Notes under the pieces: model-generated | Databases searched by the model: none | What the model was told of the DNA's origin: nothing | Seen by the model: the letters and a program-made list of their open reading frames with translations, nothing else | Position numbers and translations under genes: made by a program | Assembly (NCBI GenBank): GCA_043826355.1 | Contig: JBDRQI010000004.1 | Location: 46,195-110,194, forward strand | Length of the DNA: 64,000 nt | From: Candidatus Omnitrophota bacterium | Lineage (GTDB): Bacteria; Ratteibacteria; UBA8468; MWAK01 | Direction of reading: 5' to 3' | Shown: positions 1-64,000 of the stretch, piece after piece | How the letters are laid out: each line of letters begins with the position of its first letter | How positions within the stretch are numbered: position 1 is the stretch's first letter

Positions 1-198
1 GTAAGTCTAATTCTGACGCCGCAACCCGGTTACATAGAGAATATGACCGACTGGAGCGACCCGCTTTACCGGGACATCCGCAAGCATCTTCCTGAAGGGC
101 GCGCCGCAGGTGACTATATCGTAAGTTTGTACCTCACCGCGGAAAAGCCGATGGTTGACAAACACCATATCAGGAAAATGAAAAATGGCCGCAAATAA
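1..198 (+). CDS. arsM: C-terminal end of probable arsenite S-adenosylmethyltransferase (partial, begins before window)
   Basis: Frame 1 open to TAA at 196-198: ...YIENMTDWSDPLYRDIRKHLPEGRAAGDYIVSLYLTAEKP, resembling ArsM C-termini; overlaps acr3 start. Not in ORF track. Confidence 0.55.
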   Translation, partial: VSLILTPQPGYIENMTDWSDPLYRDIRKHLPEGRAAGDYIVSLYLTAEKPMVDKHHIRKMKNGRK

Positions 199-1255
199 TG
201 AAAAAGCAAGACTGCCTTTTTTCGAAAGGTACCTTTCACTCTGGGTGCTTTTATGTATTGCCGCCGGCGTAATCGTCGGCAAGGTATTTCCGTCCGGAGT
301 GAATTTCTTAGGCGAACTGGAGGTTGCCCACGTCAACATTCCGGTAGCCATCCTCATCTGGTTGATGATATATCCGATGATGCTCCAGATAGATTTTTCC
401 AGCATCGTCCGCGCTTCAAGGAGACCGAAAGGTTTAACCATAACGCTGGTTGTCAACTGGTTAATCAAGCCGTTTACCATGGCGCTATTTGCCTTCATCT
501 TTTTCAGGCACATCTTCGGCGCCTTTATCAACCCGGCCCTGGCAAAGGAATATATCGCCGGAGCCATCCTTTTGGGAGCCGCTCCCTGTACTGCGATGGT
601 CTTTGTCTGGAGTTACCTGACCAAAGGCAATCCGGCCCATACCCTGGTTCAGGTTGCGGTTAACGACCTGGTGATTCTCTTTGCTTTTATCCCGATAGTT
701 AAATTCCTGCTGGGTGTCAACCAGATATCCGTGCCTTACGATACTTTAATCTACTCGGTCGTTCTTTTTGTCGTGATACCTCTGGCCGGCGGGTATATTT
801 CGCGGGTGCAGTTGCTCAAGCGTAAAGGGGTCGATTGGTTTGAAAACGTATTCCTGAAGAGACTGAAGCCGGTTACGATTTTCGGGTTGTTGCTGACCCT
901 GGTCATCATCTTTGCTTTTCAGGGTAAAACCATTCTGGCAAACCCTTTTCACATTATCTTAATCGCGGTTCCCCTGACAATCCAGACCTATTTTATTTTT
1001 ACCATCGGGTATTTCTGGTCAAAGAAATGGCGGCTCACCCATGACATCGCTTCTCCGGCGGCCATGATCGGCGCCAGCAACTTCTTCGAACTGGCTGTGG
1101 CGGTGGCTATCTCTCTTTTCGGCTTGAAGAGCGGTGCCACCCTGGTCACTGTGGTCGGTGTTTTGACCGAAGTTCCGATTATGCTGAGCTTGGTCAATTT
1201 TTCCAACAGGACTCGGGGCTGGTTTACTCCGGGAAGACGGAAGGCGGGAGGTTAA
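185..1255 (+). CDS. acr3: ACR3-family arsenite efflux transporter
   Basis: FFERYLSLWV, IWLMIYPMM, NWLIKPFTM, GAAPCTAMVFVWS, GASNFFELAVAVA motifs; ~10 TM segments. Confidence 0.95.
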   Translation: MAANNEKARLPFFERYLSLWVLLCIAAGVIVGKVFPSGVNFLGELEVAHVNIPVAILIWLMIYPMMLQIDFSSIVRASRRPKGLTITLVVNWLIKPFTMALFAFIFFRHIFGAFINPALAKEYIAGAILLGAAPCTAMVFVWSYLTKGNPAHTLVQVAVNDLVILFAFIPIVKFLLGVNQISVPYDTLIYSVVLFVVIPLAGGYISRVQLLKRKGVDWFENVFLKRLKPVTIFGLLLTLVIIFAFQGKTILANPFHIILIAVPLTIQTYFIFTIGYFWSKKWRLTHDIASPAAMIGASNFFELAVAVAISLFGLKSGATLVTVVGVLTEVPIMLSLVNFSNRTRGWFTPGRRKAGG

Positions 1256-2079
1256 ATAACGGATTTTTCCGGGGCGCCTTTCGTAAAAATATGCGTCAGG
1301 CCCCGGCCTGACTTGGGATGGAGCAGGATGACCATCAACCCGCCGACGATATTGCCGAAGGTTACCGGAATAAGGTTTCGGAATATTTCCCAGAAACGAG
1401 AAAAGAATTGCCCGCTTGCCATCAGGCCGGCCGGGATGAAGTACATGTTGGCGATGGAGTGTTCATAGCCCGAGGCGACAAATACCATAATCGGAAAATA
1501 GATTCCGAATATTTTTCCGGTTACGGTCTTTGAGGATAAAGACATAATTACCGCCAGGCAGACCAGCATATTGCAGAGTATTCCCCGGCAGAATCCCTGA
1601 AAAAAGGTCAGGGAAATTTTACTTTCGGCAATCTTGACAGCGATGTTGCCGGCGGCGCTGGTTAACGCGCCGGTCTGCAATAATCCGGAATTGAACACCA
1701 GGCAGGCCAGGAGCAGGCTGCCGATAAAGTTCCCCAGGTAAACCGCCAGCCAGTTTCGCAGCATTTTTGAAAAACCGTATTTTTTGCCGAGCAGGCCGAT
1801 TACCATCAGGATATTGCCGGTGAAAAGTTCTGCGCCGGGAATCAGAACCAGCATTAAGCCAACGCTGAAGACGGTGCCTGCGAGAAATTTGCCGAGCCCC
1901 GGGTCAAGCGTCCCGCCGCTTAAGACCGCGGTAGCCGCCGCCGCCCCGAAACCGATGTAAGTGCCGGCCAGGATTCCGTAAACAAAGAGGTCGAAAATGG
2001 AAGAAACCGCCTTTTTTTCCCCGATAGCAATTAACTTTTGGGATACTTCCTTCGGTTTTAAAAACAGGTTCTCATCCAT
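1252..2079 (-). CDS. Formate/nitrite transporter (FNT) family channel
   Basis: GAELFTGN, GILCNMLVCLA, FVASGYEHSIANM, GNIVGG; start moved to ATG 2079. Confidence 0.93.
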   Translation of the reverse strand: MDENLFLKPKEVSQKLIAIGEKKAVSSIFDLFVYGILAGTYIGFGAAAATAVLSGGTLDPGLGKFLAGTVFSVGLMLVLIPGAELFTGNILMVIGLLGKKYGFSKMLRNWLAVYLGNFIGSLLLACLVFNSGLLQTGALTSAAGNIAVKIAESKISLTFFQGFCRGILCNMLVCLAVIMSLSSKTVTGKIFGIYFPIMVFVASGYEHSIANMYFIPAGLMASGQFFSRFWEIFRNLIPVTFGNIVGGLMVILLHPKSGRGLTHIFTKGAPEKSVI

Positions 2080-2111
2080 ATTTGAAATTATAACCCGTGC
2101 CCCGCGAAAAT

Positions 2112-3059
2112 TCAAAACCCCTGCGCCAGGTTTTGCTTGTAAAACCGGGCAACTTCCGGGCTCTCTATCACCGAAATAATCTCCTGGTTTCGTTTGGCCG
2201 CGCCGCTGGGATTATAAGAGCCGGTGATAACTTTTTTACCGTCAATCAGGAATAGTTTGTAGTGGTTCAAATAATAGTTTTTATCCCAGGCCACGTTTGC
2301 GCCGGAAGCGTTTAATTCGCGGAAAGCCGTATCATTTACCGCCCAGTCTTGTTCCAGAATGCCTGATACTTTAATGCCCTGGCTGGTTTTTTTCTTCAAA
2401 ATCTGAATAATTTCCGAGTCGGTGAAGACGTAATGCGAAAAAAATATTTCTTTCTGCGCCGATTTTAGTTCTTTTAAAATAATGGTACGGCATTTCGGGT
2501 TCAGGTAAACTTGAACCGGAAGTTTCGGGTTGCCTTGAAAGGACAAAGGCGGATTTTTATCTTCTATCAGGGCGTTAAAAACCCGCCTTAAGTAACCGGC
2601 AATTTCTGGATAGTGAAAAAAGATTAAATCATTATCGCTTTGATAGGCGGAATTGAAGGTTAGATTGAAAGAACCCAGCCAGGCGAACTTTCCGTCTACC
2701 ACGCCGAACTTGGCATGCATCAGAGAAGATGGTTTGGAGTCGGTAGCGATAAAATTGAAGGGGAGGGCAGAGGCGCTTTCTGCCGCCTTGTCGTCTATTA
2801 ACAGCTTAACTTTCACACCCCGGTCCTGAGCCGCCTTCAGGGCATTGAGTACGCAGGGTAGGTTGGCTTCAAAAGAAGTTATTAATACTTCCTTTTTCGC
2901 CTGGTTTATCAGTCCGGTTATTTTTAAAGGTATGTCGGTTTTGCGGGAAAGACAGACCTCAAAATCTTTGGTCACCAGGGGTTGCGGTTTGTTGCATCCG
3001 GCTGTTAGAATTAAAGGTATCAGCCAAAACGCAACGAAACGCATACGCCGAAATCGCAT
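2112..3059 (-). CDS. Phospholipase D superfamily lipoprotein (two HKD motifs)
   Basis: HAKFGVVD..GSFN and HYKLFLID..GSYN; lipobox-like LTAGC; true start may be 3044. Confidence 0.85.
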   Translation of the reverse strand: MRFRRMRFVAFWLIPLILTAGCNKPQPLVTKDFEVCLSRKTDIPLKITGLINQAKKEVLITSFEANLPCVLNALKAAQDRGVKVKLLIDDKAAESASALPFNFIATDSKPSSLMHAKFGVVDGKFAWLGSFNLTFNSAYQSDNDLIFFHYPEIAGYLRRVFNALIEDKNPPLSFQGNPKLPVQVYLNPKCRTIILKELKSAQKEIFFSHYVFTDSEIIQILKKKTSQGIKVSGILEQDWAVNDTAFRELNASGANVAWDKNYYLNHYKLFLIDGKKVITGSYNPSGAAKRNQEIISVIESPEVARFYKQNLAQGF

Positions 3060-3107
3060 TGTTTTATTATATCATTCCGTCCTTATGCTATAATAATATT
3101 AGTTTGT

Positions 3108-3193
3108 TGTCATTCTGAAGCATAGCGAAGAATCCCGTATTTGTAGGGGCCGCATTAATGCGGCCCGCGGGCGCGATGAATCGCGCCCCTACA
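3108..3193. repeat. REP-like palindrome cluster (TGTCATTCTGA type plus GTAG...CTAC type)
   Basis: tgtcattctgaagcatagcgaagaatcc followed by gtaggggccgc...gcgcccctac hairpin; both motifs recur across the window. Confidence 0.75.
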
Positions 3194-3222
3194 AAAATCG
3201 TATTATCTTGCCCGGAGGAACA

Positions 3223-3798
3223 ATGGAAACTAAAATTCTGCCCTTTAAACGATTAATAACGGAAAGAGAGAACCTGCTGGCGCGTAAGATTCTGATGTCA
3301 ATAACGATGGCCGCGGTGACCGGACTGCTGGCCGGCATCCGCATACCGCTTCCGTTTACGCCGATTCCGCTTACCGGCCAGGTTTTAGGAGTGCTTCTCG
3401 CCGGCCTTTTTCTGGAAGGTTCTTTTGCCGGTTTGAGCCAGGCCCTTTACCTTCTTATCGGTTTAAGCGGCATCCCCTGGTTTTCCGGCTGGAGCAGTCT
3501 TTCTTTTGCCACTTTCGCCGCCAACCCCACTTCCGGGTATCTTGTCGGGTTTATTCCGGCGGCTTTCCTGATTGGAAAACTGGAACACTGCGGGTCCAAA
3601 ATGAACCTTTTCCGGCATACAATCGCGTTCCTTGCCGGGATTCTGGTGCTCTATTCTTTCGGCGCAATCCATCTTGCAACAATAATGCATACCGGCTTTC
3701 AGAGAACCATGCTCTTGGCCGTCTATCCCTTCATCTTTTTTGATTTCCTGAAGGCCCTTCTGGCCGCTTCATTTATGAGCGCCTTTCGTAAGGTCTAA
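3223..3798 (+). CDS. bioY: Biotin ECF S-component BioY
   Basis: IPLPFTPIPLTGQVLGVLLAG, PTSGYLVGF, PFIFFDFLK; RBS ggagg before ATG 3223. Confidence 0.92.
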   Translation: METKILPFKRLITERENLLARKILMSITMAAVTGLLAGIRIPLPFTPIPLTGQVLGVLLAGLFLEGSFAGLSQALYLLIGLSGIPWFSGWSSLSFATFAANPTSGYLVGFIPAAFLIGKLEHCGSKMNLFRHTIAFLAGILVLYSFGAIHLATIMHTGFQRTMLLAVYPFIFFDFLKALLAASFMSAFRKV

Positions 3799-3863
3799 AT
3801 TTTAGTCCTTCTCCCCTCCGGGCTGCAAGTCCGCCTCAGGCGGGGAGAGGATGAAGGTGAGGG

Positions 3864-4442
3864 GTGAAAATGACTGTTTACGAAACAATCATTAAGCGGC
3901 GTACCGTTCGCCGTTTTCAATCCAGGCCGGTTCCGGAAGAAATTCTGGAAAAAATGGTAAACGCCGGTCGTTTGGCTCCTTCGGCCGCCAATCTCCAACC
4001 CTGCGAATTTTTAATCGTGGACGACCCGAATTTGGTTGCCGCGGTCTTTGCCACTTTACAGTGGGCCGGTTATGTGGCGCCGGCCGGTAATCCGCCGGAG
4101 GGAAAACGGCCCGTTGCCTACATCGTTCTGCTTCTCAATCCTGAAAAGAGCCGGGGTGGTATTGCCGATGCCGGAGCGGCTATTGAAAACATGATTTTGA
4201 CCGGGCTGGAAGATGGTGTCGCTGCCTGCTGGCTGGGCTCGGTGGACCGCGGCCAGTTGACAAAAATTCTTAATATTCCTAATTACTGCCGAATTGATTC
4301 GGTGTTGGCGCTGGGTTATCCGGAACAGGAGAACCAGGCAGAGGATTTTTCCGGTTCAATCAAATACTGGCTTGACGAAAAAGGTAATTACCACGTGCCC
4401 AAACGCAGTTTAAAAGAAGTCCTTCACCGTAATACCTACTAA
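3864..4442 (+). CDS. Nitroreductase family protein
   Basis: RRTVRRF, LAPSAANLQP, DAGAAIENMIL, LALGYP. Confidence 0.92.
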   Translation: MKMTVYETIIKRRTVRRFQSRPVPEEILEKMVNAGRLAPSAANLQPCEFLIVDDPNLVAAVFATLQWAGYVAPAGNPPEGKRPVAYIVLLLNPEKSRGGIADAGAAIENMILTGLEDGVAACWLGSVDRGQLTKILNIPNYCRIDSVLALGYPEQENQAEDFSGSIKYWLDEKGNYHVPKRSLKEVLHRNTY

Positions 4443-4565
4443 TATAAATTGTCTGTCATTCCCGCGTGTGGTAAGTGGGAATCAACATGTAGTAGGACAG
4501 GCGTCTCGCCTGTTTCTTTTTTGTAATGCGACCCCTTCAAGGTCGCCAATCTTGGTTTAATTACT

Positions 4566-4650
4566 GGAGAGGTGCGAGAGCGGTTGAATCGGCACGATTG
4601 GAAATCGTGTAGCCCGCAAGGGCTCGTGGGTTCGAATCCCACCCTCTCCG
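4566..4650 (+). tRNA. tRNA-Ser (anticodon GGA), CCA not encoded
   Basis: Acceptor GGAGAGG/CCTCTCC, anticodon arm CACGA-TTGGAAA-TCGTG, long variable arm AGCCC-GCAA-GGGCT, T arm GTGGG-TTCGAAT-CCCAC, discriminator G. Confidence 0.97.
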
Positions 4651-4733
4651 CAGATAAGCTTACCTGAAGGTGGGATTCGAGGGGAGCGAAGTAAGGCGTT
4701 GCGACTGGTTAAGGAGCAATGCCAGCGGGTGGC

Positions 4734-5296
4734 CTAGTTGAAACGCAGTGAAGTTGAGACAGCCGAATCCCACCCTCTCCGCTGTTCGTCTGTTTTGGCC
4801 TTTTCGGCAATCAGACGGAAGGCCGGATGCCAGTCAGGGCACAGGTTTCCGTCTTTTAAAACGAGGTTCGAGAACACCAATTTCAGCAGTTGCCGCTTTT
4901 CCTCCACCGAACGTGAAATGTAGATTTCTCTCGCCCGCTGTGCCAGTTCCAGGATGTTCATCCCCAGTTCGAAGTATTTTTCCCGCCCGGTCTCATGCCG
5001 CCTGATTGAATCGAGAACCTCCTCCCTTTCGCCCGAGTACTGTTTGAACTTGCGCCCGTAAAGCTCCTCGCTTATCTTCCCATCCACCTTGTCGTCGTAG
5101 AGGGCATCCTCCCGCCGCTGCAGCGTTTCGTACCGGCGGTTCAGCTCCTCCAAACAGCTCCTATTGTACTCTGTTTCGTCCCGATGGCTCTCCTTGAGGG
5201 CCTTGCGGATCCATTCGATGACCAGGCTATTGCCGGCGGTAAGTCCGTCAAGACACTCGTGGATTTTTTTCTCCAGCCTTTCCTGACGCGTGTACA
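4734..5296 (-). pseudogene. C-terminal fragment of a large serine recombinase (integrase)
   Basis: Coiled-coil ..DALYDDKVDGKISEELY..EEKRQLLKLVFSNLVLKDG.. typical of large serine recombinase C-termini; catalytic N-terminus absent, cut at the inverted repeat at 5297; reads through att as RRGW. Confidence 0.75.
4764..4782 (+). repeat. Direct copy of tRNA-Ser 3' end (att site)
   Basis: cgaatcccaccctctccgc identical to 4633-4651. Confidence 0.9.
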
Positions 5297-5623
5297 TGCT
5301 CTGCACTCTAAAGAAAGGTGGTCCTAAAGACGGGGGAAGGTCATTACGGTCTTGATAATTACCATGTTTACCCAAGAATATAATTGCATAATTTTTAGCA
5401 ACCTCATAATAGGAATCGTTATCCTGGAACCGTTTTCTAGCTAAAACCGTTAGATCTGGAACCTTTATTCTGTCAGACTCAATTAATAGACGCCAGATAT
5501 GCATTTCCTGCCATGGATAGATACAGTCTTTGAGAAACAAGGCGCAATTTGTTTGAACAAATTTATAATTCTTACGTAAGATTTTTCTTTTGGTTCGGCA
5601 TAAATTTAGCACAAAATATTTTC

Positions 5624-6832
5624 TCAGACCTTTTTGGACAAATTTATCGGGTGGTGTTCAATAAGTACTTCACCTGCTTTTTGTAATGCATATTTTGTGC
5701 ACAAAGGACCGATTAATTCATAAACAACCGTGGTTGCAACGATAGTAGTAAAAATCATAGTTCCTACTTCTGGAAAATCATTTTTGACAATAAGGGCGCA
5801 ACCCAACGCAACACCAGCCTGAGGAATTAATCCTAAACCTAAATATTTCTTTATGCTTCGGGAAGCATTGGAGATGCGTGCTCCTAAACCCGCGCCTATT
5901 ACTTTACCGAGTACCCGAAACATAAGATACGCCAAACCAATCAGTCCAAGTTTACTTAAAATTCCTATTTCTAAGTTTGCTCCTGCCAAAACAAAGAAAA
6001 GCAGAAACAGAGGTGAGTCAACTGTTTTTAGACTCTCAAAAAAATTAAATGATGTTTTATGGACATTAACTAATATTGCTCCTAAAAACATACTTGCTAA
6101 AAGAACGGATAATTTAAGCCAAACAGCAATTCCTATATTTAAAAAAACAAATCCTAAAGTAAAAATTAGAAGCTCGGTTTGTGTACGTAGATGCCGAGAA
6201 AAATAAGTTACCACCATTGCTACTATACCCCCTAAGATAAAAGCGCCAGATATGCTTAAAATGGAATGGAAAAGTACTTTTATCAAGAAAAAGGGGGCTA
6301 ACGTATGAGCATAGATAGCCTGTGATATTGCCAAAGAAACGGCAAATATAATAAGGCACCAGGCATCGTCAATGGCAACTACACCCAAAAGCGTATCGGT
6401 AAAGTTTCCTTTGGCCCGACATTCTCTGATGATCATAACCGTTGCCGCAGGGGCGGTAGCAGAGGAGATCGCCCCAAAAAGAAGAGAGAGATAAAAGGGC
6501 TGTCTTAAAATAACCAGGAATACAAAAGTGACCAAAAACCAGGCGCCACAAGCTTCTAAAACTGAAATCAAAACGACGGATTTACCAATCTTACGAAAAT
6601 TATCTCTGGAAAAATTCTGTCCTATGCCAAAAGCAATTATGCCTAAAACTATATTAGAAATCAAACCTGAAGAAGCTATAATATCTTTAGGGATAAGCCT
6701 GAAAACCGATGGTCCTATAAAAATACCCAATAAAAGATAGGCAGTTACTGCGGGAAATTTAATTTTGTTTATCAGTCTGGCTGAAAATAAACCTGCAAGT
6801 AGAATAAAACCGATTCCTAGAATTGTATTCAT
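5624..6832 (-). CDS. Cation:proton antiporter (Na+/H+ exchanger, Kef-type membrane domain)
   Basis: ~12 TM; ATAPAAT, VVAIDD, FFVLAGA, GLIPQAGVALG motifs; AT-rich. Confidence 0.88.
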   Translation of the reverse strand: MNTILGIGFILLAGLFSARLINKIKFPAVTAYLLLGIFIGPSVFRLIPKDIIASSGLISNIVLGIIAFGIGQNFSRDNFRKIGKSVVLISVLEACGAWFLVTFVFLVILRQPFYLSLLFGAISSATAPAATVMIIRECRAKGNFTDTLLGVVAIDDAWCLIIFAVSLAISQAIYAHTLAPFFLIKVLFHSILSISGAFILGGIVAMVVTYFSRHLRTQTELLIFTLGFVFLNIGIAVWLKLSVLLASMFLGAILVNVHKTSFNFFESLKTVDSPLFLLFFVLAGANLEIGILSKLGLIGLAYLMFRVLGKVIGAGLGARISNASRSIKKYLGLGLIPQAGVALGCALIVKNDFPEVGTMIFTTIVATTVVYELIGPLCTKYALQKAGEVLIEHHPINLSKKV

Positions 6833-7299
6833 TTAGTAAGACCCTTTTGGCGGAAAACATGTCGGACTATATCGAATATGCCGATCATTCCTAATAATTT
6901 TTCGGTTTTGTCAACCACCGGGAATTCTTCTTTAAGGTGCAGCTTCATCAGTTTGTAAACTTCTTCTAAAGAAGCGTCTTCTTGTATAGCGATAAACTTC
7001 CTCTCCATAATATCTTCAGCCATTACTAAACTACCGGTTTCTTCAGTAAAATCCACTTTGAATATGTCTTCCTCTTCTTCGTCCAAAAAAGGCACTGTTT
7101 TCAACATATCTGACTTACGCAACTGAAATGCATTAACGAGATTGCGGAAAGAAACAACGCCTACAAGATGATTGTTTTTTTCAACAACAGGTACCAAAGG
7201 GAATATATGAAACTTAGCAAATATTTCTAACAACTGCTTTAAAGTCGTAGAACGTCTTACGGTAATTACTTCTTTTGACATTACCTTTTTTACCTGCAT
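6829..7299 (-). CDS. CBS-pair domain protein
   Basis: VKKVMSKEVITV, LVPVV..LVGVVS, FPVVD..LLGMIGIFD; 4-bp overlap with antiporter. Confidence 0.88.
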   Translation of the reverse strand: MQVKKVMSKEVITVRRSTTLKQLLEIFAKFHIFPLVPVVEKNNHLVGVVSFRNLVNAFQLRKSDMLKTVPFLDEEEEDIFKVDFTEETGSLVMAEDIMERKFIAIQEDASLEEVYKLMKLHLKEEFPVVDKTEKLLGMIGIFDIVRHVFRQKGLTK

Positions 7300-7368
7300 A
7301 CTTTACTCCTTGAATTCTAAGTTTTACGTAAAAAATGTATATCTTCAGAAAAAAGTATACGGATTTCC

Positions 7369-8394
7369 TTAATTTGATTTCGATATTTGGTGCTTATCCG
7401 GGCTGTTGTTTTGGTTAGCGTTTCTGCCTTCCAGATTGTACTTCTTCCTGCGTTCTAACGTCAATCGTTTTTTCTCCTGCCTTTTTTGCAGAACCACCTC
7501 CTTCCTGCCGGCGTAGACGTCGTTTGGGCAGACGTTGGCCTGGGATTCGTGCGGGGTAATGTTGTAGGCGGTTATCGCCGCGTCTATGGCCTTCTTTAAC
7601 TCCTCCGGGGAGCAGTAGACCATCAGGCAGAGATTTTCTTTAATCCGGCGGTTAAACCGCTCAATCTTGCCCCGGCCCTGCGGGTGGTATGGGGTGCCCA
7701 AGATATGTCTGATCCCGTGGTTTGAGAGATATTTATCCATCAGTTTTGAGGTAAAGCCCGGTCCGTTGTCAGTGTAAAGGCGCGGCATCTCTTCCCTCTC
7801 TATCAGGTGGCCTTCCTTCCGGGCGTTTTCCACCGCCATTTTCACTATGTCGGCGAAGGAGAAGGCGGTCTCGTCTGCCTTTAAGTCCCAGGCGATTATC
7901 TTCCGGGAGAAGTCATCTTCCACCGGGATGAGTTTGTAGTAACCCCAGCCGACAATGAAAAGACTGGTGGCGTCGCACTGCCAGATTTCATCCGGGCCTT
8001 TTGTCTTGTGCCGCCATTCCTTGGCGGCCGGCATCTCCGGCAGAGGCCGGGGTGCGATGAGGTTGTTTTCCTTGAGGATCCGGTAGACGGTGGATTCGGA
8101 AATGGAGAAATCTTCCTGGTCGGTAATCTGGATGGCCAGGAGCCGGGGTGATAATTCCGGGTGGAGACGGGCAATCTCAAGGACCCTGTTCTCTTCGGAA
8201 GCCGCAAGCCTGTTCCAGACCCTCTTCGGACCCGGTTTTGTCTTGGCCAAGCCGGAAACGCCGTTTTCGTCATAGGCCTTTCGCCACTTGTAATAGGTGG
8301 CGCGAGGAATTTTAAGTTCCCCCAGCATCTGGGAACGCTGGCCCTGTTTTCCTTCCACCTTTTTTATCAGGTCTTCCCGCATATGTTCATTCAT
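7369..8394 (-). CDS. IS3-family transposase OrfB (rve DDE domain)
   Basis: WQCDAT, EDDFSR, YTDNGPGF, HPQGRGKIERFNR. Confidence 0.92.
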   Translation of the reverse strand: MNEHMREDLIKKVEGKQGQRSQMLGELKIPRATYYKWRKAYDENGVSGLAKTKPGPKRVWNRLAASEENRVLEIARLHPELSPRLLAIQITDQEDFSISESTVYRILKENNLIAPRPLPEMPAAKEWRHKTKGPDEIWQCDATSLFIVGWGYYKLIPVEDDFSRKIIAWDLKADETAFSFADIVKMAVENARKEGHLIEREEMPRLYTDNGPGFTSKLMDKYLSNHGIRHILGTPYHPQGRGKIERFNRRIKENLCLMVYCSPEELKKAIDAAITAYNITPHESQANVCPNDVYAGRKEVVLQKRQEKKRLTLERRKKYNLEGRNANQNNSPDKHQISKSN

Positions 8395-8414
8395 ACGATT
8401 GTGCCACTTCCGGG

Positions 8415-8795
8415 TTACGATTTCAGACTTTTTTTAAAGATTTGAATCTTCAAGGCTTGGTCTCCCACCAGTTCTTTAAGGCGGGCGTTTTCTTCCCGCA
8501 GGTGTTTTACTTCTCCGCCGGTGGCATCACGCAGGGAGTCCCTCTTCAGCCGTGCCTTGCCTGCCTCCATGAAGTCCTTCAGCCAGGTGTAGTAAATAGC
8601 GCTGGAGATGCTTTCCCTGCGGCAGAGGTCTGAGACGGGGATCTCCTTGCGGAAGCCTTCCAGGACAATCCTGATCTTGTCTTCGGCGGAGAACTTCCGG
8701 CGGGTATAGCGGCGTACTTCGCGGATGAGCCGGGCGGCGCTGCCAGGGGCAGCTACTTCATTTTCTTTCTCTAAAACCAAGGTGGATTCTTCCAT
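8415..8795 (-). CDS. IS3-family transposase OrfA (HTH)
   Basis: RRKFSAEDKIRIVLEG..DLCRRESI..YYTW..; RBS aaggag before ATG 8795. Confidence 0.9.
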   Translation of the reverse strand: MEESTLVLEKENEVAAPGSAARLIREVRRYTRRKFSAEDKIRIVLEGFRKEIPVSDLCRRESISSAIYYTWLKDFMEAGKARLKRDSLRDATGGEVKHLREENARLKELVGDQALKIQIFKKSLKS

Positions 8796-8952
8796 TTTTC
8801 TCCTTTCGGACAGGTTATCATTATAACCTGCCCAATCCACCCGAACCAAGATTAAAGATCACAAACTAAAAAAGAACCCGGTTTGTCTACTAATTGCTGA
8901 AGATGTACATTTTCTAATATAATTGGAATCTCCATTTGCCCATCAAGGGGAA

Positions 8953-9088
8953 ATATTTTAGCCTGATATTTTGTCTTATTTTATTATATTTTGCTCAGTT
9001 GTATCTAGTTGTCAATTAAAGGGTTGTTCCTCATTCAGTGCACCAAACAAATTTTATCATCCCATCAGGACAGGGTCAAGGTTTTGCA
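8953..9088. repeat. ~135-bp direct repeat, copy A
   Basis: 66-bp core 8994-9059 identical to 14847-14912. Confidence 0.9.
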
Positions 9089-9148
9089 TAAGGGGAGGTT
9101 CGCTTTAACAACCCCGTTTTATCTAACGAAGATGTGAATATAAGAAAG

Positions 9149-9323
9149 ACACTTAAAGAGTTCTGGGAGTTTGCCATGCGGGGCAACGTCCTTGACATGG
9201 CTATCGATATTATCATCGCGTTTTTGGGAAAATCATCACCTCGCTGGTCAAAATAATATTTTGATGTCGCCCATCGGCGCTTTGCTGGGCAAGGCGGATT
9301 TTTCAAATTTTTTCTTTACCGTT
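9149..9323 (+). pseudogene. mscL: Frameshifted, truncated large-conductance mechanosensitive channel
   Basis: Three frames give LKEFWEFAMRGNVLDMAIDIII / GKIITSLVK / NILMSPIGALLGKADFSNFF, matching the MscL N-terminus. Confidence 0.85.
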
Positions 9324-10022
9324 CATTATGTGTCGGTATGCGGGAAAGTGCTTTTTTACAATACTGCGGATATCGGATTCTTCCCTGACGCTTCCTTTCT
9401 CCATCAAGGCCCCGGAAGAAGCTATCTTGTTCACAAAAAGAATATCGTGCGTTACAACAACGAACGTCGTGTATTCTTTTAAACTGGTCAGCCATTTCCC
9501 GAATTCATCGCTTGTATTAACGTCAAGGGCTGAAGTAGGTTCGTCAAGCAGGAGATATTCCGGTTTGAGCATAAGCGACCGTGCGATGGTGGCTCTTTGC
9601 GCCTGGCCCCCGCTTATGGCCGACGGGTAACTGTCTTTCAGGTACGCTATCCCCAGGGTTTCAAGCATGGCGGCGGCTTCTTCCCGCGCGGTGCGTTCGC
9701 TCTTCCCGAGAACCTTCATCGGGGCCAGAATCATGTTTTGAAGCACGTTCAGGTGAGGAAAAAGAAACAACTGCTGGAAAACGATGCTGACGGATTTCCT
9801 GAACTCTTTTTCTTCAATTTCGTAAATGTTCCTGCCCTTAAGGGTTATGCTGCCGGAATGCGGCCGGAGGAATTTGCCGATACATTTCAGCAGGGTGGTC
9901 TTGCCGGAGCCGCTTTCCCCCAGGATAGCGTAAATATGACCGGCGGGAATGCTGAGATTTACATTTGACAGAACCTGCGGGCCGCCGGAATATTTGAAAG
10001 AAATGTTTTTAATTTCAATCAT
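9303..10022 (-). CDS. Polar amino-acid ABC transporter ATPase
   Basis: Walker A GESGSGKT, FQQLFLFPHLNV, ISGGQAQR, LLLDEPTSALD, VTHD. Confidence 0.93.
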   Translation of the reverse strand: MIEIKNISFKYSGGPQVLSNVNLSIPAGHIYAILGESGSGKTTLLKCIGKFLRPHSGSITLKGRNIYEIEEKEFRKSVSIVFQQLFLFPHLNVLQNMILAPMKVLGKSERTAREEAAAMLETLGIAYLKDSYPSAISGGQAQRATIARSLMLKPEYLLLDEPTSALDVNTSDEFGKWLTSLKEYTTFVVVTHDILFVNKIASSGALMEKGSVREESDIRSIVKKHFPAYRHIMNGKEKI

Positions 10023-11454
10023 GGCTGAAACCCCTTTGCTTGATTTTTCTTTCCACCCTTCCGGCCAGTTTCATAAGCGGGAAGGTAAAGGCGAAAAACA
10101 TCACCGCAACGATAAAATAATATTTCATCGGGTTGTAGGTCACGCTGATAATGGATTGGGCTTCGCGTATCACTTCGCTTACGCAAATAACGGAAATTAA
10201 GGTCGTGTCCTTGAGAAACGCGACTACGGAGTTCATTAAAGGAGGCAGGGCAACCCGGAATGCCTGCGGTCCTACCACAAACCTGAATACCTGCAGTTTG
10301 GAGAGGCCGAGCGCGCGTCCCGCCAGCGTCTGTCCGCGGTCGACGGACATCAGCCCGGAACGCACCACCTCCGCGATGTAAGCCGCCGAATTCAGGGTCA
10401 GGGTAATAATCGCCGATTGGATGGGAGAAAGCGTCACCCCTATCTGGGGAGCGCCGAAATAAACGAAAAAGAGCTGTATCAGCAAAGGAGTGCCGCGCAC
10501 AAAATCGTTTGCAAGCCGGAAAACTCCGTGGAATAAAAAGCGGGTGTTGTTCAGGATAATCCCCCACGGCAAAGCCAGCGCAAACCCTAAGGCGAGGGAT
10601 ACGAATGCCACCAGCAGCGTAATCCCGAACCCTTTGGCAAGTTTTCGCGTGATTACCGAACCGCTCATTCCTGCCTGTTCTTTTGTCCCTTCTTTTCTCT
10701 CCCCGGCGCCGAACCATTTTTCGTAAACTTCGTTCAGGCCGCCCGTTTTTTCCAGGTAAAACACCGCTTCATTGATCTGTTTAAGCAGTAAGACGTCGTC
10801 TTTCCTTGTCGGAATACCGATTTTTTCGCGGTACAACAGAGGTCCGACAGCCACAAACGGCATCTCGGCCGAACATATCTGGTATAAACCCACAAGTTTA
10901 TCCGTAACGAACCCGTCAAGCCGTCCAATAAGCATATCCTGAAAAATATCAACGGTGCTTTTGTACGGCACCGTTTCAATTCGGGGATAATTTTTTTCAA
11001 GGTAATATTCGTAGGTTTCTCCAACCCCCACCCCCACCTTTTTCCCGCGAAGGTCGGCAATATTTCTTATTTCATCCGAACGGTCGGAACGGATAAAAAG
11101 CTGGGCGCCGGACGTGTAATAAGGCGCGGAAAAGTTTACCTGCTTCTCCCTTTCCGGGGTTATAGCCATGGAACCTATTATGGCATCGTACTTGCGTGCC
11201 AGGAGCCCGGCCAGAATTCCGTCCCATTCCGTGGTGACGAATACCGCTCTCTTACCCAGACGTGAGGCAATCTTTTCCGATACATCAACGTCAAAACCGG
11301 CAAGGGTCCCCTCGTGGGAGTAAAAACTGAACGGCGGGTACTTTCCGGTCAGGGCAACCCTGAGGACACCGTTATCCCCGCCGGAAGCGCAATAGGTCCA
11401 ACACGGGAAAAAAGCGGCAGTCAGAAAAAGCAGAGAGATAAAAAGTTTTTTCAT
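10015..11454 (-). CDS. Fused polar amino-acid ABC substrate-binding protein and permease
   Basis: Signal peptide; SBP family 3 YPPF..GFDVD..WDGILAGL; permease RGTPLLIQL, SAAYIAEVVRSG. Confidence 0.92.
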   Translation of the reverse strand: MKKLFISLLFLTAAFFPCWTYCASGGDNGVLRVALTGKYPPFSFYSHEGTLAGFDVDVSEKIASRLGKRAVFVTTEWDGILAGLLARKYDAIIGSMAITPEREKQVNFSAPYYTSGAQLFIRSDRSDEIRNIADLRGKKVGVGVGETYEYYLEKNYPRIETVPYKSTVDIFQDMLIGRLDGFVTDKLVGLYQICSAEMPFVAVGPLLYREKIGIPTRKDDVLLLKQINEAVFYLEKTGGLNEVYEKWFGAGERKEGTKEQAGMSGSVITRKLAKGFGITLLVAFVSLALGFALALPWGIILNNTRFLFHGVFRLANDFVRGTPLLIQLFFVYFGAPQIGVTLSPIQSAIITLTLNSAAYIAEVVRSGLMSVDRGQTLAGRALGLSKLQVFRFVVGPQAFRVALPPLMNSVVAFLKDTTLISVICVSEVIREAQSIISVTYNPMKYYFIVAVMFFAFTFPLMKLAGRVERKIKQRGFSHD

Positions 11455-13301
11455 TTGAATATTTTCTCGTAAAGCATGAAATGGCGGCCGGCGCCGTAAA
11501 AATCACTAACGGCAAGGTTTTCGCATACCCGCACCGTCTTTCCCTGGCGGCGGCTTATGTTTGAGTACCCCATCCTCTCAAACAGTTTCCGGGACGGGGT
11601 GTTACGTGGGTCGATGGTCAGCCGAATCTTTTTGCATCCGCAATCTTTCGCTTTCTTTTCGGCCCGGGCTACCAGTTTTGCGCCCATTCCTTTTTTGCGC
11701 ATAAACGGCGCCACGCCGACCTGCCAGAGGAAATACGTGTCGGGCAAAGTACGGGATACCACCCCCAGGAGAAATCCCGCTATTGTCTTGCCGCACCGGA
11801 CAACAAAACACGTTTTGCCGAAATATCTGAACATAATTCTGTAAATATGTTCCGGATAGCTTTCCAGCGGAGGGGACGAGGCGGCAAAACGGCTTACTTC
11901 CGCGGCGTCCCGTTCTTTGGGGGAGCCGATTCTAATCTTGCGGTATTTCCGCGCAAAAGCGAAGACTTTTTTTGTTTTACCGGTGATGAGTTCTTTTGAA
12001 CCGATATCCTTTCTGTAATGGAAGCTTCCTTTCACGGAAGCAATCGCGCGGTCCACTCTTTCGGCTGCTTCCGAAATTGTATTTCCGGATGCGGCAAAAG
12101 CAATTCCCCGTTCCGTGCCCACGTCCAAACCGCCATTCTTTCCCCGGCCGCAACTGTAATAAGCGCTGACATCCAATTCCCTTAAAAATCCGGGCGGGAA
12201 GGAAACGCGGAGCGTTTCGTTAAGCCGGCCGGGATAAGCGGGGGGCACGATATACTTGCATACGGTCGCTTTCTTCTCAAACGAAAGAATCGGGCGGCCG
12301 GAAGAAAGCAAACTCGCGGCAATATCAGCGACGTCATTTTTCATAATCAGGAGGGTGTTGAGCCACTCGGGGTCTCCAGGACGAAAATTATATTCAATCA
12401 ACTTTATCCCGGAGGCCGTTATCATAAACTGGCCGTAAAGAAAACCGGCGCAATCTTCTCCCGTTTCCCTGCGCAAGGCATCCACGGTGGCGCGCATTAT
12501 TTCAAGCGCTGCGGCATAATCGCATTCCCGCATAAAAGGAAGCAGGTAACCGGCGCAGGAATACGCCCCCATCCCCGCGGTGTTCGGCCCGCGCTCCCCG
12601 GAAAGAAGTTTTTTAAAATCCTGCACCGCCGGGGTGCAGACCAGGTTGCCGCCCGCAACAAAAGATTGAACCGTAAATTCTTCGCCTTCAAGTTTTTCTT
12701 CTACGAGAACTTCCTTTTTCCCGCCGATTTTCCCGTTTAACACCCTGCGTATATACGCAGACACATCGGTCCTGTCCTTCAATTGGTTGCCGTAAACCCT
12801 TACCCCCAGGCCTTCGGTCAAACCGGACGGTTTTACGGCAACGCGCCAGTCCATTTTTTTTGCAAACTTAACCGCCGGTTCCGTTTCGGTGAAAATACCG
12901 AATTTCGGCACGCCGTCAATAGCGTATTTGAGCAACAGCCGGCGCGCGAAAGATTTATCGGATTCAAGCCGCGCCGCATTTTTAGAAGGACCAAACACCG
13001 GAATCTCTTTTTCCTTCAACGCATCGACCAGCCCTTCCGAAAGCGGTTTTGCGGTCGTAACCAGAACCAGGTCGGGAACGACCCGTTGGGCGTAACGGGT
13101 TATTCTCTTTATGTCTGAAAAATCACCCGTCGTCCATCCGGCCGCCAGGGAAGTTATTCCCGGATTTTCGGTGTCCATATATGCAAAAACATCGGTCCCT
13201 CCGGAGCGCAACAGGTTTTCCGCGGTCGCCTGTTCTTTCGCCCAACTCCCCACAATCAGAATTCTTCTTCTATTTTTTTTCGGGTGTTTTTGCATTTCCA
13301 C
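11451..13301 (-). CDS. Fusion of divergent PurD-like ATP-grasp amide ligase and C-terminal EctA-like GNAT acetyltransferase
   Basis: ATP-grasp: [33 protein letters not shown]; GNAT: [44 protein letters not shown]. Confidence 0.85.
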
Positions 13302-14616
13302 GCTTTACATCCCTCCTTTTTATCCTTTCCGTATGCCCGGGCGTGAGCGAAATCGTTTTGTCGTAATTGGACAACAACTTCCCGATGCCGGTGGGGTTCC
13401 ATTCTTCGGCGCCCTCAAGGTTTAATTGAAGTTTACAAACCGCGCAATTCCGGTCGCAAAAGATGGGTTTGTAAGAATCGGGTTCCTTATAAGTAGTTAT
13501 AACTCCCTCGTAATTTCTAAGCACTATTTTGTTTGTGGACCACGAAATGATATAATTGGGCAGAATCGGTATTTTGCCGCCGCCGCCCGGAGCGTCTATC
13601 ACGTACCTGGGCACGGCAAATCCGCTGGTATGGCCGATCATGCTCTCGATGATTTCTATGCCTTTTCCGACCGGGGTGCGAAAATGGTTCAATCCTTCGG
13701 AGAGGTCGCATTGGTAAAGATAATAGGGCCTAACCCTGTTTTGCACCAACTTGTGGCAGAGACGCTGCATAATGCGCGGGCAGTCGTTCACTTCCGAAAG
13801 AAGCACCGTCTGATTTCCGAGAGGGATTCCGGCGTCCGCCATCTTCGCCAAAGATTCTCTTGAAGATGCGGTTATTTCTCGCGGGTGGTTGAAATGGGTA
13901 TTGACCCATACGGGATGATACTTTTTAAGTATTTCCACCAGCGTTCCGGTGACGCGGTAAGGAAGCACCACGGGCATTCGTGTCCCTATTCTTATAATTT
14001 CAACATGGGGTATTTTTCTCAAAGAAGAAAGTATCCAATCCAATCTTTCATCCGGAAGCATCAACGGGTCGCCTCCGGAAAGGAGCACGTCCCGGATTGC
14101 GGGAGTTTTTCTGATGTAGCGCAAGCCTTCTTCTGTCTGTTTTTTTGAAGGCAGGTAATCAACGTCGCCCACGCGCCTTTTACGCGTGCAGTGCCGGCAA
14201 TACATCGCGCACATATTGCTGACGAGAAAAAGCACCCTGTCCGGATACCGGTGCGTGATAATTCCTCCGCCCTGGCTGTCCGCATCTTCCGCAAGCGGGT
14301 CTTTCATATCTTCGGGAATTACCTCAAATTCACGGATATCCGGAATGGATTGCTTGTAAATGGGGTCGTTTTTGTAAGAGGCAGTATCTATAAGCGACAA
14401 GTAATAGGGGGTCACCGCAAGCGGAAATTTATCAAGGGTTTTTTTTATCTTCTTTTTTTCCTGAACGGGAAAACGGATGCCGAGCACTCTTTCGACGGTG
14501 TCCGCGTCCCGCACCGAATTCCTGACCTGCCATCGCCAATCACGCCAGTTAATAAGAGCGTCGTTAGAAATCCTTTCCGCAATTATTTTTTGTCTTCGCG
14601 GGTATGATTTTTTCAT
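13270..14616 (-). CDS. kamA: Lysine 2,3-aminomutase (radical SAM, AblA/KamA type)
   Basis: [39 protein letters not shown]-terminal CDRNCAVC. Confidence 0.93.
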
Positions 14617-14741
14617 AAGCGGGGACGTTTTACCGGCAAATAAATCATGCGAATGAATACCGGCGGGTTTTGATTATCAATTACCTTGCGGTTTTGCGTA
14701 TAGGAGAAATTTGTTTTGGATTTTTGTGCTTGCTGGAAATT

Positions 14742-14770
14742 ATAATACCATTTTCGTAAAAAAATGTCAA
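14742..14770 (-). promoter_or_regulatory. sigma70-type promoter for kamA operon
   Basis: Minus strand TTGACA-N17-TATTAT, ~125 bp upstream of the kamA start. Confidence 0.6.
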
Positions 14771-14807
14771 TTTTAATCAGGATACTCCATTTATCCCTCA
14801 ACAAGAG

Positions 14808-14941
14808 ATATTTTAGCCTGATAGTCTGCTTTTTTATTATATTTTACTCAGTTGTATCTAGTTGTCAATTAAAGGGTTGTTCCTCATTCAGTGCACCAAA
14901 CAAATTTTATCACCCTGCCAGGATACGGTCAAGGTTTTGCA
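14808..14941. repeat. ~135-bp direct repeat, copy B
   Basis: Matches 8953-9088; contains minus-strand TTGACA-N16-TAAAAT. Confidence 0.9.
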
Positions 14942-15097
14942 GTCTAAAACTACGACACAGGGGCGGGGTAAATTATTTCTTGTGTTGGCATGACCTTACC
15001 CCGTCTTTATGACCACCTTTTTTAGAGTGCAGAGCAAAAATTTTTAACCTGATGCTCCGCCTTGATCTGTAGAAATTGCATCGTTTCGGTCTCTTGG

Positions 15098-15994
15098 TTA
15101 CTTGCTGCCTACACCTATAAACGGAAGAGGAACGTTTCCGGTAATTGTCTGCGGCAACACCCCGTCCCATTTTTCAAGAGCGGCACGCTGCACCTCTATC
15201 TCTCTCAGTCTTAGCAGTTCCGCGGTTACGTTTTGCCTCTGCAGCCTTAATGATTCTGCTTCTGCTTTTGCCGATTCTATCGTTTGAGCTGCTTCAATTT
15301 TAATTCTTTCTAAATCCCTTTCTGCTTTTAAGGCTTTCTGGGAAGCAATTACTTTTTCTTCGATCGCGCTTGAGAATTCCGGAGAGAATTGGAACTCAGT
15401 TATAGACAGAGTCTGCATCACTATTCCATATTCGGCTATTCTTTCTCCTAAACTTTTTTCGATCTGTTCTTTAACGATAGGTCTTTTTGTTATAAGTTCT
15501 TCTGCTTCAAAGTCAGCGGTTGCTGCCTTGACAGACTCGTGAATTGCAGGGAAAACAACTCTGTCCAGATAATCATCCCGCAACTCCTGATAAATTCCGG
15601 CTACCTTGGTGCGGTCCAGCGCATAGTTCAGGGTAACTTCTGTTTTGACATCCTGTAAATCTTTTGATGCGGAAGTAGCCGAAACAACATAAGCCCTGGT
15701 TTGAACATTAGCGAAAACAACGCTCTCAACCAAAGGAGTTACCAGGTAAATTCCCTCGTTTAAGACCCGTCCCGTTACTCCGCCGAACCTTAAAACAATC
15801 CCCCTGTATCCGGCGGGAACGGCTCCTACCGCTTGAAACAAGCCCAAGAAAAGGAATCCTGCGATAATTGCAAACGCAAGAGGTTTCTGTTTTAATTGGG
15901 TTTCGTTTCCTTCCATCAACCTGCTTACGAGCCCGCTTTTCCACAAACCTATTCCTACCACTACCAAAAAAATCACAAACTTTAATATCGTCAT
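15098..15994 (-). CDS. SPFH/Band 7 (prohibitin-like) membrane protein
   Basis: VPAGYRGIVLRFG, SKDLQDV, FSSAIEEK, EKWDGVLP. Confidence 0.92.
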   Translation of the reverse strand: MTILKFVIFLVVVGIGLWKSGLVSRLMEGNETQLKQKPLAFAIIAGFLFLGLFQAVGAVPAGYRGIVLRFGGVTGRVLNEGIYLVTPLVESVVFANVQTRAYVVSATSASKDLQDVKTEVTLNYALDRTKVAGIYQELRDDYLDRVVFPAIHESVKAATADFEAEELITKRPIVKEQIEKSLGERIAEYGIVMQTLSITEFQFSPEFSSAIEEKVIASQKALKAERDLERIKIEAAQTIESAKAEAESLRLQRQNVTAELLRLREIEVQRAALEKWDGVLPQTITGNVPLPFIGVGSK

Positions 15995-16103
15995 TTTATT
16001 CCCTCCTCATTTTTTTCTTACAGTTTTCCGGAAGTTTTTAACGGCTGGGTTTTTCCCCAAGCGGACAAAACTTAGCTGACGTTCCCCACTTACTTACCAA
16101 AAG

Positions 16104-16171
16104 GAAATATTTTAACCTGATACCCTGCTTTAAGTATCCTCTATTTTACTCCACTACTGTCCAACTGTCAA
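16104..16171 (-). promoter_or_regulatory. Degenerate third copy of the repeat module with TTGACA-N17-TAAAAT promoter
   Basis: tgtcaa 16166-16171, atttta 16143-16148, shared ttttaacctgat motif; upstream of SPFH gene. Confidence 0.55.
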
Positions 16172-16259
16172 CTGCACGAAGTGCCTCATCAAAAATCTAC
16201 TCGAAACCGTTTCAATAAAATAAAATTCTGGCGGGGTTTGGCACCGGCAGGTGGAAATG

Positions 16260-16370
16260 TTATGCTATAGCAGGTGCGACAGCACCAAGCAATTGCCGGA
16301 CCTGGGAGAGGAAGCGGTCAGGGCAGGGGAGGGCTTCCAGCCAGTTGAAGGTTCGAAAATCGTCCTGCCT
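16260..16370 (-). pseudogene. Orphan recombinase C-terminal tail 2
   Basis: RQDDFRTFNWLEALPCPDRFLSQVRQLLGAVAPAIA*, paralogous to tail 1. Confidence 0.55.
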
Positions 16371-16451
16371 GGTTTTTTCCCAGGGATTTGGACACCGGTG
16401 GCCAGAAATGTTATTCTATCCTAGGCGAACGGCACCGTCTGGTCCCAGATG

Positions 16452-16565
16452 TTAAATGGGAACCGCGGTGGCTTCGAGCAATTGCTGAATCTGAGACAAA
16501 AACACCTCGGGCTTTGGGAAGGTTTCGGCGCTGATAAAGGTTCGAATATCGTCCCACCCTCTCCG
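16452..16565 (-). pseudogene. Recombinase C-terminal tail 1, in frame with the att core
   Basis: RRGWDDIRTFISAETFPKPEVFLSQIQQLLEATAVPI*; same RRGW reading of the att core as the fragment at 4734-5296. Confidence 0.65.
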
Positions 16566-16567
16566 CA
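16552..16567 (+). repeat. tRNA-Ser 3'-end copy (att; island 1 / island 2 junction)
   Basis: tcccaccctctccgca = 4637-4652; preceded by ggttcgaa plus a 5-bp insertion. Confidence 0.88.
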
Positions 16568-16598
16568 ACGTTTTTCCTGCCTTGTAAAAATTCCTTAT

Positions 16599-16658
16599 TT
16601 GACGAATGTATTATTCTTGTTATAAAATACAGGTACAAAGTACAGGTATGAACAGGTA
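16599..16658 (+). promoter_or_regulatory. Promoter and three ACAGGTA direct repeats (candidate operator)
   Basis: TTGACG-N16-TATAAA with TG extension; ACAGGTA at 16629, 16642, 16652. Confidence 0.5.
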
Positions 16659-16665
16659 AAACACA

Positions 16666-17748
16666 ATGAGGAAAAAACCAGAACCGATTTACAGAAAATT
16701 AGAGGAAGACCTCTTGCGAAAAATACAGGAGAAGAAGTTAAGGCCGGACCAAGTTCTTTCTTCCGAAAATCAACTGGCCCGTGAGTATAAAATGAGCAGA
16801 ACTTCGGTTCGCGTAACCCTTAACAATTTAAAAGCAAAAAGTCTTATCTATTCTCTGCCCGGGAAAGGGAACTTCGTAAAAGGTTACGGTGCCATAAAAA
16901 ACAAGAACAGGCGGATAGCCCTTGTCGTTCCGGACCTGGAGAATTCGAATTTTAACATCTATCACGGTATAGAAGACGTGCTGGAAAAAGAAGGGTTTAC
17001 CCTCATCGTTTATAATTCCAGGCGAAGCATAGAAAAGGAGAATAAAAACATACAAGCCTTGATGGAAGGCAATGAATCAGCAGCGATAATCTTTCCAAAC
17101 TGGGGTAAAGCCAATTTTGAACTATTGTATCAACTCAAAAGGATGAATTACCCCTTTGTTTTGATAGACAGGTATTTCCCGGACATAGAAACCGATTACA
17201 TGATAACAAACAATAAAAAGGGTGGTTATCTGGCTACCGAATATCTTATAAATTTGGGCCACAGGAAGATTGGGGTGATATACGGCGTGAACTGTACGGC
17301 TATCGAAGACCGATTTCAGGGATATCTTGATGCTTTAACCAAACACAAAATTGCGTTTTTCGCTTCCCTAACCAAGAAGATTCCCCAAGACGAGAAATAC
17401 TTTAAGGAGGAACCCTCAAGCGGTGGAGTTTGGGAGACTAAGGAACTGTTGAAGGAGAAACCGACAGCTATTTTTGCCACCAATGACTTTTTGGCAAGAA
17501 ACGCTTTGAATACAATAAGGAAATCAGGTCTTTCGGTTCCGGAAGATATTTCTCTGGTCGGTTTCGACAACCAGGAATTCTCCGAGGACCTTGGGTTGAC
17601 CACAATCGCGCAGCCGTTTTACCGGATAGGCCAAAAAGCTGCTCAACTGGTTATTGAAAAACTCAAAGGAGAAAAAAAGATTAAGAAATTATCTTTGGCA
17701 CCGGAACTGATTATTCGGAAAAGTTGTAAAAAAATCGTGCCGGAATAA
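16666..17748 (+). CDS. GntR-HTH / LacI sugar-binding hybrid regulator (AraR-like architecture)
   Basis: SENQLAREYKMSRTSVR..GKGNFV; LGHRKIG, AIFATND, VPEDISLVGFD, LTTIAQP, LIIRKS. Confidence 0.92.
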   Translation: MRKKPEPIYRKLEEDLLRKIQEKKLRPDQVLSSENQLAREYKMSRTSVRVTLNNLKAKSLIYSLPGKGNFVKGYGAIKNKNRRIALVVPDLENSNFNIYHGIEDVLEKEGFTLIVYNSRRSIEKENKNIQALMEGNESAAIIFPNWGKANFELLYQLKRMNYPFVLIDRYFPDIETDYMITNNKKGGYLATEYLINLGHRKIGVIYGVNCTAIEDRFQGYLDALTKHKIAFFASLTKKIPQDEKYFKEEPSSGGVWETKELLKEKPTAIFATNDFLARNALNTIRKSGLSVPEDISLVGFDNQEFSEDLGLTTIAQPFYRIGQKAAQLVIEKLKGEKKIKKLSLAPELIIRKSCKKIVPE

Positions 17749-17797
17749 ATATATATTTTTTCTTCTTAAGAATACAAGTTTAAACAGGTTTATTAAA

Positions 17798-18970
17798 ATG
17801 AGTGTTTTAACTATTGTTTTTAAAGAGTTACCTCTTCACGATACCTGCTGGTCATTAATCACCGGAGTTGATGGAAATATTTATATCGGAATTTGTGGAG
17901 AGATGACCGGCGGACTTAGCGGCTATATTGCTTCTTACAACCCCAAGACGGAAGAAACAGAATATTTGTTGGAAGTCGCGAAAGCACTCGGCGTTCCGTC
18001 GAATAACGGCCAAGCAAGCCACGCGAAAATCCACTACAGCCTGGTTACCGATAAAGAGGGTATCTTGTATGCCGCAACGCACTGCACAGGTGCTCCCGCA
18101 GGAGATTTTATCTGGAGACCATGGAACTGCTGGACCCATCCAATCAAGAATTTCAGTGGTTCGGGACTTGTCGTTTATGACCCCCGAAAAAAGGAAACAC
18201 TGTTTACGGACTTTCTTCTGCCTAACGAAGGGACCAGATGCATGACGCTTGCTTGTAAAAGAAAGAAGCTCTATGGAATTTCTTATCCCAGAGACCACTT
18301 TTTCACTTATGATTTAAGAAGACGCAAACTCCGCGATTTGGGCAGAATCGGAAGCATCAATCCCCAGGCTATATTTCTTGACCCGGAGGAAAACGGCTAT
18401 ACAACCGACGATTACGGAAATATAATCAAGTATGATGCCGGAAAAGAACAATTGCAGGATATTGATGTCCAAATTCCCCACGCTTCTTTTCGCAACGGCT
18501 TTCACAACGTTCCCTATGACGTAACTCCTTCTCTAGACGGGGAAAGCGTCTACGGGGTAACCTGGGCATTCGGGGAGAGATTGTTCCGTTATGAATTTAA
18601 AAAGAAAAAGATTTATGACTTTGGCAAGGCCTGCGGAGAAGAGAGTGAGGAATGGTCTCACATTATCAAGAGCCACACCGGCGGCCTTGTCTTCGGAGAC
18701 GATGGCAACCTTTACTTTGTTTCTAACCTGGTTTTAAGAGGCAAAAGTTCCCCTCATCTTATCCGCTTTAATCCCGAAACGCTAAAAAGAGAAATTGTCG
18801 AAGAGATAACCTGCCAGGGAAAACCGGCCGACCACATCTCCCGGGCAACATTTGATTCTTTCGGCAATCTATATTTCGCCGAAGTGGGTAACAAACCCAC
18901 CAAAATTTTCAAGTTTGAAGGCGCAAAAACAGCCGATACAACCAAACGAGTGTTTAGACACTGGGGATAA
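17798..18970 (+). CDS. Hypothetical cytoplasmic beta-propeller protein
   Basis: Repeated DGNIY/DGNLY/FGNLY blade motifs and YDP turns; no signal peptide. Confidence 0.65.
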   Translation: MSVLTIVFKELPLHDTCWSLITGVDGNIYIGICGEMTGGLSGYIASYNPKTEETEYLLEVAKALGVPSNNGQASHAKIHYSLVTDKEGILYAATHCTGAPAGDFIWRPWNCWTHPIKNFSGSGLVVYDPRKKETLFTDFLLPNEGTRCMTLACKRKKLYGISYPRDHFFTYDLRRRKLRDLGRIGSINPQAIFLDPEENGYTTDDYGNIIKYDAGKEQLQDIDVQIPHASFRNGFHNVPYDVTPSLDGESVYGVTWAFGERLFRYEFKKKKIYDFGKACGEESEEWSHIIKSHTGGLVFGDDGNLYFVSNLVLRGKSSPHLIRFNPETLKREIVEEITCQGKPADHISRATFDSFGNLYFAEVGNKPTKIFKFEGAKTADTTKRVFRHWG

Positions 18971-18971
18971 A

Positions 18972-20231
18972 ATGAAAAACAAAAAATGGCCTGTTCCGGC
19001 AATTGAAGATGAACGGTTCAAGGGTGAGGGCATAAAACGATTCCTTAAAATGCGGGCGGAGTACGAAAAATCCGCTTTTGTCAGCGAAGGCCATCTGGAA
19101 GTAAGACGGCTTGGTCCGGTTGCTTTTGCTGAAGTAATCCCGCCGGAGGAATGTGCCGTTACTTCGCTGGTGCGTTATTCCAGCGGAAAGATTTACGGCG
19201 GAACCTCCGGCCGGAAAGCTCATTTGTTCTATTACGACCCTTCCCCGGATGCCGACGTCGTTGTTGATGCGGGGGTGGTGGGAGAAAACACCGGGATCAC
19301 CTCTTTGGTCACAGAAGAGACGGGGAAAATATTCGGAGCAACCGACGGTAAAAACGGCGGATTTTTGTTTTCCTACTCTCCGTGTGAAGTGTTGCTTGAT
19401 AAGTTGACGCTGAAAGGAAAAGGACTGCGGGAAATTTTTGACGCTCCGGCCGAAGACCAGGTTTTCCACAGCATCGTTGACCCCTGCCACTCAGCCGGAA
19501 AGGTAGACACTCTCTTAAAGCCGTTCAAACACGAAGGCATTTCTTCTCTGGCAATAGACAATAACCGGAAAATACTCTACGGCCTTTCCTCCAAAAACGG
19601 ATTATTTTTTACTTACGAAATAGAAAAAAAGAAGATTACCGTTAAGGAAAAAATAGATGAAATCAACGAATTTTCCCGAAAATTGCTCATCGTCAAAAAT
19701 GGTATTGTTTACGGTTTGGGATATAAAGGTCAAATTGTCAAATTTGACCCTAAAAAAAGTAAGCTGGAGAGACTGGATATTTTTGCTCCTTCCTTAAAAG
19801 GCAGAGAACTCTACAATCGAGTGGACTGCTGGGTTTTTGATGAAGAGAGCGGTTTGATTTACGGCGGAACAATTGACGGGATTATCTTCATCTTCAATCC
19901 GGAAAACGAAGAGATTATCTGTTTGGGCAAACCGATTGACCAGATGAGAATCCGGGCTTTGACCGTAGGAAAAGACGGACGGGTCTTTGGTGTCGGCGGC
20001 GAGCCGGGCAAATGCTGCCATCTCTTTGTTTATGAACCGAGAAAACGGCAACTCCGTGACTTGGGAGTTTTATTGGCGACCCACGAAACCCCATGGTGCG
20101 GATATGAGATAGATTCTGCGGTTACCGGTAAGGACGGTGAGATTTATCTCGGCGAAAGCGACCGGATAAGCCACCTTTTTATCTATTTTCCACAAATTGA
20201 AAGGAGAAATGCATGCCAGAAATCAGAGTAG
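18972..20231 (+). CDS. Hypothetical beta-propeller protein (partner of upstream gene)
   Basis: Repeated GKIYGGT/GLIYGGT/DGRVFG/DGEIYLG and HLFxYxP motifs; start set to ATG 18972. Confidence 0.65.
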   Translation: MKNKKWPVPAIEDERFKGEGIKRFLKMRAEYEKSAFVSEGHLEVRRLGPVAFAEVIPPEECAVTSLVRYSSGKIYGGTSGRKAHLFYYDPSPDADVVVDAGVVGENTGITSLVTEETGKIFGATDGKNGGFLFSYSPCEVLLDKLTLKGKGLREIFDAPAEDQVFHSIVDPCHSAGKVDTLLKPFKHEGISSLAIDNNRKILYGLSSKNGLFFTYEIEKKKITVKEKIDEINEFSRKLLIVKNGIVYGLGYKGQIVKFDPKKSKLERLDIFAPSLKGRELYNRVDCWVFDEESGLIYGGTIDGIIFIFNPENEEIICLGKPIDQMRIRALTVGKDGRVFGVGGEPGKCCHLFVYEPRKRQLRDLGVLLATHETPWCGYEIDSAVTGKDGEIYLGESDRISHLFIYFPQIERRNACQKSE

Positions 20232-20296
20232 CGGTAATCGGGGTAGACAATTGCACCAACTCTTTATTTATTTCCTTCTTAACGGAGGTAATATGA
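20213..20296 (+). pseudogene. N-terminal stub resembling myo-inositol-1-phosphate synthase
   Basis: RBS aaggag then MPEIRVAVIGVDNCTNSL, cf. Ino1 start IRVAIIGVGNCASSL; stops after 27 codons. Confidence 0.6.
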
Positions 20297-20475
20297 GGGG
20301 TATAATTGGAGGGATAATTAAGTGGTATGCTTTTGACCTTAATCGTTGGGTCGGTTAGAGGAGAGGAATTAAAACTCAAACCATTTTTGTATGAGGAAAA
20401 TTTTGAAACCGATGACCCTTTTGTAGATTGGGTAAATCCCGGAGGGGGTAAGGTTAATTTTAAAGGAGACTCCAA

Positions 20476-23211
20476 ATGGGACAGATTAATAAAGTTGCAT
20501 TGAAAATCCTGAGAATGTTAACAGTGGCAGGGTTTGTAGTATTTAATCAGACCTCTCTTGTTTCAGCGAATAACATAACCGACGATGGTTCGCTTAGGCT
20601 TTTGTTTCACTTTGATGAAAATGAAGGTTGGGTGACTAAGGATTCCAATTCTTGCGGTAGTGATGGAAGAATTGTTCGTGATTGTGTATGGGCATCAGAA
20701 AAACATCCGGAGGACGCGTTGGTTAGCATCGAAAAGTTCTCTCAAGTTCGCGCGGCAGAAGAGGAAATATCCTTACGTCAGAACGAGAACGTTGCTTTGC
20801 GTAAGAAGTACACTTTTTCCCTGGTTCCGAATTATTGGGGGTCTAAGGACGACGGAGACATGCTTCAACTTACCGACGGCAAGTATGCCTCGGTTCCTTA
20901 CGAACAGTCCGTAGATAAAGGTAATTTTTGGACTCAAAAGCCAGTTGTTGGTTGGCATGTTTCCCTAAAACCTTTAGAAATAAAGATTGACCTGGGCACA
21001 GTTTATCCTATTAGCGAAGTTATCTTTAGCACTGCCTCCCGCCTCGAGTCAGAGGTTGGTTTTCCTTTAATAGAAGTTTTAGTAAGTGACGACGATGCAA
21101 TATATACGCTGGTAGGTAAAATATCGGATGAGAATCTGGTTATTGAGCACCTCGATCCTCGGCAGGAGTATAGACGCAAACTTAGAACCGGGGACATGAA
21201 GACTCGCGGCAGATATGTTTTGCTGTGTGTTGTACCCGATAAAGGATCATATGTTTTCTGCGACGAAATAGAGATAATAAAAAGCGATCGTGATTCCGAC
21301 AAAGTGAATCTTGACGGATTGCCTCGCTTCACTCTGGAACAAATCAGTAAGAGGGGAGATCGCGCTCTGCAAATAAAAAGGTCAGCAGAGATAATGAGGT
21401 TAAATCTTAGAACAATACGGGAGAATTTGGAACAAGCGAAACTTTCGGAAAAGACAGCCGCATTGACTGAGAACGAGTTAAAAAAACTGGAGGATGATGT
21501 CAAATCCAGCGCAGCAACATTGATGACAGAAGAACTGGTTGATAGTTTTAACCGGAGAATAGTCGAAATCAGCAGTCGGATAAATCAGGCTATCTTTCCC
21601 GAAACGCCTTATGTCGTCTGGTATAAAAATCTCTGGGAAGATTTCACCCCCTATGAATTACCTCAGCCAACGGGTTTACCGTTCGGAGAGATTTCTATCT
21701 TTATGGGAAAAAATGAATATGAACCTGCTGCTTTTATGATTACCAATACTGCCGACAAAGACGTTACAGTAAAAATAGAAATCCCGGATATTCTGGACAA
21801 ATACAAGCAGAAAATGATTAATATCGACGTAAGATACAGTGTGTTTGTTCAAACATCGGCACTTAAATTGTTGGTCGCAGACGCCCTGCCGTCTGCTCTG
21901 GTGGGTGGGGCTAACTATGTTACCGTTCCTCAGGGACAAACCAGGCAAATCTGGTTAACTTTAAAAACCGATGAGAGAATAACGCCGGGTGAGTATAAAA
22001 TAAAAGTGCATATTGTTTCGGATTCCGGTTCCAAATTTATTGCTATCAAGTCTGTGGTTTATCCATTGGTTCTACCCGATACCGATAGATTCACTGCCCT
22101 TAATGTCACTTGGGGCAGTATTTCAAATCTTTCTAAAATAGAAACAATTGTCCCGGCGGATCTTTTGTCTCATCATGTTAATTGTATTCCCATCTATTGT
22201 CCGCCGGATGCTCAGCCACGCTTTGATAAGGATGGGAACATTGTTAAATCTGCCGATTACAGCAAAATAGATAATGAATTAAACTTATACGGCAACAATG
22301 TTTTTTACCTCTTTTACTGGTATGGATGGAAACCCGGATCGGAACAAGTGAAATTGTACAGCGGGTTAGAATACCTTAGTCCGGAATGGAAGAAAGCTTT
22401 TAAGAGTTGGGTTAGCGAGTTTGTCGGGCACCTTACGGAAAGGGGAATAAATTATGGAAATTTTGCTTTTTACCCGTGTGACGAACCAAACACAGAAGAT
22501 TTGAAGAAGTTCTTTATGGAAAGTGCCGCGCAAATAAAGGAGACAGACCCGAAAATAAATATTTTCGTCACTATGAATTTCCGCGACTGGTCGTTTGAAG
22601 ATTTAAATAAATCTCTTCCTTACGCAGATATTTATTGTTTTTGTCCTTTCTGGCAGAGAATAGCAGATTTAAAGAAAATAGCACTTCTGAAAAACGCCAA
22701 CAAAATTACTATCGCGTATAATTCTCCCTGTGCCAATAAATGGGAATCACCAACTGTTGGATTTCGAGTGATATTCTGGCAGGCCTGGTCCTGGGGACTT
22801 GATGGATATGGAACTTGGCGTTATTATAATAAAACAGGTGATTCTGTCTGGGATGACTTTGACGGAACCAGAGGTGATGAGGCGTTTGTCTATGATGGGA
22901 AAAATGCGCCATTCAGAACTGCGGAAGAGATTATCCCGAGTAAAAGATGGGAAGCTTACCGGGAGGGCATAGAGGACTGGGAGTACTTACATATGCTGAA
23001 AGCGGTAATTGCTGAATCCGAAAAAAAAGGAATTTCCAAAAGTACCGTTGAGAAAGCCCGGGAGGCATTAAAAGAAGAGGTGGATAAATTAACCAAAAAG
23101 ATTGACGGAACGCCTGTCTCGACAAGGGACAAGATTGATCCCATGTTGGTTGATAAAGCAAGACAAAAGATTGCAGAAGAAATTATTTCAATGGAGCAAC
23201 TTCTGCAGTGA
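20476..23211 (+). CDS. Secreted glycoside-hydrolase-like protein (discoidin/CBM-like plus GH123/DUF4091-like)
   Basis: Signal peptide; LamG-like stub LLFHFDENEG; QLTDG..IDLG..RGRYV..CDEIEI; DEP motif; PSKRWEAYREGIEDWEYL. Confidence 0.65.
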   Translation: MGQINKVALKILRMLTVAGFVVFNQTSLVSANNITDDGSLRLLFHFDENEGWVTKDSNSCGSDGRIVRDCVWASEKHPEDALVSIEKFSQVRAAEEEISLRQNENVALRKKYTFSLVPNYWGSKDDGDMLQLTDGKYASVPYEQSVDKGNFWTQKPVVGWHVSLKPLEIKIDLGTVYPISEVIFSTASRLESEVGFPLIEVLVSDDDAIYTLVGKISDENLVIEHLDPRQEYRRKLRTGDMKTRGRYVLLCVVPDKGSYVFCDEIEIIKSDRDSDKVNLDGLPRFTLEQISKRGDRALQIKRSAEIMRLNLRTIRENLEQAKLSEKTAALTENELKKLEDDVKSSAATLMTEELVDSFNRRIVEISSRINQAIFPETPYVVWYKNLWEDFTPYELPQPTGLPFGEISIFMGKNEYEPAAFMITNTADKDVTVKIEIPDILDKYKQKMINIDVRYSVFVQTSALKLLVADALPSALVGGANYVTVPQGQTRQIWLTLKTDERITPGEYKIKVHIVSDSGSKFIAIKSVVYPLVLPDTDRFTALNVTWGSISNLSKIETIVPADLLSHHVNCIPIYCPPDAQPRFDKDGNIVKSADYSKIDNELNLYGNNVFYLFYWYGWKPGSEQVKLYSGLEYLSPEWKKAFKSWVSEFVGHLTERGINYGNFAFYPCDEPNTEDLKKFFMESAAQIKETDPKINIFVTMNFRDWSFEDLNKSLPYADIYCFCPFWQRIADLKKIALLKNANKITIAYNSPCANKWESPTVGFRVIFWQAWSWGLDGYGTWRYYNKTGDSVWDDFDGTRGDEAFVYDGKNAPFRTAEEIIPSKRWEAYREGIEDWEYLHMLKAVIAESEKKGISKSTVEKAREALKEEVDKLTKKIDGTPVSTRDKIDPMLVDKARQKIAEEIISMEQLLQ

Positions 23212-23229
23212 ACCTGGCGCGCCCCCAAT

Positions 23230-23497
23230 AGACTGTACCAAAGAGTGGGGGAAGGTTAAAATGTTCATACGGCATGAGGATGTTTTTTACGAACGAGGCG
23301 ATGGTCAGTCCTGGCACGGGAGAGCACTTTGATTAGCGGAAGCGTATTTGCTAATGGTAAAATTTAATAAAGCAGGAATTGCATCGATTGGGTATTAGAA
23401 GATAGGACCCAATGCGGGTTAAGGGCTGAAGAAGTGTCGGCGACGAATGTCCTGGGGGCATTCCCATACCGGGCGATAGTTCTGGAGGTTTTCTGAT
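23230..23497 (+). pseudogene. Degraded fragment, possibly GH15-like C-terminus
   Basis: Broken frames ..GQSWHGRAL*LAEAYLL.. and ..CIDWVLEDRTQCGLRAEEV.. Confidence 0.25.
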
Positions 23498-23539
23498 GAC
23501 TGCCCGTTCCTTGCGGAAAAAGTAGTAGAGAGGAATCAG

Positions 23540-23630
23540 ATGAAAATAACATTTATTGGTACTTCATCCTGCGTTCCCGATGTTGGTTCGGAGACAAGTT
23601 CTTTTCTTATTGATGCCAAAATTTTAGTGT
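23540..23630 (+). pseudogene. N-terminal stub of MBL-fold hydrolase (RNase Z-like) cut by an IS end
   Basis: RBS then MKITFIGTSSCVPDVGSETSSFLIDAKILV, directly followed by IS terminus. Confidence 0.65.
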
Positions 23631-23718
23631 TGTACGTCGTCAGCAATTAGTGGAGACGGAGGGCCATTTTTTAGTTTGTAGTTTTTGATCTTGGTTCGGA
23701 TGGATTGGGCAGGTTATA
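23631..23718 (+). mobile_element. Orphan left end of an IS related to the IS3 at 7336-8909
   Basis: Aligns with reverse complement of ~8822-8909 (tgtac..cagcaattagt..ttttttagtttgt..tcttggttcgg.tggattgggcaggttata). Confidence 0.85.
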
Positions 23719-23908
23719 GAAGTAAAAATTCGGGGCGTTTTAGTTTACAGACAGATAAGGCCGGCGTAAAATATGGTGCGCAAGGTAAAATGCCAGGTTA
23801 AAACGGCTTTTTTGAAAGTTAAATGGAGGATATCCCACCATATACGGCGGACGATATACGGTCCGGAACGGATATTGTACTCATCCTTGCGTAACCGTCT
23901 TTTCGACA

Positions 23909-25051
23909 ATGAATTCAAAAGAGAGATTTGAAGCGGTTCTGCTGAAAAAGAAGACCGACAAAATCCCGGTTAACCATCGCGGATTTTCCTCCAAAGCGGC
24001 TTCCTACATCATCGGCCGGGAAGCGTATGTAGGCGGAGGCATTCAGCAGTGGCGGGAATCAAAGTCGCTCTTTGAGGGATGGCATGAGGAGTTTCTGGAA
24101 CGTTCATTCCGGGACGCTGTTGATTTGTCCCTGGCCACCCGCCAGGATATGATAAGGCCGGGATATTGGCGCCTGCCGAAAAAACCGACCGGAAAGATTG
24201 ATGAGAACACCTACCTCTACGCGTGCGGAGAAGAAAAGGACTGGGAGGTCCTTCGCTTCAACCCGGAAAGCGAACAGGCGAATACGTTCCCCCGCCTGCC
24301 ACGCGAAACAACAATTGACGACCTGAAGAAAGAGGTAAATGATAACGATAAAAAGGTTGCGTCATATCAACCCTCTGAATCGGACTTTGCCGAATCCATA
24401 AAAGCGCAGGGACTCTACTTGGATAAATATGCCGTTGAGGTCGGCGGCGTCGGTGTAGGCATACCGGCCCGAAACGCGAATATCTGGATGGAGATGATGC
24501 TGCTGGACCCGGGAGTGGTAGAGGCGCACATAAATCAGCAGGTTGAAACAGCGAGAAGAAACGTGGCCTTCCTGTCGAAATACAAATTCCGCTATTTCCT
24601 GGGCGGAGGGGATTTCGCTTCAGAAAACGGACCTTTTTATTCTCCTCCGTTGTTCCGAAAACTAATTCTGCCCGGGATAAAAAAGGTCTCCGAAATATGT
24701 CATGAATACGGAGGGTACCATTTCTTTGCCAGCGACGGAAACCTCTGGCCGGTCTCTCAGTATCTTTTCGGGGAATCCGGCACAGACGTATATTTTGAAA
24801 TAGACCGGAAAGCCGGAATGGACCTGGAACTTCTGAGGCAAAGATTTCCAAACCTGTCGCTTTTGGGAAACATCAGTTCCTGGACGCTGGCGCGGGGAAC
24901 CAAAGAAACGGTCAGGCAGGAAGTCCTCTCGTGCCTGGAAACGGCAAAAAAGTACGGCGGGATAATTGCGGGGGTTTCAAATTATATCCTGGCCGAAACA
25001 CCGCCGGAAAATATGGACACGCTGCTGGAAACGATTGAAAAAGAAAGGTAA
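23909..25051 (+). CDS. Uroporphyrinogen decarboxylase-superfamily (URO-D/MtaA-like) protein
   Basis: MNSKERF..DKIP start; GDFASENGPFYSP; SDGN; LLGNIS; GGIIAGVSN..ETPPEN. Confidence 0.8.
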   Translation: MNSKERFEAVLLKKKTDKIPVNHRGFSSKAASYIIGREAYVGGGIQQWRESKSLFEGWHEEFLERSFRDAVDLSLATRQDMIRPGYWRLPKKPTGKIDENTYLYACGEEKDWEVLRFNPESEQANTFPRLPRETTIDDLKKEVNDNDKKVASYQPSESDFAESIKAQGLYLDKYAVEVGGVGVGIPARNANIWMEMMLLDPGVVEAHINQQVETARRNVAFLSKYKFRYFLGGGDFASENGPFYSPPLFRKLILPGIKKVSEICHEYGGYHFFASDGNLWPVSQYLFGESGTDVYFEIDRKAGMDLELLRQRFPNLSLLGNISSWTLARGTKETVRQEVLSCLETAKKYGGIIAGVSNYILAETPPENMDTLLETIEKER

Positions 25052-25088
25052 GGGGCTAACGGATGCGCCGCGGTCGGAATATGATAAT

Positions 25089-25256
25089 ATGATTTGGCAG
25101 AATAAAACGGTAGTCTTTCTGGACCTGGAAACGACCGGGCTTACCCCGGGTCAGGACCGGACTGTCGAAATCGGCGCCCTGAAGACAAAAAACCGGAAAG
25201 AGGGTAGAATCATTTGTAACATTAAAAGAGGCAAGACAGAAAGAGAAATTTTATAA
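25089..25256 (+). pseudogene. Truncated DEDDh 3'-5' exonuclease (DnaQ-like)
   Basis: VVFLDLETTGLTPGQDRTVEIGALK ExoI motif only, then early stop. Confidence 0.7.
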
Positions 25257-25320
25257 ATCCGCAACGTAGCGAAGAGTTTCAAAGAAAATGCTTTTTAATT
25301 AACGAAGCCTTGGCGTAGTC

Positions 25321-25337
25321 AATCCCACCCTCTCCGC
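25321..25337 (+). repeat. tRNA-Ser 3'-end copy (distal att)
   Basis: aatcccaccctctccgc = 4635-4651. Confidence 0.85.
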
Positions 25338-25412
25338 CTACGCTCGCCATAGTGAGCTTCGGCGGACGCAGTCCAGCATTGGTTTGATGCTAAATCAAAA
25401 ACAGAGGAAAAA

Positions 25413-26471
25413 ATGAAAGAGACCATGACCGGGAAAGAAAGGTGGCTGGCGGTATTGCAGAGGAAGTCTCCCGACCGGATTCCCATGGACTACTGGTCCA
25501 CCCCGGAGGTTGACGAAAAACTGAAGAAACATTTCGGCTGCGCAGAGATGGAGGAGGTTTTTAAGAGACTAAGGATAGACCGTCCTCTAGGTGTCGGGCC
25601 CGAATATGTCGGGCCGAAGGTTCCGGAAGGTTTTGATATCTACGGCTGCCAGCGCCGCACGGTTGACTACGGAACAGGCAGTTACCAGGAGTGCGTGAGC
25701 CACCCGCTGGCCGAATTTACTTCAACGGCCGAGATTGAGCAAAAATATGCCTGGCCCAGCATCGATCATTATGATTTTTCAGCGGTAAAAAGACAGGTTG
25801 CGGGTAAGGATGACCGCCCGGTAGTCGGGGGAGGCTCTGAACCCTTCTTAACTTATAAACAATTAAGGGGAGACATTCAGGCATTTGTTGACCTGGTTGA
25901 AAATCCCGAAATCATTGAATACTGCCTGGGCAAACTCTTCGGCTTTCAATACGAATTAACCCGCAGAATTTACGAGGCCATTCCCGGGAAGGTCGACATC
26001 TCTTACGTGGCCGAAGATCTGGGCGCCCAGGAGGGCCTGATGTACAGCCCGGACCAGATCAGGAGGTTCTTTCTTCCCTGGATGAAGCGGATGATGGAAC
26101 TTGTCCACCAGGGCGACGGCTTTGTTTTCTTTCACAGCGACGGTTCCATCAGAAAGATAATACCTGAGATGATCGCAACCGGCGTGGATATTTTAAACCC
26201 GATTCAGTGGAGATGCAAAGGGATGGAAAAAGAGGGTTTAAAGAAAGATTTCGGGGGAGAGTTGATATTCCACGGCGGGGTTGACAATCAGCAAATCCTG
26301 CCTTTTGGAACCGCGGCCGAGGTAAGGGCGGAAGTAATCGAAGATATTGAAATCTTCGGGAAAGGCGGCGGGTATATCCTTGCCCCCTGCCACAATATCC
26401 AGCCGGTCACCCCGGTGGAGAATATCGTTGCCATGTACGAAACCGGCTATGAATACGGCTGGGTGGAGTGA
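25413..26471 (+). CDS. Uroporphyrinogen decarboxylase-superfamily protein
   Basis: MTGKER..PDRIP; EDLG; FHSDG; LNPIQ; FHGGVD; GGYILAPCHNIQ. Confidence 0.88.
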   Translation: MKETMTGKERWLAVLQRKSPDRIPMDYWSTPEVDEKLKKHFGCAEMEEVFKRLRIDRPLGVGPEYVGPKVPEGFDIYGCQRRTVDYGTGSYQECVSHPLAEFTSTAEIEQKYAWPSIDHYDFSAVKRQVAGKDDRPVVGGGSEPFLTYKQLRGDIQAFVDLVENPEIIEYCLGKLFGFQYELTRRIYEAIPGKVDISYVAEDLGAQEGLMYSPDQIRRFFLPWMKRMMELVHQGDGFVFFHSDGSIRKIIPEMIATGVDILNPIQWRCKGMEKEGLKKDFGGELIFHGGVDNQQILPFGTAAEVRAEVIEDIEIFGKGGGYILAPCHNIQPVTPVENIVAMYETGYEYGWVE

Positions 26472-26573
26472 AGCATTTTTTTAAAAACGCAGAATTGTCA
26501 TTCAAATTTGAATCCTTTTCGGAAGACTTCCAGGCACGCATCCACAACCTTCGGGTCATAAAGAACATTCTTC

Positions 26574-26874
26574 TTCTCCAATCATTATTCCATTCGCGGC
26601 ACAAGGCAAACCCGTCCATTGCCGGCATCAGGATATCGGAGATGATCAGGTCCGGCGGGTCTTGCCGCGCCATGTCCAGCGCTTCGACGCCGTTGGAAGC
26701 GGCGGAAACCTCGTAGCCGTGGCCTTGCAGCAGAGCGCGCAGAAGGTAGATGTTTTCCTAAATCAGCGTCAGCTGCTCGTTCCAAAGCCGATGGTAGATA
26801 ATTCCCCCGAAGGCGAGAAGGATGAAGGCCGAAGTTGAGGTGAAAATGACGAGCAGTTTCGTTTTGGGTTTCAT
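26574..26874 (-). pseudogene. Fused relics of a sensor-protein N-terminus and a response-regulator receiver domain
   Basis: MKPKTKLLVIF..TM..LTLI* then in frame ENIYLLRALL..NGVEALD..PDLIISDILMPAMDGFALCREW. Confidence 0.65.
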
Positions 26875-27158
26875 TCCGGTTCCCCACTTTTCTCCCGATT
26901 CTGGCGTCGGCAGTTGTATCTTTTCAGGATTTAGCGGAAGCACCGCATGATTCAAGTTTTCGCTTGGATACTAAATCTTACCACCTTGTTAAACCATGGC
27001 CAATGGTCTGCGGTCAAAAAGAATTGAGCCGGTGTGGTGGGCAAACAATCCGTTTTCCATCCAGGGTTAAAAATGGCTAAAATGTGTTATAATCAGATGA
27101 CATCGTAAGTTCGGCGGACGCAGTCCGCCAAAAAGCTGCGAAAGAGGGCTACGCTCAA

Positions 27159-28409
27159 ATGATGAAAAAAGTATTCGGGCTGTTTTTTGTCGGACTGGCG
27201 TGCGTAATTCTGTCCGGCAGAATGTTTTCGGCGGAGGTTTTCCGTAAACCGCCGGTCAAACTGGGCGTAGAGGTTCTTGTGGAAAAGAGGCCGGATTTAC
27301 TGAAAGGCAAAAAGGCCGGCTTGATTACCAACCGGAGCGGAACGGACAGCCGCCTTAACTCTTCCATAGACCTTATTTACGGTATTCCGGGTGTAAAACT
27401 TGTCGCTCTTTATGCCCCGGAACACGGGATAAGGGGGGGTCTGATGGGCGAGGTTGAAAACGAAACAGACCAAAAGACAGGGATACCAGTCTTCAGCCTT
27501 TACGGAAAGACAAGAAGGCCCACCCGGCAAATGCTTAAGGATATTGAAGTCCTGCTTTTTGACATCCAGGATATCGGTTCCCGTTCATATACCTACATTA
27601 CCACCCTGAAATATTGCATGGAGGAAGCCGCAAAGGAGCGGATACCGCTTATTATTTTAGACCGGCCCAATCCGGTGAACGGTCTTCTGGTCGATGGTCC
27701 GGTGCTGAATCCGGAATTCGAATCCTTCATCGGAGCCGGGCCGCTTGCCTACCTGCACGGGATGACCATCGGAGAAGTTGGCCGTTTTTTGAATGAAGAA
27801 CTGCAGATTAACTGTGAACTTGAAGTGGTATTGATGGAAGGGTGGCAGCGAAGCATGTCCTGGCGGGATACGGGCCTGTTTTGGACACCAACCTCGCCTC
27901 ACATTCCGGAGATGGATACCGTCTGGTTTTACCCGATAACGGGTATCTTCGGGGAACTGTCCGTTGCGAGCGTGGGGGTGGGCTATACGCTTCCTTTTAA
28001 GATTGTAGGGTCGCCCTGGATGGACGCGGAAAAGGTTTCGGAGGAGTTAAACAAGCGCCATATCCCCGGCGTCTATTTTCAACCATTCAGTTTTGTGCCT
28101 TTCTACGGTAAGTTTAAAGATGAGCCGTGCAACGGATTCCGAATTGTCATCCGGGATGAAACGTCATTTCGGCCAGTGGCAACCGGATATCATATTATTA
28201 ATGCCCTGCTTAAACTCTATCCGGGAAATTTCAAATTTTCCAGTCCGGAAGTACGGAAGCGAACTGCCTCTTTTGACAAAGCCAACGGAACAGACAAAAT
28301 CCGGCTTATGTTTGAAAAAAATATCCCGGCGGAAGATATTATTCGGAGTTACCAGGCGGAATTGAACGAGTTCCGCGGAAAAAGGCAGCGGTATCTTTTG
28401 TATGAATAG
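27159..28409 (+). CDS. namZ: Exo-beta-N-acetylmuramidase NamZ (DUF1343/YbbC family)
   Basis: Signal peptide; APEHGIRG, SLYG, FDIQDIGSRSYTY, DRPNP, HGMTIGE, PTSPHIP; extended -10 tgttataat at 27085-27093. Confidence 0.9.
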   Translation: MMKKVFGLFFVGLACVILSGRMFSAEVFRKPPVKLGVEVLVEKRPDLLKGKKAGLITNRSGTDSRLNSSIDLIYGIPGVKLVALYAPEHGIRGGLMGEVENETDQKTGIPVFSLYGKTRRPTRQMLKDIEVLLFDIQDIGSRSYTYITTLKYCMEEAAKERIPLIILDRPNPVNGLLVDGPVLNPEFESFIGAGPLAYLHGMTIGEVGRFLNEELQINCELEVVLMEGWQRSMSWRDTGLFWTPTSPHIPEMDTVWFYPITGIFGELSVASVGVGYTLPFKIVGSPWMDAEKVSEELNKRHIPGVYFQPFSFVPFYGKFKDEPCNGFRIVIRDETSFRPVATGYHIINALLKLYPGNFKFSSPEVRKRTASFDKANGTDKIRLMFEKNIPAEDIIRSYQAELNEFRGKRQRYLLYE

Positions 28410-28420
28410 CCGGCAAACAG

Positions 28421-30301
28421 ATGAATGAAAGAGCAAAAAGATTTGTCAAACAGGAGAAAGAATTCCACCTTGGAAACCTGCCCACCGAACAATTCCATCC
28501 GGTAACGAAAGAACTGAGCCGAGTTACCCTCGACAATCCCGGCGAAGCCGTAAAATTGTTACTAACCGTAGACCAGGATGTTGCCGTTCTCCTGGGCAAG
28601 GCGAAGACAAGGAAGCACCTGGCAGATATAGCCGGTGAAATCGCCGGTACGATTTTTAATCGCGGGCGCGTATTTTTTACCGGCTGCGGAGCAACCGGGC
28701 GCCTGGCTATTCTGCTTGATGCCGGCTGGCGCAGATTCTGGCGCGAAATGAAGGAAAGAGAAACCTCCCTGACCAATAAGAATAATTTCCCTGATTTCGA
28801 AAACAGCGTGATAAGCGTTATGGCCGGCGGGGATTTTGCCCTGATAAAGTCGGTTGAAGGTTACGAAGATTTTACCGCTTTCGGCAGACGTCAGATGCAA
28901 GATGTGACGGTTAACAAAAACGACCTGGTTGTAGCTGTTACCGAGGGTGGTGAAACCAGTTTTGTTATCGGCACTGCCTGGGCCGGCCTTCAAGCCGGCG
29001 CAAAAGTTTATTATGTTTATAATAATCCCGACCGGTCCCTGGTCAATATCCGGCGCTGTCGGGAAATCATCGAGGAAAAAGGCATAAAAAAAATATGCCT
29101 GGCGACCGGACCAATGGCTGTCAGCGGTTCAACCCGGATGCAGGCAGTCAGCGCAGAACTGGCTGTTTTGGGCGGAGCCATGGAAATTGCGATACAGCGC
29201 ATACTTTCCGTCTGTTCCGATAATGCTGATTTTCCGCGTTTTGACATAACCGGAAACCCGGCCGGAACACTGGCCACCCTTTCTTCTTTAATCAAAAAAC
29301 TCCTTTCGGAAGAAAACGTTAAAAACATAACCCGGCTGGTCCTTTTCGAAAAGGGCATTTATGAAAAACGCGGGCTGGTCACGTATCTGGCCGATAAATA
29401 CAGTCTCGATGTAATAACAGACACCACCGAACGTTCGCCGACTTTCCTGGTTCCGCCTTTCCGGAAAACCGGCGATTCGGCTTCACCACCTTCCTGGGCT
29501 TTTGTCGTCCGCCCGGAAAAATCCAGTCAAAAGGCCTGGAATAACCTTCTCCAGAGGGATTTCAACGAAGTAAAATGGTCGCGGGAAGAGATTGACCGGA
29601 TGCTGCGGGGTAAAGCAGGCATGCAGAAGAAATTCCCGAGGCTTGACCGGGAAGAGATACTGCGTTTTGACATCAGCCGGAACGGTTTGAAGAAGAGAAT
29701 GCGCGCCAAGTCGGATGGTTTGATTGCATTCCTGGCCGGGGACGAAATAGAAAAGAAGGATTTTTTCCAGCCGTATCTTTCCGCCTTCAGAACCGCGGCA
29801 AAAAAAGGGGGACAGACCGCCGTATTTTTTTTAGGGACAAGGGAACAGAAGCGACGACTCCGGAAGAGCCTCCGTAATCTCGGCGTAAAAACGAGCTTTT
29901 TTACGGTAACGGTGCCGCTGTCCGGAGGTTACCTGGGAATCCCGGAACACCTTGCCTTAAAAATGTTTTTGAATGCTGTTTCAACCCTCACCATGGTTCT
30001 GATGGGAAGGGTGCTGGGCAATATGATGATTTTTGTATCGCCCGGCAACAAAAAACTTTACGACCGGGCCACGCGCTACGTATCTCAGCTGACAGGTCAA
30101 CCTTACCCGGCTTCATGCTCAGCTTTTTTTCGTTCGTTGGATTTTGTTAAGGAACAGTTTTCTTCAGGATGCGGGGTCTCTTCGCCGGTTTTACTGGCAT
30201 CAATCTGCCTCAAAAAAAAGTGTTTGCCGGAAGAAGCGGAGTCAATTCTGAAAAAAAGCAGGATAAGTCTTACAACATCCGGGAAAATCTGCGGGATATA
30301 A
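28421..30301 (+). CDS. Double-length MurQ/GKRP-like SIS-domain protein
   Basis: LPTEQ, GCGATGRL, GPMAVSGSTRMQA, DTTERSPTF, KMFLNAVST..GRVLGNMM..NKKLYDRA; 626 aa. Confidence 0.75.
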   Translation: MNERAKRFVKQEKEFHLGNLPTEQFHPVTKELSRVTLDNPGEAVKLLLTVDQDVAVLLGKAKTRKHLADIAGEIAGTIFNRGRVFFTGCGATGRLAILLDAGWRRFWREMKERETSLTNKNNFPDFENSVISVMAGGDFALIKSVEGYEDFTAFGRRQMQDVTVNKNDLVVAVTEGGETSFVIGTAWAGLQAGAKVYYVYNNPDRSLVNIRRCREIIEEKGIKKICLATGPMAVSGSTRMQAVSAELAVLGGAMEIAIQRILSVCSDNADFPRFDITGNPAGTLATLSSLIKKLLSEENVKNITRLVLFEKGIYEKRGLVTYLADKYSLDVITDTTERSPTFLVPPFRKTGDSASPPSWAFVVRPEKSSQKAWNNLLQRDFNEVKWSREEIDRMLRGKAGMQKKFPRLDREEILRFDISRNGLKKRMRAKSDGLIAFLAGDEIEKKDFFQPYLSAFRTAAKKGGQTAVFFLGTREQKRRLRKSLRNLGVKTSFFTVTVPLSGGYLGIPEHLALKMFLNAVSTLTMVLMGRVLGNMMIFVSPGNKKLYDRATRYVSQLTGQPYPASCSAFFRSLDFVKEQFSSGCGVSSPVLLASICLKKKCLPEEAESILKKSRISLTTSGKICGI

Positions 30302-30490
30302 ACGGGGTATCGGGTGATGATAAACAGTGACATTTCGAACATCCAGGGGTGTCGCGAAGTCCGCTGAGAGATTCCTAAAGTTGTTTTTGCGAAGGCGAGT
30401 AATCTTTCTCGGCAGAACCCCTTGGCTATTGGACAGATAGAACGGAAAAGAGGTATAATAACAATTTTAGTTAATAACAGGGAGGACGGG

Positions 30491-30697
30491 ATGCATACGG
30501 GAAAAATAAAGAAATTGGTGCGGGACAGAGGATTTGGATTTATTGCTGACACGGACGGTAAAGAGGTATTTTTCCATCAAACAAGTCTGGTGGAAACAAC
30601 CTTTGATGCGTTGAACGAAGACCAGGCGGTGGAGTTTGAGGTCGAGAAATCGGATAAAGGGCCGCGTGCCGTTAACGTGCGCGTTGTCCAGCAATAA
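30491..30697 (+). CDS. Cold-shock protein
   Basis: RNP1 RGFGFI, RNP2 VFFH, KGPRAVNV; RBS ggagg. Confidence 0.95.
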   Translation: MHTGKIKKLVRDRGFGFIADTDGKEVFFHQTSLVETTFDALNEDQAVEFEVEKSDKGPRAVNVRVVQQ

Positions 30698-30740
30698 TTT
30701 CTGCCGGGAGGAGACTACCCTCCCTCCTTTTTTTTGGTCA

Positions 30741-30935
30741 TTATGTTTCCGAACGGCCTTTTTTCCAGGCCCAGCGAAAAGATTTCCAAGTAAACGTTTC
30801 CTTTCGGCGTTTTTTTTCGTGGTAAAGATAGGGCTTGCCGTACGGGTCTATGACCGCCTCTTTTATTTCCAGCGTGAAGTTTTCGTTTACGAAAAACGCC
30901 GGAATGCCCCGCCTTGCAGGCGGGGCATTCTTCAT
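30741..30935 (-). CDS. Small hypothetical protein (uncertain)
   Basis: RBS ggagg ahead of ATG; no recognisable motif; contains a GC hairpin. Confidence 0.25.
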   Translation of the reverse strand: MKNAPPARRGIPAFFVNENFTLEIKEAVIDPYGKPYLYHEKKRRKETFTWKSFRWAWKKGRSET

Positions 30936-31123
30936 TTTTTGCCTCCACCATCACCCTACCAATGATATCGGTAAAAGTCAAATTATTATTTTTCCTCCCG
31001 GGCGGTTGGTGCGCGTTGACACCGTCAAGATTATTATGCTAGGATTAAAGTGTAATGCGCCAGTAAATTAGTACGATACAAGCAGTTTTTGATTTTTAAG
31101 CACGGAAGAAGGGGGCACCCACC

Positions 31124-31561
31124 ATGGGATTATTTAGAAAAGCAGCTGCTGAAGGTACAACCGGCGGATTTAAGATTGTGGCGGCTGACGATGAAGCCGA
31201 CATCCGGACCATACTTCAGAAAGGGTTGGAAATGGCGGGCCACAAGGTAATTTCGGCGGTTGACGGCGAAGATGCTTTACAGAAGATTAAGGATGAAAAA
31301 CCCGACTTGGTAATACTTGATATCAGGATGCCCAAAATTGACGGCATTCAGGCCCTTCAGGCAATCAAGAAGGACCCCTCCACCCGAAAGCTGCCGGTGA
31401 TAATGCTTACCGGTAATTCGTCGGATGAAGACCTGCTTAAAGGTTATATGTATGGCGCCGATTATTACATTACAAAGCCATTCCGGATCCAAACCATCCT
31501 GAACGGAATTGCCCTGATATTTAAACCGGACCCCAACCGGCCGAAACGTTATTCAGTTTAG
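31124..31561 (+). CDS. Single-domain response regulator
   Basis: AADDE, LVILDIRMP, IMLT, YITKPF. Confidence 0.92.
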   Translation: MGLFRKAAAEGTTGGFKIVAADDEADIRTILQKGLEMAGHKVISAVDGEDALQKIKDEKPDLVILDIRMPKIDGIQALQAIKKDPSTRKLPVIMLTGNSSDEDLLKGYMYGADYYITKPFRIQTILNGIALIFKPDPNRPKRYSV

Positions 31562-31758
31562 GTTCACCCCACCCACGTCTTCCCCATTTCTCCAGCGCTT
31601 CGGAAAGGGCGCCTGCGTCTTCAATGGCGTTGTAATCCATCCTTTTTGCGTTTCCTGCCAAAACTGTTTTGCCGGTATTAATTCCGCCGTAAGATTAGAT
31701 TTGATTTTTGTAAAACGTTAAAGTATAATTTTATTAATAATACAAAGGGAGGTGGCTT

Positions 31759-31923
31759 ATGTTTGGTTTTGCGGATATCTGGGTTGCTCTGGCTTACCTG
31801 GGTTGTATCTTAAGCGCGCTGCTTTGCGTTCTTTACGGCGTGTGGCACTGGAACACAGACGATGAAATGCCCGCATCCGTCCATCCGGCCGGCGAAAAAA
31901 TTGATTTTGAGGAGACGGTATAA
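31759..31923 (+). CDS. Small accessory membrane protein of sodium:solute symporter (54 aa)
   Basis: MFGFADIWVALAYLGCILSALLCVLYGVWHWN..; RBS ggaggt; below ORF-track cutoff. Confidence 0.8.
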   Translation: MFGFADIWVALAYLGCILSALLCVLYGVWHWNTDDEMPASVHPAGEKIDFEETV

Positions 31924-32029
31924 CGCGATATAAGGGAACCCGTAAAAAAACAGATAAGGTTTTTGTAGGGGCGGGGTTGCATCCCCGTCCGCTGTAGCGC
32001 GACCCTTCAGGGTCGTTTCGGGAGGAAAA

Positions 32030-33670
32030 ATGAATTTTGAGATTTTGGCGATTGTGATTGGGGTTTACGCCCTGGTAATCGGTTATCTTGGATGGCTGGG
32101 ATACCAGAGAACCAAAAACGCCGCGGATTACCTGGTCGGCGGCCGGGAAATTCACCCGATGCTGATGGCGCTGGCATACGGCAGCACCTTCATCAGCACT
32201 TCGGCGATCGTTGGTTTTGGGGGTGCAGCCGGCCTTTTCGGTATGGGTCTACTCTGGTTGACTTTCCTGAATATTTTTGCCGGAATCTTCCTGGCTTTTG
32301 CTTTTTTCGGCCGGCCGACAAGACGAATCGGCGCGCGGCTGGATGCGCATACCTTCCCGGAGTTAATCGCGCGGCGGTTTCAGTCGCGTTTCATTCAGGG
32401 TTTTGCCGGTACGGTAATTATGTTTTTGATGCCGTTATACGCCGCGGCGGTTATGATTGGCGGCGCCCGTTTCCTGGAGGTACAACTCCATCTTAATTAT
32501 TCGCTTGCTCTCTTCATCTTTGCGATAGTTGTAGTGGCCTATGTATTCTTCGGCGGTTTGAAGGGCGTAATCTACACGGATGCGTTTCAAGGGTCTTTGA
32601 TGTTTGTCGGCATGTTCATTCTGCTGGTCTGGACCTACGCAAACGTCGGCGGACTCAGCGCCCACCGGGAACTGACCAACTTAGCAAGCCAGGTGCCCGC
32701 CGGTCTGGTGGCTGCCGGTCACCGGGGGTGGACGGCTATGCCGGTCTTTGGCTCGCCTCTTTGGTGGCAATTGGTTTCTACCATAATTCTGGGCGTGGGA
32801 ATCGGGGTTATGGCCCAACCCCAGTTGTCGGTGCGCTTTATGACCGTGAAGAGCGGCAAGGAGTTGAACCGGGCCCTTATCCCGGGCGGTATCTTCATTT
32901 TGGCGATGACCGGAATCGCTTTTACGGTAGGTGCGCTTACCAACCTCTATTTCTGGAAGGTCTTCGGCAAGGTTTCAATCGCGATGGTGATGGAACAGGT
33001 ATCCGCCGGCGTGATGAAGCCCAACATTGACAAGATAATTCCAACCTACATCAATGTGGCTATGCCGGAATGGTTCGGCTATCTTTTTATGATTACGTTA
33101 TTGGCGGCCGCGATGTCTACCCTCAGCGGGCAATTTCACGCCATCGGGACTTCGGCGGGCCGTGACCTGTATCAGCAGGCGATTGCTAACGGCCGGCACC
33201 AGCAGCGAACCGTTCCCATCGCCAAGATGGGAATACTCTTCGCTTTTATTCTGACCATGCTCCTCTCTTTTAAGTTGGAGCCGGGCATTGTCGCAATCGC
33301 CACCGCGCTCTTCTTCGGAATGTGCGCGGCCGCTTTCCTGCCGGCTTATGTTTCCGCTCTATTCTGGAAACGGGCCAGCCGGGCCGGCGTAATCAGCGGG
33401 ATGCTTACCGGTTTTGGTACCTGGGCGCTCTGGGTAATGTTCATGCACGAAAAGGAGTCGGCCGCCCTCGGAATCTGCAAGAGATTGTTTGCCGTATCCA
33501 GTCTCGTTGCCGGAAAGACCTGGGCGATGGTTGACCCTATCCTTATCGGTTTGCCTCTTGCGGCGCTGGTAACAATCACCGTATCCCTGCTTACCAAACC
33601 GATGCCAACGGAACTCATCAGCCGGTGTTTCGGCCCAACCGCAAAAACAGCAACTGCTCCAAAAGAATGA
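32030..33670 (+). CDS. Sodium:solute symporter (SSS) family
   Basis: DYLVGGR, STSAIVGFGG, GGLKGVIYTD, AQPQLSVRF, AAAMSTLS. Confidence 0.93.
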   Translation: MNFEILAIVIGVYALVIGYLGWLGYQRTKNAADYLVGGREIHPMLMALAYGSTFISTSAIVGFGGAAGLFGMGLLWLTFLNIFAGIFLAFAFFGRPTRRIGARLDAHTFPELIARRFQSRFIQGFAGTVIMFLMPLYAAAVMIGGARFLEVQLHLNYSLALFIFAIVVVAYVFFGGLKGVIYTDAFQGSLMFVGMFILLVWTYANVGGLSAHRELTNLASQVPAGLVAAGHRGWTAMPVFGSPLWWQLVSTIILGVGIGVMAQPQLSVRFMTVKSGKELNRALIPGGIFILAMTGIAFTVGALTNLYFWKVFGKVSIAMVMEQVSAGVMKPNIDKIIPTYINVAMPEWFGYLFMITLLAAAMSTLSGQFHAIGTSAGRDLYQQAIANGRHQQRTVPIAKMGILFAFILTMLLSFKLEPGIVAIATALFFGMCAAAFLPAYVSALFWKRASRAGVISGMLTGFGTWALWVMFMHEKESAALGICKRLFAVSSLVAGKTWAMVDPILIGLPLAALVTITVSLLTKPMPTELISRCFGPTAKTATAPKE

Positions 33671-34248
33671 GGCCGGTTACCAGCGTTTTGTTTTCCGGGG
33701 TGGGGGGCCAGGGGATTATCCTGGCCAGTAAAGTTCTGGCGAGATGCGCCTTTGACTGCGGCTATATGGTTAAAGAAAGCGAGATGCACGGAATGGCCCA
33801 GCGGGGCGGAAGCGTAACCGGCCACGTCCGATTCGGAAAGGAGGTTTCCTCCCCTTTAATTCCAAAAGGAGGCGCCGATTGCCTGGTTGCCATGGAGGAG
33901 CTGGAGGGGTTGCGGAATGCGGATTACCTTAAACCAAAAGGCAGGATAATTTTTAACAGGCGCAAGGTATCGCCTTCTTTTCTTAAACCGGGCGTTGATT
34001 ACCCGGAAGATATTAAATTTCGTCTGGATTCGCTTGGTTTTCAGGTTGCAGAGATTGATGCGTTGAAGATGGCGAAGCGACTGAGCAATTTTCGGGTTGA
34101 AAACCTGGTCCTGCTGGGCGCACTTTCCCGATATCTTTCCCTGTCTCTTTCTGCCTGGACGGACGCTGTCAAGGAATCGGTTCCAATAAAGACAGTTGAG
34201 CTAAATCTGGCCGCATTTAAGATGGGCCGTGATTTTGTGACACAGTAG
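33667..34248 (+). CDS. iorB: Indolepyruvate:ferredoxin oxidoreductase beta subunit
   Basis: GVGGQG, SEMHGMAQRGGSV..HVRFG; ATGA overlap with SSS gene. Confidence 0.92.
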   Translation: MRPVTSVLFSGVGGQGIILASKVLARCAFDCGYMVKESEMHGMAQRGGSVTGHVRFGKEVSSPLIPKGGADCLVAMEELEGLRNADYLKPKGRIIFNRRKVSPSFLKPGVDYPEDIKFRLDSLGFQVAEIDALKMAKRLSNFRVENLVLLGALSRYLSLSLSAWTDAVKESVPIKTVELNLAAFKMGRDFVTQ

Positions 34249-34420
34249 GACAGTCGTTCCGCCTGTTATTATGATGTCATCCTGGACCGAGCTTGTCATC
34301 CTGAGTGAAACGAAGGATCTCGCTTTTTAAGGATTGGATCCTTTGCTAACGCTCAAGGATGACAAATTACGTCGGATTCTTCGCTTGCGTTCAGAATGAC
34401 ATAAATTGTTCAGAATGACA
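34245..34420. repeat. TGTCATCCTGA...TCAGAATGACA palindrome cluster
   Basis: Several nested copies of the recurrent motif. Confidence 0.8.
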
Positions 34421-34451
34421 AATGGTTGTTTGTATGAAAAAGGAGGGTTCA

Positions 34452-35762
34452 ATGTTGAGAAAATTAGCTGTGTTGCTTTTTGGGGTATTGTTAGAAAGTA
34501 CTTCCTGGGCGACCCTGGTATCTGCGGATTCAAATTTTGATTACGGTTTTTATCTGCGGTTGAGGCAGGAGTATATGGGTGACGTAGTTGACCTTAATTC
34601 CGGAACAGGAGTGAACGACAATTTTTTCCGGGCGAAGGCCTCTCTCTGGGGAAAACTGGACTTTAATAAGGAAAAGAACGTTTCCCTCTTCATTAAATTG
34701 ACCTCGGAACCAAAATACTACATTGACCACGGCACGCTTGACGGGTATGTCAGGGATGAGATATTTTTTGATAACCTCTACCTGGACATAAAGGATATAT
34801 TTGGTTCACCTTTAAGTTTAAGAATCGGACGCCAGGATTTTCTCGGGACTTTCGGGGAAGGTTTGTTGATTATGGATGGTAATCCCCTGGATGGCTCCCG
34901 GAGTTTTTATTTCAACGCCATAAAAGCCACCTGGAAGATTAATGAAAAAAACTCGCTGGATTTCGTTTACATCAACAACCCGCATGACGATGAATTTCTG
35001 CCGGTCGTTGACAAAATCCCGCCGGAACAGTCGCTGACTTCTTCCGACGAAGAGGGTTTTGTCCTTTACAGCCGGAACAAGGTTAACGACTATTTTTCCC
35101 TGGAACCTTACTATATCTACAAAACGGAAGCCCCAATCGGCGTCGTGCCGGAACTGGCGGTAAATACGGTCGGACTCCGGGCGGTTTACGGCCGCAACGA
35201 CTGGAAACTGCGGGGAGAGTTTGCCCACCAATTCGGAGAATATGAAGGCGGCAGAAATCGGGAAGCAAACGGCGGTTACCTATTCTTAAGCCGCAAGTTT
35301 AAAGACGCTCCCCTCAGCCCGGAAATAAACGCCGGCTATGTCTATTTGTCCGGCGACGACGCTGTTTCCGCGGCTCATGAAGGTTGGAACCCGCTCTTTT
35401 CAAGGTTTCCCTTCTTAAGCGAACTATACATCTTTACTTATATCACCGAACCCAACGCCGGGGTGGCTTACTGGACGAACCTCCAGGCGTATCGCGCCGG
35501 CGTGAAGGTCAATTTTAACCCCAAGGCGAACCTGTCTCTTTGTTATAACTATCTTCTGGCCAACGAACAAGTCGCGACCGGCGGTATATTCTCCGGTGAT
35601 GGCAAAGAGCGGGGCCATCTTTATCAGGCCACCCTTGGTTATGCGTTCAATAAAAATATCGACGGTCTTCTGCTGGCGGAATATTTTTTGCCGGGAGATT
35701 TTTACGACAAGACCGCAGATGAAGCCGTTTTTCTGAGATGGCAGCTCCAGTTCAAATTTTAA
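34452..35762 (+). CDS. Outer-membrane beta-barrel of alginate-export (AlgE-like) family
   Basis: Signal peptide; LRIGRQD, YLSGDD, GWNPLF, terminal aromatic WQLQFKF. Confidence 0.8.
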   Translation: MLRKLAVLLFGVLLESTSWATLVSADSNFDYGFYLRLRQEYMGDVVDLNSGTGVNDNFFRAKASLWGKLDFNKEKNVSLFIKLTSEPKYYIDHGTLDGYVRDEIFFDNLYLDIKDIFGSPLSLRIGRQDFLGTFGEGLLIMDGNPLDGSRSFYFNAIKATWKINEKNSLDFVYINNPHDDEFLPVVDKIPPEQSLTSSDEEGFVLYSRNKVNDYFSLEPYYIYKTEAPIGVVPELAVNTVGLRAVYGRNDWKLRGEFAHQFGEYEGGRNREANGGYLFLSRKFKDAPLSPEINAGYVYLSGDDAVSAAHEGWNPLFSRFPFLSELYIFTYITEPNAGVAYWTNLQAYRAGVKVNFNPKANLSLCYNYLLANEQVATGGIFSGDGKERGHLYQATLGYAFNKNIDGLLLAEYFLPGDFYDKTADEAVFLRWQLQFKF

Positions 35763-35764
35763 AA

Positions 35765-37057
35765 ATGTTCTGGCAAAAAGAGATAGAGACGCTGAGCCGC
35801 CGGCAGCTGGAAGCGTTACAGTTGAAGCGGTTGCAAAATACCGCCGGCCGGGTAGTAAAGGCCGTGCCTTTTTGTCGGGAAAGATTTACTAACTGCCGAT
35901 TGAAACCGCAGGATATTAAATCCCTGAAGGATATCGAACGCCTTCCTTTTACCATCCGCGAAGATTTACAGGCAAATTTTCCCTTCGGACTGTTGTCTGT
36001 TCCGAGGGAAAAAGTACTGCGCCTCCACACCAGCAGCGGGACTACCGGTAAACCTAAGGCAATCTTTTTCACCAAACGGGATATTAATCAGGTTGCCGAA
36101 TTGATTGCCCGATGTCTGGTAATGACCGGAGTCACCCGGGGCGATGTGCTTCAGAATATGATGACCTACGGTCTGTTCACCGGCGCCCTGATGATGCACT
36201 ACGGAGCGGAAAAGGTGGGAATGTTTGTAATTCCCGCCGGTCCGGGCAATACTGAACGCCAGATAGAATTGATGCAGGATTTCAAGAGTACCACTCTTCA
36301 TCTCACCCCCAGTTATGCCCTTTATCTTTTCGATGTGATGGCCGGAAAGGGGATAGACCCCCGGAAAGACCTCTCTCTCCGCCGGGCTTACGTTGGTGCG
36401 GAACCGTACTCGGAAGAGACCCGGCAGAAGATTGAAAATATTTTAGGGATAGACGTCTATAATTCTTACGGTTTAACCGAGATGAACGGACCCGGCGTTG
36501 CTTTTGAGTGTCGGGAAAAGGACGGAATGCACTTGTGGGAGGATAATTTCCTGATGGAGATAATTAACCCCAAGACCGGCGAAATCCTTCCGGAGGGGAG
36601 CGAAGGGGAACTGGTGCTCACCACCCTCTGTCGGGAGGCGATGCCCATTATGCGCTACCGCACCAGGGACATTACCGCAATTATGCCCGGAAAATGCCGT
36701 TGCGGAAGAACCCATCGGCGAATTGTTCGCATTAAGGGCCGCTCGGATGACATGTTCATTATTCGGGGCATCAATATTTTTCCGCAGCAGGTGGAGCGGG
36801 TATTGATGAGTGTCAGGGGTGTGGCTCAGAATTACCAGATAGTTCTCCAATCCCTGGACCAGATGATCGTGAAAGTGGAGATAACAAGAGATATTTTTGA
36901 CGGTAACATGGAACATTTGGTGAGGTTAAGGTCTGAGATTGTGGATAAATTAAGAGCGACAATTAGCATCAAGCCGAAGGTTGACCTGGTGGAACCGGGT
37001 ACTTTGCCTGTGAGTGAAGGAAAGGCAAAGCGGGTTATCGACCAGCGGTCTCTATAG
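35765..37057 (+). CDS. paaK: Phenylacetate-CoA ligase family protein 1
   Basis: [42 protein letters not shown]. Confidence 0.9.
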   Translation: MFWQKEIETLSRRQLEALQLKRLQNTAGRVVKAVPFCRERFTNCRLKPQDIKSLKDIERLPFTIREDLQANFPFGLLSVPREKVLRLHTSSGTTGKPKAIFFTKRDINQVAELIARCLVMTGVTRGDVLQNMMTYGLFTGALMMHYGAEKVGMFVIPAGPGNTERQIELMQDFKSTTLHLTPSYALYLFDVMAGKGIDPRKDLSLRRAYVGAEPYSEETRQKIENILGIDVYNSYGLTEMNGPGVAFECREKDGMHLWEDNFLMEIINPKTGEILPEGSEGELVLTTLCREAMPIMRYRTRDITAIMPGKCRCGRTHRRIVRIKGRSDDMFIIRGINIFPQQVERVLMSVRGVAQNYQIVLQSLDQMIVKVEITRDIFDGNMEHLVRLRSEIVDKLRATISIKPKVDLVEPGTLPVSEGKAKRVIDQRSL

Positions 37058-37060
37058 GAG

Positions 37061-38368
37061 ATGATAATGATTTGGAATAAGGAAGCCGAGTGTCAGCCGG
37101 CAAAAGAGAGAGAAAAAATGCAGTTGGAGAGGTTGAAAACGACCGTGCGCCGCGCCTATTACAACGTGCCGTATTATCAAAAGGCGTTCAATAAGGCGGG
37201 AATTAAACCGGAAGAAATTAAATCTCTGGATGACCTGAAAAAGTTTCCTTTCGTTGCGAAGGCCGAATTGAGGGGTGGTTATCCATTCGGCATGCTGGCG
37301 GTTCCGCAGAGTGAGATTGTGGAGATACATATCTCGTCCGGAACGACCGGAAAACCGGTAGTTGCCGGTTATACAAAAAACGATATCGACCTCTGGGGTG
37401 AGGTAATGGCGCGTTCCCTGACGATGGCCGGGACCACCCGTGAAGACATAATCCAGAACGGATACGGGTACGGTCTGTTCACCGGCGGCCTGGGTGTTCA
37501 TTACGGAGCCCAGAAGATCGGCGCAACCCTTATTCCGGTTTCCGCCGGCAATACCAGGCGGCAGTTGGATATTATGCAGGATTTTGGCACGACAATTCTT
37601 ACCTGTACCCCGTCCTATGCCCTGTATCTGGCCGAAGTGGCTGAAGAAGAAGGCCTGATAAACCAGAAGAAATTAAAGTTGCTGGCCGGGTGTTTCGGCG
37701 CGGAAATGTGGACCGAGCGGATGCGGGATGAACTGGAGAAACGGTTTCACCTGCTGGCCCTTAACATTTATGGATTGACTGAAATAATCGGGCCCGGCGT
37801 GGCCCAGGAATGCAAGGAGAAATGCGGGCTTCATATCTTTGAAGACCATTTTTACCCGGAGGTTGTTTCTCCGGAAACGCTGGAACCTCTGCCGGAAGGG
37901 GAGAAAGGGGAACTGGTTCTTACCACGTTGACCCGGGAAGGAACTCCGATGATTCGTTTCCGGACCAGGGATATTACCGCTTTGCAGCGGAGTGCCTGCC
38001 GGTGCGGACGTACCCTGGTCAGGATGGACCGGGTTACCGGCCGGTCCGACGACATGCTTAAAATTCGGGGTGTTATCGTTTTCCCGTCCCAGATTGAAAA
38101 AGCCCTCCTGGAGATAAAAGGAGTGGAACCGCATTATCAGATTATCATTACCCGGCCGCACCAATTGGACGAACTGGAAATTCAGGTTGAAACCTCCCGG
38201 AAACTATTTTCCGATGAAATCAGGCACCTGGAGGAAGCAAGGCATGATATTGAAAAGCATATTGAAGATGTGATTGGAATCAAGGTTAAGGTTACGCTGG
38301 TGGAGCCCAAGACCATTCCGCGCAGCGAAGGCAAGGCAAAAAGGGTTATTGACAAGCGGGAACTGTAG
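37061..38368 (+). CDS. paaK: Phenylacetate-CoA ligase family protein 2
   Basis: [44 protein letters not shown]. Confidence 0.92.
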
Positions 38369-38382
38369 GGTAGTTTAACAAC

Positions 38383-38499
38383 GAGATTCTTCGTTATCAC
38401 TCAGAATGACAAACTCGTCTGTCATCCTGAGCCGTGGTTGCGAAGGATCCCGCAGTAAATGTAGGGGCGGGGTTACATCCCCGCCCGCCAGAGGCGGAC
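38383..38499. repeat. REP-like palindrome cluster
   Basis: TCAGAATGACA/TGTCATCCTGA pair plus gtaggggcggggttacatccccgccc and ccgccagaggcggact. Confidence 0.8.
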
Positions 38500-38530
38500 T
38501 CGGTGAAGATCAGTCTGCGGGAGGTAGGTA

Positions 38531-38962
38531 ATGAAAGTCAACCAGATATCTGTTTTTCTGGAAAACAAGAAAGGACGGCTGCTGGAAGCGTTGGAGACGC
38601 TGGCAAAAGCAAAGGCAAATATCCGGGCGCTCTCCATCGCCGATACCTCGGAATTCGGTATTCTGCGCCTGATTGTGCCTGAGCCGGAACAGGCCCGGAA
38701 AGCGCTGGAGAAAGACGGTTTTACGGTTGGCGGGAACGAGGTAATTGTCGTCGGCGTGAATGACAAACCCGGCGGGCTGGCCGGTATTTTACGGGTGTTG
38801 AAGAACGCGAACCTCAACGTGGAATATCTTTACGCTTTTGTCGCCCGAAGCGGAAATAAAGCGGTTGTAGTCCTGCGTACCGAAAATATCAATTCGGGCA
38901 TAAAAGCGCTCCAAAAAGGCGGGGTAAAGGTTCTTTCTGCGCAGGAAGTGTACAATCTTTAA
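38531..38962 (+). CDS. Tandem ACT-domain amino-acid-binding protein
   Basis: QISVFLENKKGRL..NIRALSIADT..FGILRLIV..DKPGGL..NVEYLYAF. Confidence 0.9.
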   Translation: MKVNQISVFLENKKGRLLEALETLAKAKANIRALSIADTSEFGILRLIVPEPEQARKALEKDGFTVGGNEVIVVGVNDKPGGLAGILRVLKNANLNVEYLYAFVARSGNKAVVVLRTENINSGIKALQKGGVKVLSAQEVYNL

Positions 38963-38976
38963 AAATTGTAATAGTT

Positions 38977-39110
38977 TGTCATCCTGAGCCATTAACAATC
39001 TGTCATCCTGAGTTGCGGTTGCGAAGGATCTCTCTTTAACAACGAGATTCTTCGTTTTACTCAGAATGACAAAAAGGTGTCATTCTGAAGCGAAGCGTAC
39101 TGAAGAATCT
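38977..39110. repeat. TGTCATCCTGA palindrome cluster between convergent genes
   Basis: Four motif copies; last one overlaps the iorA stop. Confidence 0.8.
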
Positions 39111-40678
39111 GGTTTATTGCTTTGCTTTGCCGCCAGAATGCAGGGTCTCCGCGAAATAATCACGTTTACCCCTTCGGCATCTAATTTTTCCCGTATTATC
39201 TTTTCCGTCCTTCCGGAGTCAAACGGGTCAATCACCTCCACGGAACGCACTCCGCAGGACAGACATATTTCTTCCAGCGAAACCCTGTTCCCTTCTTTTC
39301 CTTTTGCGCTAATACCGGTCAGCGGAGTAGGTTGGTGGCCGGTCATGGCAATGGAGGAGTTGTCCAGAATCAGAACCAGGATGTCTGCCTGGTTGTAAAC
39401 CGCGCTGATTAGCGCCGGAATCCCGGAGTGGAGAAAGGTGGAGTCTCCGATTACGGCGGCTACTCTTTGAACTCCCTGTTTGGCAATTCCGGCCGCTTTG
39501 CTTATACTGGCGCCCATGCACAGGCAGGTATCCATAGCCGAAAGGGGCGGACTGGCGCCCAGCGTGTAACAGCCGATATCACCGGTGGTAAAATGAGGGC
39601 CGGCTTTTTTAAGCGATTTGTAGAGTTCCCGGTGGGGACAACCGGGGCACATTACCGGCGTCCTGGTTGGCAACCGGTCTTTCATAATAATTACTTTTTT
39701 TTCTTTCCGGCGCCAACTTGGAACGTATTCGGCCAGTATATCCGGTCCCAGTTCCCCTTCCGGTGAAATTTCTCCGGAAATTTTACCCCTTACCCGCGCC
39801 GAATATTTTCGGGCAATCTTCTCCACCATGGGCTCGCCTTCTTCCAGGACCCAGATTTCTTTAAGTCCCTTCGTGAAATCGGCAATCAAGTTTTCGGAAA
39901 ATGGGTAAGCGGAAATTTTAAGAAGCGCAAAATCAGGGCCATATTCACGGGCGTAAGCGTAGCCGATACCGCAGGCGATAATTCCTTTTTTCTGTTTATC
40001 TTTAAAGGCCCTGTTCAGTTTTGAGCGGTCCGTCCATTTTTGCAATTTAACCTGTTTTTCATTCAAAATCCGGTGGCACCGTATAACGTTGCTGGGAATG
40101 GCTAACAATCGTTCCGGGTCTTTTTCCAGTTTAAGCGGGTTTTCCTTGCGGATGGCGCCTATTTTAACCGGAGATAAAGCGTGGGAAATTCTGGTTACGG
40201 TGCGGACCATCACCGGAAGCCCCATCTCTTCCGAGAGGTTGAAAGCCATAATGGTCATATCCTTGGCTTCCTGGGAATCGCTTGGTTCCAGGCAGGGAAT
40301 TTTGGCGAATTCAGCGTAATAACGGGAATCCTGTTCGTTTTGTGAGGAATAGGCGCCCGGGTCATCGGCAACTGCTAAAACAAGCCCTCCCTTAATCCCC
40401 AGGTAGGCGGAAGTCATAAGAGGGTCGGAAGCCACGTTTAAACCCACGTGCTTCATGGAGCAGAGCGCTCTCTTTCCGGCGTAGGATGTCCCGATGGCTG
40501 TTTCCAGGGCAACCTTTTCGTTCAAAGCCCACTGCGCGTCCCCGGAAAAGTTCTGCGCCAGGTATTCCAGGATTTCCGTGGCCGGAGTTCCGGGATAGCT
40601 TATCGCCAGGGAGATTCCCGCTTCAAGCGCGCCCCGGCCAATCGCCTCATTTCCGGAAAGCAGCTCTTTTGGCATCAT
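39080..40678 (-). CDS. iorA: Indolepyruvate:ferredoxin oxidoreductase alpha subunit (no ferredoxin tail)
   Basis: GNEAI, YPGTPATE, KHVGLNVA, SSQNEQD, MCPGCPHR, GDIGCY, GDSTFLHSG, AMTGHQ. Confidence 0.93.
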   Translation of the reverse strand: MMPKELLSGNEAIGRGALEAGISLAISYPGTPATEILEYLAQNFSGDAQWALNEKVALETAIGTSYAGKRALCSMKHVGLNVASDPLMTSAYLGIKGGLVLAVADDPGAYSSQNEQDSRYYAEFAKIPCLEPSDSQEAKDMTIMAFNLSEEMGLPVMVRTVTRISHALSPVKIGAIRKENPLKLEKDPERLLAIPSNVIRCHRILNEKQVKLQKWTDRSKLNRAFKDKQKKGIIACGIGYAYAREYGPDFALLKISAYPFSENLIADFTKGLKEIWVLEEGEPMVEKIARKYSARVRGKISGEISPEGELGPDILAEYVPSWRRKEKKVIIMKDRLPTRTPVMCPGCPHRELYKSLKKAGPHFTTGDIGCYTLGASPPLSAMDTCLCMGASISKAAGIAKQGVQRVAAVIGDSTFLHSGIPALISAVYNQADILVLILDNSSIAMTGHQPTPLTGISAKGKEGNRVSLEEICLSCGVRSVEVIDPFDSGRTEKIIREKLDAEGVNVIISRRPCILAAKQSNKPDSSVRFASE

Positions 40679-40716
40679 AATAAAATAGCACAAAACCGGT
40701 TTTTTTCTCAAGCGAC

Positions 40717-40922
40717 TGTCGCAGCAAAATGATAATGTCTCCTTTGTGCAAAATGAAAACGTCCTCTTTTGCTATACTATCCGGCAAAGGAGGACACATT
40801 GCGAAAGGACATTATCAGAATGAGTAAAAGAGAGATTGACAGACTTGGGGTAATTCAGGAAGTAATGAATAAGCGGACCAGACAGAAGGAAACAGCTCAA
40901 ATGATTTTCCTATCCACCCGCC
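40717..40922 (+). mobile_element. Left-end relic of an ISNCY-like element
   Basis: TGTC terminus with repeated gcaaaatga(t/a)aa(t/c)gtc; RBS aggagg; stub LRKDIIRMSKREIDRLGVIQEV..Q.ETAQMIFLSTR. Confidence 0.6.
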
Positions 40923-40975
40923 ACCCGGCAGGTGCGCCGGATTATCCGGGCAAGTCCACGCACCTTCTCATTCTT

Positions 40976-41551
40976 TTAAGGGTTAACAGCCGAGGCGCCG
41001 GAAGTGCCGGGGGTTTCATTAGAATCGCTTTTGGGAGAAGTTATAAAGGTTTCATCAGGGGCTTCCGGAAGCGCAGCATTTATGAGAGTAACAGCATCCG
41101 GACTTTTTGTACGAGCGTAGACTTCCGTACCTTCCTCTTGATTCAAATTTCGCTTCTCCCTTTTTGCTTTTTCATAAATATTTCGAACAGAAGGATGTTC
41201 GGAGATTACGGACATAAACTGCCTTGTTTTATCCAATGCATCAGTGGGAAAAACATTGGAAATATTTTTGATAATTTGGTCAAGCTCTTTATCGGACAGA
41301 GTAGTAGGCAAGACAGAAAGTTCCTGGTGTAATTTAGCTATATCTTTGTCAGAGAGTATTGCGGATTTAGGCGACTCGACCGTCTGGTTTGGAACAGCGC
41401 TCTGTTGGTCATCTAAAATAGAATTCATATTTTCTTCAGTTTTAACTTTTTCTGAAGACTTTTGGACCGTTTTGAAAGCAATGGCCACAATTAATATTAT
41501 TACTAAAATCGCTGCGACTCCTAACCAATTTTTATTAATTTTATTGTCCAT
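40976..41551 (-). CDS. Hypothetical single-pass membrane protein
   Basis: RBS ggaggg; N-terminal TM WLGVAAILVIILIVAIAF; AT-rich. Confidence 0.6.
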   Translation of the reverse strand: MDNKINKNWLGVAAILVIILIVAIAFKTVQKSSEKVKTEENMNSILDDQQSAVPNQTVESPKSAILSDKDIAKLHQELSVLPTTLSDKELDQIIKNISNVFPTDALDKTRQFMSVISEHPSVRNIYEKAKREKRNLNQEEGTEVYARTKSPDAVTLINAALPEAPDETFITSPKSDSNETPGTSGASAVNP

Positions 41552-41773
41552 TACTTCCCTCCTAATTTTCACAAAAGGCAATCTACATATAGAACAAGGC
41601 GAAGATCTCTGTTTATTTTTAATTTTAACATTCCCAATTTAATTTGTAAAGGGGTGGGTTTGGATACCAAACAAATTATAACACTTTTCTGGAATGCGGT
41701 TAAGAGATATGAAATGGTGATTCGGGGATAGTATAAAAGTAAGGGTGTGAGGGGAATAAGGTATAATATAAGC

Positions 41774-43078
41774 ATGAAAGTTTATGCGCTGAGCCTGGGA
41801 TGTCCGAAAAACCTGGTTGATACCGAAAGGTTTCTGGCTGAACTTGTCGGCAAGAAGTGGGAGGTTGTCGCAGAGCCGTCCGGCGCGGACGTCCTCTTCC
41901 TGAATACCTGCGCTTTTCTCACCGAGGCGGTAGTTGAGTCGAAAAAGTTTTTACGGGACTTAATTACCGTCAAGAAGCGTTTTCCGGGAAAGAAGATTTA
42001 TTTAGCCGGCTGTATGGTTAGACGCTTCGGTAAATCGCTCTTATCCGAATTTCCGGAGGTTGACCGGCTAATTTTTCCTCAGGAAATGGCATTTCTTTCC
42101 GGTCGTTTCCTCTGCACCCCCGGCCATTACGGCTATCTTAAAATTTCCGAAGGTTGCGATAACCATTGTCGTTACTGTCTTATTCCTTTCCTGAGAGGCC
42201 CGTTAAAAAGTTACCCGATGGAACGTTTGATTACTGAAGCAACTGCATTGGTAACCGGCGGCGTGCGGGAATTGAATATTTGTGCCCAGGATACAACGTC
42301 TTACGGAGTTGACCTTTACGGAAAACCGGTTTTAGATAAACTATTGCGGGAAATTTGTCGGATTAAAGATTTACGCTGGGTTCGAATCCTGTATACTTAT
42401 CCGACCGGTTATAACGAGGAACTGATAGAAACGCTTGCAGAACTCACTTCCCCCTCACCTTTATCCTCTCCCCATAGGGGAGAGGGTGGGGTGAGGGGGA
42501 AATTATGTCCCTATCTCGACATCCCTTTACAGCACGCCTCCGACCGGATACTTTCGGAGATGAACCGCCGGGGCAACCAAAAGGAATACCGGAAACTGAT
42601 TGTCCGGTTGCGCCGCGCCGTCCCGGACTTGACCCTGCGCACCACCTTTATTGTCGGTTATCCGGGCGAGACGGAAGAGGATTTTCGGATACTCCTGAAT
42701 TTTGTTAAGGAAGTTGAGTTTGAAAAGATGGGCCTCTTCGCCTACTCGGGGGAAACCGGTACGCTGGCGGCCGATTTGCCGCAAATCCCGCAAACGCTGA
42801 AGGAAGAACGGCTGGAAAAGTTATGGCAGGTCCAGAACGATATTTCGCGGCGAAAAATGGAAAGTTTTGTCGGGCGCGAAGTTGAAGCGGTTGCCGAAGA
42901 TGTTAATCCGGACGATAAGAAAAAGTCTATCGGGAGAACTATTTTTGATGCACCTGAAGTGGACGGTTCAATCTTTCTGGACCGCCTGCTTCCGGCCGGG
43001 ACCTTTGTCAGGGTAAAGATTACTGGTGCGGATTCCTACGACCTGCACGGAAAAGTAACACAAGTACTGTCATCCTGA
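41774..43078 (+). CDS. rimO: Ribosomal protein S12 methylthiotransferase
   Basis: SLGCPKNLVD, NTCAF, KISEGCDNHCRYC, YLDIPLQH, DAPEVDG TRAM region. Confidence 0.95.
   Translation: MKVYALSLGCPKNLVDTERFLAELVGKKWEVVAEPSGADVLFLNTCAFLTEAVVESKKFLRDLITVKKRFPGKKIYLAGCMVRRFGKSLLSEFPEVDRLIFPQEMAFLSGRFLCTPGHYGYLKISEGCDNHCRYCLIPFLRGPLKSYPMERLITEATALVTGGVRELNICAQDTTSYGVDLYGKPVLDKLLREICRIKDLRWVRILYTYPTGYNEELIETLAELTSPSPLSSPHRGEGGVRGKLCPYLDIPLQHASDRILSEMNRRGNQKEYRKLIVRLRRAVPDLTLRTTFIVGYPGETEEDFRILLNFVKEVEFEKMGLFAYSGETGTLAADLPQIPQTLKEERLEKLWQVQNDISRRKMESFVGREVEAVAEDVNPDDKKKSIGRTIFDAPEVDGSIFLDRLLPAGTFVRVKITGADSYDLHGKVTQVLSS
42448..42501. repeat. 54-bp palindrome inserted in frame in rimO
   Basis: ttccccctcacc..cctctcccc-ata-ggggagagg..ggtgagggggaa; arm matches intergenic 3842-3864 at 22/23. 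Confidence 0.85.
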
Positions 43079-43275
43079 GCCCAAAAATAATATGTCATCC
43101 TGAACGCACTCTGTGTCATTCTGAGTGAAACGAAGAATCTCGTCCTTAATAAATACGAGATCCTTCGCAACTTCGGCTCAGGATGACAAAGCATTGTTTT
43201 ACTCAGGATGACAAAGTACGTCAGATTCTTCGGCGGAGTTTACCCTTGAGCAGAGCGAAGGGCCTCAGAATGACA
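43068..43275. repeat. TGTCATCCTGA palindrome cluster
   Basis: 43093-43213 nearly identical to 52327-52443. Confidence 0.85.
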
Positions 43276-43285
43276 GCACCATCTG

Positions 43286-44884
43286 TTATTTAATCTGCGC
43301 GGTCTTTTCCTCAAGCAGGGCCGAGGCATCCGCTGATTCGTTGGCAACGTGCGGCGTAATGAATATCAAGAGTTCCGTTTTTTTCGGTTCTTTAACCGTT
43401 CGTTTGAAAAGATAACCGAGAACCGGAATATCCCCGAAGAAAGGAACTTTATAGGAAGTATCCTTTGTTTGATTTGTTAACAAACCCCCGATTACAACCG
43501 TCTGACCGGCTTTAACCGTAACATTGGTATCGGCTTCCCGGCTGTTGATTCTGGGCAGAATCAGGGTTCCATCTCCAATACCCGAAGAGACAGAATCACC
43601 CAGGGATGTTATTTCCGGGTGGAGAATCATTTCTACCGCGCCTTCCCGGTTAACGTGAGGTATCACCCGGAGACTGATGCCGATGGGTTCGTAATGGTCA
43701 AGCGAACCGGTGATCAAGGTCTTTCCCAGGGCATCGGTAGTCGTGGTGGTGGTCATGATCGGGTATCTCTCTCCAACCATAATTACGGCCGGGTAGTTGT
43801 CCAGGGCCATAATCCGAGGATTAGAAAGGATGTTGGCTTTTCCTTCTCTTTCCAGGGCTTTTATCGTTACGGTTAAAGGACTGTTGTCGTAGCCCAGAGA
43901 GAGTCCGCCCCCGGCTGACATTGCCGGGACAGGAAATACCGGGTTGGTTAAGGATGTCAAACCGTAACTGATATGGTCATGCGTGGTGGCAGCCCAGTCA
44001 ATCCCGATATCCCTTACGTATTCCGAGCCGATTTCCACAATCATCGCTTCAATCAAAATTTGGGATGGTTTCACGTCTAATTGGCTAATAAGTGACTCAA
44101 TTCTGGCTATAACCGCCGGGGAATCAACAACTATCAGGGTTTTAGGTTTTTCTTCATCGGCGGTTATTTCGCGTGCTTTTTTCCCGATGGCAGTTCCGGT
44201 AGTGGAAACGCCGCTCATTTGCCAGCCGCCTACATATAAATTAGTCATCACATCAACCGTTCCGATTTTAGGCGTAAGTTGATTTTTAACAATCTCCTTG
44301 ATTTTTTCTGCGCTTATGTAATTAAGGGTAAATACCTTGGTAACCAGCGTATTGGCGGTCAGGGCAAGATTTTTGGCAGAAAGATTTGTCAGGGTGGAAA
44401 CCAGCATCAGATTACCAACTTTTTCGTAACCAAAACCGTTTACCCCAAGGATTGCTTGCAGGGCTTCTTCCGCCGGCACGTTAACTAATGATATGGTTAC
44501 GGTTCCGGTTACTTCTTTTCCCGCCACGATATTAAATCCATATTCCTGGGCGAAGAGACGCAGGACATCATTGAGGTCAGCATCCTTGAGGTCTAAACTG
44601 AACAGGTTATCGGATTTAATTTTAGGCGCGGATATCTTGGCGAGTAGGTTTCTAGCTTTTTCATAATCAGGATTTATCTGCAGAGATTTGTTTAATTCGC
44701 CAATAGCCGCCTCGGTCTCTCCCTTAAGGTAATATGCCACCCCGGCCCGGAAATGTTCTTCTTCGCTATCGGTTGCGGCGGAGATGATTGGCGCTAAAAA
44801 CAGAAACAGCATTAATTGTAAAAATAAAGCGGCGCTTATTAACAACCTTGTCTGTTTAACCTGTTGTTTTCGAATTGTCATCAT
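43286..44884 (-). CDS. pilQ: Type IV pilus secretin with N-terminal TPR
   Basis: TPR, LDLKDADLNDVLRLFA, QILIEAMIVE, LSNPRI, KVPFFGDIPVLGYLF, ELLIFITP. Confidence 0.9.
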   Translation of the reverse strand: MMTIRKQQVKQTRLLISAALFLQLMLFLFLAPIISAATDSEEEHFRAGVAYYLKGETEAAIGELNKSLQINPDYEKARNLLAKISAPKIKSDNLFSLDLKDADLNDVLRLFAQEYGFNIVAGKEVTGTVTISLVNVPAEEALQAILGVNGFGYEKVGNLMLVSTLTNLSAKNLALTANTLVTKVFTLNYISAEKIKEIVKNQLTPKIGTVDVMTNLYVGGWQMSGVSTTGTAIGKKAREITADEEKPKTLIVVDSPAVIARIESLISQLDVKPSQILIEAMIVEIGSEYVRDIGIDWAATTHDHISYGLTSLTNPVFPVPAMSAGGGLSLGYDNSPLTVTIKALEREGKANILSNPRIMALDNYPAVIMVGERYPIMTTTTTTDALGKTLITGSLDHYEPIGISLRVIPHVNREGAVEMILHPEITSLGDSVSSGIGDGTLILPRINSREADTNVTVKAGQTVVIGGLLTNQTKDTSYKVPFFGDIPVLGYLFKRTVKEPKKTELLIFITPHVANESADASALLEEKTAQIK

Positions 44885-45369
44885 GGTAATACCTCCACAA
44901 CTTCGGCTAATTTTTCTTTAAACTTCGTGATGGCTGCCAGTATCTGCTCAGTCGTTTCCAACGCTTGCCGATATTGAGCAATTTGAATATCATTATTGAG
45001 CTTTTTGTTCAAATTCTTAATCTTCAGGTAGTCAGGGTCTACCGGTTCTTTTTCGACAAAAATATTCACGGGGGGTGCTTTGCCTGACTCCCATACGCTT
45101 GCCGGAGCCGGTCCTCCGACGATATTAATCAGTATCGGCTGGCCAATGGAAAGTATGTTTGGGTCGGAAAGCCTGTTGAGCCGGACAAGCTCGGCGACGG
45201 TAGTTCCATGCCTTTTGGCTATCGTTGACAGGCAGTCACCCGGACGGACCAGGTAAACGGTGGTGCCGTTATCCGGGGCGGCGGCGGTATACGCCGTTAA
45301 TCCAAGGGCCATGCCGGTCAGAAAGATGGTTACGGACGCCAGAATTTTCAATTTATTTATGGTTCTCAT
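44881..45369 (-). CDS. LysM peptidoglycan-binding protein
   Basis: YLVRPGDCLSTIAKRHGTTVAELVRLNRL..ILSIGQ; signal peptide. Confidence 0.9.
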   Translation of the reverse strand: MRTINKLKILASVTIFLTGMALGLTAYTAAAPDNGTTVYLVRPGDCLSTIAKRHGTTVAELVRLNRLSDPNILSIGQPILINIVGGPAPASVWESGKAPPVNIFVEKEPVDPDYLKIKNLNKKLNNDIQIAQYRQALETTEQILAAITKFKEKLAEVVEVLP

Positions 45370-45383
45370 TATTTTATATAATA

Positions 45384-45459
45384 TAGGGGAGGGGCTATGC
45401 CCCCTTCCGCCAGAGGCGGACTTTCAGACCGCGGGCGGGGATGTAACCCCGCCCCTACA
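45384..45459. repeat. GTAG-type REP-like element
   Basis: Shares ccgcgggcggggatgtaaccccgcccctaca with 46997-47082 and (inverted) 38460-38488. Confidence 0.8.
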
Positions 45460-45463
45460 ATTT

Positions 45464-45931
45464 TTAATTTCCCAGCCGGAGAACTTCCTCGTCCGTTCCT
45501 TTTTTTAGAATGACCCGGTCTCTTTCGATGGCGATAATTTTTTTATCGTTCAGGGTGTCTCCAACCCGATAAATTTTTTCATCAATAATCGCGGACGCCT
45601 TATTAGGGCCGACCATAGTTCCGGTAAGGGAATAAGGTGTCCCTTTAATAATTAATTGAAAGGGCTGTGATGAACCGGCGCCGGCCGAAGCGAGGACCGG
45701 CTGCATCGGGTCTCTTTTGGTTGCGTGATAGTATATTGGCAGATTGACCGATTTGGATTTTTCCAGCAGGTCTGCCGTCTCTTCCCAAAAATCTTCTTCG
45801 TTAATTACTTCGGTTATTCCGGGTTCAATTTTTGCCTGGATTGGTTTTTTCCCGGCTAGGCGGAGGCTGAAGAATAGGAATCCTAAAGAAAAGAGCAGGA
45901 GAACTGCAAGAAATACCGTCTTTTTATTCAT
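45464..45931 (-). CDS. PilP/GspC-like pilus assembly protein
   Basis: TM, KRDPM, LTGTM..SAIIDEKIYRVGD..IERDRVIL; position in pilMNO-Q order. Confidence 0.65.
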   Translation of the reverse strand: MNKKTVFLAVLLLFSLGFLFFSLRLAGKKPIQAKIEPGITEVINEEDFWEETADLLEKSKSVNLPIYYHATKRDPMQPVLASAGAGSSQPFQLIIKGTPYSLTGTMVGPNKASAIIDEKIYRVGDTLNDKKIIAIERDRVILKKGTDEEVLRLGN

Positions 45932-46434
45932 TTTGTATAGGCGATAACGTCTATTTTTCCCCGGTGCAGGTTTTCTGCGTTTTCCAGGGTTAACCGGTTT
46001 ATTTGGAAAGGGACCTGGTTTGATTCCAGGAGGTGGATGAAATTTACAATCTGTCGATAGTTTCCCGTAAAGATAATCGTGAAGAAAACTTCACCGGCCG
46101 TTTTGGCGGTATCGTTTTGGGGGGTAGGGATAACAGAGGAAACCCGGATGTTTGCTTTTTGAGTCAAACTTAAAAGCCTGGTCAGGATCGATTTTTCCGG
46201 TACAAAGAGCCTGTTTTCAAGAGTGGCGCCAATCTCTTTCAATCCGTTTCTGGAAGCGATAATATTTTTTTCCTGCTGCATCGCAGATGACTTTAAGGTA
46301 TCGGAATTTAATTTTACTTTTAGTTCTTTTATTTTAAGGTTTTGGGGAAAAACGAAAACCAGAAAAAGAGAAACCATCAACGCCAAATAAACTACGGAGG
46401 CTACCAAAAACCATCTCAAAGGGATTCTTTTCAT
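45928..46434 (-). CDS. pilO: PilO-like protein
   Basis: TM, coiled coil, FTGNYRQIVNFIHLLE; synteny. Confidence 0.75.
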   Translation of the reverse strand: MKRIPLRWFLVASVVYLALMVSLFLVFVFPQNLKIKELKVKLNSDTLKSSAMQQEKNIIASRNGLKEIGATLENRLFVPEKSILTRLLSLTQKANIRVSSVIPTPQNDTAKTAGEVFFTIIFTGNYRQIVNFIHLLESNQVPFQINRLTLENAENLHRGKIDVIAYTK

Positions 46435-46979
46435 TTTTTTATTCCGACCATACTGAAACTGATGGTTCCTGTTTCTTCACTTATCTGTTCAAATTTAATT
46501 TCATTCAATCCCTGTCTAAAATTTTCATTTCCGTTTAATTTTTCCAAAAAGACAGACAGGGGAACCATCGTTTGGTTTCCGGACAACCCCTCTCCTTCCA
46601 GGGAGATAATGTTCCCTTCAAAATTTATCTTGTTGAGATGGAAATGGCTGGGTATGGCATCAGAGAGTACAACCAATTTCGGCGTCAGGACCAGGCGTTG
46701 TTCTTGGAAGAGAACGGTTTTTTTTAATTCTTCCTGCCAGTATTTCTCCTTATCGGTGGGAGAGAACGCCTCTCTTTGTTCTTTCGTCAGGGACAAACCC
46801 TGTTTTTCTATTCGTTTGGTATATTCGGTAATAATGGTTTTATTAGTCGAGCGAACGATACTCAAAATTGCCAGGGAGAAGAACAGGATGGGCAGAAAAA
46901 TACCGATAAGGAAAAAAAGACGCTCTCTTTTTTCAATTGGGGCAGTGTATCTTTCTTTGATTAAATTAATCTTAACCAT
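46431..46979 (-). CDS. pilN: PilN-like protein
   Basis: KINLI start, TM, LSDAIP; synteny. Confidence 0.8.
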   Translation of the reverse strand: MVKINLIKERYTAPIEKRERLFFLIGIFLPILFFSLAILSIVRSTNKTIITEYTKRIEKQGLSLTKEQREAFSPTDKEKYWQEELKKTVLFQEQRLVLTPKLVVLSDAIPSHFHLNKINFEGNIISLEGEGLSGNQTMVPLSVFLEKLNGNENFRQGLNEIKFEQISEETGTISFSMVGIKK

Positions 46980-46996
46980 ACATTTTTGTCAATAAA

Positions 46997-47082
46997 TGTA
47001 TGGGAGGGGCTGCGTCCCCTCCCGCCAGAGGCGGACTTGATGAAACTCAGCCCGCGGGCGGGGATGTAACCCCGCCCCTACA
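46997..47082. repeat. GTAG-type REP-like element
   Basis: Near copy of 45384-45459. Confidence 0.8.
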
Positions 47083-47095
47083 CAAAACTGCAAAT

Positions 47096-48076
47096 TTATA
47101 TTCGTTCCTCGGTAGCAAGGCCGGCCAGGACGGCGCAGAAAGGGACCAGGTTTTTCCCCCGTTCTGTTTGCAGGCCATCGTCATTCAAGAGCGGATAAGG
47201 CTTCAGTTCCAACAGCATCTTTTCTCCGATAAATTCCGGCAAGAAAGGAATCTGACTGCCGCCGCCGGTTAATACCAATTTCTTAACCTTAGTTTCCATG
47301 GTCTGCTGGCAATAACTGGTCGTCTTTTCCAGTTCATCTGACAGGGTTTTTGTGATTTTATCAAGAGCATTCGGAAAGGTAATTAAGGAATATTTTCTTT
47401 CTTCCAGCATCTCCAGGACGGTTGGAGCGTCGAAGTTGTTGGTAGACGTTATTTCGGCGATTATTTTTTCGTTTCCCCAGGGGATATCCCGGATAAAAAG
47501 AAGTTTGTCTTTTTCAACTACGGCCAGGTTGCTTCTCCGGTGTCCAATGTTAAGAAGCAGGGTTGTTTCGGAATCGCTTCCGTTGTTGGCAAGGTATCCG
47601 TTTGCCAGCGCAATACTATCAACGGTTAGTCCGGCCGGCTTGAGCCCCGTTGATTTAAGTAAAGAAATTCTTTCGTTACTTAAAATCTGCGGGGCGGCGA
47701 CAAAGAGAATTCCCCTTTTTTCATTTTTTTGGCCAAGAAGAGAGAAATCGGAATCCATTTGGGAAAGGTCTTCTCCGAGAACCTGCTCTGCTTCAATTCT
47801 AATTGCCCCAATCAATTCTTTGCCGGTCAAACCGGGAAGGGACAGGTATTGCATGTTTATTTCCGGCCCGGAAATAGAAGAAAAAGCCGGTTTTTGGTCC
47901 AGGCGGTGTTTAGCGACCCAACCGGAAATCAGGGCGGCTATTTCATCCGTTTCAATAGGCCGCCGGGCAAATTCAATTGCCTTCAATTTTCCTTTGCCAT
48001 CAACAAACCCTAATTTTACGTAGCGGCTGCCGATATCTACGACTACGGTGGCCTGGTTGCCTTTTTTTCGTTTCAT
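47096..48076 (-). CDS. pilM: PilM actin-like pilus assembly protein
   Basis: VDIGSRYVK, LLNIG, LTGGGS, LAGLA; start set to ATG 48076. Confidence 0.85.
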   Translation of the reverse strand: MKRKKGNQATVVVDIGSRYVKLGFVDGKGKLKAIEFARRPIETDEIAALISGWVAKHRLDQKPAFSSISGPEINMQYLSLPGLTGKELIGAIRIEAEQVLGEDLSQMDSDFSLLGQKNEKRGILFVAAPQILSNERISLLKSTGLKPAGLTVDSIALANGYLANNGSDSETTLLLNIGHRRSNLAVVEKDKLLFIRDIPWGNEKIIAEITSTNNFDAPTVLEMLEERKYSLITFPNALDKITKTLSDELEKTTSYCQQTMETKVKKLVLTGGGSQIPFLPEFIGEKMLLELKPYPLLNDDGLQTERGKNLVPFCAVLAGLATEERI

Positions 48077-48148
48077 TGTTTTAAAGTTTACACCATACAA
48101 TATATTGATGTCAAGAAAAACCTTTTTTACTTTTCGGCTCAAAATCAA

Positions 48149-49522
48149 TCATTTTATTTTCCAGTCAGGTTTTGTCCACTGCGCCGTGCCTCCTTCTCCT
48201 TGCCCCACCGGGTTTTTGCCTAAGACGAAAACGGTGGTATAGCCAGAATTTGTGCCATAAACCCAATCCCCGTCAGGACTAACCACGACATCTTGGGGCG
48301 CAGTCCCCGGGGCGATGCTGATTGGCGAAGGAGGGGTCATAATTGTATTATCTAAGGTCTGGATAATGGAAACATCGTTGGAGCCGTGATTTGTCACATA
48401 CACATATTTTCCGTCTGGGGTAATCGCGGCGGCGACGGGTGCGTCCCCCGGGGCTACGCTGATTGTTTTCATGACCGTATTGTTTGATGTCCTGATAACC
48501 GAAACGCTGTCGCTGTTTGTATTGACAACATACACATAATTCCCGTCAGGGGTAACCTTTAAATCTTGCGGTGAGTTACCGACGTTGATTGTTTTTATGA
48601 CCGTATTATCGGATGTCCTGATAACCGAAACGCTGTTTCCGCTCGCATTTGCAGCATAGACATAGTTTCCGTTAGGATTAGCCGCTATCGCGTGGGTGCC
48701 GTTCCTGGTTCCGATTGTTTTTATAACCTTATTATCGGATGTCCTGATAACGGAAACACTGTTGGAATCGTAATTTGTCACATATACACGACCCCCGTCA
48801 GGGGTAATCGCTAAATTGGTCGGTGAATTCCCGACGTTTATTGTTTTTATGACCGTATTATCGGATGTCCTGATAACCGAAACCTTATCAGTGCCCCTGT
48901 TTGCAATATACATATATGCATAATTCCCGTCAGGGGGGGAGAAGACCATGCCTCCGGGGCCTTGCCCGACCGTAATTATTTTTATGATTTCCTGAGAGGT
49001 TCTTTCGATAACCGAAACGGTGGTACCCGTTCCCCAGCCGCCGGGGCCTGAAAAATGTCCGACGTACAAATAAGTCCCGTCAGGGTCAGGGGTAACCGCG
49101 ATGGTGCCAGGGTAAGGGCTGAGAGGAATTTGGGGCTCGTAAGTATCGGGATAAACCGGAAAATCAGAAGGGGCGGAAATCACGAGTTGAACTCTTTCTG
49201 CCGCTGACGGATGTCCGTTGACCGTGCCGGTTGAGATAAATGTAATCGTATCGGTTCCTGTTTTGTCAATATGGAAATAGCCGGTTCCGAGCGCAAATTG
49301 GTTGTTGGGGTCAGGATCCCAGGAGCTGCCTTTAAAACGCGCATAGTCAATACCCGCCTCCGCCAGATAGAACGCCTGTTCCCGGAACAACCTCTTGTTG
49401 GCTTCAATCCGATCCAGGGAACCGAGCAGAAGAATTCCGCTGCCGACAATCATCGCGATAATCATATAGATAATGACCATCGGTAGGAGGTATCCCCTTT
49501 TACTGTTACAAAAAGGATTCAT
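48149..49522 (-). CDS. PilX-like minor pilin fused to YVTN/YncE-type beta-propeller
   Basis: KRG|YLLPMV pilin-like N-terminus, QAFYLAEAG; 42-aa repeats SVSVIRTSDNTVIKTINVGNSP..PDG..VYVTN. Confidence 0.85.
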   Translation of the reverse strand: MNPFCNSKRGYLLPMVIIYMIIAMIVGSGILLLGSLDRIEANKRLFREQAFYLAEAGIDYARFKGSSWDPDPNNQFALGTGYFHIDKTGTDTITFISTGTVNGHPSAAERVQLVISAPSDFPVYPDTYEPQIPLSPYPGTIAVTPDPDGTYLYVGHFSGPGGWGTGTTVSVIERTSQEIIKIITVGQGPGGMVFSPPDGNYAYMYIANRGTDKVSVIRTSDNTVIKTINVGNSPTNLAITPDGGRVYVTNYDSNSVSVIRTSDNKVIKTIGTRNGTHAIAANPNGNYVYAANASGNSVSVIRTSDNTVIKTINVGNSPQDLKVTPDGNYVYVVNTNSDSVSVIRTSNNTVMKTISVAPGDAPVAAAITPDGKYVYVTNHGSNDVSIIQTLDNTIMTPPSPISIAPGTAPQDVVVSPDGDWVYGTNSGYTTVFVLGKNPVGQGEGGTAQWTKPDWKIK

Positions 49523-49523
49523 A

Positions 49524-50024
49524 TTATCCTCCCCCTGCGTTTCTCAGGTAAACCAGAAAAATATTGCTTATTGGGTTAAAATTGTTCGGCACAAGCACCT
49601 CAACTTTGACCCTGACGGTTCGAGTATCAACATTTGTAAATTCAAGTAAACTGCAAGTGTTTATGATTGTTTCCGAGACGTTTGGAGGGTATTTATCATA
49701 GTAGGTCAGCCGGTTGCCGGAAGCAAGGTAGAATTCTTTTGACCAACCGGTATTGCTGGCAATAATGGCTGTTCCCGACACTCCCAGCTCCCTTACTGCT
49801 CCGTTACGAACAGCATAAACAGTATCGGCGTTTGCTTCCTCGAGAATCCCTTTTATTTTGTAACTGGCGACATCAAGGTCTCTTTGCGAAGCCACTATCT
49901 CCTTGCCTGTTTTCCAATCCTTGAATGCGGCAACAATCAGGGTTTCGATGCCAAAGAGCGCTATTGCGCTCAGGATAATGGCAATTATTACCTCAACCAA
50001 CGTAAAACCTTTTTTCGCAGACAT
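49524..50024 (-). CDS. Minor pilin (PilW-like)
   Basis: KKG|FTLVE prepilin site. Confidence 0.85.
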   Translation of the reverse strand: MSAKKGFTLVEVIIAIILSAIALFGIETLIVAAFKDWKTGKEIVASQRDLDVASYKIKGILEEANADTVYAVRNGAVRELGVSGTAIIASNTGWSKEFYLASGNRLTYYDKYPPNVSETIINTCSLLEFTNVDTRTVRVKVEVLVPNNFNPISNIFLVYLRNAGGG

Positions 50025-50039
50025 ATAAAATATTTGTTA

Positions 50040-50414
50040 TTATTTGGGTGAAATATACGTTGTTAGAGAAACGGGAAAACTTCCCGGATTCCAGCCCATC
50101 TCCACCGTTACCTGTTTATAATCGGGACCGGCGCCTATATCTGTAATTGTTGTCTTTCTCGTAAAAATTTTTCCGGAAATATTCAGATTGTTTTCAATTG
50201 CGGGGCTGAGGAGCAGTTCCATATCGGAGTAATTCATGCTCTTTAACTGCTCTATCTTGTAAACAGCGCCCCAGGTCGCCAGGCGTTGACGGTTAGCGTA
50301 AGAAAGGTTATTGCGATTGAGGGAAAAAAAGGCTATGCCGCCGAGCAGGGATATAATTAGTATGATTGTGGCAATAATTACTTCCGCTAACGTAAAACCG
50401 GCCTTTTTGTGCAT
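50040..50414 (-). CDS. Minor pilin (PilV-like)
   Basis: KAG|FTLAE; KQVTVEMGW; start set to ATG 50414. Confidence 0.85.
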   Translation of the reverse strand: MHKKAGFTLAEVIIATIILIISLLGGIAFFSLNRNNLSYANRQRLATWGAVYKIEQLKSMNYSDMELLLSPAIENNLNISGKIFTRKTTITDIGAGPDYKQVTVEMGWNPGSFPVSLTTYISPK

Positions 50415-50493
50415 ACTTAACGTAGCGGTGGCATTTATGCCAAGTTTTGTTCGTGCGATAAATCGCACCGCTACAGGGTGCGCAAATACGATT

Positions 50494-50537
50494 ACGGCAC
50501 CAGAAGAGAGGCGTTACCGACTCTCTTCTGGTGCCGT
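50494..50537 (-). terminator. 17-bp perfect stem-loop just downstream of the major pilin gene
   Basis: acggcaccagaagagag-N10-ctctcttctggtgccgt; no clear U tract. Confidence 0.6.
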
Positions 50538-50543
50538 GTCCAC

Positions 50544-50981
50544 TTAGAATTCACTAATCACTCCATCCTGAGTTACTGTAGCAACAACAGTCGTTGTTGG
50601 CCAATACTTGAGCACTTTTGCCGTACCCGGCGCACCGTTGGTTGCGAGACTTGTGCAGGTGGCGGTGAATGTTGTCGTTCCGTTACCGGTAACGGTATAG
50701 GAATCGATGTCGAAGTAGTGAGCGTCTGTTGCGTCAATTCCCAGGACACTCTCGACTTGAGCGGAAGTAAGGTTGTTTGAGTAACCACCGTATTCTGACC
50801 GGTAGATTCTTTCTGCGGAACGGATTGCGCCCAAGGTTGCCACCGCTTCGGTCCGGATGGCTCTTTTGACGTTTGCCGTATAGAAAGGTATCGAGGCGGC
50901 AGCCAAGATTGCCACGATTATTACTACGACCATTAATTCCACCATCGTGAAACCATTTTTGTTCTTAAGTAAATTCTTCAT
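50544..50981 (-). CDS. Probable major type IV pilin
   Basis: KNG|FTMVELMVVVIIVAILAA; strong RBS; candidate own promoter TTGAAT-N18-TATAAT at 51017-51046. Confidence 0.85.
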   Translation of the reverse strand: MKNLLKNKNGFTMVELMVVVIIVAILAAASIPFYTANVKRAIRTEAVATLGAIRSAERIYRSEYGGYSNNLTSAQVESVLGIDATDAHYFDIDSYTVTGNGTTTFTATCTSLATNGAPGTAKVLKYWPTTTVVATVTQDGVISEF

Positions 50982-51050
50982 AGAATTTTTTCACCCCCTT
51001 TTTGATGTTGCTTATTATTATATCTTAAATTTGCAACAAAATTCAAGTAT

Positions 51051-52271
51051 TTACATATTTACTGACCCGGACAACTTGAATATCGGCAGATACAGGGCGA
51101 TGACCACAAACCCGACGATTACGCCCAGCCCAAGGAGCATTGCCGGTTCCAGCGTGGTAGTGAGCATCTTGGTTCTAGCCATGGCTTCGTCCCGGTAGAA
51201 TCGGTTGATCCGGCTGAACATCTCGCTCAGTTTACCGGTTTCTTCTCCCACGGAAACCATCCGTGTCAATAGCGGGGGGAAGATGGGTTCTTTGCGCATT
51301 TCCGCCGAGATGGTGCCGCCGCTTTCTACACCGTTTTTTATTTTATCGGAAGCATCTTCAATCAGGCTGTTTCCGGAGACCGTGCCGACTATCCCCAGGC
51401 ATTTTATCACCGGAACTCCGCTGGAAATAAGCGCCGCGAAAGTCTGGCAAAAATAGGAAAGAGCAATCAAACGGAAGGTTTCACCAAGCACCGGCAGGCG
51501 TAATTTACGCCGGTCGAAAAACCTCCGGCCGTTCCGGGTCCTATTGTAACGGTAGCAGGTAACCGCAACAGCGAAAAAAATTAAAACAAGCCAAATAAAG
51601 TTTTTTATGATAATATTGCTGGTATCCATGACGAACCTGGTTAGAGGAGGAAGCACTACATCAAAACTGGCAAACAATTCTGTGAATTTGGGTATCAGGA
51701 ATAGAACGATAAAACAGAGGGCAAAAATAAAAAAGCCCAGTATGAAAGCAGGGTAAGTGGTGGCTGTTTTTACCTCGCGCTGAAGGGCTATTTTATCTTC
51801 CAGGTGGACGGAGATTTGCTCTAAAACCGCGGAAAGGTTTCCGCCTTCTTCGCCGGATTTAATCATGGCGGTGATGATGCTGGGGAAGAGCCGGGGGTGT
51901 TTAGCCAGGGTTTGGGAAAAGGAGTTTCCTTTTTCAATGTCGGTTCTCATGCCGTTCACAATTCCGGAAAAATTGACGTTTTTTATCTGGGACGCCAATT
52001 CTCTCAACGAATCGGTGATAGATACGCCGGCGCCGACCATGGTCGCCAACTGCCGGAAAAAGAAAGAAATTTCAGACAGTCTAATCTTTCCGGTTCCGGC
52101 CATTTTCATCTGTATCCGTATTTTTGGTTTGATTTCCCGAGCAGAGAGGACAACCATCCGCTGTTTTTTCAGGGCGGCGACCAGCGTGTTGAGAGAGGCG
52201 GAATCCAGGGTTCCCTTAACCTTTTCTCCGTTTTCATTCCGGGCAAAATAGGTAAATTTAGCCATAATCAA
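51051..52271 (-). CDS. pilC: PilC/GspF inner-membrane platform protein
   Basis: FRQLATMV, GEEGGNL, YPAF, VGEETGKL, LEP, ALYLPIF. Confidence 0.93.
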   Translation of the reverse strand: MIMAKFTYFARNENGEKVKGTLDSASLNTLVAALKKQRMVVLSAREIKPKIRIQMKMAGTGKIRLSEISFFFRQLATMVGAGVSITDSLRELASQIKNVNFSGIVNGMRTDIEKGNSFSQTLAKHPRLFPSIITAMIKSGEEGGNLSAVLEQISVHLEDKIALQREVKTATTYPAFILGFFIFALCFIVLFLIPKFTELFASFDVVLPPLTRFVMDTSNIIIKNFIWLVLIFFAVAVTCYRYNRTRNGRRFFDRRKLRLPVLGETFRLIALSYFCQTFAALISSGVPVIKCLGIVGTVSGNSLIEDASDKIKNGVESGGTISAEMRKEPIFPPLLTRMVSVGEETGKLSEMFSRINRFYRDEAMARTKMLTTTLEPAMLLGLGVIVGFVVIALYLPIFKLSGSVNM

Positions 52272-52289
52272 TAAGGATTATAATTCATT

Positions 52290-52467
52290 TGTCATTCTGA
52301 GCGCAAGCGAAGAATCTGACATACTTTGTCATCCTGAACGCACTCTGTGTCATTCTGAGTGAAACGAAGAATCCCGTTTTAACTACGAGATCCTTCGCGA
52401 CTTCGGCTCAGGATGACAAAGCATTGTTTTACTCAGGATGACAGAGTGTTTAACGGCTCAGGATAAC
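52290..52467. repeat. TGTCATCCTGA palindrome cluster
   Basis: Near copy of cluster at 43093-43213. Confidence 0.85.
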
Positions 52468-52484
52468 ACCATAAAAACATTAAA

Positions 52485-53549
52485 CTACGTTTTTCTGCTA
52501 ATTAATTCTTCTAATTCTTTTGAATTAGAACTGGCGTTGATGGCTGTCTCCAAACTTATCTCTTTCTTCCGGTAGAGGCGGAAAAGGGAGCGGTTCATCG
52601 TTTCCATCCCAAGGTCCAAACCCATCTGCAGGTGGGAGATAATCTCCTGCGGTTTGTTTTCCCTAATTAGATTCCTGATAGCCGGAGTTACTACCATGAT
52701 TTCGGTTGCCAGCACCCTCCCTTTTCCGCCCGTTCTGGGGAGAAGTTGCTGGGCGATTACGCCGTAGAGTGTGAGGGAGAGTTGAACTCTTGTTTGTTGC
52801 TGCTGGTTGGTCGGGAAGATATCAATGATGCGGTTGATGGATTCTATTGCCTCCCCGCAATGTAGCGTGGAGAGAACCAGGTGGCCGGTTTCAGCCAGTT
52901 TTAAAGCGGAAGAGACCGTTTCCAGGTCCCGCATTTCACCGACCAGGACTACGTCCGGGTCTTCGCGGAGCGTGTGTTTCAGAGCTTCGTTGAAAGAAAG
53001 GGTATCTCCGCCTAACTCCCGCTGGTTGACGATTGACTTTTTATGTTTGAACAGATATTCAATCGGGTCCTCAACCGTAATGATATGGCATCTTCGGTTT
53101 TCGTTGATTTGGTTAACCATGGCGGCCAGGGTGGTCGATTTTCCGCTGCCGGTAGCCCCGGTTGCCAGGATGAAACCCCGGGAGAGGGAACAGAATTTTT
53201 GCATTATCGGGACCGGCAGGCCCAACTGCTGGAAGGTTGGGGTTTCGGTAAGGATGAGACGGAAGGCGCCGCTGACTGAACTTCTCTGAAAGTAGTAATT
53301 GACCCGGAACCGTCCTATTCCGTGAATTCCATAGGAAAAGTCAAGTTCCTTAAAATTTTCAAACCGGGTCTTCTGCTCTTCGGTCAGGATGGAGTAGCAC
53401 AGGTCTTGGCAGGATTCCGCAGTCAGGGCAGGGGTTTCCATAAAGACCAACTCTCCGTCGATGCGCAGGCAGGGAGGAATGTTGGGAGAAAGGTGCAGGT
53501 CGGAGGCATTTCTTTCGGCCGCCAACGTCAGGAGTTCATTGATTTTCAT
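52485..53549 (-). CDS. pilT: Pilus retraction ATPase PilT
   Basis: ASDLHL, GATGSGKSTT, EDPIE, LREDPD, GEMRD, AIRNLIRE. Confidence 0.95.
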   Translation of the reverse strand: MKINELLTLAAERNASDLHLSPNIPPCLRIDGELVFMETPALTAESCQDLCYSILTEEQKTRFENFKELDFSYGIHGIGRFRVNYYFQRSSVSGAFRLILTETPTFQQLGLPVPIMQKFCSLSRGFILATGATGSGKSTTLAAMVNQINENRRCHIITVEDPIEYLFKHKKSIVNQRELGGDTLSFNEALKHTLREDPDVVLVGEMRDLETVSSALKLAETGHLVLSTLHCGEAIESINRIIDIFPTNQQQQTRVQLSLTLYGVIAQQLLPRTGGKGRVLATEIMVVTPAIRNLIRENKPQEIISHLQMGLDLGMETMNRSLFRLYRKKEISLETAINASSNSKELEELISRKT

Positions 53550-55198
53550 TATGGGTTTTCAACGATTCCAAGGACTTCTTCCAGGGAGGTGATGCCTTCA
53601 GCCGTTTTACTCAGGGCGACATCAAAGAGACTCTTCATGCCTTCTTTTTTCGCTTCTTCCTGCCAGGTCCCGTAACTTGTTTTTTGAGTAAACAGTTCTT
53701 TCAGTCGGCGAGTTATTTCCAGGACTTCAAAAATTCCGATTCTTCCCCAGTACCCGGTTTCATTGCAAAAGCGGCACCCCTTGGCCTGGTAAATTTCGGT
53801 TTTAGCCGGCAGGAGATTTGAATAAGGCGCAGGTTCTTTACATTCCGGGCAGAGTTTCCGGATGAGGCGCTGGGCGACGACCAGATGCAGGGAAGGAGCC
53901 AATAGGTATGGCGCCACGCCCATGTCAATTAGCCGGGTAATGGTGGAGACGCTGTCATTGGTATGGATAGTGGAAAAAACCAGGTGACCGGTGAGCGCGG
54001 CCCGGATTGCGATTTCGGCGGTTTCAAAATCCCGTATTTCGCCGACCATGATAATATTGGGGTCCTGGCGAAGGACATGGCGCAGGTAGTTGGCGAAAGT
54101 CAGACCGATTTCCGGCCTGACCTGGGCCTGGTTGATTCCTTCCAGCCGGTATTCCACCGGGTCTTCCAGAGTGACGATGTTTACTCTGGGGTTGTTGAGG
54201 TGGGAAAGGGCGGCGTAAAGGGTGGTTGTTTTTCCGGAGCCGGTAGGCCCGGTAATCAGAATAATGCCGTAAGGTTTTTTGAGGGCGGACTGGAATTTTT
54301 CTCTTTGTTCCTTTTCCATTCCTAATTCCTGAAGGTTCGGGACCAGGCTGGAACGGTCCAGGACGCGAATGACAACCTTTTCGCCAAAGACCGTGGGAAA
54401 GGTGGAGATGCGCAGGTCAAGAATTTTTTTTCCGATTTTAACTTCGCACCGGCCGTCCTGTGGGCGTCTTCTTTCGGCAATGTCAAGATTAGACAGAATC
54501 TTTATCCGACTGACGATTCCCGGGAACATCGTAACCGGGGGCGGGGATGCGGAGTTAAGTATTCCGTCGATTCGAAACCGCAGCGAACAGGTCTTTTCCA
54601 TCGGTTCCAGGTGAATGTCGGAAGCCCTTTTTTCGATGGCCTGCACTAAAAGAAGGTTGACGAATTTTATCACCGGCGGGTCATCGGCCTGGAAGGTAAT
54701 TTCAGATTTATCCGCTTCCTGGTCCAATCCTACGCTGGTCAGTTCCAGCGTCGGCGCTTCCATTTCGGTAAATCCGTAATAATTCTTTTCGATGGCTGCA
54801 AGAACTTCCTCGGATTTTCCCCTGACCGCTTTTATTTCGTAACCGGTAACGCTTTGAAGTTTATCAATAGCGGTAATGTCAAATGGGTCAGCCATGGCCA
54901 CTTTTAATATTTTTTCTTTCTGTTCGATGGCTATGGCCAAAAACCGCTTGGCCAGTCTTTCCGGGATTTTTTTGATTAATGCTGGCGGGATGCTAAGCTG
55001 GGACAGGGAAACGATTTCGATTTCATTTTGCAGGGCGAGGGCTTCGGTCATTTTTTCTTTGGTCAGAAGTCCCTTTAAAATCAGAATAGTGCCCAAGAGT
55101 TTTCCGGTCCGCTGCTGTTCCTCAACGGCCAGGTCTAAATCTTTTTGTTTGATCAGGTTTTGCCTGACCAAGATGTCTCCCAACTTTTCTTTATTCAT
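53549..55198 (-). CDS. pilB: Pilus extension ATPase PilB/GspE with MshEN-like N-terminus
   Basis: KLGDILV../LLGTIL.. repeats, ASDIH, GPTGSGKTTT, RQDPN, CPEC..GCRFC. Confidence 0.95.
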   Translation of the reverse strand: MNKEKLGDILVRQNLIKQKDLDLAVEEQQRTGKLLGTILILKGLLTKEKMTEALALQNEIEIVSLSQLSIPPALIKKIPERLAKRFLAIAIEQKEKILKVAMADPFDITAIDKLQSVTGYEIKAVRGKSEEVLAAIEKNYYGFTEMEAPTLELTSVGLDQEADKSEITFQADDPPVIKFVNLLLVQAIEKRASDIHLEPMEKTCSLRFRIDGILNSASPPPVTMFPGIVSRIKILSNLDIAERRRPQDGRCEVKIGKKILDLRISTFPTVFGEKVVIRVLDRSSLVPNLQELGMEKEQREKFQSALKKPYGIILITGPTGSGKTTTLYAALSHLNNPRVNIVTLEDPVEYRLEGINQAQVRPEIGLTFANYLRHVLRQDPNIIMVGEIRDFETAEIAIRAALTGHLVFSTIHTNDSVSTITRLIDMGVAPYLLAPSLHLVVAQRLIRKLCPECKEPAPYSNLLPAKTEIYQAKGCRFCNETGYWGRIGIFEVLEITRRLKELFTQKTSYGTWQEEAKKEGMKSLFDVALSKTAEGITSLEEVLGIVENP

Positions 55199-55233
55199 TA
55201 CCCTTCTTTTATACCATATTTTCAGTTTTCAGG

Positions 55234-55806
55234 TCAAATTTTACCGTTCTCCACTTCCTCCAGGAATATCTTCACCAGAAACTGGTCAAGGGTATTGTCA
55301 AGACCTTTCAGGATATTGGCTGATTCCGTGATGCTCGAAGCGGATTTATAAGGCCGGCCGGAAATCAGAGCCGAATAGGTGTCGGCGACAGCCAATATTT
55401 TTGAACCCAGCGGTATCTCGCCGTTTTTCCGGCCTTCCGGATAACCGCTTCCGTCCATCCGTTCGTGGTGGTAGAGGACCAGGGGCAATACGTCTTTCAG
55501 GGAAGTTATCTGGCCGATGATTTTGGCGCCTTCCTGCGGATGTGTTTTTATCTTTTCGTATTCTTCCGGAGAAAGCCGGCCTGGTTTTTGGAGTATGGCG
55601 TCGGGGATAGCGATCTTCCCGGTGTCGTGCAGAAATCCGGCGAAACGAATCGTTTCCTGCTCTTTTTCGGTGAGTTTCAATTTTTTGGCTATTGACTGGC
55701 CGTAATCCATGACCAGCAGGGAATGAGACATTGTGTAGTGGTCTTTGCCGTCTATCACCATCAGCAAAGCATTGATTATCTCGAGAATGTCGTGTTTTTT
55801 AGCCAT
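55234..55806 (-). CDS. Stand-alone HD-GYP phosphodiesterase
   Basis: KDHYT..HS, LHDTGK, HHERMDGSGYP, AVAD. Confidence 0.92.
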   Translation of the reverse strand: MAKKHDILEIINALLMVIDGKDHYTMSHSLLVMDYGQSIAKKLKLTEKEQETIRFAGFLHDTGKIAIPDAILQKPGRLSPEEYEKIKTHPQEGAKIIGQITSLKDVLPLVLYHHERMDGSGYPEGRKNGEIPLGSKILAVADTYSALISGRPYKSASSITESANILKGLDNTLDQFLVKIFLEEVENGKI

Positions 55807-56158
55807 TTATTTTTTCGGAGACCAGCCGGCGGATTTCAAAGATGTCAAACGGTTTGTTCAGGCAAATAATTGCGCCCAGCCCTTGCGCTTGTTGAGTCAT
55901 TTCCGGCGACCCGTAGCCGGTAAGGATAATCACTTTTGCCTTCGGGTTTATTGCTTTAATCTTTTGCAGTACTTCAATCCCGTCCATTCCCGGCATCTTC
56001 AAGTCAAGGATTGTCAGGTCAGGGTGGTCCTTTTTGCTGATTTGAATCCCTTCTTCTCCGTTGCCGGCAATCAATACATCGTAGTTGTCTTTGAACAGAA
56101 TCCGCAGGGATTCGCGCGGGCCGATTTCGTCATCGATAACCAGGATTTTGTTTTTCAT
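55799..56158 (-). CDS. Single-domain response regulator
   Basis: VIDDE, ILDLKMP, ILTG, NKPF; 8-bp overlap with HD-GYP. Confidence 0.93.
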   Translation of the reverse strand: MKNKILVIDDEIGPRESLRILFKDNYDVLIAGNGEEGIQISKKDHPDLTILDLKMPGMDGIEVLQKIKAINPKAKVIILTGYGSPEMTQQAQGLGAIICLNKPFDIFEIRRLVSEKING

Positions 56159-56186
56159 TTCGCCTCCGTAAAACGTTTTTGTGTGA

Positions 56187-56335
56187 TGTCATTCTGAGCC
56201 GCTTTTGCGAAGAATCTGCCGCCCTTTGTCATTCTTGAGCGTCAGCGAAGAATCCAACGTAATTTGTCATCCTTGAGCGTTAGCGAAGGATCCAATCTTT
56301 AAAAAGCGAGATCCTTCGGTACCCTCAGGATGACA
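56187..56335. repeat. TGTCATTCTGA palindrome cluster
   Basis: Three left-type and one right-type motif copies. Confidence 0.8.
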
Positions 56336-56367
56336 ATCCATTTTTTCGTGCTTCCGTGGTATTCTTT

Positions 56368-57588
56368 TTAGAAATTATACTGGATATTTAGAGTTGTAAT
56401 CAGATTAAAAGTTTTGTAGGTGCCGTCAAAAGGTCCGCTTTCGTCGATTTTCCGGTCTTCCGGAAAGGATAATTCCTGGGAGAGCGCCAGCGCAAAGTTT
56501 TTTTTCTCCCACCCAAAACCGAGGCAAAAGACGTGGGCGTTGGCGTCCGGCAGAGACGGGTCAAAGGTTCGGTCCGGTATTGAGGTGGGAAGATATACGT
56601 AACCTGCCCAGAGTTTCCAGTTTACGTCCGGACGGAATTCTATCCCAATTCTGGGGCTTAAAGTATCTTCCCAGTCCTTGGCGATCTCCTGACGGGATGG
56701 AGCGGGTAGCGCAAGGTCGATTGTCAGATTTTTCAGCGAGGACCATTCTATCCACTCCAGGTCAGTTTCTATCTTCCATCTTTTATTCGGCCGGTAGGCA
56801 TAACCAATTCCCGCCATGTTCGGGAAGTTCATTTTGACGGAAGACGGAGTTCTGAAATCCGGGCCGCCCAGGAACAGGGGTATGCCGGTCATCGAAAAGT
56901 GTCCGGTATGCTTGATGGAATAACCGCTGCGAAAGGTGCCGCCGATGCTGTGCTTTTCCGAAGGTTTATAGAGAAGACCAAGGTTGTATCCGTATCCTTC
57001 GCCTTCAACCGCCATCTTCTGGCTGCCGTCCGGGGAAGAAAAGAAACTGTAATCGTTCTGCGCTTTCAGGGTAAGGCTGGAGTTATAATAATTTAAACCC
57101 AGGCCAAGGGAAAATTCAGGGTTTACCCGATAGGCGATTGTCGGATTTACGTCAATAAATTTCATTTCCGAAAAAGTAGCGTTGTATCGGAACAAACCAT
57201 CTTTAGACCATTCGGTTGATTGTCCGAAAGGCGTGGTGATTCCCAGTCCAAACCGCCAGTTGGTCGTTTTCAAGTCGGTGGCAAAATAAAGGTTTGGCAG
57301 GATATGTAACGATTCCTTCATATTTTCCGTTTGTCCGCCCGGAGCGTAATATTTAGTGGAAGGATAGATAAAAGCCGGGGTGAACAGAACCGAGGCGCCG
57401 GATAACTGGGTTAATCCGGCCGGGTTATGGGTGATGGCGGTGGCGTCATCTGCCTGGGCCGTGAATGCGCCGGCCTGGGCCGAGGCAGCCGTTCCCTGGG
57501 GCGGGTTCTGAAATCCGGCCCCTTCCGCATGTGTCAGTACAGATAAGAACATAAACCCTAAAATTACCGGATAAAATTTTTGTGCCAT
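56368..57588 (-). CDS. FadL/TodX/OmpP1-family outer-membrane transporter for hydrophobic compounds
   Basis: AGF mature start, QADDATAITHNPAGL hatch motif, PFG, terminal QYNF; RBS ggagg before ATG 57588. Confidence 0.92.
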   Translation of the reverse strand: MAQKFYPVILGFMFLSVLTHAEGAGFQNPPQGTAASAQAGAFTAQADDATAITHNPAGLTQLSGASVLFTPAFIYPSTKYYAPGGQTENMKESLHILPNLYFATDLKTTNWRFGLGITTPFGQSTEWSKDGLFRYNATFSEMKFIDVNPTIAYRVNPEFSLGLGLNYYNSSLTLKAQNDYSFFSSPDGSQKMAVEGEGYGYNLGLLYKPSEKHSIGGTFRSGYSIKHTGHFSMTGIPLFLGGPDFRTPSSVKMNFPNMAGIGYAYRPNKRWKIETDLEWIEWSSLKNLTIDLALPAPSRQEIAKDWEDTLSPRIGIEFRPDVNWKLWAGYVYLPTSIPDRTFDPSLPDANAHVFCLGFGWEKKNFALALSQELSFPEDRKIDESGPFDGTYKTFNLITTLNIQYNF

Positions 57589-57677
57589 ATTTCCTCCAAA
57601 TTTTTCTTTGCGTGTCGTTCCCGCATGTTTTAGGCGGGAATCAGCACCGCTTGGAATTGCGGGCATACCCTACAAGG

Positions 57678-57693
57678 TGCAATTTTTTTGCCA
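57678..57693 (-). promoter_or_regulatory. Candidate sigma54 -24/-12 promoter for the fadL-like gene
   Basis: Minus strand TGGCAAAAAAATTGCA, exact GG-N10-GC spacing, 90 bp upstream of start. Confidence 0.6.
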
Positions 57694-57778
57694 TAGATTT
57701 TCTGTTCTATTTGTACAGTAGGACAGGCTTCCCGCCTTCGCTAAAGCTACGGCGGGCAAAGCCCGCCTGTCATTATGA

Positions 57779-57955
57779 TGTCATTCTGAGCCGATCTTAC
57801 GAAGAATCCCGCAGTTAGCGGTTGAGATCCTTCGCTGCGCTCAGGATGACAGCGTATTAATGGCTCAGGATGACAGTGTTGCGCTCAGGATGACAGTGTT
57901 GCGCTCAGGATGACAGTGTTACGCTCAGGATGACAGTGTTACGCTCAGGATGACA
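57779..57955. repeat. Palindrome cluster ending in a 20-bp tandem array
   Basis: gctcaggatgaca at 57839, 57863, 57883, 57903, 57923, 57943. Confidence 0.92.
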
Positions 57956-57997
57956 CAAGGCGCAAAGCTTTGCACCGGTATTGTATCGGATTCCAGA

Positions 57998-58087
57998 TGT
58001 ACAAATTTGACATTGCTTAAAATATAAGGTAACATTTTTGTACAGGCTGTAATGCGTATCTAAACAAAATTGTACAAAAACTTAACA
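57998..58087 (+). promoter_or_regulatory. sigma70-like promoter with overlapping TGTACA boxes
   Basis: TTGACA 58007-N17-TAACAT 58030; TGTACA at 57998, 58039, 58071. Confidence 0.5.
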
Positions 58088-58096
58088 TGAATTGAT

Positions 58097-59722
58097 ATGA
58101 AAATTTTACTTATTTCGGTGGCCGGATGTCCCAGAACCCCTTCCGATTTCATACCGGACAATGGTCTGGCTTTATTGGCTTCCTTGTTTATTTCTCAAGG
58201 CCACCAGGTGAAAATTCTTGATTACAATACTACGGAAACCCTGAAACGTTCTTTTCCGGAAAATATCAGCACCCGCCTGAAAAAAATCGCCGGACCTATT
58301 TTTCAGGGCAGTAAGCCCGGACTTTTGACACTGCTGCGCCTTTCTTTTTTAGAGAAAAAGTTGCGGGCACACCAAATCAGGGTTTTTTACGAAATCGGCT
58401 CTGAGATTGCCGATCTGACGGAAAGAGAGAAAGTTGATTTCGTGGGGTTAAAACTTTGGAACGGGGATGGGTTTACCGCTTCGCTGATTATCGCCGATGT
58501 TTTAAAAAAGAGAAATCCGAAGATACTGGTTTTTGGCGGAGGTCCCCAGGTGGATTTTTTCCGGGAGAATATTTACCGGGCAACTTCTGATTTTGATGCC
58601 CTGGTTTACGGGGAAGGCGAGCACGCCATCCTGGGTTTAGTTGATTTCGTTCAAGGCAAGAAAGGTTTGCGGGAGATTCCCAACCTGATTTTTCGTGATT
58701 CCGGCCGGATAGTAACCACGCCCCAAAAATGGACGGAAGACCTGAACCAATTGCCTTTTGCCAATTACGACCCGTCTGTTTATCCGGCTATGAAGGATAA
58801 CGGACGTCTGAAGTTTATCGTGCTTGACGAAAGCCGGGGGTGTTCTTTTTCCTGTTATTTTTGCATTCATCCCGTGAAGAGCGGCCGGCCGAGAGTCAAG
58901 AGCGTTGAGCGGATAATTGCGGAAATAACGCATTATCAGGAGAAATACGGCGTTTCTCTCTTCCGTTACGGCGGTTCCAATACGCCTCCGAAATTATTGG
59001 AGGAGGTGGCCCGGTCCATAATTCAGAACAATCTTAAGATTAAATATACCGTTCTGACCGATTTACGCCAGGAGGGGATTGATTTTTCGCTGCTTAAAGA
59101 TTCCGGTTGTTTCGCTGTCTTTTTCGGAGTGGAATCCACCGACCCGGGGATTTTGGCGAAAGCGATAAACAAGAAGGCCTTTCCGGAGCGGATGGAAAAT
59201 ATCCTGAAGGAAGCGAAAACGGCCGGAATTTTTATTGTCGTCAGTCTGATTGTGCCGGCTCCCGGCGAAACCGAAGAGACGAAAAAGAAGACCCTGGAGT
59301 TTTTGTTGAGGACCAGGCCGGATTCAGTCCTGGTTCAATTTCCCGGTATTCTTCCCGGAACCGAATGGTTTAAAAATCCGGAAAAATATGGTTTTTCAAT
59401 TAAAAACAAGAAGGCCTATCCCGATAAGGTAATGAACTATAAGATGCGTCTTTTTTTCCCGCCCCGCTTCTGGGACCCGCTTCCTTATCGGGTAGATGGT
59501 AAAAAATTCCGTTCTTTTGTCCGGGAAACGGAATTATTTTTGAAAAAATTGGAATCGGTTGGGCTGACAACCGGAATAGCCGATGATATTGCTTTAATGT
59601 CAAAATACAGCCATCTTTCTCCGAAGGAATTCCGCGACCTGAATCGCGGTTACTTTTTTACCGGGGATGCCCTTAACCTGCAGGAATTAATCGTAAAAAT
59701 CAATGGCGGAAAGAATTACTGA
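58097..59722 (+). CDS. B12-binding radical SAM protein
   Basis: N-terminal cobalamin-binding-like domain (GLALLAS, FGGGPQ, GEGE); SRGCSFSCYFC; FGVES; PGET. Confidence 0.9.
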   Translation: MKILLISVAGCPRTPSDFIPDNGLALLASLFISQGHQVKILDYNTTETLKRSFPENISTRLKKIAGPIFQGSKPGLLTLLRLSFLEKKLRAHQIRVFYEIGSEIADLTEREKVDFVGLKLWNGDGFTASLIIADVLKKRNPKILVFGGGPQVDFFRENIYRATSDFDALVYGEGEHAILGLVDFVQGKKGLREIPNLIFRDSGRIVTTPQKWTEDLNQLPFANYDPSVYPAMKDNGRLKFIVLDESRGCSFSCYFCIHPVKSGRPRVKSVERIIAEITHYQEKYGVSLFRYGGSNTPPKLLEEVARSIIQNNLKIKYTVLTDLRQEGIDFSLLKDSGCFAVFFGVESTDPGILAKAINKKAFPERMENILKEAKTAGIFIVVSLIVPAPGETEETKKKTLEFLLRTRPDSVLVQFPGILPGTEWFKNPEKYGFSIKNKKAYPDKVMNYKMRLFFPPRFWDPLPYRVDGKKFRSFVRETELFLKKLESVGLTTGIADDIALMSKYSHLSPKEFRDLNRGYFFTGDALNLQELIVKINGGKNY

Positions 59723-60944
59723 AGAGAAGAAACGGGTGGTCATTACCGGGATAGGAGTTATTTCTCCCAACGGTATCGGTAAAGAGGTGTTCTGGGAAGC
59801 GCTGAGAACCGGTAAGTCCGGCATCAAAAAAATCACTTCTTTCGACGCTTCAAGTTTTCCCTGCCAGATAGCCGGGGAGGTGACTGGCCGTCTTCCGCTT
59901 GATTTTATGGAGAAAAAAGCGGTCAGGAGAATGGCCCGGTCCAGCCAGTTCGCAGTAGCTGCAACTCAGATGGCTATGGTCGATGCCGGTTTTAATTCAA
60001 TAATTCCCGAGCCGATTCGCTCTTCCGTAACTTTGGGGATAAGCAGCAGCGCGATCGATGTTATCGAGAAAGATTTTGCAATTTTTTTGAAGAAAGGACA
60101 TTTGGCGATTAGTCCCTACGGAATCCTGGCTGTTTCTCCTCACGCCGCAGTTAGCGAAATTGTTAAATTGCTAAACCATCCCGGTTCCGGCGAAACGCTT
60201 GGCAATGATTGCACAGCTGGTCTCGACGCTATTGGACTTACCTACCTGAGAATCAGGTCCGGGGAAATTTCACTCGGCATCTGCGGCGGCGTTGATGCGC
60301 CGATCAGCCCTTTGCTGTGGGGATGGTTTTGTCAGGGAGGTCTGGTGCCTCCGGTAGCGGATAACCCGGAGGGTGCCAGCCGGCCTTTTGATTTGAAGCG
60401 AACGGTGGGCATAATTTCGGAAGGAGCCGCAGTTTTTATTCTGGAAGAGATGGCGCAGGCGCTGTACCGGCGCGCCGCTATTTACGGTGAAATCATTGGT
60501 TTCGGAAATAACAGCGAGAATTGCCTGGATGAAGGATTGAGGAAATCCATGGAAAAGGCAATTCTTCAGGCGCTTATTTCTTTTTCCGAGATAGATTATA
60601 TTTCCGCACACGGTCCTTCTCATTGCCTGATTGATAAGATAGAGACGGATGCCATCAAAAAACTTTTCGGTCAAGAGGCCTACCGGATACCGGTCAGTTC
60701 CATCAAATCAATGATTGGCAATCCTTTGGCGGCCGGCGGACCGCTCCAGGTGGCCGCTCTTCCGCTCAGTTTTCAGAAAGGCCTTATTCCGCCGACCATA
60801 AACTACCGGTATCCGGACCCGGCCTGCGACCTTGATTATATTCCGAACAAACCGCGTTATAATGAAGTTAAGGTGGCTTTGGTTAATTCTCATGGGATTG
60901 GAGGGGGTAATTCCTCTCTGCTGATAAAAAAATGTCGTATTTGA
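59703..60944 (+). CDS. FabF-like beta-ketoacyl synthase with Cys-His-Asn triad
   Basis: RVVITGIG, DCTAG, SRPFD, SAHG, SSIKSMIGN, GIGGGN. Confidence 0.88.
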   Translation: MAERITEEKKRVVITGIGVISPNGIGKEVFWEALRTGKSGIKKITSFDASSFPCQIAGEVTGRLPLDFMEKKAVRRMARSSQFAVAATQMAMVDAGFNSIIPEPIRSSVTLGISSSAIDVIEKDFAIFLKKGHLAISPYGILAVSPHAAVSEIVKLLNHPGSGETLGNDCTAGLDAIGLTYLRIRSGEISLGICGGVDAPISPLLWGWFCQGGLVPPVADNPEGASRPFDLKRTVGIISEGAAVFILEEMAQALYRRAAIYGEIIGFGNNSENCLDEGLRKSMEKAILQALISFSEIDYISAHGPSHCLIDKIETDAIKKLFGQEAYRIPVSSIKSMIGNPLAAGGPLQVAALPLSFQKGLIPPTINYRYPDPACDLDYIPNKPRYNEVKVALVNSHGIGGGNSSLLIKKCRI

Positions 60945-63067
60945 TGAAATTGTTTTTCCTGGTAAACATACTGGCCGCGGTCACTTCCACCGGAATCGGC
61001 CTGTTTGTTTTTTTAAGGAAAAAAAATACCAAGAACCGACTTTATTTAATATTTAATTTAAACTTAGCCGGCTGGGCAATAGCGATGTTGCTTGGTCTCC
61101 AACAGGCCGGCATAAGTATCGAAAAATTCCCCTTCTGGGTTAGGGTGGCAACCGCAATCGCCGTATTCATACCCGCGGTCTTCTATCATTTTGTCGCAAC
61201 TTTCAGGGAAGATGTTCATGAGAAGAAGGCAAGATTTCTGTTTTATTATTTAATCAGCGGTCTCCTTGTCTGCCTGGCTTTTACCCCGTCTTTTATCAAG
61301 AGTTACTTTTTTCATGTGCCGGAACAGAAACTTCGTTTTGCTTCCCCGCTGGTCGTTTACGGAAATTCTTTCGTTTTTGTCTCCATTTATGTTTTAGGTT
61401 TATTGATAATCTCCCTGGTCAGTCTTTTGCGGACACGAAAAAGGAACAGCGGTTTTAAGAGGTTGGAAATAGATTATGTTTTTGGCACGGTTGCGCTCGG
61501 AACGGCTTTTGTGTGCTTAACTTCGCTTGTTTCGCCCTATATCGGAATTGTCCGGTTTACTCCGTTAGCGCCGTTTTCAGCCGTGCTCATGAGCGGCATT
61601 ATCGCATACGGCATTGCCCGCCATCGGATTCTGGAAGTTTCTTTTGTTTTAAAGCGGACAACGATGTATGCTATTCTGACCGTTTTTCTGGTTTTAATTT
61701 ACGGCGTTGTCGTTTTCATGCTGAATTTACTATTTCAAGGGAGGGTTGTACCCGTCAACCTGTTTATTCCCAACATGATTGCCGCCATTGCCATTGCTTT
61801 TATTTTTTCTCCCGTTAAAGAAAAGATCCAGGTCTATCTGGACAAGTTTTTTTTCCGGAGACGGCATCAGCCGGAAAAGGTGTTGAGCGAACTGAGCGAA
61901 ATCCTGAGTTCCCGCGAGGATATTTCACGTTTGTTGCGGCTATCCCTGGAAAGGATTGCGCCGGCTTTAAAAGTAAAAAACGTCCTGATAGCCCTGCGCG
62001 GAAACAAAGAGGCGGATAATTTTTTCATCGGCGCCATGGTGGGACACGGATTCAGAAAAAATCAACTTATTCTGGATTTAAATAAAGAAAGCGCTTTTGT
62101 AAAGGAATTAGCCCGGGGAGATGTTTTGATTCGCGATGAACTGGAGCGAATGTCTTTTGATTCGGGCCGGGACCATGCGGTTGCTTTGCTGAAAGCCATG
62201 CCGGCGGAAATGTCTGTTCCGCTCATGCTCAAGAATGAACTGGTCGGTTTTTTAATTATGTCCCAGAAGGAAAACCGAAAAATCTTCTCCAAGCATGATT
62301 TGGAATTTCTGCGTACCATTTCCGGCCAGCTGGCCATGGTTATCAATAACGCGGAACTTTTTTCCCAGTTGCAGCGGGCGGAGCGGCTGGCGGCCGCCGG
62401 GATAATCGCCGCCGGGATGGCCCATGAAATCCGGAACCCGCTGGTTTCCATCAAGACCTTCGTCCAGTTGCTTCCGGAAAAGTTCAATGATCCGGAGTTT
62501 CGGCAGACGTTTACGCAGATTGCTTCCCAGGAAGTTGACCGGATAAACCGCCTCCTGGAAGACCTTTTGAATTTTGCCCGGCCGGCACAGATGCAAAAAA
62601 AGAAAACCAATCTTTCCGAAACAATTGAAAAGAGTCTTTTCATGCTTACCAATGAATTGGCCGCCCGGGAGATTACCGTGGAGAAGGAATATCCCGCGGA
62701 AGATATTTTCGTTGAAGGCGACGAAGCCCAGCTTCAGCGGGTATTTTCCAACTTGTTTCTCAACAGCATTCAGGCGATGGAGAACGGGGGCAGGTTGACG
62801 GTTACAGCCAGCACTTCTCCTTACAAGCAGCGGTTTTTTATCAAGATAATTGATACGGGCAAGGGTGTTCCTTCAGAAAACCTTGCCCGGATATTTGACC
62901 CATTTTTCAGTACCCGGACCGGCGGAACCGGGCTGGGGCTTGCCATTGCCCATAATATCGTGAAGGAACACGGCGGTGAAATTGAGGTGCAGAGCGTTCC
63001 GAACAACGGAACCGCCTTTACGCTGGAATTTCCCGCCGCGTATCTGTCTGCCCTGGAGGAAAAATGA
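60932..63067 (+). CDS. Multi-TM (7TM-type) GAF-domain sensor histidine kinase
   Basis: ~9 TM N-terminus, GAF (SVPLMLKNELVG..NNAELF), AHEIRNPL, NLFLNS, DTGKG, FDPFFST, GTGLGL. Confidence 0.93.
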   Translation: MSYLMKLFFLVNILAAVTSTGIGLFVFLRKKNTKNRLYLIFNLNLAGWAIAMLLGLQQAGISIEKFPFWVRVATAIAVFIPAVFYHFVATFREDVHEKKARFLFYYLISGLLVCLAFTPSFIKSYFFHVPEQKLRFASPLVVYGNSFVFVSIYVLGLLIISLVSLLRTRKRNSGFKRLEIDYVFGTVALGTAFVCLTSLVSPYIGIVRFTPLAPFSAVLMSGIIAYGIARHRILEVSFVLKRTTMYAILTVFLVLIYGVVVFMLNLLFQGRVVPVNLFIPNMIAAIAIAFIFSPVKEKIQVYLDKFFFRRRHQPEKVLSELSEILSSREDISRLLRLSLERIAPALKVKNVLIALRGNKEADNFFIGAMVGHGFRKNQLILDLNKESAFVKELARGDVLIRDELERMSFDSGRDHAVALLKAMPAEMSVPLMLKNELVGFLIMSQKENRKIFSKHDLEFLRTISGQLAMVINNAELFSQLQRAERLAAAGIIAAGMAHEIRNPLVSIKTFVQLLPEKFNDPEFRQTFTQIASQEVDRINRLLEDLLNFARPAQMQKKKTNLSETIEKSLFMLTNELAAREITVEKEYPAEDIFVEGDEAQLQRVFSNLFLNSIQAMENGGRLTVTASTSPYKQRFFIKIIDTGKGVPSENLARIFDPFFSTRTGGTGLGLAIAHNIVKEHGGEIEVQSVPNNGTAFTLEFPAAYLSALEEK

Positions 63068-64000
63068 TTCTATCCGCAATCATTTCCGATAGTCCGGCGC
63101 TCAAAGAAGAACTATCACTCCTTTTCAAGGATTCTCTCACCTTTTTGGATATCGGCAAAGGTCTGTTTTTTGGATCGGAATTACACCAGCCGTTCAGCAT
63201 TCTTTTTCTGGATGTCCCCCTGAAGGAAAACGACCCGTTTGCGATTTTACGTCAGGTCCGCAAGTATCAGCCGGGGTTGCCGGTGGTGGTTCTTCTGCCC
63301 GGTTCCGCTTCTTTGGCGGGAACCGAGGCCTTGCAGCAGGGCGCCTATGATATGCTGAATAAGCCGATTGACCGGGAAAGGCTTAAAATTATCGTTTCCC
63401 ACGCCTTGGAAAAAGAATTCCTGGCCCGGGAAAAGGAGTATCTGGAAAAACAGTTTTTAAAGATGGTTGAAAGACGCCCGGCGCCGGTTATTTTGGAACA
63501 GGGCCGGGATTTTTACGCCGGGGCGCTGCGTCGCATTTCGGAAACATTGCTGAATATTTTTAAGGAAAATGATTTCGCGGAATTGCTGGTAAAAACCATC
63601 GGAGAGGTGTTTGGCCTTTCCCGTATCGCCCTGTTTTTGCTGGAGAAAGGAGAGTACCGGGTTCGCGCTTCTTTCGGTTGGGATAATTCCTGGGCCGGAC
63701 AGGTCTCCTTTTCCGTTTCCGATGGTTTGGCTGCCTGGCTGGAAAAGGAACAGAAGATTCTCCGTTACGAAAAAATTGTGGACCTTGACCCTGCAAAATC
63801 GGGAAGCCGGTTGCAGAACGACCTGGAACTGGCCGGCGCCAAAATCTGCGTTCCGGTCTTTTTTCGCGGAAAGGTGAGTGGTTTCCTCTCCCTGGGAAAT
63901 AAAATTTCCGGACGAGATTTCAGCGAGGAAGACATAGACTTTTTTTCATTTCTGGCGAATTACTTGGGACTGGTCATTGATAACGCCTCCCTTTACCACC
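63064..64000 (+). CDS. Atypical receiver plus GAF signalling protein (partial, runs off window)
   Basis: ATGA overlap; ILFLDVP..GAYDMLNKP receiver; GAF ICVPV..GFLSLGNKISG..IDNASLYH. Not in ORF track. Confidence 0.85.
   Translation, partial: MILSAIISDSPALKEELSLLFKDSLTFLDIGKGLFFGSELHQPFSILFLDVPLKENDPFAILRQVRKYQPGLPVVVLLPGSASLAGTEALQQGAYDMLNKPIDRERLKIIVSHALEKEFLAREKEYLEKQFLKMVERRPAPVILEQGRDFYAGALRRISETLLNIFKENDFAELLVKTIGEVFGLSRIALFLLEKGEYRVRASFGWDNSWAGQVSFSVSDGLAAWLEKEQKILRYEKIVDLDPAKSGSRLQNDLELAGAKICVPVFFRGKVSGFLSLGNKISGRDFSEEDIDFFSFLANYLGLVIDNASLYH

Follow-up and report, generated by a model that had tools for sequence, protein, structure and literature searches.

We describe here a four-gene operon of an uncultured Candidatus Omnitrophota bacterium, in which a lysine 2,3-aminomutase (KamA) is encoded together with a fusion of a PurD-fold ATP-grasp ligase to an EctA-like GNAT acetyltransferase. 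The recurrence of kamA, ligase and GNAT as a trio across phyla points to a beta-lysine-derived metabolite that has not been described so far. That the operon represents a horizontally acquired module making an N-acetylated beta-lysine amide or dipeptide by means of KamA and the PurD-paralog/GNAT fusion, most probably as a compatible solute, is a reading that we consider evenly balanced between true and false. The broader proposal, in which a PurD paralog was recruited from purine synthesis to form an amide bond on beta-lysine and works with the GNAT and KamA as a mobile set of three enzymes, leading to an N-acetylated dipeptide-type solute of beta-lysine not described so far, is attractive but put forward tentatively, as somewhat more doubtful than that. 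The features of the window, i.e. the whole stretch of 64,000 nucleotides analysed, that are relevant to these proposals are the following.

14780 to 14941, minus strand: upstream copy of a repeat of about 165 nt, carrying sigma-70-like promoter matches (repeat search, promoter scan)
13270 to 14616, minus strand: kamA/ablA, lysine 2,3-aminomutase (radical SAM, PLP), 448 aa (TIGR03820, 2A5H alignment)
11451 to 13301, minus strand: ligase-GNAT fusion gene, 616 aa, GTG start (ORF; stop codon 11451-11453)
11982 to 13268, minus strand: PurD-fold ATP-grasp ligase domain, fusion residues 12-440 (GARS_N/GARS_A/GARS_C)
11454 to 11939, minus strand: EctA-like GNAT acetyltransferase domain, fusion residues 455-616 (Acetyltransf_1)
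10015 to 11454, minus strand: fused substrate-binding protein and permease, 479 aa (SBP_bac_3 and BPD_transp_1)
9303 to 10022, minus strand: ABC transporter ATPase (GlnQ/ArtP-like), 239 aa (ABC_tran)
8925 to 9088, minus strand: downstream direct copy of the repeat of about 165 nt (repeat search)

The ORF analysis of the window places the four genes in succession on the minus strand (9303-14616), each overlapping the next, by 32 nt (26 nt if the fusion starts at ATG), 4 nt and 8 nt; the ATG in question lies two codons into the fusion gene and yields the 614-aa form of the public record. The Pfam and NCBIfam models bear out the gene content given by the first-pass annotation, made from the letters alone, namely an AblA-type KamA, the PurD-fold ligase/EctA-like GNAT fusion and the ABC transporter genes. 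Whereas the overlap that it noted also stands, the single promoter that it assumed is plausible only: the promoter scan found three sigma-70-like sites 5' of kamA within 14742-14932 (TTGACC-17-TAAAAT at 14932-14904, TTGACA-16-TAAAAT at 14868-14841, and TTGACA-17-TATTAT at 14770-14742, just downstream of the upstream repeat copy) and weaker matches, 9-of-12, within the operon. The two repeat copies share 89% identity over 157 nt, lie 5853-5855 nt apart and, being direct copies on both sides, bracket the operon; the genome holds seven more, shorter ones. No riboswitch or other RNA family was matched in Rfam 5' of kamA (14500-15200) or elsewhere in the operon. The sole Rfam match of the window is a tRNA-Ser.

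The first enzyme is the most readily assigned. [quoted passage not shown] In this alignment, the CxxxCxxC cluster (C136/C140/C143) is kept, as is the PLP lysine of GGGGK, and D304 (QCD) and D341 (VID) fall on D293 and D330 of 2A5H, the aspartates binding the epsilon-ammonium group of lysine; the retention of both had already been noticed in the first reading. Homology at the equivalog level and conserved substrate residues thus identify the protein, as far as its sequence can, as an AblA-type lysine 2,3-aminomutase, predicted to convert L-lysine into beta-lysine.

The ligase domain has the GARS_N/GARS_A/GARS_C composition in Pfam, and the fusion lies marginally over the cut-off of the purD model TIGR00877 (310.2-311.5 bits, cut-off 288). 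Its predicted structure (pLDDT 89.7) finds Aquifex PurD (2yw2) as best Foldseek match, with a TM of 0.90 normalised to the target. Public records accordingly name relatives of the fusion 'phosphoribosylamine--glycine ligase'. However, the same genome holds a true purD on another contig (C36), scoring 509 bits, and at least 41 of the 47 genomes surveyed with a ligase+GNAT also hold one, at 413-566 bits versus 270-334 for the family copy, a range that straddles the cut-off. The tree separates the 44 family ligases, as a single clade, from the 29 PurDs (SH-aLRT 100); the family is distinguished by residue switches at W20, K22, T82-T83-A84, L165, F229 and A242, which are 93-100% conserved in the 44 family rows, while the PurD residues are conserved at 90-100% in the 29 PurDs. 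The glycine, arginine, GPE and B-loop lysine of PurD correspond to W20, K22, T82-T83-A84 and L165, so that the PurD motifs GGREHA (N-domain loop), GPE and GLAAGK (B-loop) read SWAKEQ, TTA and GLTEGL in the window ligase. Residues 307-314 (R-P-G-D-P-E-W-L), in which alignment A1 shows no variation at P308 and W313, depart at two positions from the PROSITE GARS pattern PS00184, R-[LF]-G-D-P-E-x-[EQIM] as quoted in a passage of PMC3261824.

A purine-pathway role as PurD is therefore unlikely for the fusion, judging by the separate true purD, the clade of its own and the replacement of PurD-invariant residues. Even so, the family appears equipped for catalysis. K116, K157, E201, D228, K230, E303, N305, R307, D310 and E312, to which the relevant passages of PMC8880213 and PMC2978367 assign roles in the binding of ATP, Mg and glycine by PurD, are all retained, and the ATP-, Mg- and acyl-substrate-binding residues are invariant in the 44 family members, which fits an active enzyme that retains ligase function. 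The conserved glycine-site residues are silent on which substrate would be the acyl donor. The haloarchaeal 'PurD-like' proteins treated in a section of PMC3261824 are a different thing, lacking GARS_N. A search for longer proteins joining KamA, ligase and GNAT, or for any other Rosetta-stone fusion, returned one unrelated multidomain protein of the PurD-PurH type, which is weak evidence. The large clusters of ATP-grasp+GNAT fusions in the Protein Atlas included none with a GARS-type ATP-grasp; those found there, as leads only, are of the CPSase_L_D2, Dala_Dala_lig_C and PylC-like types.

The GNAT domain scores 63.6 bits on Acetyltransf_1, and its three best PDB matches are all EctA (6sjy, 6sk1 and 3d3s; E-values from 2e-12 to 5e-10), with which it shares an F-x-W-Q-V-x-V-A stretch and R/Q-x-x-G-x-G/A, the acetyl-CoA motif. 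The label 'EctA-like' is thus adequate in the sense of the closest solved GNAT, but does not extend to membership of the EctA family, since the equivalog TIGR02406 gives 69.4 bits on the fusion, below its cut-off of 120.6; neither ectB nor ectC is present in the operon. No similarity was detected to the AblB of Methanoperedens, itself scoring 331.9 bits on TIGR03827 (BLASTP E-value 56).

As for the distribution of the cassette, a single-protein query recovered no related loci, and an alignment of 20 homologues was used instead. Two peptide patterns recovered 47 genomes, mostly incomplete MAGs, with the ligase and the GNAT as fused or adjacent genes, a way of sampling that biases the set. As crude ORF calling (longest ORFs, greedy) gave long artefactual frames where loci are GC-rich, for instance at L019 and L042, the adjacency counts rest on tblastn. 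The neighbourhood survey, run as the first-pass annotation had set it, supports the link to kamA: a KamA-family gene lies directly upstream of the ligase+GNAT, on the same strand, in 34/47 genomes, and the remaining 13 have an AblA-type gene over the cut-off elsewhere (10), partial hits (two) or none (one). AblA-type KamA hence shares the genome with the pair in 44 of the 47, or 46 counting the two partial hits. Ligase and GNAT are fused or adjacent throughout, and no pair lacks the ligase. Judged by record titles, a dozen or more phyla of bacteria and archaea harbour the cassette, with examples from ANME-2d Methanoperedens, Asgard archaea, Atribacterota, Omnitrophota and Elusimicrobiota, and the tree of the ligase family does not follow taxonomy. 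Neither the fusion nor an AblA-type KamA scoring above the cut-off occurs in any of 60 relatives of the window's genome, so that the operon looks horizontally acquired.

The relationship with AblB is less uniform. TIGR03827 has no match anywhere in the window's genome (85.7% complete), nor was AblB detected in 32 of the 34 genomes whose cassette adjoins kamA, in agreement with the initial idea that the fusion takes the place of ablB; yet 11/47 genomes carry both, which limits it. Nine of these have a separate kamA-transporter-ablB operon and belong to one clade of fused forms, for which reason the pattern of adjacency and AblB reflects few independent events. The other two are Methanoperedens genomes with ablB inside the cluster, in the order MscS channel, kamA, ablB, ligase, GNAT. 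Five of the seven Methanoperedenaceae assemblies examined have kamA followed by the ligase+GNAT, with no AblB found. According to PMC11337218, ynaI-kamA-ablB of Methanoperedens is salt-induced, the downstream genes are 'of unknown function', and plain N-epsilon-acetyl-beta-lysine is the top salt-responsive feature of the enrichment.

Contrary to the other genes, the transporter does not belong to the conserved cassette, of which it had first been taken as a part. Its parts are those of a polar-amino-acid ABC importer, with SBP_bac_3, BPD_transp_1 and ABC_tran encoded together and no equivalog over its cut-off. The third gene of the operon joins an N-terminal signal-like hydrophobic stretch, SBP_bac_3 (residues ~27-250) and a BPD_transp_1 permease (~270-474), and the ATPase gives 131 bits on ABC_tran and 190.6 and 173.8 on the GlnQ and ArtP models, both below their own cut-offs. 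The binding domain is closest to binders of arginine, lysine and ornithine; the solved proteins nearest to it are AncQR, AncCDT-1, Thermotoga ArgBP and, from Thermus, 3vv5. The ABC transporter adjoins the ligase in the window and at locus L042 only, whereas in kamA-ablB operons kamA has this transporter or a Na+/solute symporter at its side. The transporter is thus a companion of kamA and not of the ligase, and a precursor shared by both systems is therefore a likelier ligand than the end product of the pathway.

Taken together, we propose that the ABC importer would take up a cationic amino acid, with lysine as the likeliest one, and that KamA would convert L-lysine into beta-lysine. The fusion would act next, on beta-lysine or one of its derivatives, in two coupled steps: the PurD-paralog domain may form an acyl-phosphate with ATP and subsequently an amide bond, and the EctA-like GNAT domain may use acetyl-CoA to acetylate a free amine. 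The product would probably be an N-acetylated amide or dipeptide of beta-lysine that carries no net charge and differs from N-epsilon-acetyl-beta-lysine; N-epsilon-(N-acetylglycyl)-beta-lysine and an N-acetyl-beta-lysyl amino acid are candidates. Its most probable role would be that of a compatible solute. Full-text literature searches gave no description of such a cassette, in line with the initial impression that no described pathway has this architecture.

The closest precedent is the AblA/AblB route, which also starts with an AblA-equivalog lysine 2,3-aminomutase followed by a GNAT, and which shares one cluster and an MscS channel with the cassette in the two Methanoperedens genomes. Here, however, the GNAT is EctA-like and not AblB, an ATP-grasp ligase is always added, and AblB is missing from most genomes where the cassette adjoins kamA. 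In the synthesis of NAGGN, Ngg unites an acetyl-CoA-dependent GNAT and an ATP-grasp amide ligase in one polypeptide to yield an N-acetylated dipeptide-type solute. The fusion has this joining in common with Ngg, but TIGR03103 gives 20.2 bits on it against a cut-off of 569, over the GNAT part only, its ATP-grasp is GARS-type, unlike that of Ngg, the domain order is reversed, and no asnO-like amidotransferase partner is seen in the operon. In pyrrolysine synthesis, a radical-SAM lysine mutase, PylB, feeds an ATP-grasp ligase, PylC, that forms an amide with a lysine-derived amine. The mutase-then-ligase logic is similar by analogy only, for PylB is not KamA-type and PylC is D-Ala-D-Ala-ligase-like, and the cassette has a GNAT and no PylD. 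With PurD, the ligase shares the three-domain fold and the ATP-, Mg- and glycine-site residues, and differs in its paralog clade with the SWAKEQ/TTA/L switches, its GNAT partner and its linkage to kamA; with EctA, the GNAT shares common alignment stretches as its closest solved relative, and differs in scoring below the equivalog cut-off and in the company that it keeps, an operon without ectB and ectC.

Other readings of the operon differ in how well they account for these observations. A beta-lysine-containing product with a non-osmotic role, whether it acts as a secondary metabolite, signal or chelator or modifies another cell component with a beta-lysyl group, is improbable without being negligible. 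The source of the window is apparently a groundwater metagenome, not obviously saline, its operon has no osmotic-stress gene, and the cassette moves horizontally, with a tree at odds with taxonomy. Nevertheless, the cassette is tiny and is present in genomes as small as 1.2-1.5 Mb, no NRPS, tailoring or export genes are conserved around it, and, where context exists, it is osmotic: the MscS channel, ablB and the Na+/solute symporter. That the fusion is simply an alternative beta-lysine N-acetyltransferase giving N-epsilon-acetyl-beta-lysine, with the PurD-like domain as a regulator or scaffold, strikes us as quite unlikely. In EctA, the closest solved GNAT, the acetyl group goes to the distal amine of a diamino-acid substrate, and both this kinship and the frequent lack of a detectable AblB would suit such a substitute, but the invariant active-site residues of the ligase, its constant presence in the pair and the 11 genomes that keep AblB beside the pair argue against it.

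Lysine catabolism or detoxification, in which lysine taken up by the cell would be isomerised and, after acetylation or ligation, broken down, is a very unlikely reading: the amino-acid importer of the operon is compatible with it and KamA also begins lysine fermentation in clostridia, but an amide bond made at the cost of ATP is a mark of anabolism, none of the 47 loci has conserved catabolic neighbours, and beta-lysine 5,6-aminomutase (KamD, PF09043) has no match in the genome, a weak point as the search matched no control genome. Finally, we give hardly any credence to a genuine bifunctional PurD in purine synthesis, as publicly annotated, even though TIGR00877 is just passed and the fold is that of PurD, given the separate purD genes, the lost motifs and a context of kamA instead of pur genes.

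If the reading as a module for an acetylated beta-lysine amide or dipeptide is true, the short list of known compatible-solute routes would grow by one, with a new metabolite derived from beta-lysine, and a function outside purine synthesis would be known for the first time in the GARS/PurD family. It would also expose a systematic misannotation, with family members of 270-334 bits being publicly named PurD around a cut-off of 288, and would bear on the metabolic reconstructions of uncultured anaerobes. Moreover, since most of the Methanoperedenaceae assemblies examined pair kamA with the ligase+GNAT and not with a detectable AblB, the salt response of the methane-oxidising Methanoperedens would have to be read differently.

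The window positions 9303-14616 are occupied by four minus-strand open reading frames with successive overlaps of 32 (or 26), 4 and 8 nt, and their ORFs, Pfam domains and HMM scores bear out the first-pass annotation of four overlapping genes and their domains:

13270-14616, minus strand: gene 1, kamA (lysine 2,3-aminomutase); the AblA equivalog model TIGR03820 gives 742 bits, over its cut-off of 525.4
11451-13301, minus strand: gene 2, the fusion, in which a GNAT domain comes after GARS_N, GARS_A and GARS_C
within 9303-14616, minus strand: gene 3, SBP_bac_3 binding protein fused to a permease
within 9303-14616, minus strand: gene 4, ABC ATPase

Gene 1 scores under the cut-offs of both the glutamate and the arginine 2,3-aminomutase models. 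Its alignment to the Clostridium subterminale enzyme 2A5H (E 4e-145) retains the CxxxCxxC cluster and the GGGGK lysine, and the two aspartates noticed at first reading, D304 (QCD) and D341 (VID), match D293 and D330 of that enzyme. The step predicted for KamA, as shown by homology, is the conversion of lysine to beta-lysine. A promoter scan placed three good sigma-70-like sites 125-315 nt 5' of kamA, and an Rfam search of the upstream region matched no family.

The ligase of the fusion is paralogous to PurD rather than PurD itself. A true purD lies on a different contig of the genome (1.87 Mb, 38 contigs, 85.7% complete) and scores 509 bits on the purD model (TIGR00877), against 311.5 for the fusion. 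The 47 other genomes bearing the family of similar ligases show the same two score classes: true PurDs at 413-566 bits, found in 41 of them, and family copies at 270-334 bits, on either side of the 288-bit cut-off. When 44 family ligase domains were placed in one maximum-likelihood tree with 29 PurDs, 21 of the latter from the same genomes, the family formed a single branch (SH-aLRT 100, branch length 0.55). Compared with these 29 PurDs, the family carries other, fixed residues at invariant sites: W20 for G and K22 for R (GGREHA becoming SWAKEQ), T82-T83-A84 for GPE, L165 for the B-loop K, F229 for H, and A242-S243 for GG (G243 in the window's copy). According to the available text of PMC2978367, the GGREHA arginine of human GARS and the short helix after GPE bind a sulfate beside the active site, and for the neighbouring glutamate a role in orienting the phosphoribosylamine ribose is proposed. 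Conversely, K116, K157, E201, D228, K230, E303, N305, R307, D310 and E312 are all retained; for PurD, the available portions of PMC8880213 and PMC2978367 assign these ten positions to the ATP, Mg and glycine ligands. The domain would therefore seem from its residues to be an active ATP-grasp ligase with an altered nucleophile site. The AlphaFold model of the fusion is confident (pLDDT 89.7, pTM 0.73), joins the domains by a helix at 436-453, and has Aquifex PurD as its top fold match (TM 0.90, normalised to target).

The three best solved relatives of the GNAT domain are all EctA (E 2e-12 to 5e-10), even though its 69.4 bits on the EctA equivalog model fall short of the 120.6-bit cut-off. Against a Methanoperedens AblB it gave no pairwise similarity (E 56).

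In a protein search, the fused form appeared in about 90 clusters at 44-55% identity, alongside unfused ligases of about 450 aa at 54-58%. When one genome per species was scanned for two peptide patterns of the family, 58 loci emerged: nine are ordinary PurDs (34-39% identity) and 49 belong to the family. The latter represent 47 genomes, since by record title two pairs of loci share an assembly. By record titles, the bearers include Calditrichota, Atribacterota, KSB1, Acidobacteriota, Bacteroidota, Omnitrophota, Auribacterota, Elusimicrobiota, Planctomycetota and Chloroflexota among bacteria, and Methanoperedenaceae, Methanocellaceae, Thermoplasmatota and Promethearchaeia among archaea. The family tree is at odds with taxonomy, and at least two changes between fused and split states are required (six by parsimony).

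By tblastn, 34 of the 47 genomes have a same-strand KamA-family gene immediately upstream, and 32 of these KamAs share 50-72% identity with that of the window. The other two, from a Bacteroidales variant of the cassette (L020:2151-5160 and L022:6782-9791), are more distant 399-aa proteins paired with the fusion; both aspartates are retained, and at 356-359 bits they are not AblA equivalogs, falling nearer the EpmB/AblA-like-2 range. Among the 13 genomes lacking an adjacent kamA, an AblA-type gene over the cut-off is located elsewhere in ten, and two have partial matches, one ending at a contig end; none was found in G003. In a single-cell Euryarchaeota assembly (L049:6612-7616), kamA's usual place is taken by a PALP-family pyridoxal-phosphate enzyme, whose gene overlaps the split ligase gene at its start, and a KamA gene (509 bits) lies on another contig.

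AblB scores over its cut-off in 11 of the 47 genomes. Nine of them belong to the 13 in which kamA is not adjacent to the fusion, and there kamA and ablB share an operon of their own; since these nine fall within one clade of fused forms, the pattern reflects few independent events. In seven, the order is kamA, Na+/solute symporter (SSF, about 475 aa), ablB (L063, L065, L066, L068, L070, L072 and L073; also G001:C30, G002:C14, etc.), while in G004 and G007 a binding-protein/permease and ATPase of the window's kind (53-56% identity) take the symporter's place. A transporter within beta-lysine operons is therefore a recurring feature. In G006, where AblB was not found, the symporter also follows kamA. 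No AblB was found in the other 32 adjacent-cassette genomes, nor in the window's 85.7% complete genome. The proposed replacement of ablB by the fusion agrees with this absence from 32 of 34 adjacent-cassette genomes, but the pair also coexists with AblB in 11 of 47, so it is no simple stand-in. Where it abuts kamA, the pair is usually the sole candidate consumer of beta-lysine.

The remaining two AblB genomes, Methanoperedens BLZ2 and M. nitroreducens, have the order MscS, kamA, ablB, ligase, GNAT and a second KamA-family radical-SAM gene. In Methanoperedenaceae, the cassette is succeeded by a KamA-family protein of about 600 aa (L032:9852-11666; also L023, L025 and L047, 3' of the GNAT), which has K and N at the two lysine-binding aspartate positions of lysine 2,3-aminomutase. 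We take this to be the signature of glutamate 2,3-aminomutase, although the protein's score on that enzyme's model is 262 bits against a cut-off of 650. It may be a beta-glutamate gene of the same osmolyte cluster. The genes after kamA-ablB are termed 'of unknown function' in the available text of PMC11337218.

Only the window and the Anaerolineales locus L042 (61% and 54% identity; tblastn) have the ABC transporter next to the ligase, which speaks against the suggested dedication to the cassette; ablB-type operons have this transporter or a symporter beside kamA. Its binding domain has AncQR, AncCDT-1, Thermotoga ArgBP and Thermus 3vv5 as nearest solved relatives, presumably all Arg/Lys/Orn binders. 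This likeness and the transporters beside kamA suggest that lysine or a different cationic precursor, and not the end product, is taken up, which is the precursor side of the original proposal.

Among the window genome's relatives (4 of the same genus, 4 of the same family, 52 of the same class), 0 of 60 have the fusion, and an AblA-type KamA over the cut-off is likewise found in 0 of 60. Among the DNA matches listed for the eight same-family genomes, none falls in the operon; the adjoining genes for the Na+/H+ exchanger, CBS and IS are matched. The operon is bracketed by repeats:

8925-9088 and 14780-14941: two direct copies of a repeat of about 165 nt, spaced 5853-5855 nt
16083-16122: third, partial copy, upstream of a Band7 gene

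The full copies share 89% identity over 157 nt (reported range 89-94%), each contains two sigma-70-like promoter matches, and they lie upstream of minus-strand genes, a transposase ORF and kamA; seven shorter copies occur on other contigs. An IS (HTH_Tnp_1 and rve ORFs) is immediately downstream of the operon. Integration through recombination at the resident repeat is possible.

A 47-nt sequence, missed by a repeat search at a 30-nt minimum, occurs at 5297-5344 and, inverted, at 14990-15036 (94% identity), enclosing the exchanger, CBS, IS and operon, and also in a same-genus genome. Short sequences at about 4560-4790 (around tRNA-Ser, 4566-4651) and 3140-3200 recur dozens of times at 75-94% identity across contigs of this genome and genus or family relatives, and look like dispersed MITE- or REP-like elements. 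Elsewhere, three large ORFs without a Pfam match (17798-23211) precede two adjacent URO-D-family genes (23909-26471; 380 and 352 aa). The window also encodes NamZ, a MurQ-like SIS protein, an alginate-export porin and a GntR regulator, which indicate a bacterium with an outer membrane.

With beta-lysine or a compound derived from it as substrate, the fusion would carry out ATP-dependent amide formation and an acetylation. The epsilon-amine might receive glycine or some other amino acid, followed by N-acetylation, or the beta-lysine carboxylate might be coupled to an amino acid while one of the amines is acetylated; both are favoured because a solute should have zero net charge, and sequence does not distinguish them. 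A full-text literature search and the accessible text of PMC11337218, PMC9128505, PMC9337991 and PMC3261824 gave no description of a KamA, PurD-like and GNAT system. As for the new beta-lysine pathway first proposed, the gene set is confirmed and linkage to kamA holds in 34 of 47 genomes, which partly supports the interpretation. This is a well-conserved, mobile and undescribed beta-lysine cassette, with candidate structures for its product. Where named, family proteins are labelled 'phosphoribosylamine--glycine ligase' in public records, most of them automatically because of scores around the purD cut-off, and genomes with a family copy consequently appear to hold two purD genes.

What the first reader, a model, noticed from the sequence alone, without database searches (positions are those of the whole stretch)
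55234..64000. Candidate lipid-signal synthesis and sensing system wired to type IV pili
Seen: the right arm is an overlapping operon of B12 radical SAM, ketosynthase, multi-TM GAF kinase and REC-GAF. The divergent left arm has a FadL-type channel, REC and HD-GYP co-oriented with the whole pil cluster. Known: ketosynthase-derived signals exist (photopyrones, dialkylresorcinols), FadL channels pass hydrophobic molecules, and B12 radical SAMs often methylate. Inference: a synthase-transporter-receptor quorum-sensing-like circuit using a modified fatty-acyl signal to control piliation. I know no characterised system of this composition.
Basis: partly seen in the sequence, partly recalled or inferred. 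Interest (0 to 1): 0.85.

Follow-up and report, generated by a model that had tools for sequence, protein, structure and literature searches.

The report
Conserved lipid-synthesis and sensor-kinase gene module
An uncultured groundwater bacterium carries a gene set, gained or lost as a unit among its relatives, that joins two lipid-building enzymes to a membrane sensor kinase, a dedicated transcription switch and an outer-membrane channel for greasy molecules; it may be a new kind of lipid-based signalling system.

Summary
All seven genes have the stated domains at the stated coordinates.

The genes co-occur. In the 65 genomes of the phylum, the 7TM sensor domain is in 44, the special ketosynthase in 43 and the B12 radical SAM in 42. 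These are the same genomes, and 21 genomes lack all three. FadL occurs almost only in genomes that have the module.

The ketosynthase is a second FabF paralogue. Its second catalytic His is Asn in 19 of 19 relatives, and Asn or Gln in 26 of 26 metagenome copies.

A sigma-54 promoter points at the FadL gene in 15 of 15 genomes that have the activator and in 0 of 5 without it. Metagenomes hold two further gene orders that keep ketosynthase, radical SAM and 7TM kinase together. The same radical SAM family also pairs with N-acyl amino acid synthases.

A lipid product sensed by the kinase is plausible but not shown. The link to type IV pili is confined to one genus.

The parts
43286..55198 (-). Type IV pilus gene cluster: secretin, LysM protein, PilN/PilM, beta-propeller protein, three prepilin-type genes, PilC, PilT, PilB. 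It is context only. It lies next to the module only in this genus.
   Evidence: Pfam hits. In one search, PilB/T/C were labelled next to the module only in L026 (G058) among 20 relatives' loci.
55234..55806 (-). Stand-alone HD-GYP domain protein (190 aa), a predicted c-di-GMP phosphodiesterase. It ends 35 nt upstream of pilB.
   Evidence: PF13487 136.7 bits. HD and GYP motifs are seen in the translation. The same split REC + HD-GYP arrangement is present in G058.
55799..56158 (-). Single-domain response-regulator receiver (119 aa). It overlaps the HD-GYP gene by 8 nt.
   Evidence: PF00072 90.4 bits; translation.
56368..57588 (-). FadL/TodX-family outer-membrane channel. The open frame reaches 57666, but the likely start is the ATG at 57588. 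It is the only FadL-family gene in the genome.
   Evidence: PF03349 199.8 bits. RBS and signal peptide. tblastn finds only the gene itself. Phyletic pattern.
57678..57693 (-). Sigma-54-type promoter (TGGCAA-N5-TTGCA), about 90 nt upstream of the FadL start codon.
   Evidence: An equivalent TGGCA(C/T)-N5-TTGC(A/T) lies at the same place in 14 relatives' loci and in metagenome loci.
57836..57955 (.). REP-like dispersed repeat, expanded here into a 20-bp tandem array. It is not specific to this locus.
   Evidence: Tandem Repeats Finder. The 13-base core occurs 55 times in the genome.
58007..58035 (+). Sigma-70-like promoter match (10 of 12 positions) upstream of the radical SAM gene. It is a weak consensus match only.
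   Evidence: 4 such sites in the region against 3.8 expected from shuffles.
58097..59722 (+). Cobalamin-binding (class B) radical SAM enzyme, 541 aa.
   Evidence: Pfam. CxxxCxxC motif. AlphaFold model with pLDDT 92.6, closest in fold to TsrM, TokK, MgmA, OxsB, CysS and AprD4. Orthologues in 40 of 65 genomes of the phylum, plus 2 fragments.
59703..60944 (+). FabF-like ketosynthase paralogue with a Cys-His-Asn active site instead of Cys-His-His.
   Evidence: Alignment to B. subtilis FabF 4ls6. Asn in 19 of 19 phylum orthologues. Asn or Gln in 26 of 26 metagenome copies. The housekeeping fabF, with acpP, fabG and fabD, lies on contig C21.
60932..63067 (+). Sensor histidine kinase: HisKA_7TM membrane domain, GAF, HisKA, HATPase (PrsK-like architecture).
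   Evidence: Pfam. Full-length match to TIGR02916, but at 154.8 bits against a cut-off of 300. The 7TM domain is single-copy and found in 44 of 65 genomes, the same ones that hold the KS and rSAM.
63064..64000 (+). First 312 residues of a 661-aa REC-GAF-PAS-HisKA-HATPase kinase. Beyond the window follow a sigma-54 activator (REC-AAA-HTH), a GIY-YIG gene, and on the other strand a divergent sigma-54 and a CHASE2-GAF-HD-GYP protein.
   Evidence: locus L003 = contig C4 104000-123999.

Best explanation
This is an accessory signalling module that is conserved, and gained or lost as a unit, across an uncultured phylum. NCBI submitters label its members Ratteibacteria or Omnitrophica.

Proposed mechanism:
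1. The B12 radical SAM enzyme and the variant ketosynthase (Cys-His-Asn) use acyl chains from the housekeeping ACP pool to make a modified, probably alkyl-branched, fatty-acyl-derived lipophilic molecule (inferred).
2. The PrsK-like 7TM-GAF kinase encoded directly behind them perceives that molecule in the membrane (inferred).
3. Together with the REC-GAF-PAS kinase, it passes phosphate to the genome's only sigma-54 activator and to receiver/HD-GYP proteins (inferred from domain content).
4. The activator, with the neighbouring sigma-54, switches on the promoter in front of the FadL-type channel gene and the receiver/HD-GYP genes behind it. This step is supported by promoter position, conservation and co-variation.
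5. FadL would carry the hydrophobic molecule across the outer membrane, which gives a feedback loop.
6. HD-GYP enzymes lower c-di-GMP. In this genus only, that output lies directly upstream of a pilB whose product has an MshEN N-domain, so pilus activity is a likely local target.
For: 1. Composition and operon structure.

2. Co-occurrence in the 65 genomes of the phylum. The rSAM orthologue (E <= 1e-100) is in 40, plus 2 contig-end fragments. The special KS (46% identity or more) is in 40, plus 3 fragments. The 7TM domain is in 44. These are the same genomes, and 21 genomes have none of the three. Of the 31 genomes that are at least 90% complete, 24 have the 7TM domain and 7 do not.

3. FadL family: found in 37 of 65 genomes, usually single copy and next to the rSAM gene where contigs allow. 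Only 1 of the 21 module-free genomes has it, as a fragment.

4. Three different gene orders keep KS, rSAM and 7TM kinase together. Of 45 metagenome loci of 7 kb or more, 14 are type A, 12 type B and 3 type C.

5. Every KS linked to the kinase lacks the second catalytic His: 19 of 19 and 26 of 26. The housekeeping FabF keeps it.

6. Sigma-54 promoter. It is directed at FadL in the window. In the relatives' loci, 14 of the 15 regex matches in 348 kb lie in the rSAM-FadL spacer, against about 2 expected by chance by my arithmetic. It is present in 15 of 15 genomes that have a sigma-54 activator and for which I hold that spacer, and in 0 of 5 loci without one.

7. In type B the same promoter type precedes the KS-rSAM-kinase operon itself, which makes an autoregulatory loop.

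8. G000 has one true sigma-54 activator (232 bits; the next hits are 34.8 and 29.9 bits) and one sigma-54-like gene. Both lie in this cluster.

9. The rSAM family also sits next to FeeM/LuxI-like N-acyl amino acid synthases in 5 loci. These are interspersed with the KS-linked members in a tree.

10. The rSAM model resembles cobalamin-dependent radical SAM enzymes, mostly methylases. These include TokK and CysS, solved with pantetheine-linked substrates (from the entry titles).

11. Type B adds an ICMT/PEMT-type membrane methyltransferase, a stand-alone 7TM protein and a PilZ protein.
Against: - No chemistry, expression or binding data exist. No RNA holder was listed for this stretch.
- The product is unknown. 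The His-to-Asn/Gln change could weaken or alter condensation: a 2026 preprint on ladderane FabF homologues states that replacing the triad histidines would severely hinder activity (passages).
- Autoregulated two-component operons that also carry enzymes are common without the enzyme product being the ligand.
- The cluster holds no ACP, thioesterase or exporter.
- FadL channels are known for uptake, not export.
- In the window, the rSAM operon has no sigma-54 promoter, only a weak sigma-70-like match.
- Genomes of one phylum are not independent, so the co-occurrence and co-variation counts overstate the number of independent events.
- Genome-wide, the promoter pattern is no commoner than chance in G000: 8 TGGCA-type matches against about 7 expected by my arithmetic.
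- The pilus adjacency is confined to 2 genomes of one genus.
Confidence: 0.45

Rival explanations
1. Regulated production of a surface or secreted lipid, such as a biosurfactant, adhesion lipid or special envelope lipid. The two kinases sense some other cue (membrane state, c-di-GMP-related or redox signals via GAF/PAS). They control the enzymes and the FadL channel, but the rSAM/KS product is an effector, not the ligand.
For: The enzymes and kinases share one operon. In type B the enzyme genes lie behind a sigma-54 promoter, so they are an output of the system. The rSAM family pairs with FeeM-type N-acyl amino acid synthases, whose products are described as surfactant-like lipids linked to exopolysaccharide systems (PMC7293339, passages). 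The ladderane cluster shows that radical SAM enzymes plus FabF homologues can make structural lipids (passages). The GAF and PAS domains give alternative input sites.
Against: It does not explain why a 7TM sensor domain of one family always accompanies the KS, in three gene orders, and is absent wherever the KS is absent. It also does not explain why type B adds a second, stand-alone copy of that 7TM domain inside the enzyme operon. An essential envelope lipid is unlikely, because 7 of the 31 genomes that are at least 90% complete lack the module.
Confidence: 0.3
2. Uptake and remodelling of foreign fatty acids or other hydrophobic nutrients. The kinase senses an external lipid, sigma-54 induces the FadL channel, and the KS and rSAM elongate or methylate the imported chains for the cell's own membranes.
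For: FadL family proteins are uptake channels (family knowledge; PF03349 hit). FadL is the sigma-54-controlled gene. The genomes are small, 0.9-2.7 Mb, which would fit dependence on outside lipids. The kinase and activator cores are most similar to AtoS/AtoC, which control short-chain fatty-acid use.
Against: No acyl-ACP synthetase or acyl-CoA ligase lies in the cluster. The only strong AMP-binding enzyme is on another contig. No crotonase-family enzyme was found in the 86%-complete genome, so beta-oxidation looks absent. A full FAS II set exists elsewhere. Some module-bearing genomes lack FadL altogether, for example G045 at 93% complete.
Confidence: 0.12
3. An ordinary member of a known regulatory pair: either PilS/PilR (pilin-sensing kinase with a sigma-54 activator for pilin genes) or PrsK/PrsR (the PEP-CTERM/exosortase regulators). 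The enzymes would be unrelated neighbours.
For: The multi-TM kinase plus NtrC-type activator lies next to pil genes in this genome. The kinase matches the PrsK model over its full length and the activator matches PrsR at 379 bits.
Against: Both NCBIfam scores are below their cut-offs: 154.8 against 300, and 379 against 502.6. No exosortase was found in the 86%-complete genome. The pil adjacency is absent in the other four families. The only sigma-54-type motif on this contig near the pil genes is the one in front of FadL. The enzymes co-occur strictly with the kinase.
Confidence: 0.05

Closest known systems
Rpf/DSF signalling of Xanthomonas (RpfF synthase, RpfC sensor kinase, RpfG REC-HD-GYP)
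   Same: A fatty-acid-derived signal, a multi-pass membrane sensor kinase, and a receiver-HD-GYP c-di-GMP phosphodiesterase as output, with an effect on pilus-dependent motility (PMC3749722, passages read). Relatives of the window carry a fused REC-HD-GYP at the end of the operon. The window has a split REC + HD-GYP next to pilB.
   Different: The synthase here is a B12 radical SAM plus a FabF-like KS, not a crotonase. No crotonase-family gene was found in the genome. The kinase has a HisKA_7TM-GAF input and no HPt domain. A sigma-54 branch and a FadL channel are added. No signal has been shown.
CqsA/CqsS/LuxO of Vibrio and LqsA/LqsS of Legionella (recalled, no call)
   Same: A synthase for a lipid-like alpha-hydroxyketone is encoded beside a multi-TM histidine kinase that binds it in the membrane. 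The output runs through a sigma-54-dependent response regulator. The window's activator scores 327.5 bits on the LuxO model.
   Different: That score is far below the LuxO cut-off of 800, so the activator belongs to the same NtrC class but is not an orthologue. The synthase chemistry is quite different (PLP enzyme versus rSAM + KS). There is no small-RNA layer or LuxU.
PrsK/PrsR, regulators of PEP-CTERM/exosortase systems
   Same: The kinase architecture is the same (HisKA_7TM-type membrane domain and histidine-kinase core), as are the NtrC-type sigma-54 activator and the sigma-54 promoters in front of the targets (PMC1569441, passages). The stimulus of PrsK was called obscure there. N-acyl amino acid synthase genes are reported next to PEP-CTERM systems (PMC7293339 passage citing Craig 2011). 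This parallels the rSAM-FeeM pairs seen here.
   Different: Scores are below both family cut-offs. No exosortase is found. The target is a FadL gene. A second kinase and HD-GYP proteins are added.
Ladderane lipid gene cluster of anammox bacteria (radical SAM enzymes + FabF homologues + ACP + FabZ)
   Same: Radical SAM enzymes are encoded with non-canonical FabF homologues (bioRxiv 10.64898/2026.05.19.726425, passages). The solved heterodimer 9s5h is among the KS's PDB matches.
   Different: The ladderane rSAM model TIGR04072 scores 65.5 against a cut-off of 360. There is no ACP, FabZ or second FabF here. The ladderane 'mutant' FabF has lost its Cys, whereas this KS keeps Cys and the first His. 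No kinases are reported in that cluster in the passages I read.
Cobalamin-dependent radical SAM methylases TokK and CysS
   Same: They are among the best fold matches (TMq 0.55-0.58). The entry titles show pantetheine-linked substrates, a precedent for a B12 rSAM working on carrier-bound chains.
   Different: Sequence identity is only 16-18%. Methylation is inferred for this enzyme; ring contraction, dehydration or other B12-rSAM chemistry is not excluded (OxsB and AprD4 also match).

Membership tests
Class B (cobalamin-binding) radical SAM enzymes | CxxxCxxC cluster motif, N-terminal B12-binding domain and matching fold | tested here: met
   C249/C253/C256. PF02310 50.2 bits (cut-off 32.1) and PF04055 72.8 bits (cut-off 29.5). 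The model is closest to TsrM, TokK, MgmA, OxsB and CysS.
Ladderane-type lipid B12 radical SAM (TIGR04072) | Score over the curated cut-off | tested here: not met
   65.5 bits against 360.
FabF / KAS II (TIGR03150) | Score over the cut-off and a Cys-His-His triad | tested here: not met
   331.3 bits against 493.75. The second His is Asn, conserved in 19 of 19 orthologues. The true fabF lies on C21.
PrsK/PrsR PEP-CTERM regulatory system | PrsK (TIGR02916) and PrsR (TIGR02915) over their cut-offs | tested here: not met
   154.8 against 300; 379 against 502.6.
PrsK/PrsR PEP-CTERM regulatory system | Exosortase EpsH in the same genome | tested here: not met
   PF09721 gives no match in G000, which is 86% complete, so absence is not proven.
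Rpf/DSF system | RpfF-type crotonase-family synthase | tested here: not met
   PF00378 gives no match in G000, which is 86% complete. None was found among the cluster genes.
Rpf/DSF system | Receiver plus HD-GYP output protein | tested here: met
   Split REC + HD-GYP in the window. Fused REC-HD-GYP in relatives.
CqsS/LuxO-type circuit | LuxO equivalog (NF041946) over the cut-off | tested here: not met
   327.5 bits against 800.
Sigma-54 enhancer-binding response regulators (NtrC class) | REC + Sigma54_activat AAA+ + Fis-type HTH | tested here: met
   PF00072 102.4, PF00158 229.1 and PF02954 38 bits. It is the only strong PF00158 hit in G000.
FadL/TodX outer-membrane channels | PF03349 over the cut-off; E. 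coli FadL equivalog NF007988 | tested here: inconclusive
   Family membership is met: 199.8 bits against 29.7. The FadL equivalog is not met: 76.3 against 585. The substrate is unknown.
HD-GYP c-di-GMP phosphodiesterases | HD_5 domain with HD and GYP motifs | tested here: met
   PF13487 136.7 bits. The motifs are read. Enzyme activity cannot be tested here.
Autoinducer (quorum-sensing) system | The product is released, accumulates with cell density and is sensed by the cognate receptor | not testable with these tools
   Only gene context is available. No RNA holder was listed.

The most novel reading that the evidence does not exclude
HisKA_7TM kinases, PrsK included, are membrane receptors for long-chain acyl metabolites made by synthases encoded beside them. 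This module would be a new class of lipid autoinducer circuit: a cobalamin radical SAM enzyme and a Cys-His-Asn/Gln ketosynthase build a branched acyl signal, a sigma-54-induced FadL channel moves it across the outer membrane, and the outputs are sigma-54 transcription and HD-GYP/c-di-GMP. The system is spread over several uncultured lineages, and the same radical SAM family serves N-acyl amino acid synthases in archaeal-looking contigs.
Probability: 0.3. Interest if true: 0.9.

Novelty: new variant of a known kind. Interest (0 to 1): 0.72.

Why it matters
If the reading holds, four things follow.

- It would add a new synthase chemistry (B12 radical SAM plus a variant ketosynthase) to the few known lipid-based bacterial signalling systems.
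- It would give the first candidate ligand source for the HisKA_7TM/PrsK sensor domain. That domain's stimulus was called obscure when it was described (PMC1569441).
- It would show cell-to-cell or envelope signalling in a small-genome, uncultured groundwater phylum about which almost nothing functional is known.
- The module is compact and defined: two enzymes, one kinase, one activator, one sigma factor and one promoter. The hypothesis can therefore be tested directly by heterologous expression without growing the organism.

Even if the product turns out to be an effector lipid, two findings stand on their own as comparative-genomic results. One is the strict phyletic coupling of the genes. 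The other is that a whole sigma-54 system is dedicated to one promoter class.

Tried and rejected
- Chance juxtaposition: rejected by the conservation and phyletic data.
- Cluster KS as the housekeeping FabF: rejected. A fabD-fabG-acpP-fabF set lies on C21, and the cluster KS is 41% identical to that FabF.
- PrsK/PrsR exosortase system: rejected on scores and the lack of an exosortase.
- DSF/RpfF: no crotonase found.
- The 20-bp tandem array in the FadL-rSAM spacer as an activator binding site: rejected. Its core is a dispersed repeat with 55 copies in the genome.
- Sigma-54 regulon of G000 by pattern count: the total is at chance level (8 TGGCA-type matches against about 7 expected by my arithmetic). 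Only three sites are intergenic and correctly oriented: FadL, C5:18029 before a GAF-HD-GYP gene, and C30:19324 before a GAF-GAF kinase gene. I treat these as leads only.
- Fold of the 7TM domain: the model has pLDDT 81, but its best PDB matches are class C GPCR bundles at TMq 0.45-0.50 and 10-15% identity. This is a generic seven-helix likeness and I draw no conclusion from it.
- Expression: no RNA holder was listed for window 55234-64000. The three RNA runs offered hold next to none of its words.
- Literature: searches with the terms found no paper describing this gene combination. The search for 'Ratteibacteria' gave 10 papers; I saw only the listing of 9, and none of the listed titles or abstract starts concerns this cluster. 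Supplementary files were not consulted.
- Craig et al. 2011 (PMC3187218) is not held. I cite it only through the passage in PMC7293339.
- PMC9938287 (FadL and long-chain AHLs) and PMC9850573 (RpoN-dependent PEP-CTERM gene) were seen only as search listings with the start of the abstract.
- CqsA/CqsS/LuxO, PhcB/PhcS, Chlamydia CtcB/CtcC and the MshEN c-di-GMP motif are recalled from memory and rest on no call.
- Organism labels for metagenome relatives (Chlamydiota, Calescamantes, Aenigmarchaeota, Lokiarchaeia) are the submitters' own and were not checked. The 'Lokiarchaeia' label sits on a type-B protein whose neighbours are bacterial-type sigma-54 genes, so it is doubtful.
- Rows dropped: only the 45 of 80 metagenome loci that are 7 kb or longer were mapped. 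In three of them (L114, L121, L123) my ORF caller labelled no rSAM gene, and I left them unresolved. The tree holds 57 rSAM ORFs longer than 500 aa; shorter or split ones were left out, and branch supports were not examined.

Full report
**The observation**

The window is contig C4, positions 46195-110194, of a 1.87-Mb, 38-contig, 86%-complete genome.

On the minus strand:
- a 190-aa HD-GYP protein (55234-55806);
- a 119-aa receiver (55799-56158, overlapping the HD-GYP gene by 8 nt);
- a FadL/TodX-family channel (56368-57666).

On the plus strand, overlapping each other by 20, 13 and 4 nt:
- a B12-binding radical SAM enzyme (58097-59722);
- a FabF-like ketosynthase (59703-60944);
- a HisKA_7TM-GAF-HisKA-HATPase kinase (60932-63067);
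- a REC-GAF protein that runs off the window.

The left arm continues, co-oriented, into pilB, pilT, pilC, three prepilin-type genes, pilM, pilN and a secretin. The FadL reading frame most likely starts at the ATG at 57588, which follows a GGAGG and opens a signal peptide.

**Beyond the window**

Reading on in the contig, the last gene is a 661-aa REC-GAF-PAS-HisKA-HATPase kinase. It is followed, with a 4-nt overlap, by an NtrC-type sigma-54 activator (REC, Sigma54_activat at 229 bits, Fis-type HTH) and then a GIY-YIG gene.

On the other strand lie:
- a 380-aa sigma-54-like protein, in which only the DNA-binding domain is recognised;
- a CHASE2-GAF-HD-GYP protein;
- a pseudopilin;
- a GGDEF protein.

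An ACP is not. G000 has only one true sigma-54 activator (232 bits; the next PF00158 hits are 34.8 and 29.9 bits) and only one sigma-54-like gene. Both are in this cluster.

**The enzymes**

*Radical SAM.* The protein has the CxxxCxxC motif. It matches no curated NCBIfam family above its cut-off; the best is the PhpK family at 121 bits against 600, and the ladderane type scores 65.5 against 360. An AlphaFold model built on 13 homologues (pLDDT 92.6) is closest in fold to the cobalamin-dependent enzymes TsrM, TokK, MgmA, OxsB, CysS and AprD4. By their entry titles, TokK and CysS were solved with pantetheine-linked substrates.

*Ketosynthase.* It aligns end to end with B. subtilis FabF (4ls6, E 2.4e-82). 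It keeps the active-site Cys and the first His, but has Asn where FabF has the second His. The genome has a normal fabD-fabG-acpP-fabF set on contig C21, and the cluster enzyme is a 41%-identical paralogue of that FabF.

The Asn is found in 19 of 19 orthologues from relatives, while the housekeeping FabF keeps His. In 26 of 26 ketosynthases found next to a 7TM kinase in metagenome loci, the residue is Asn (13) or Gln (13). Whether this changes the chemistry is open. Asn takes this place in KAS III-type enzymes (family knowledge). On the other hand, a 2026 preprint on ladderane FabF homologues says that replacing the histidines would severely hinder activity (passages).

**Conservation**

The closest named relative is a MAG that its submitters call Candidatus Ratteibacteria. 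I searched all 65 genomes held for the phylum.

| Component | Genomes with it (of 65) |
|---|---|
| rSAM orthologue (E <= 1e-100) | 40, plus 2 contig-end fragments |
| Special ketosynthase (46% identity or more) | 40, plus 3 fragments |
| N-terminal 7TM domain of the kinase, nearly always single copy | 44 |
| None of the three | 21 |

The three sets coincide. All 42 rSAM-positive genomes have the ketosynthase and the 7TM domain. The two extra 7TM genomes carry only contig-edge pieces.

Among the 31 genomes that are at least 90% complete, 24 have the 7TM domain and 7 do not. The module is therefore accessory, not an essential part of membrane synthesis. Three of the four other genomes of the window's own genus lack it.

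The FadL family is found in 37 of 65 genomes. It is usually single copy and lies beside the rSAM gene where contigs allow. It is found in only one of the 21 module-free genomes, as a fragment.

Gene maps of 20 loci from five families show a constant core: rSAM, ketosynthase, 7TM-GAF kinase and REC-GAF-PAS kinase. This is usually followed by the sigma-54 activator and a fused REC-HD-GYP, and then by mreBCD. On the other side lie a divergent FadL and a REC-histidine kinase, then a full-length rpoN.

The pilBTC genes adjoin the module only in G000 and its congener G058. Only there is the FadL-side partner a split REC + HD-GYP.

These genomes are related, so the counts do not represent that many independent events.

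**Other gene orders**

A scan of metagenome contigs with an alignment of 13 rSAM homologues gave 80 loci. I mapped the 45 that are 7 kb or longer.

- **Type A, 14 loci:** the window's order.
- **Type B, 12 loci**: sigma-54-like gene, HTH-cupin, sigma-54 activator, a small HTH-like ORF, ketosynthase (Cys-His-Gln), three B12 radical SAM genes with an ICMT/PEMT-type membrane methyltransferase between them, a stand-alone HisKA_7TM protein, the 7TM-GAF kinase, and a PilZ protein.
- **Type C, 3 loci:** unknown gene, ketosynthase, 7TM kinase and further kinases, lying convergent with the rSAM gene.
- **5 loci:** the rSAM gene lies next to a FeeM-type N-acyl amino acid synthase, a LuxI-like fold with Pfam Autoind_synth also hitting weakly. 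One of these has archaeal-type neighbours.
- **11 loci:** other or unresolved.

In a midpoint-rooted FastTree of 57 rSAM proteins, the FeeM-linked ones lie at several places among the ketosynthase-linked ones (supports not examined). So this is one rSAM family that works with two kinds of enzyme, both of which handle acyl thioesters.

**The sigma-54 link**

Ninety bases upstream of the FadL start, on the FadL strand, lies TGGCAA-N5-TTGCA (57693-57678).

*Relatives.* In 12 of 18 hand-cut spacers there was a TGG-N9-10-TGC(A/T) match on that strand. A whole-locus scan with a stricter pattern gave 15 matches in 348,404 bases of 21 loci, against about 2 expected for equal base frequencies (my arithmetic). 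Fourteen of them lie in the rSAM-FadL spacer and point away from rSAM.

*Co-variation with the activator.* Combined with the activator census (38 of 65 genomes), the motif is present in all 15 genomes that have a PF00158 hit and for which I hold the spacer, the window included. It is absent in the four loci from genomes without a hit (G063, G023, G028, G026). It is also absent in G034, which has only a fragment on another contig. These five come from two genera plus one other genome, so this amounts to perhaps two or three independent losses.

*Metagenome loci.* The same pattern gave 16 matches in 662,748 bases, against about 3.8 expected. Six precede FadL, one lies at the equivalent place, four precede the type-B ketosynthase operon, one precedes the gene in front of PilZ, and four lie elsewhere. 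L080 has the same element with one different last base, in front of its small ORF and ketosynthase.

*What follows.* The activator most probably drives FadL in type A, and drives the enzyme-kinase operon itself in type B. In the window the rSAM operon has only a weak sigma-70-like match. In G000 as a whole the pattern is no commoner than chance. Two further intergenic, correctly oriented sites precede a GAF-HD-GYP gene and a GAF-GAF kinase gene; these are leads only.

**Mechanism**

*Shown by sequence comparison:*
- the genes form a unit that is inherited and lost together;
- the ketosynthase is a distinct clade with an altered triad;
- the sigma-54 system of this genome belongs to the unit;
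- a sigma-54 promoter sits in front of FadL and co-varies with the activator.

*Inferred:*
- the rSAM and ketosynthase make a modified acyl-derived lipophilic molecule from the housekeeping ACP pool;
- the 7TM domain perceives it;
- FadL carries it across the outer membrane;
- the HD-GYP proteins convert the signal into a fall in c-di-GMP.

*The pilus link.* In this genus the HD-GYP gene ends 35 nt before pilB, with no terminator-like site in the gaps. PilB has an MshEN N-domain with two tandem Leu/Gly-rich stretches that resemble the c-di-GMP-binding motif I recall for that domain. This gives a plausible local route to pilus control, but it is not part of the conserved module.

*Odds.* I put the whole chain at 0.45. 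The main rival, at 0.3, is that the lipid is an effector (a surfactant or surface lipid) whose synthesis the kinases control while sensing something else. Uptake and remodelling of foreign lipids gets 0.12. It is weakened by the lack of an acyl-activating enzyme in the cluster, the absence of any crotonase hit, and the existence of module-bearing genomes without FadL.

**Comparison with known systems**

*What it works like.* It most resembles Rpf/DSF: a fatty-acid signal, a membrane kinase, a REC-HD-GYP output and pilus-dependent motility (PMC3749722, passages). From memory, it also resembles CqsA/CqsS/LuxO and PhcB/PhcS.

*What it is related to.* The kinase and activator are closest in architecture to PrsK/PrsR of PEP-CTERM systems (PMC1569441). 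However, they fail both family cut-offs, and no exosortase was found. The report that N-acyl amino acid synthase genes lie next to PEP-CTERM systems (PMC7293339) makes the parallel worth testing: a PrsK-type 7TM kinase beside an acyl-lipid synthase may be a general theme.

*Other comparators.* The ladderane cluster is the nearest known pairing of radical SAM enzymes with odd FabF homologues. It differs in every tested family score and has no reported kinases in the passages I read.

*Literature.* My searches found no description of this gene combination. Supplementary files could not be consulted.

**Verdict**

- the synthase-channel-receptor composition is a real, conserved and coherently regulated module;
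- signal sensing is unproven;
- the pilus link is local to one genus.

I rate it a new variant of a known kind (a lipid-signal or lipid-effector circuit with a membrane kinase, sigma-54 and c-di-GMP outputs), with interest 0.72.

Noticed in passing
window 57836-57955: A REP-like dispersed element is expanded here into a 20-bp tandem array of 4.7 copies. Its 13-base core occurs 55 times in the genome, and related 'GTCATTCTGAGC' cores occur 45 times.
   Followed up: partly
L003 9045-10187 (-), contig C4 beyond the window: The genome's only sigma-54-like protein is 380 aa, and only its DNA-binding domain is recognised by Pfam and NCBIfam. It aligns to a relative's full RpoN only over that domain. 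A region-I-like Leu/Gln-rich N-terminus is visible. Type-B metagenome loci carry the same short form.
   Followed up: partly
window 53549-55198 (-): PilB has an MshEN N-terminal domain with two tandem Leu/Gly-rich 24-residue stretches. These resemble the c-di-GMP-binding motif as I recall it. An HD-GYP gene ends 35 nt upstream.
   Followed up: partly
L067, L086, L107, L109, L125: The same B12 radical SAM family lies next to FeeM-type (LuxI-like) N-acyl amino acid synthase genes. L086 also carries a tRNA-intron endonuclease and a family B DNA polymerase, so it is probably archaeal. A homologue 72% identical to the L109 protein is labelled Aenigmarchaeota by its submitters.
   Followed up: partly
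L075-L094 (e.g. L080 279-14082): A second form of the module has three B12 radical SAM genes, an ICMT/PEMT-type membrane methyltransferase, a stand-alone HisKA_7TM protein, a PilZ protein and a sigma-54 promoter in front of the enzyme operon.
   Followed up: partly
G000 C5:18029 (+) and C30:19324 (+): Sigma-54-type motifs lie in intergenic position upstream of a GAF-HD-GYP gene and a GAF-GAF histidine kinase gene. They are possible further targets of the single activator.
   Followed up: partly
window 48149-49522 (-): A 457-aa lactonase-like seven-bladed beta-propeller protein is encoded between the prepilin-type genes and pilM.
   Followed up: no
L003 8722-9066 (+): A 114-aa GIY-YIG nuclease-domain gene follows the sigma-54 activator. 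It is absent at this place in the relatives' loci.
   Followed up: no
G000 C9:13637-14680 and C9:22936-23922: Two further B12 radical SAM paralogues (27-30% identical to the cluster enzyme) lie 9 kb apart on another contig.
   Followed up: no
L035 10672-10687 (+): In one relative, a sigma-54-type motif lies inside the ketosynthase gene, 214 nt before the 7TM kinase start. It could be chance or an internal promoter.
   Followed up: no
L125 5345-5360 (+): A sigma-54-type motif lies 153 nt upstream of a FeeM-type synthase gene that follows the rSAM gene. It is a single case and may be chance.
   Followed up: no
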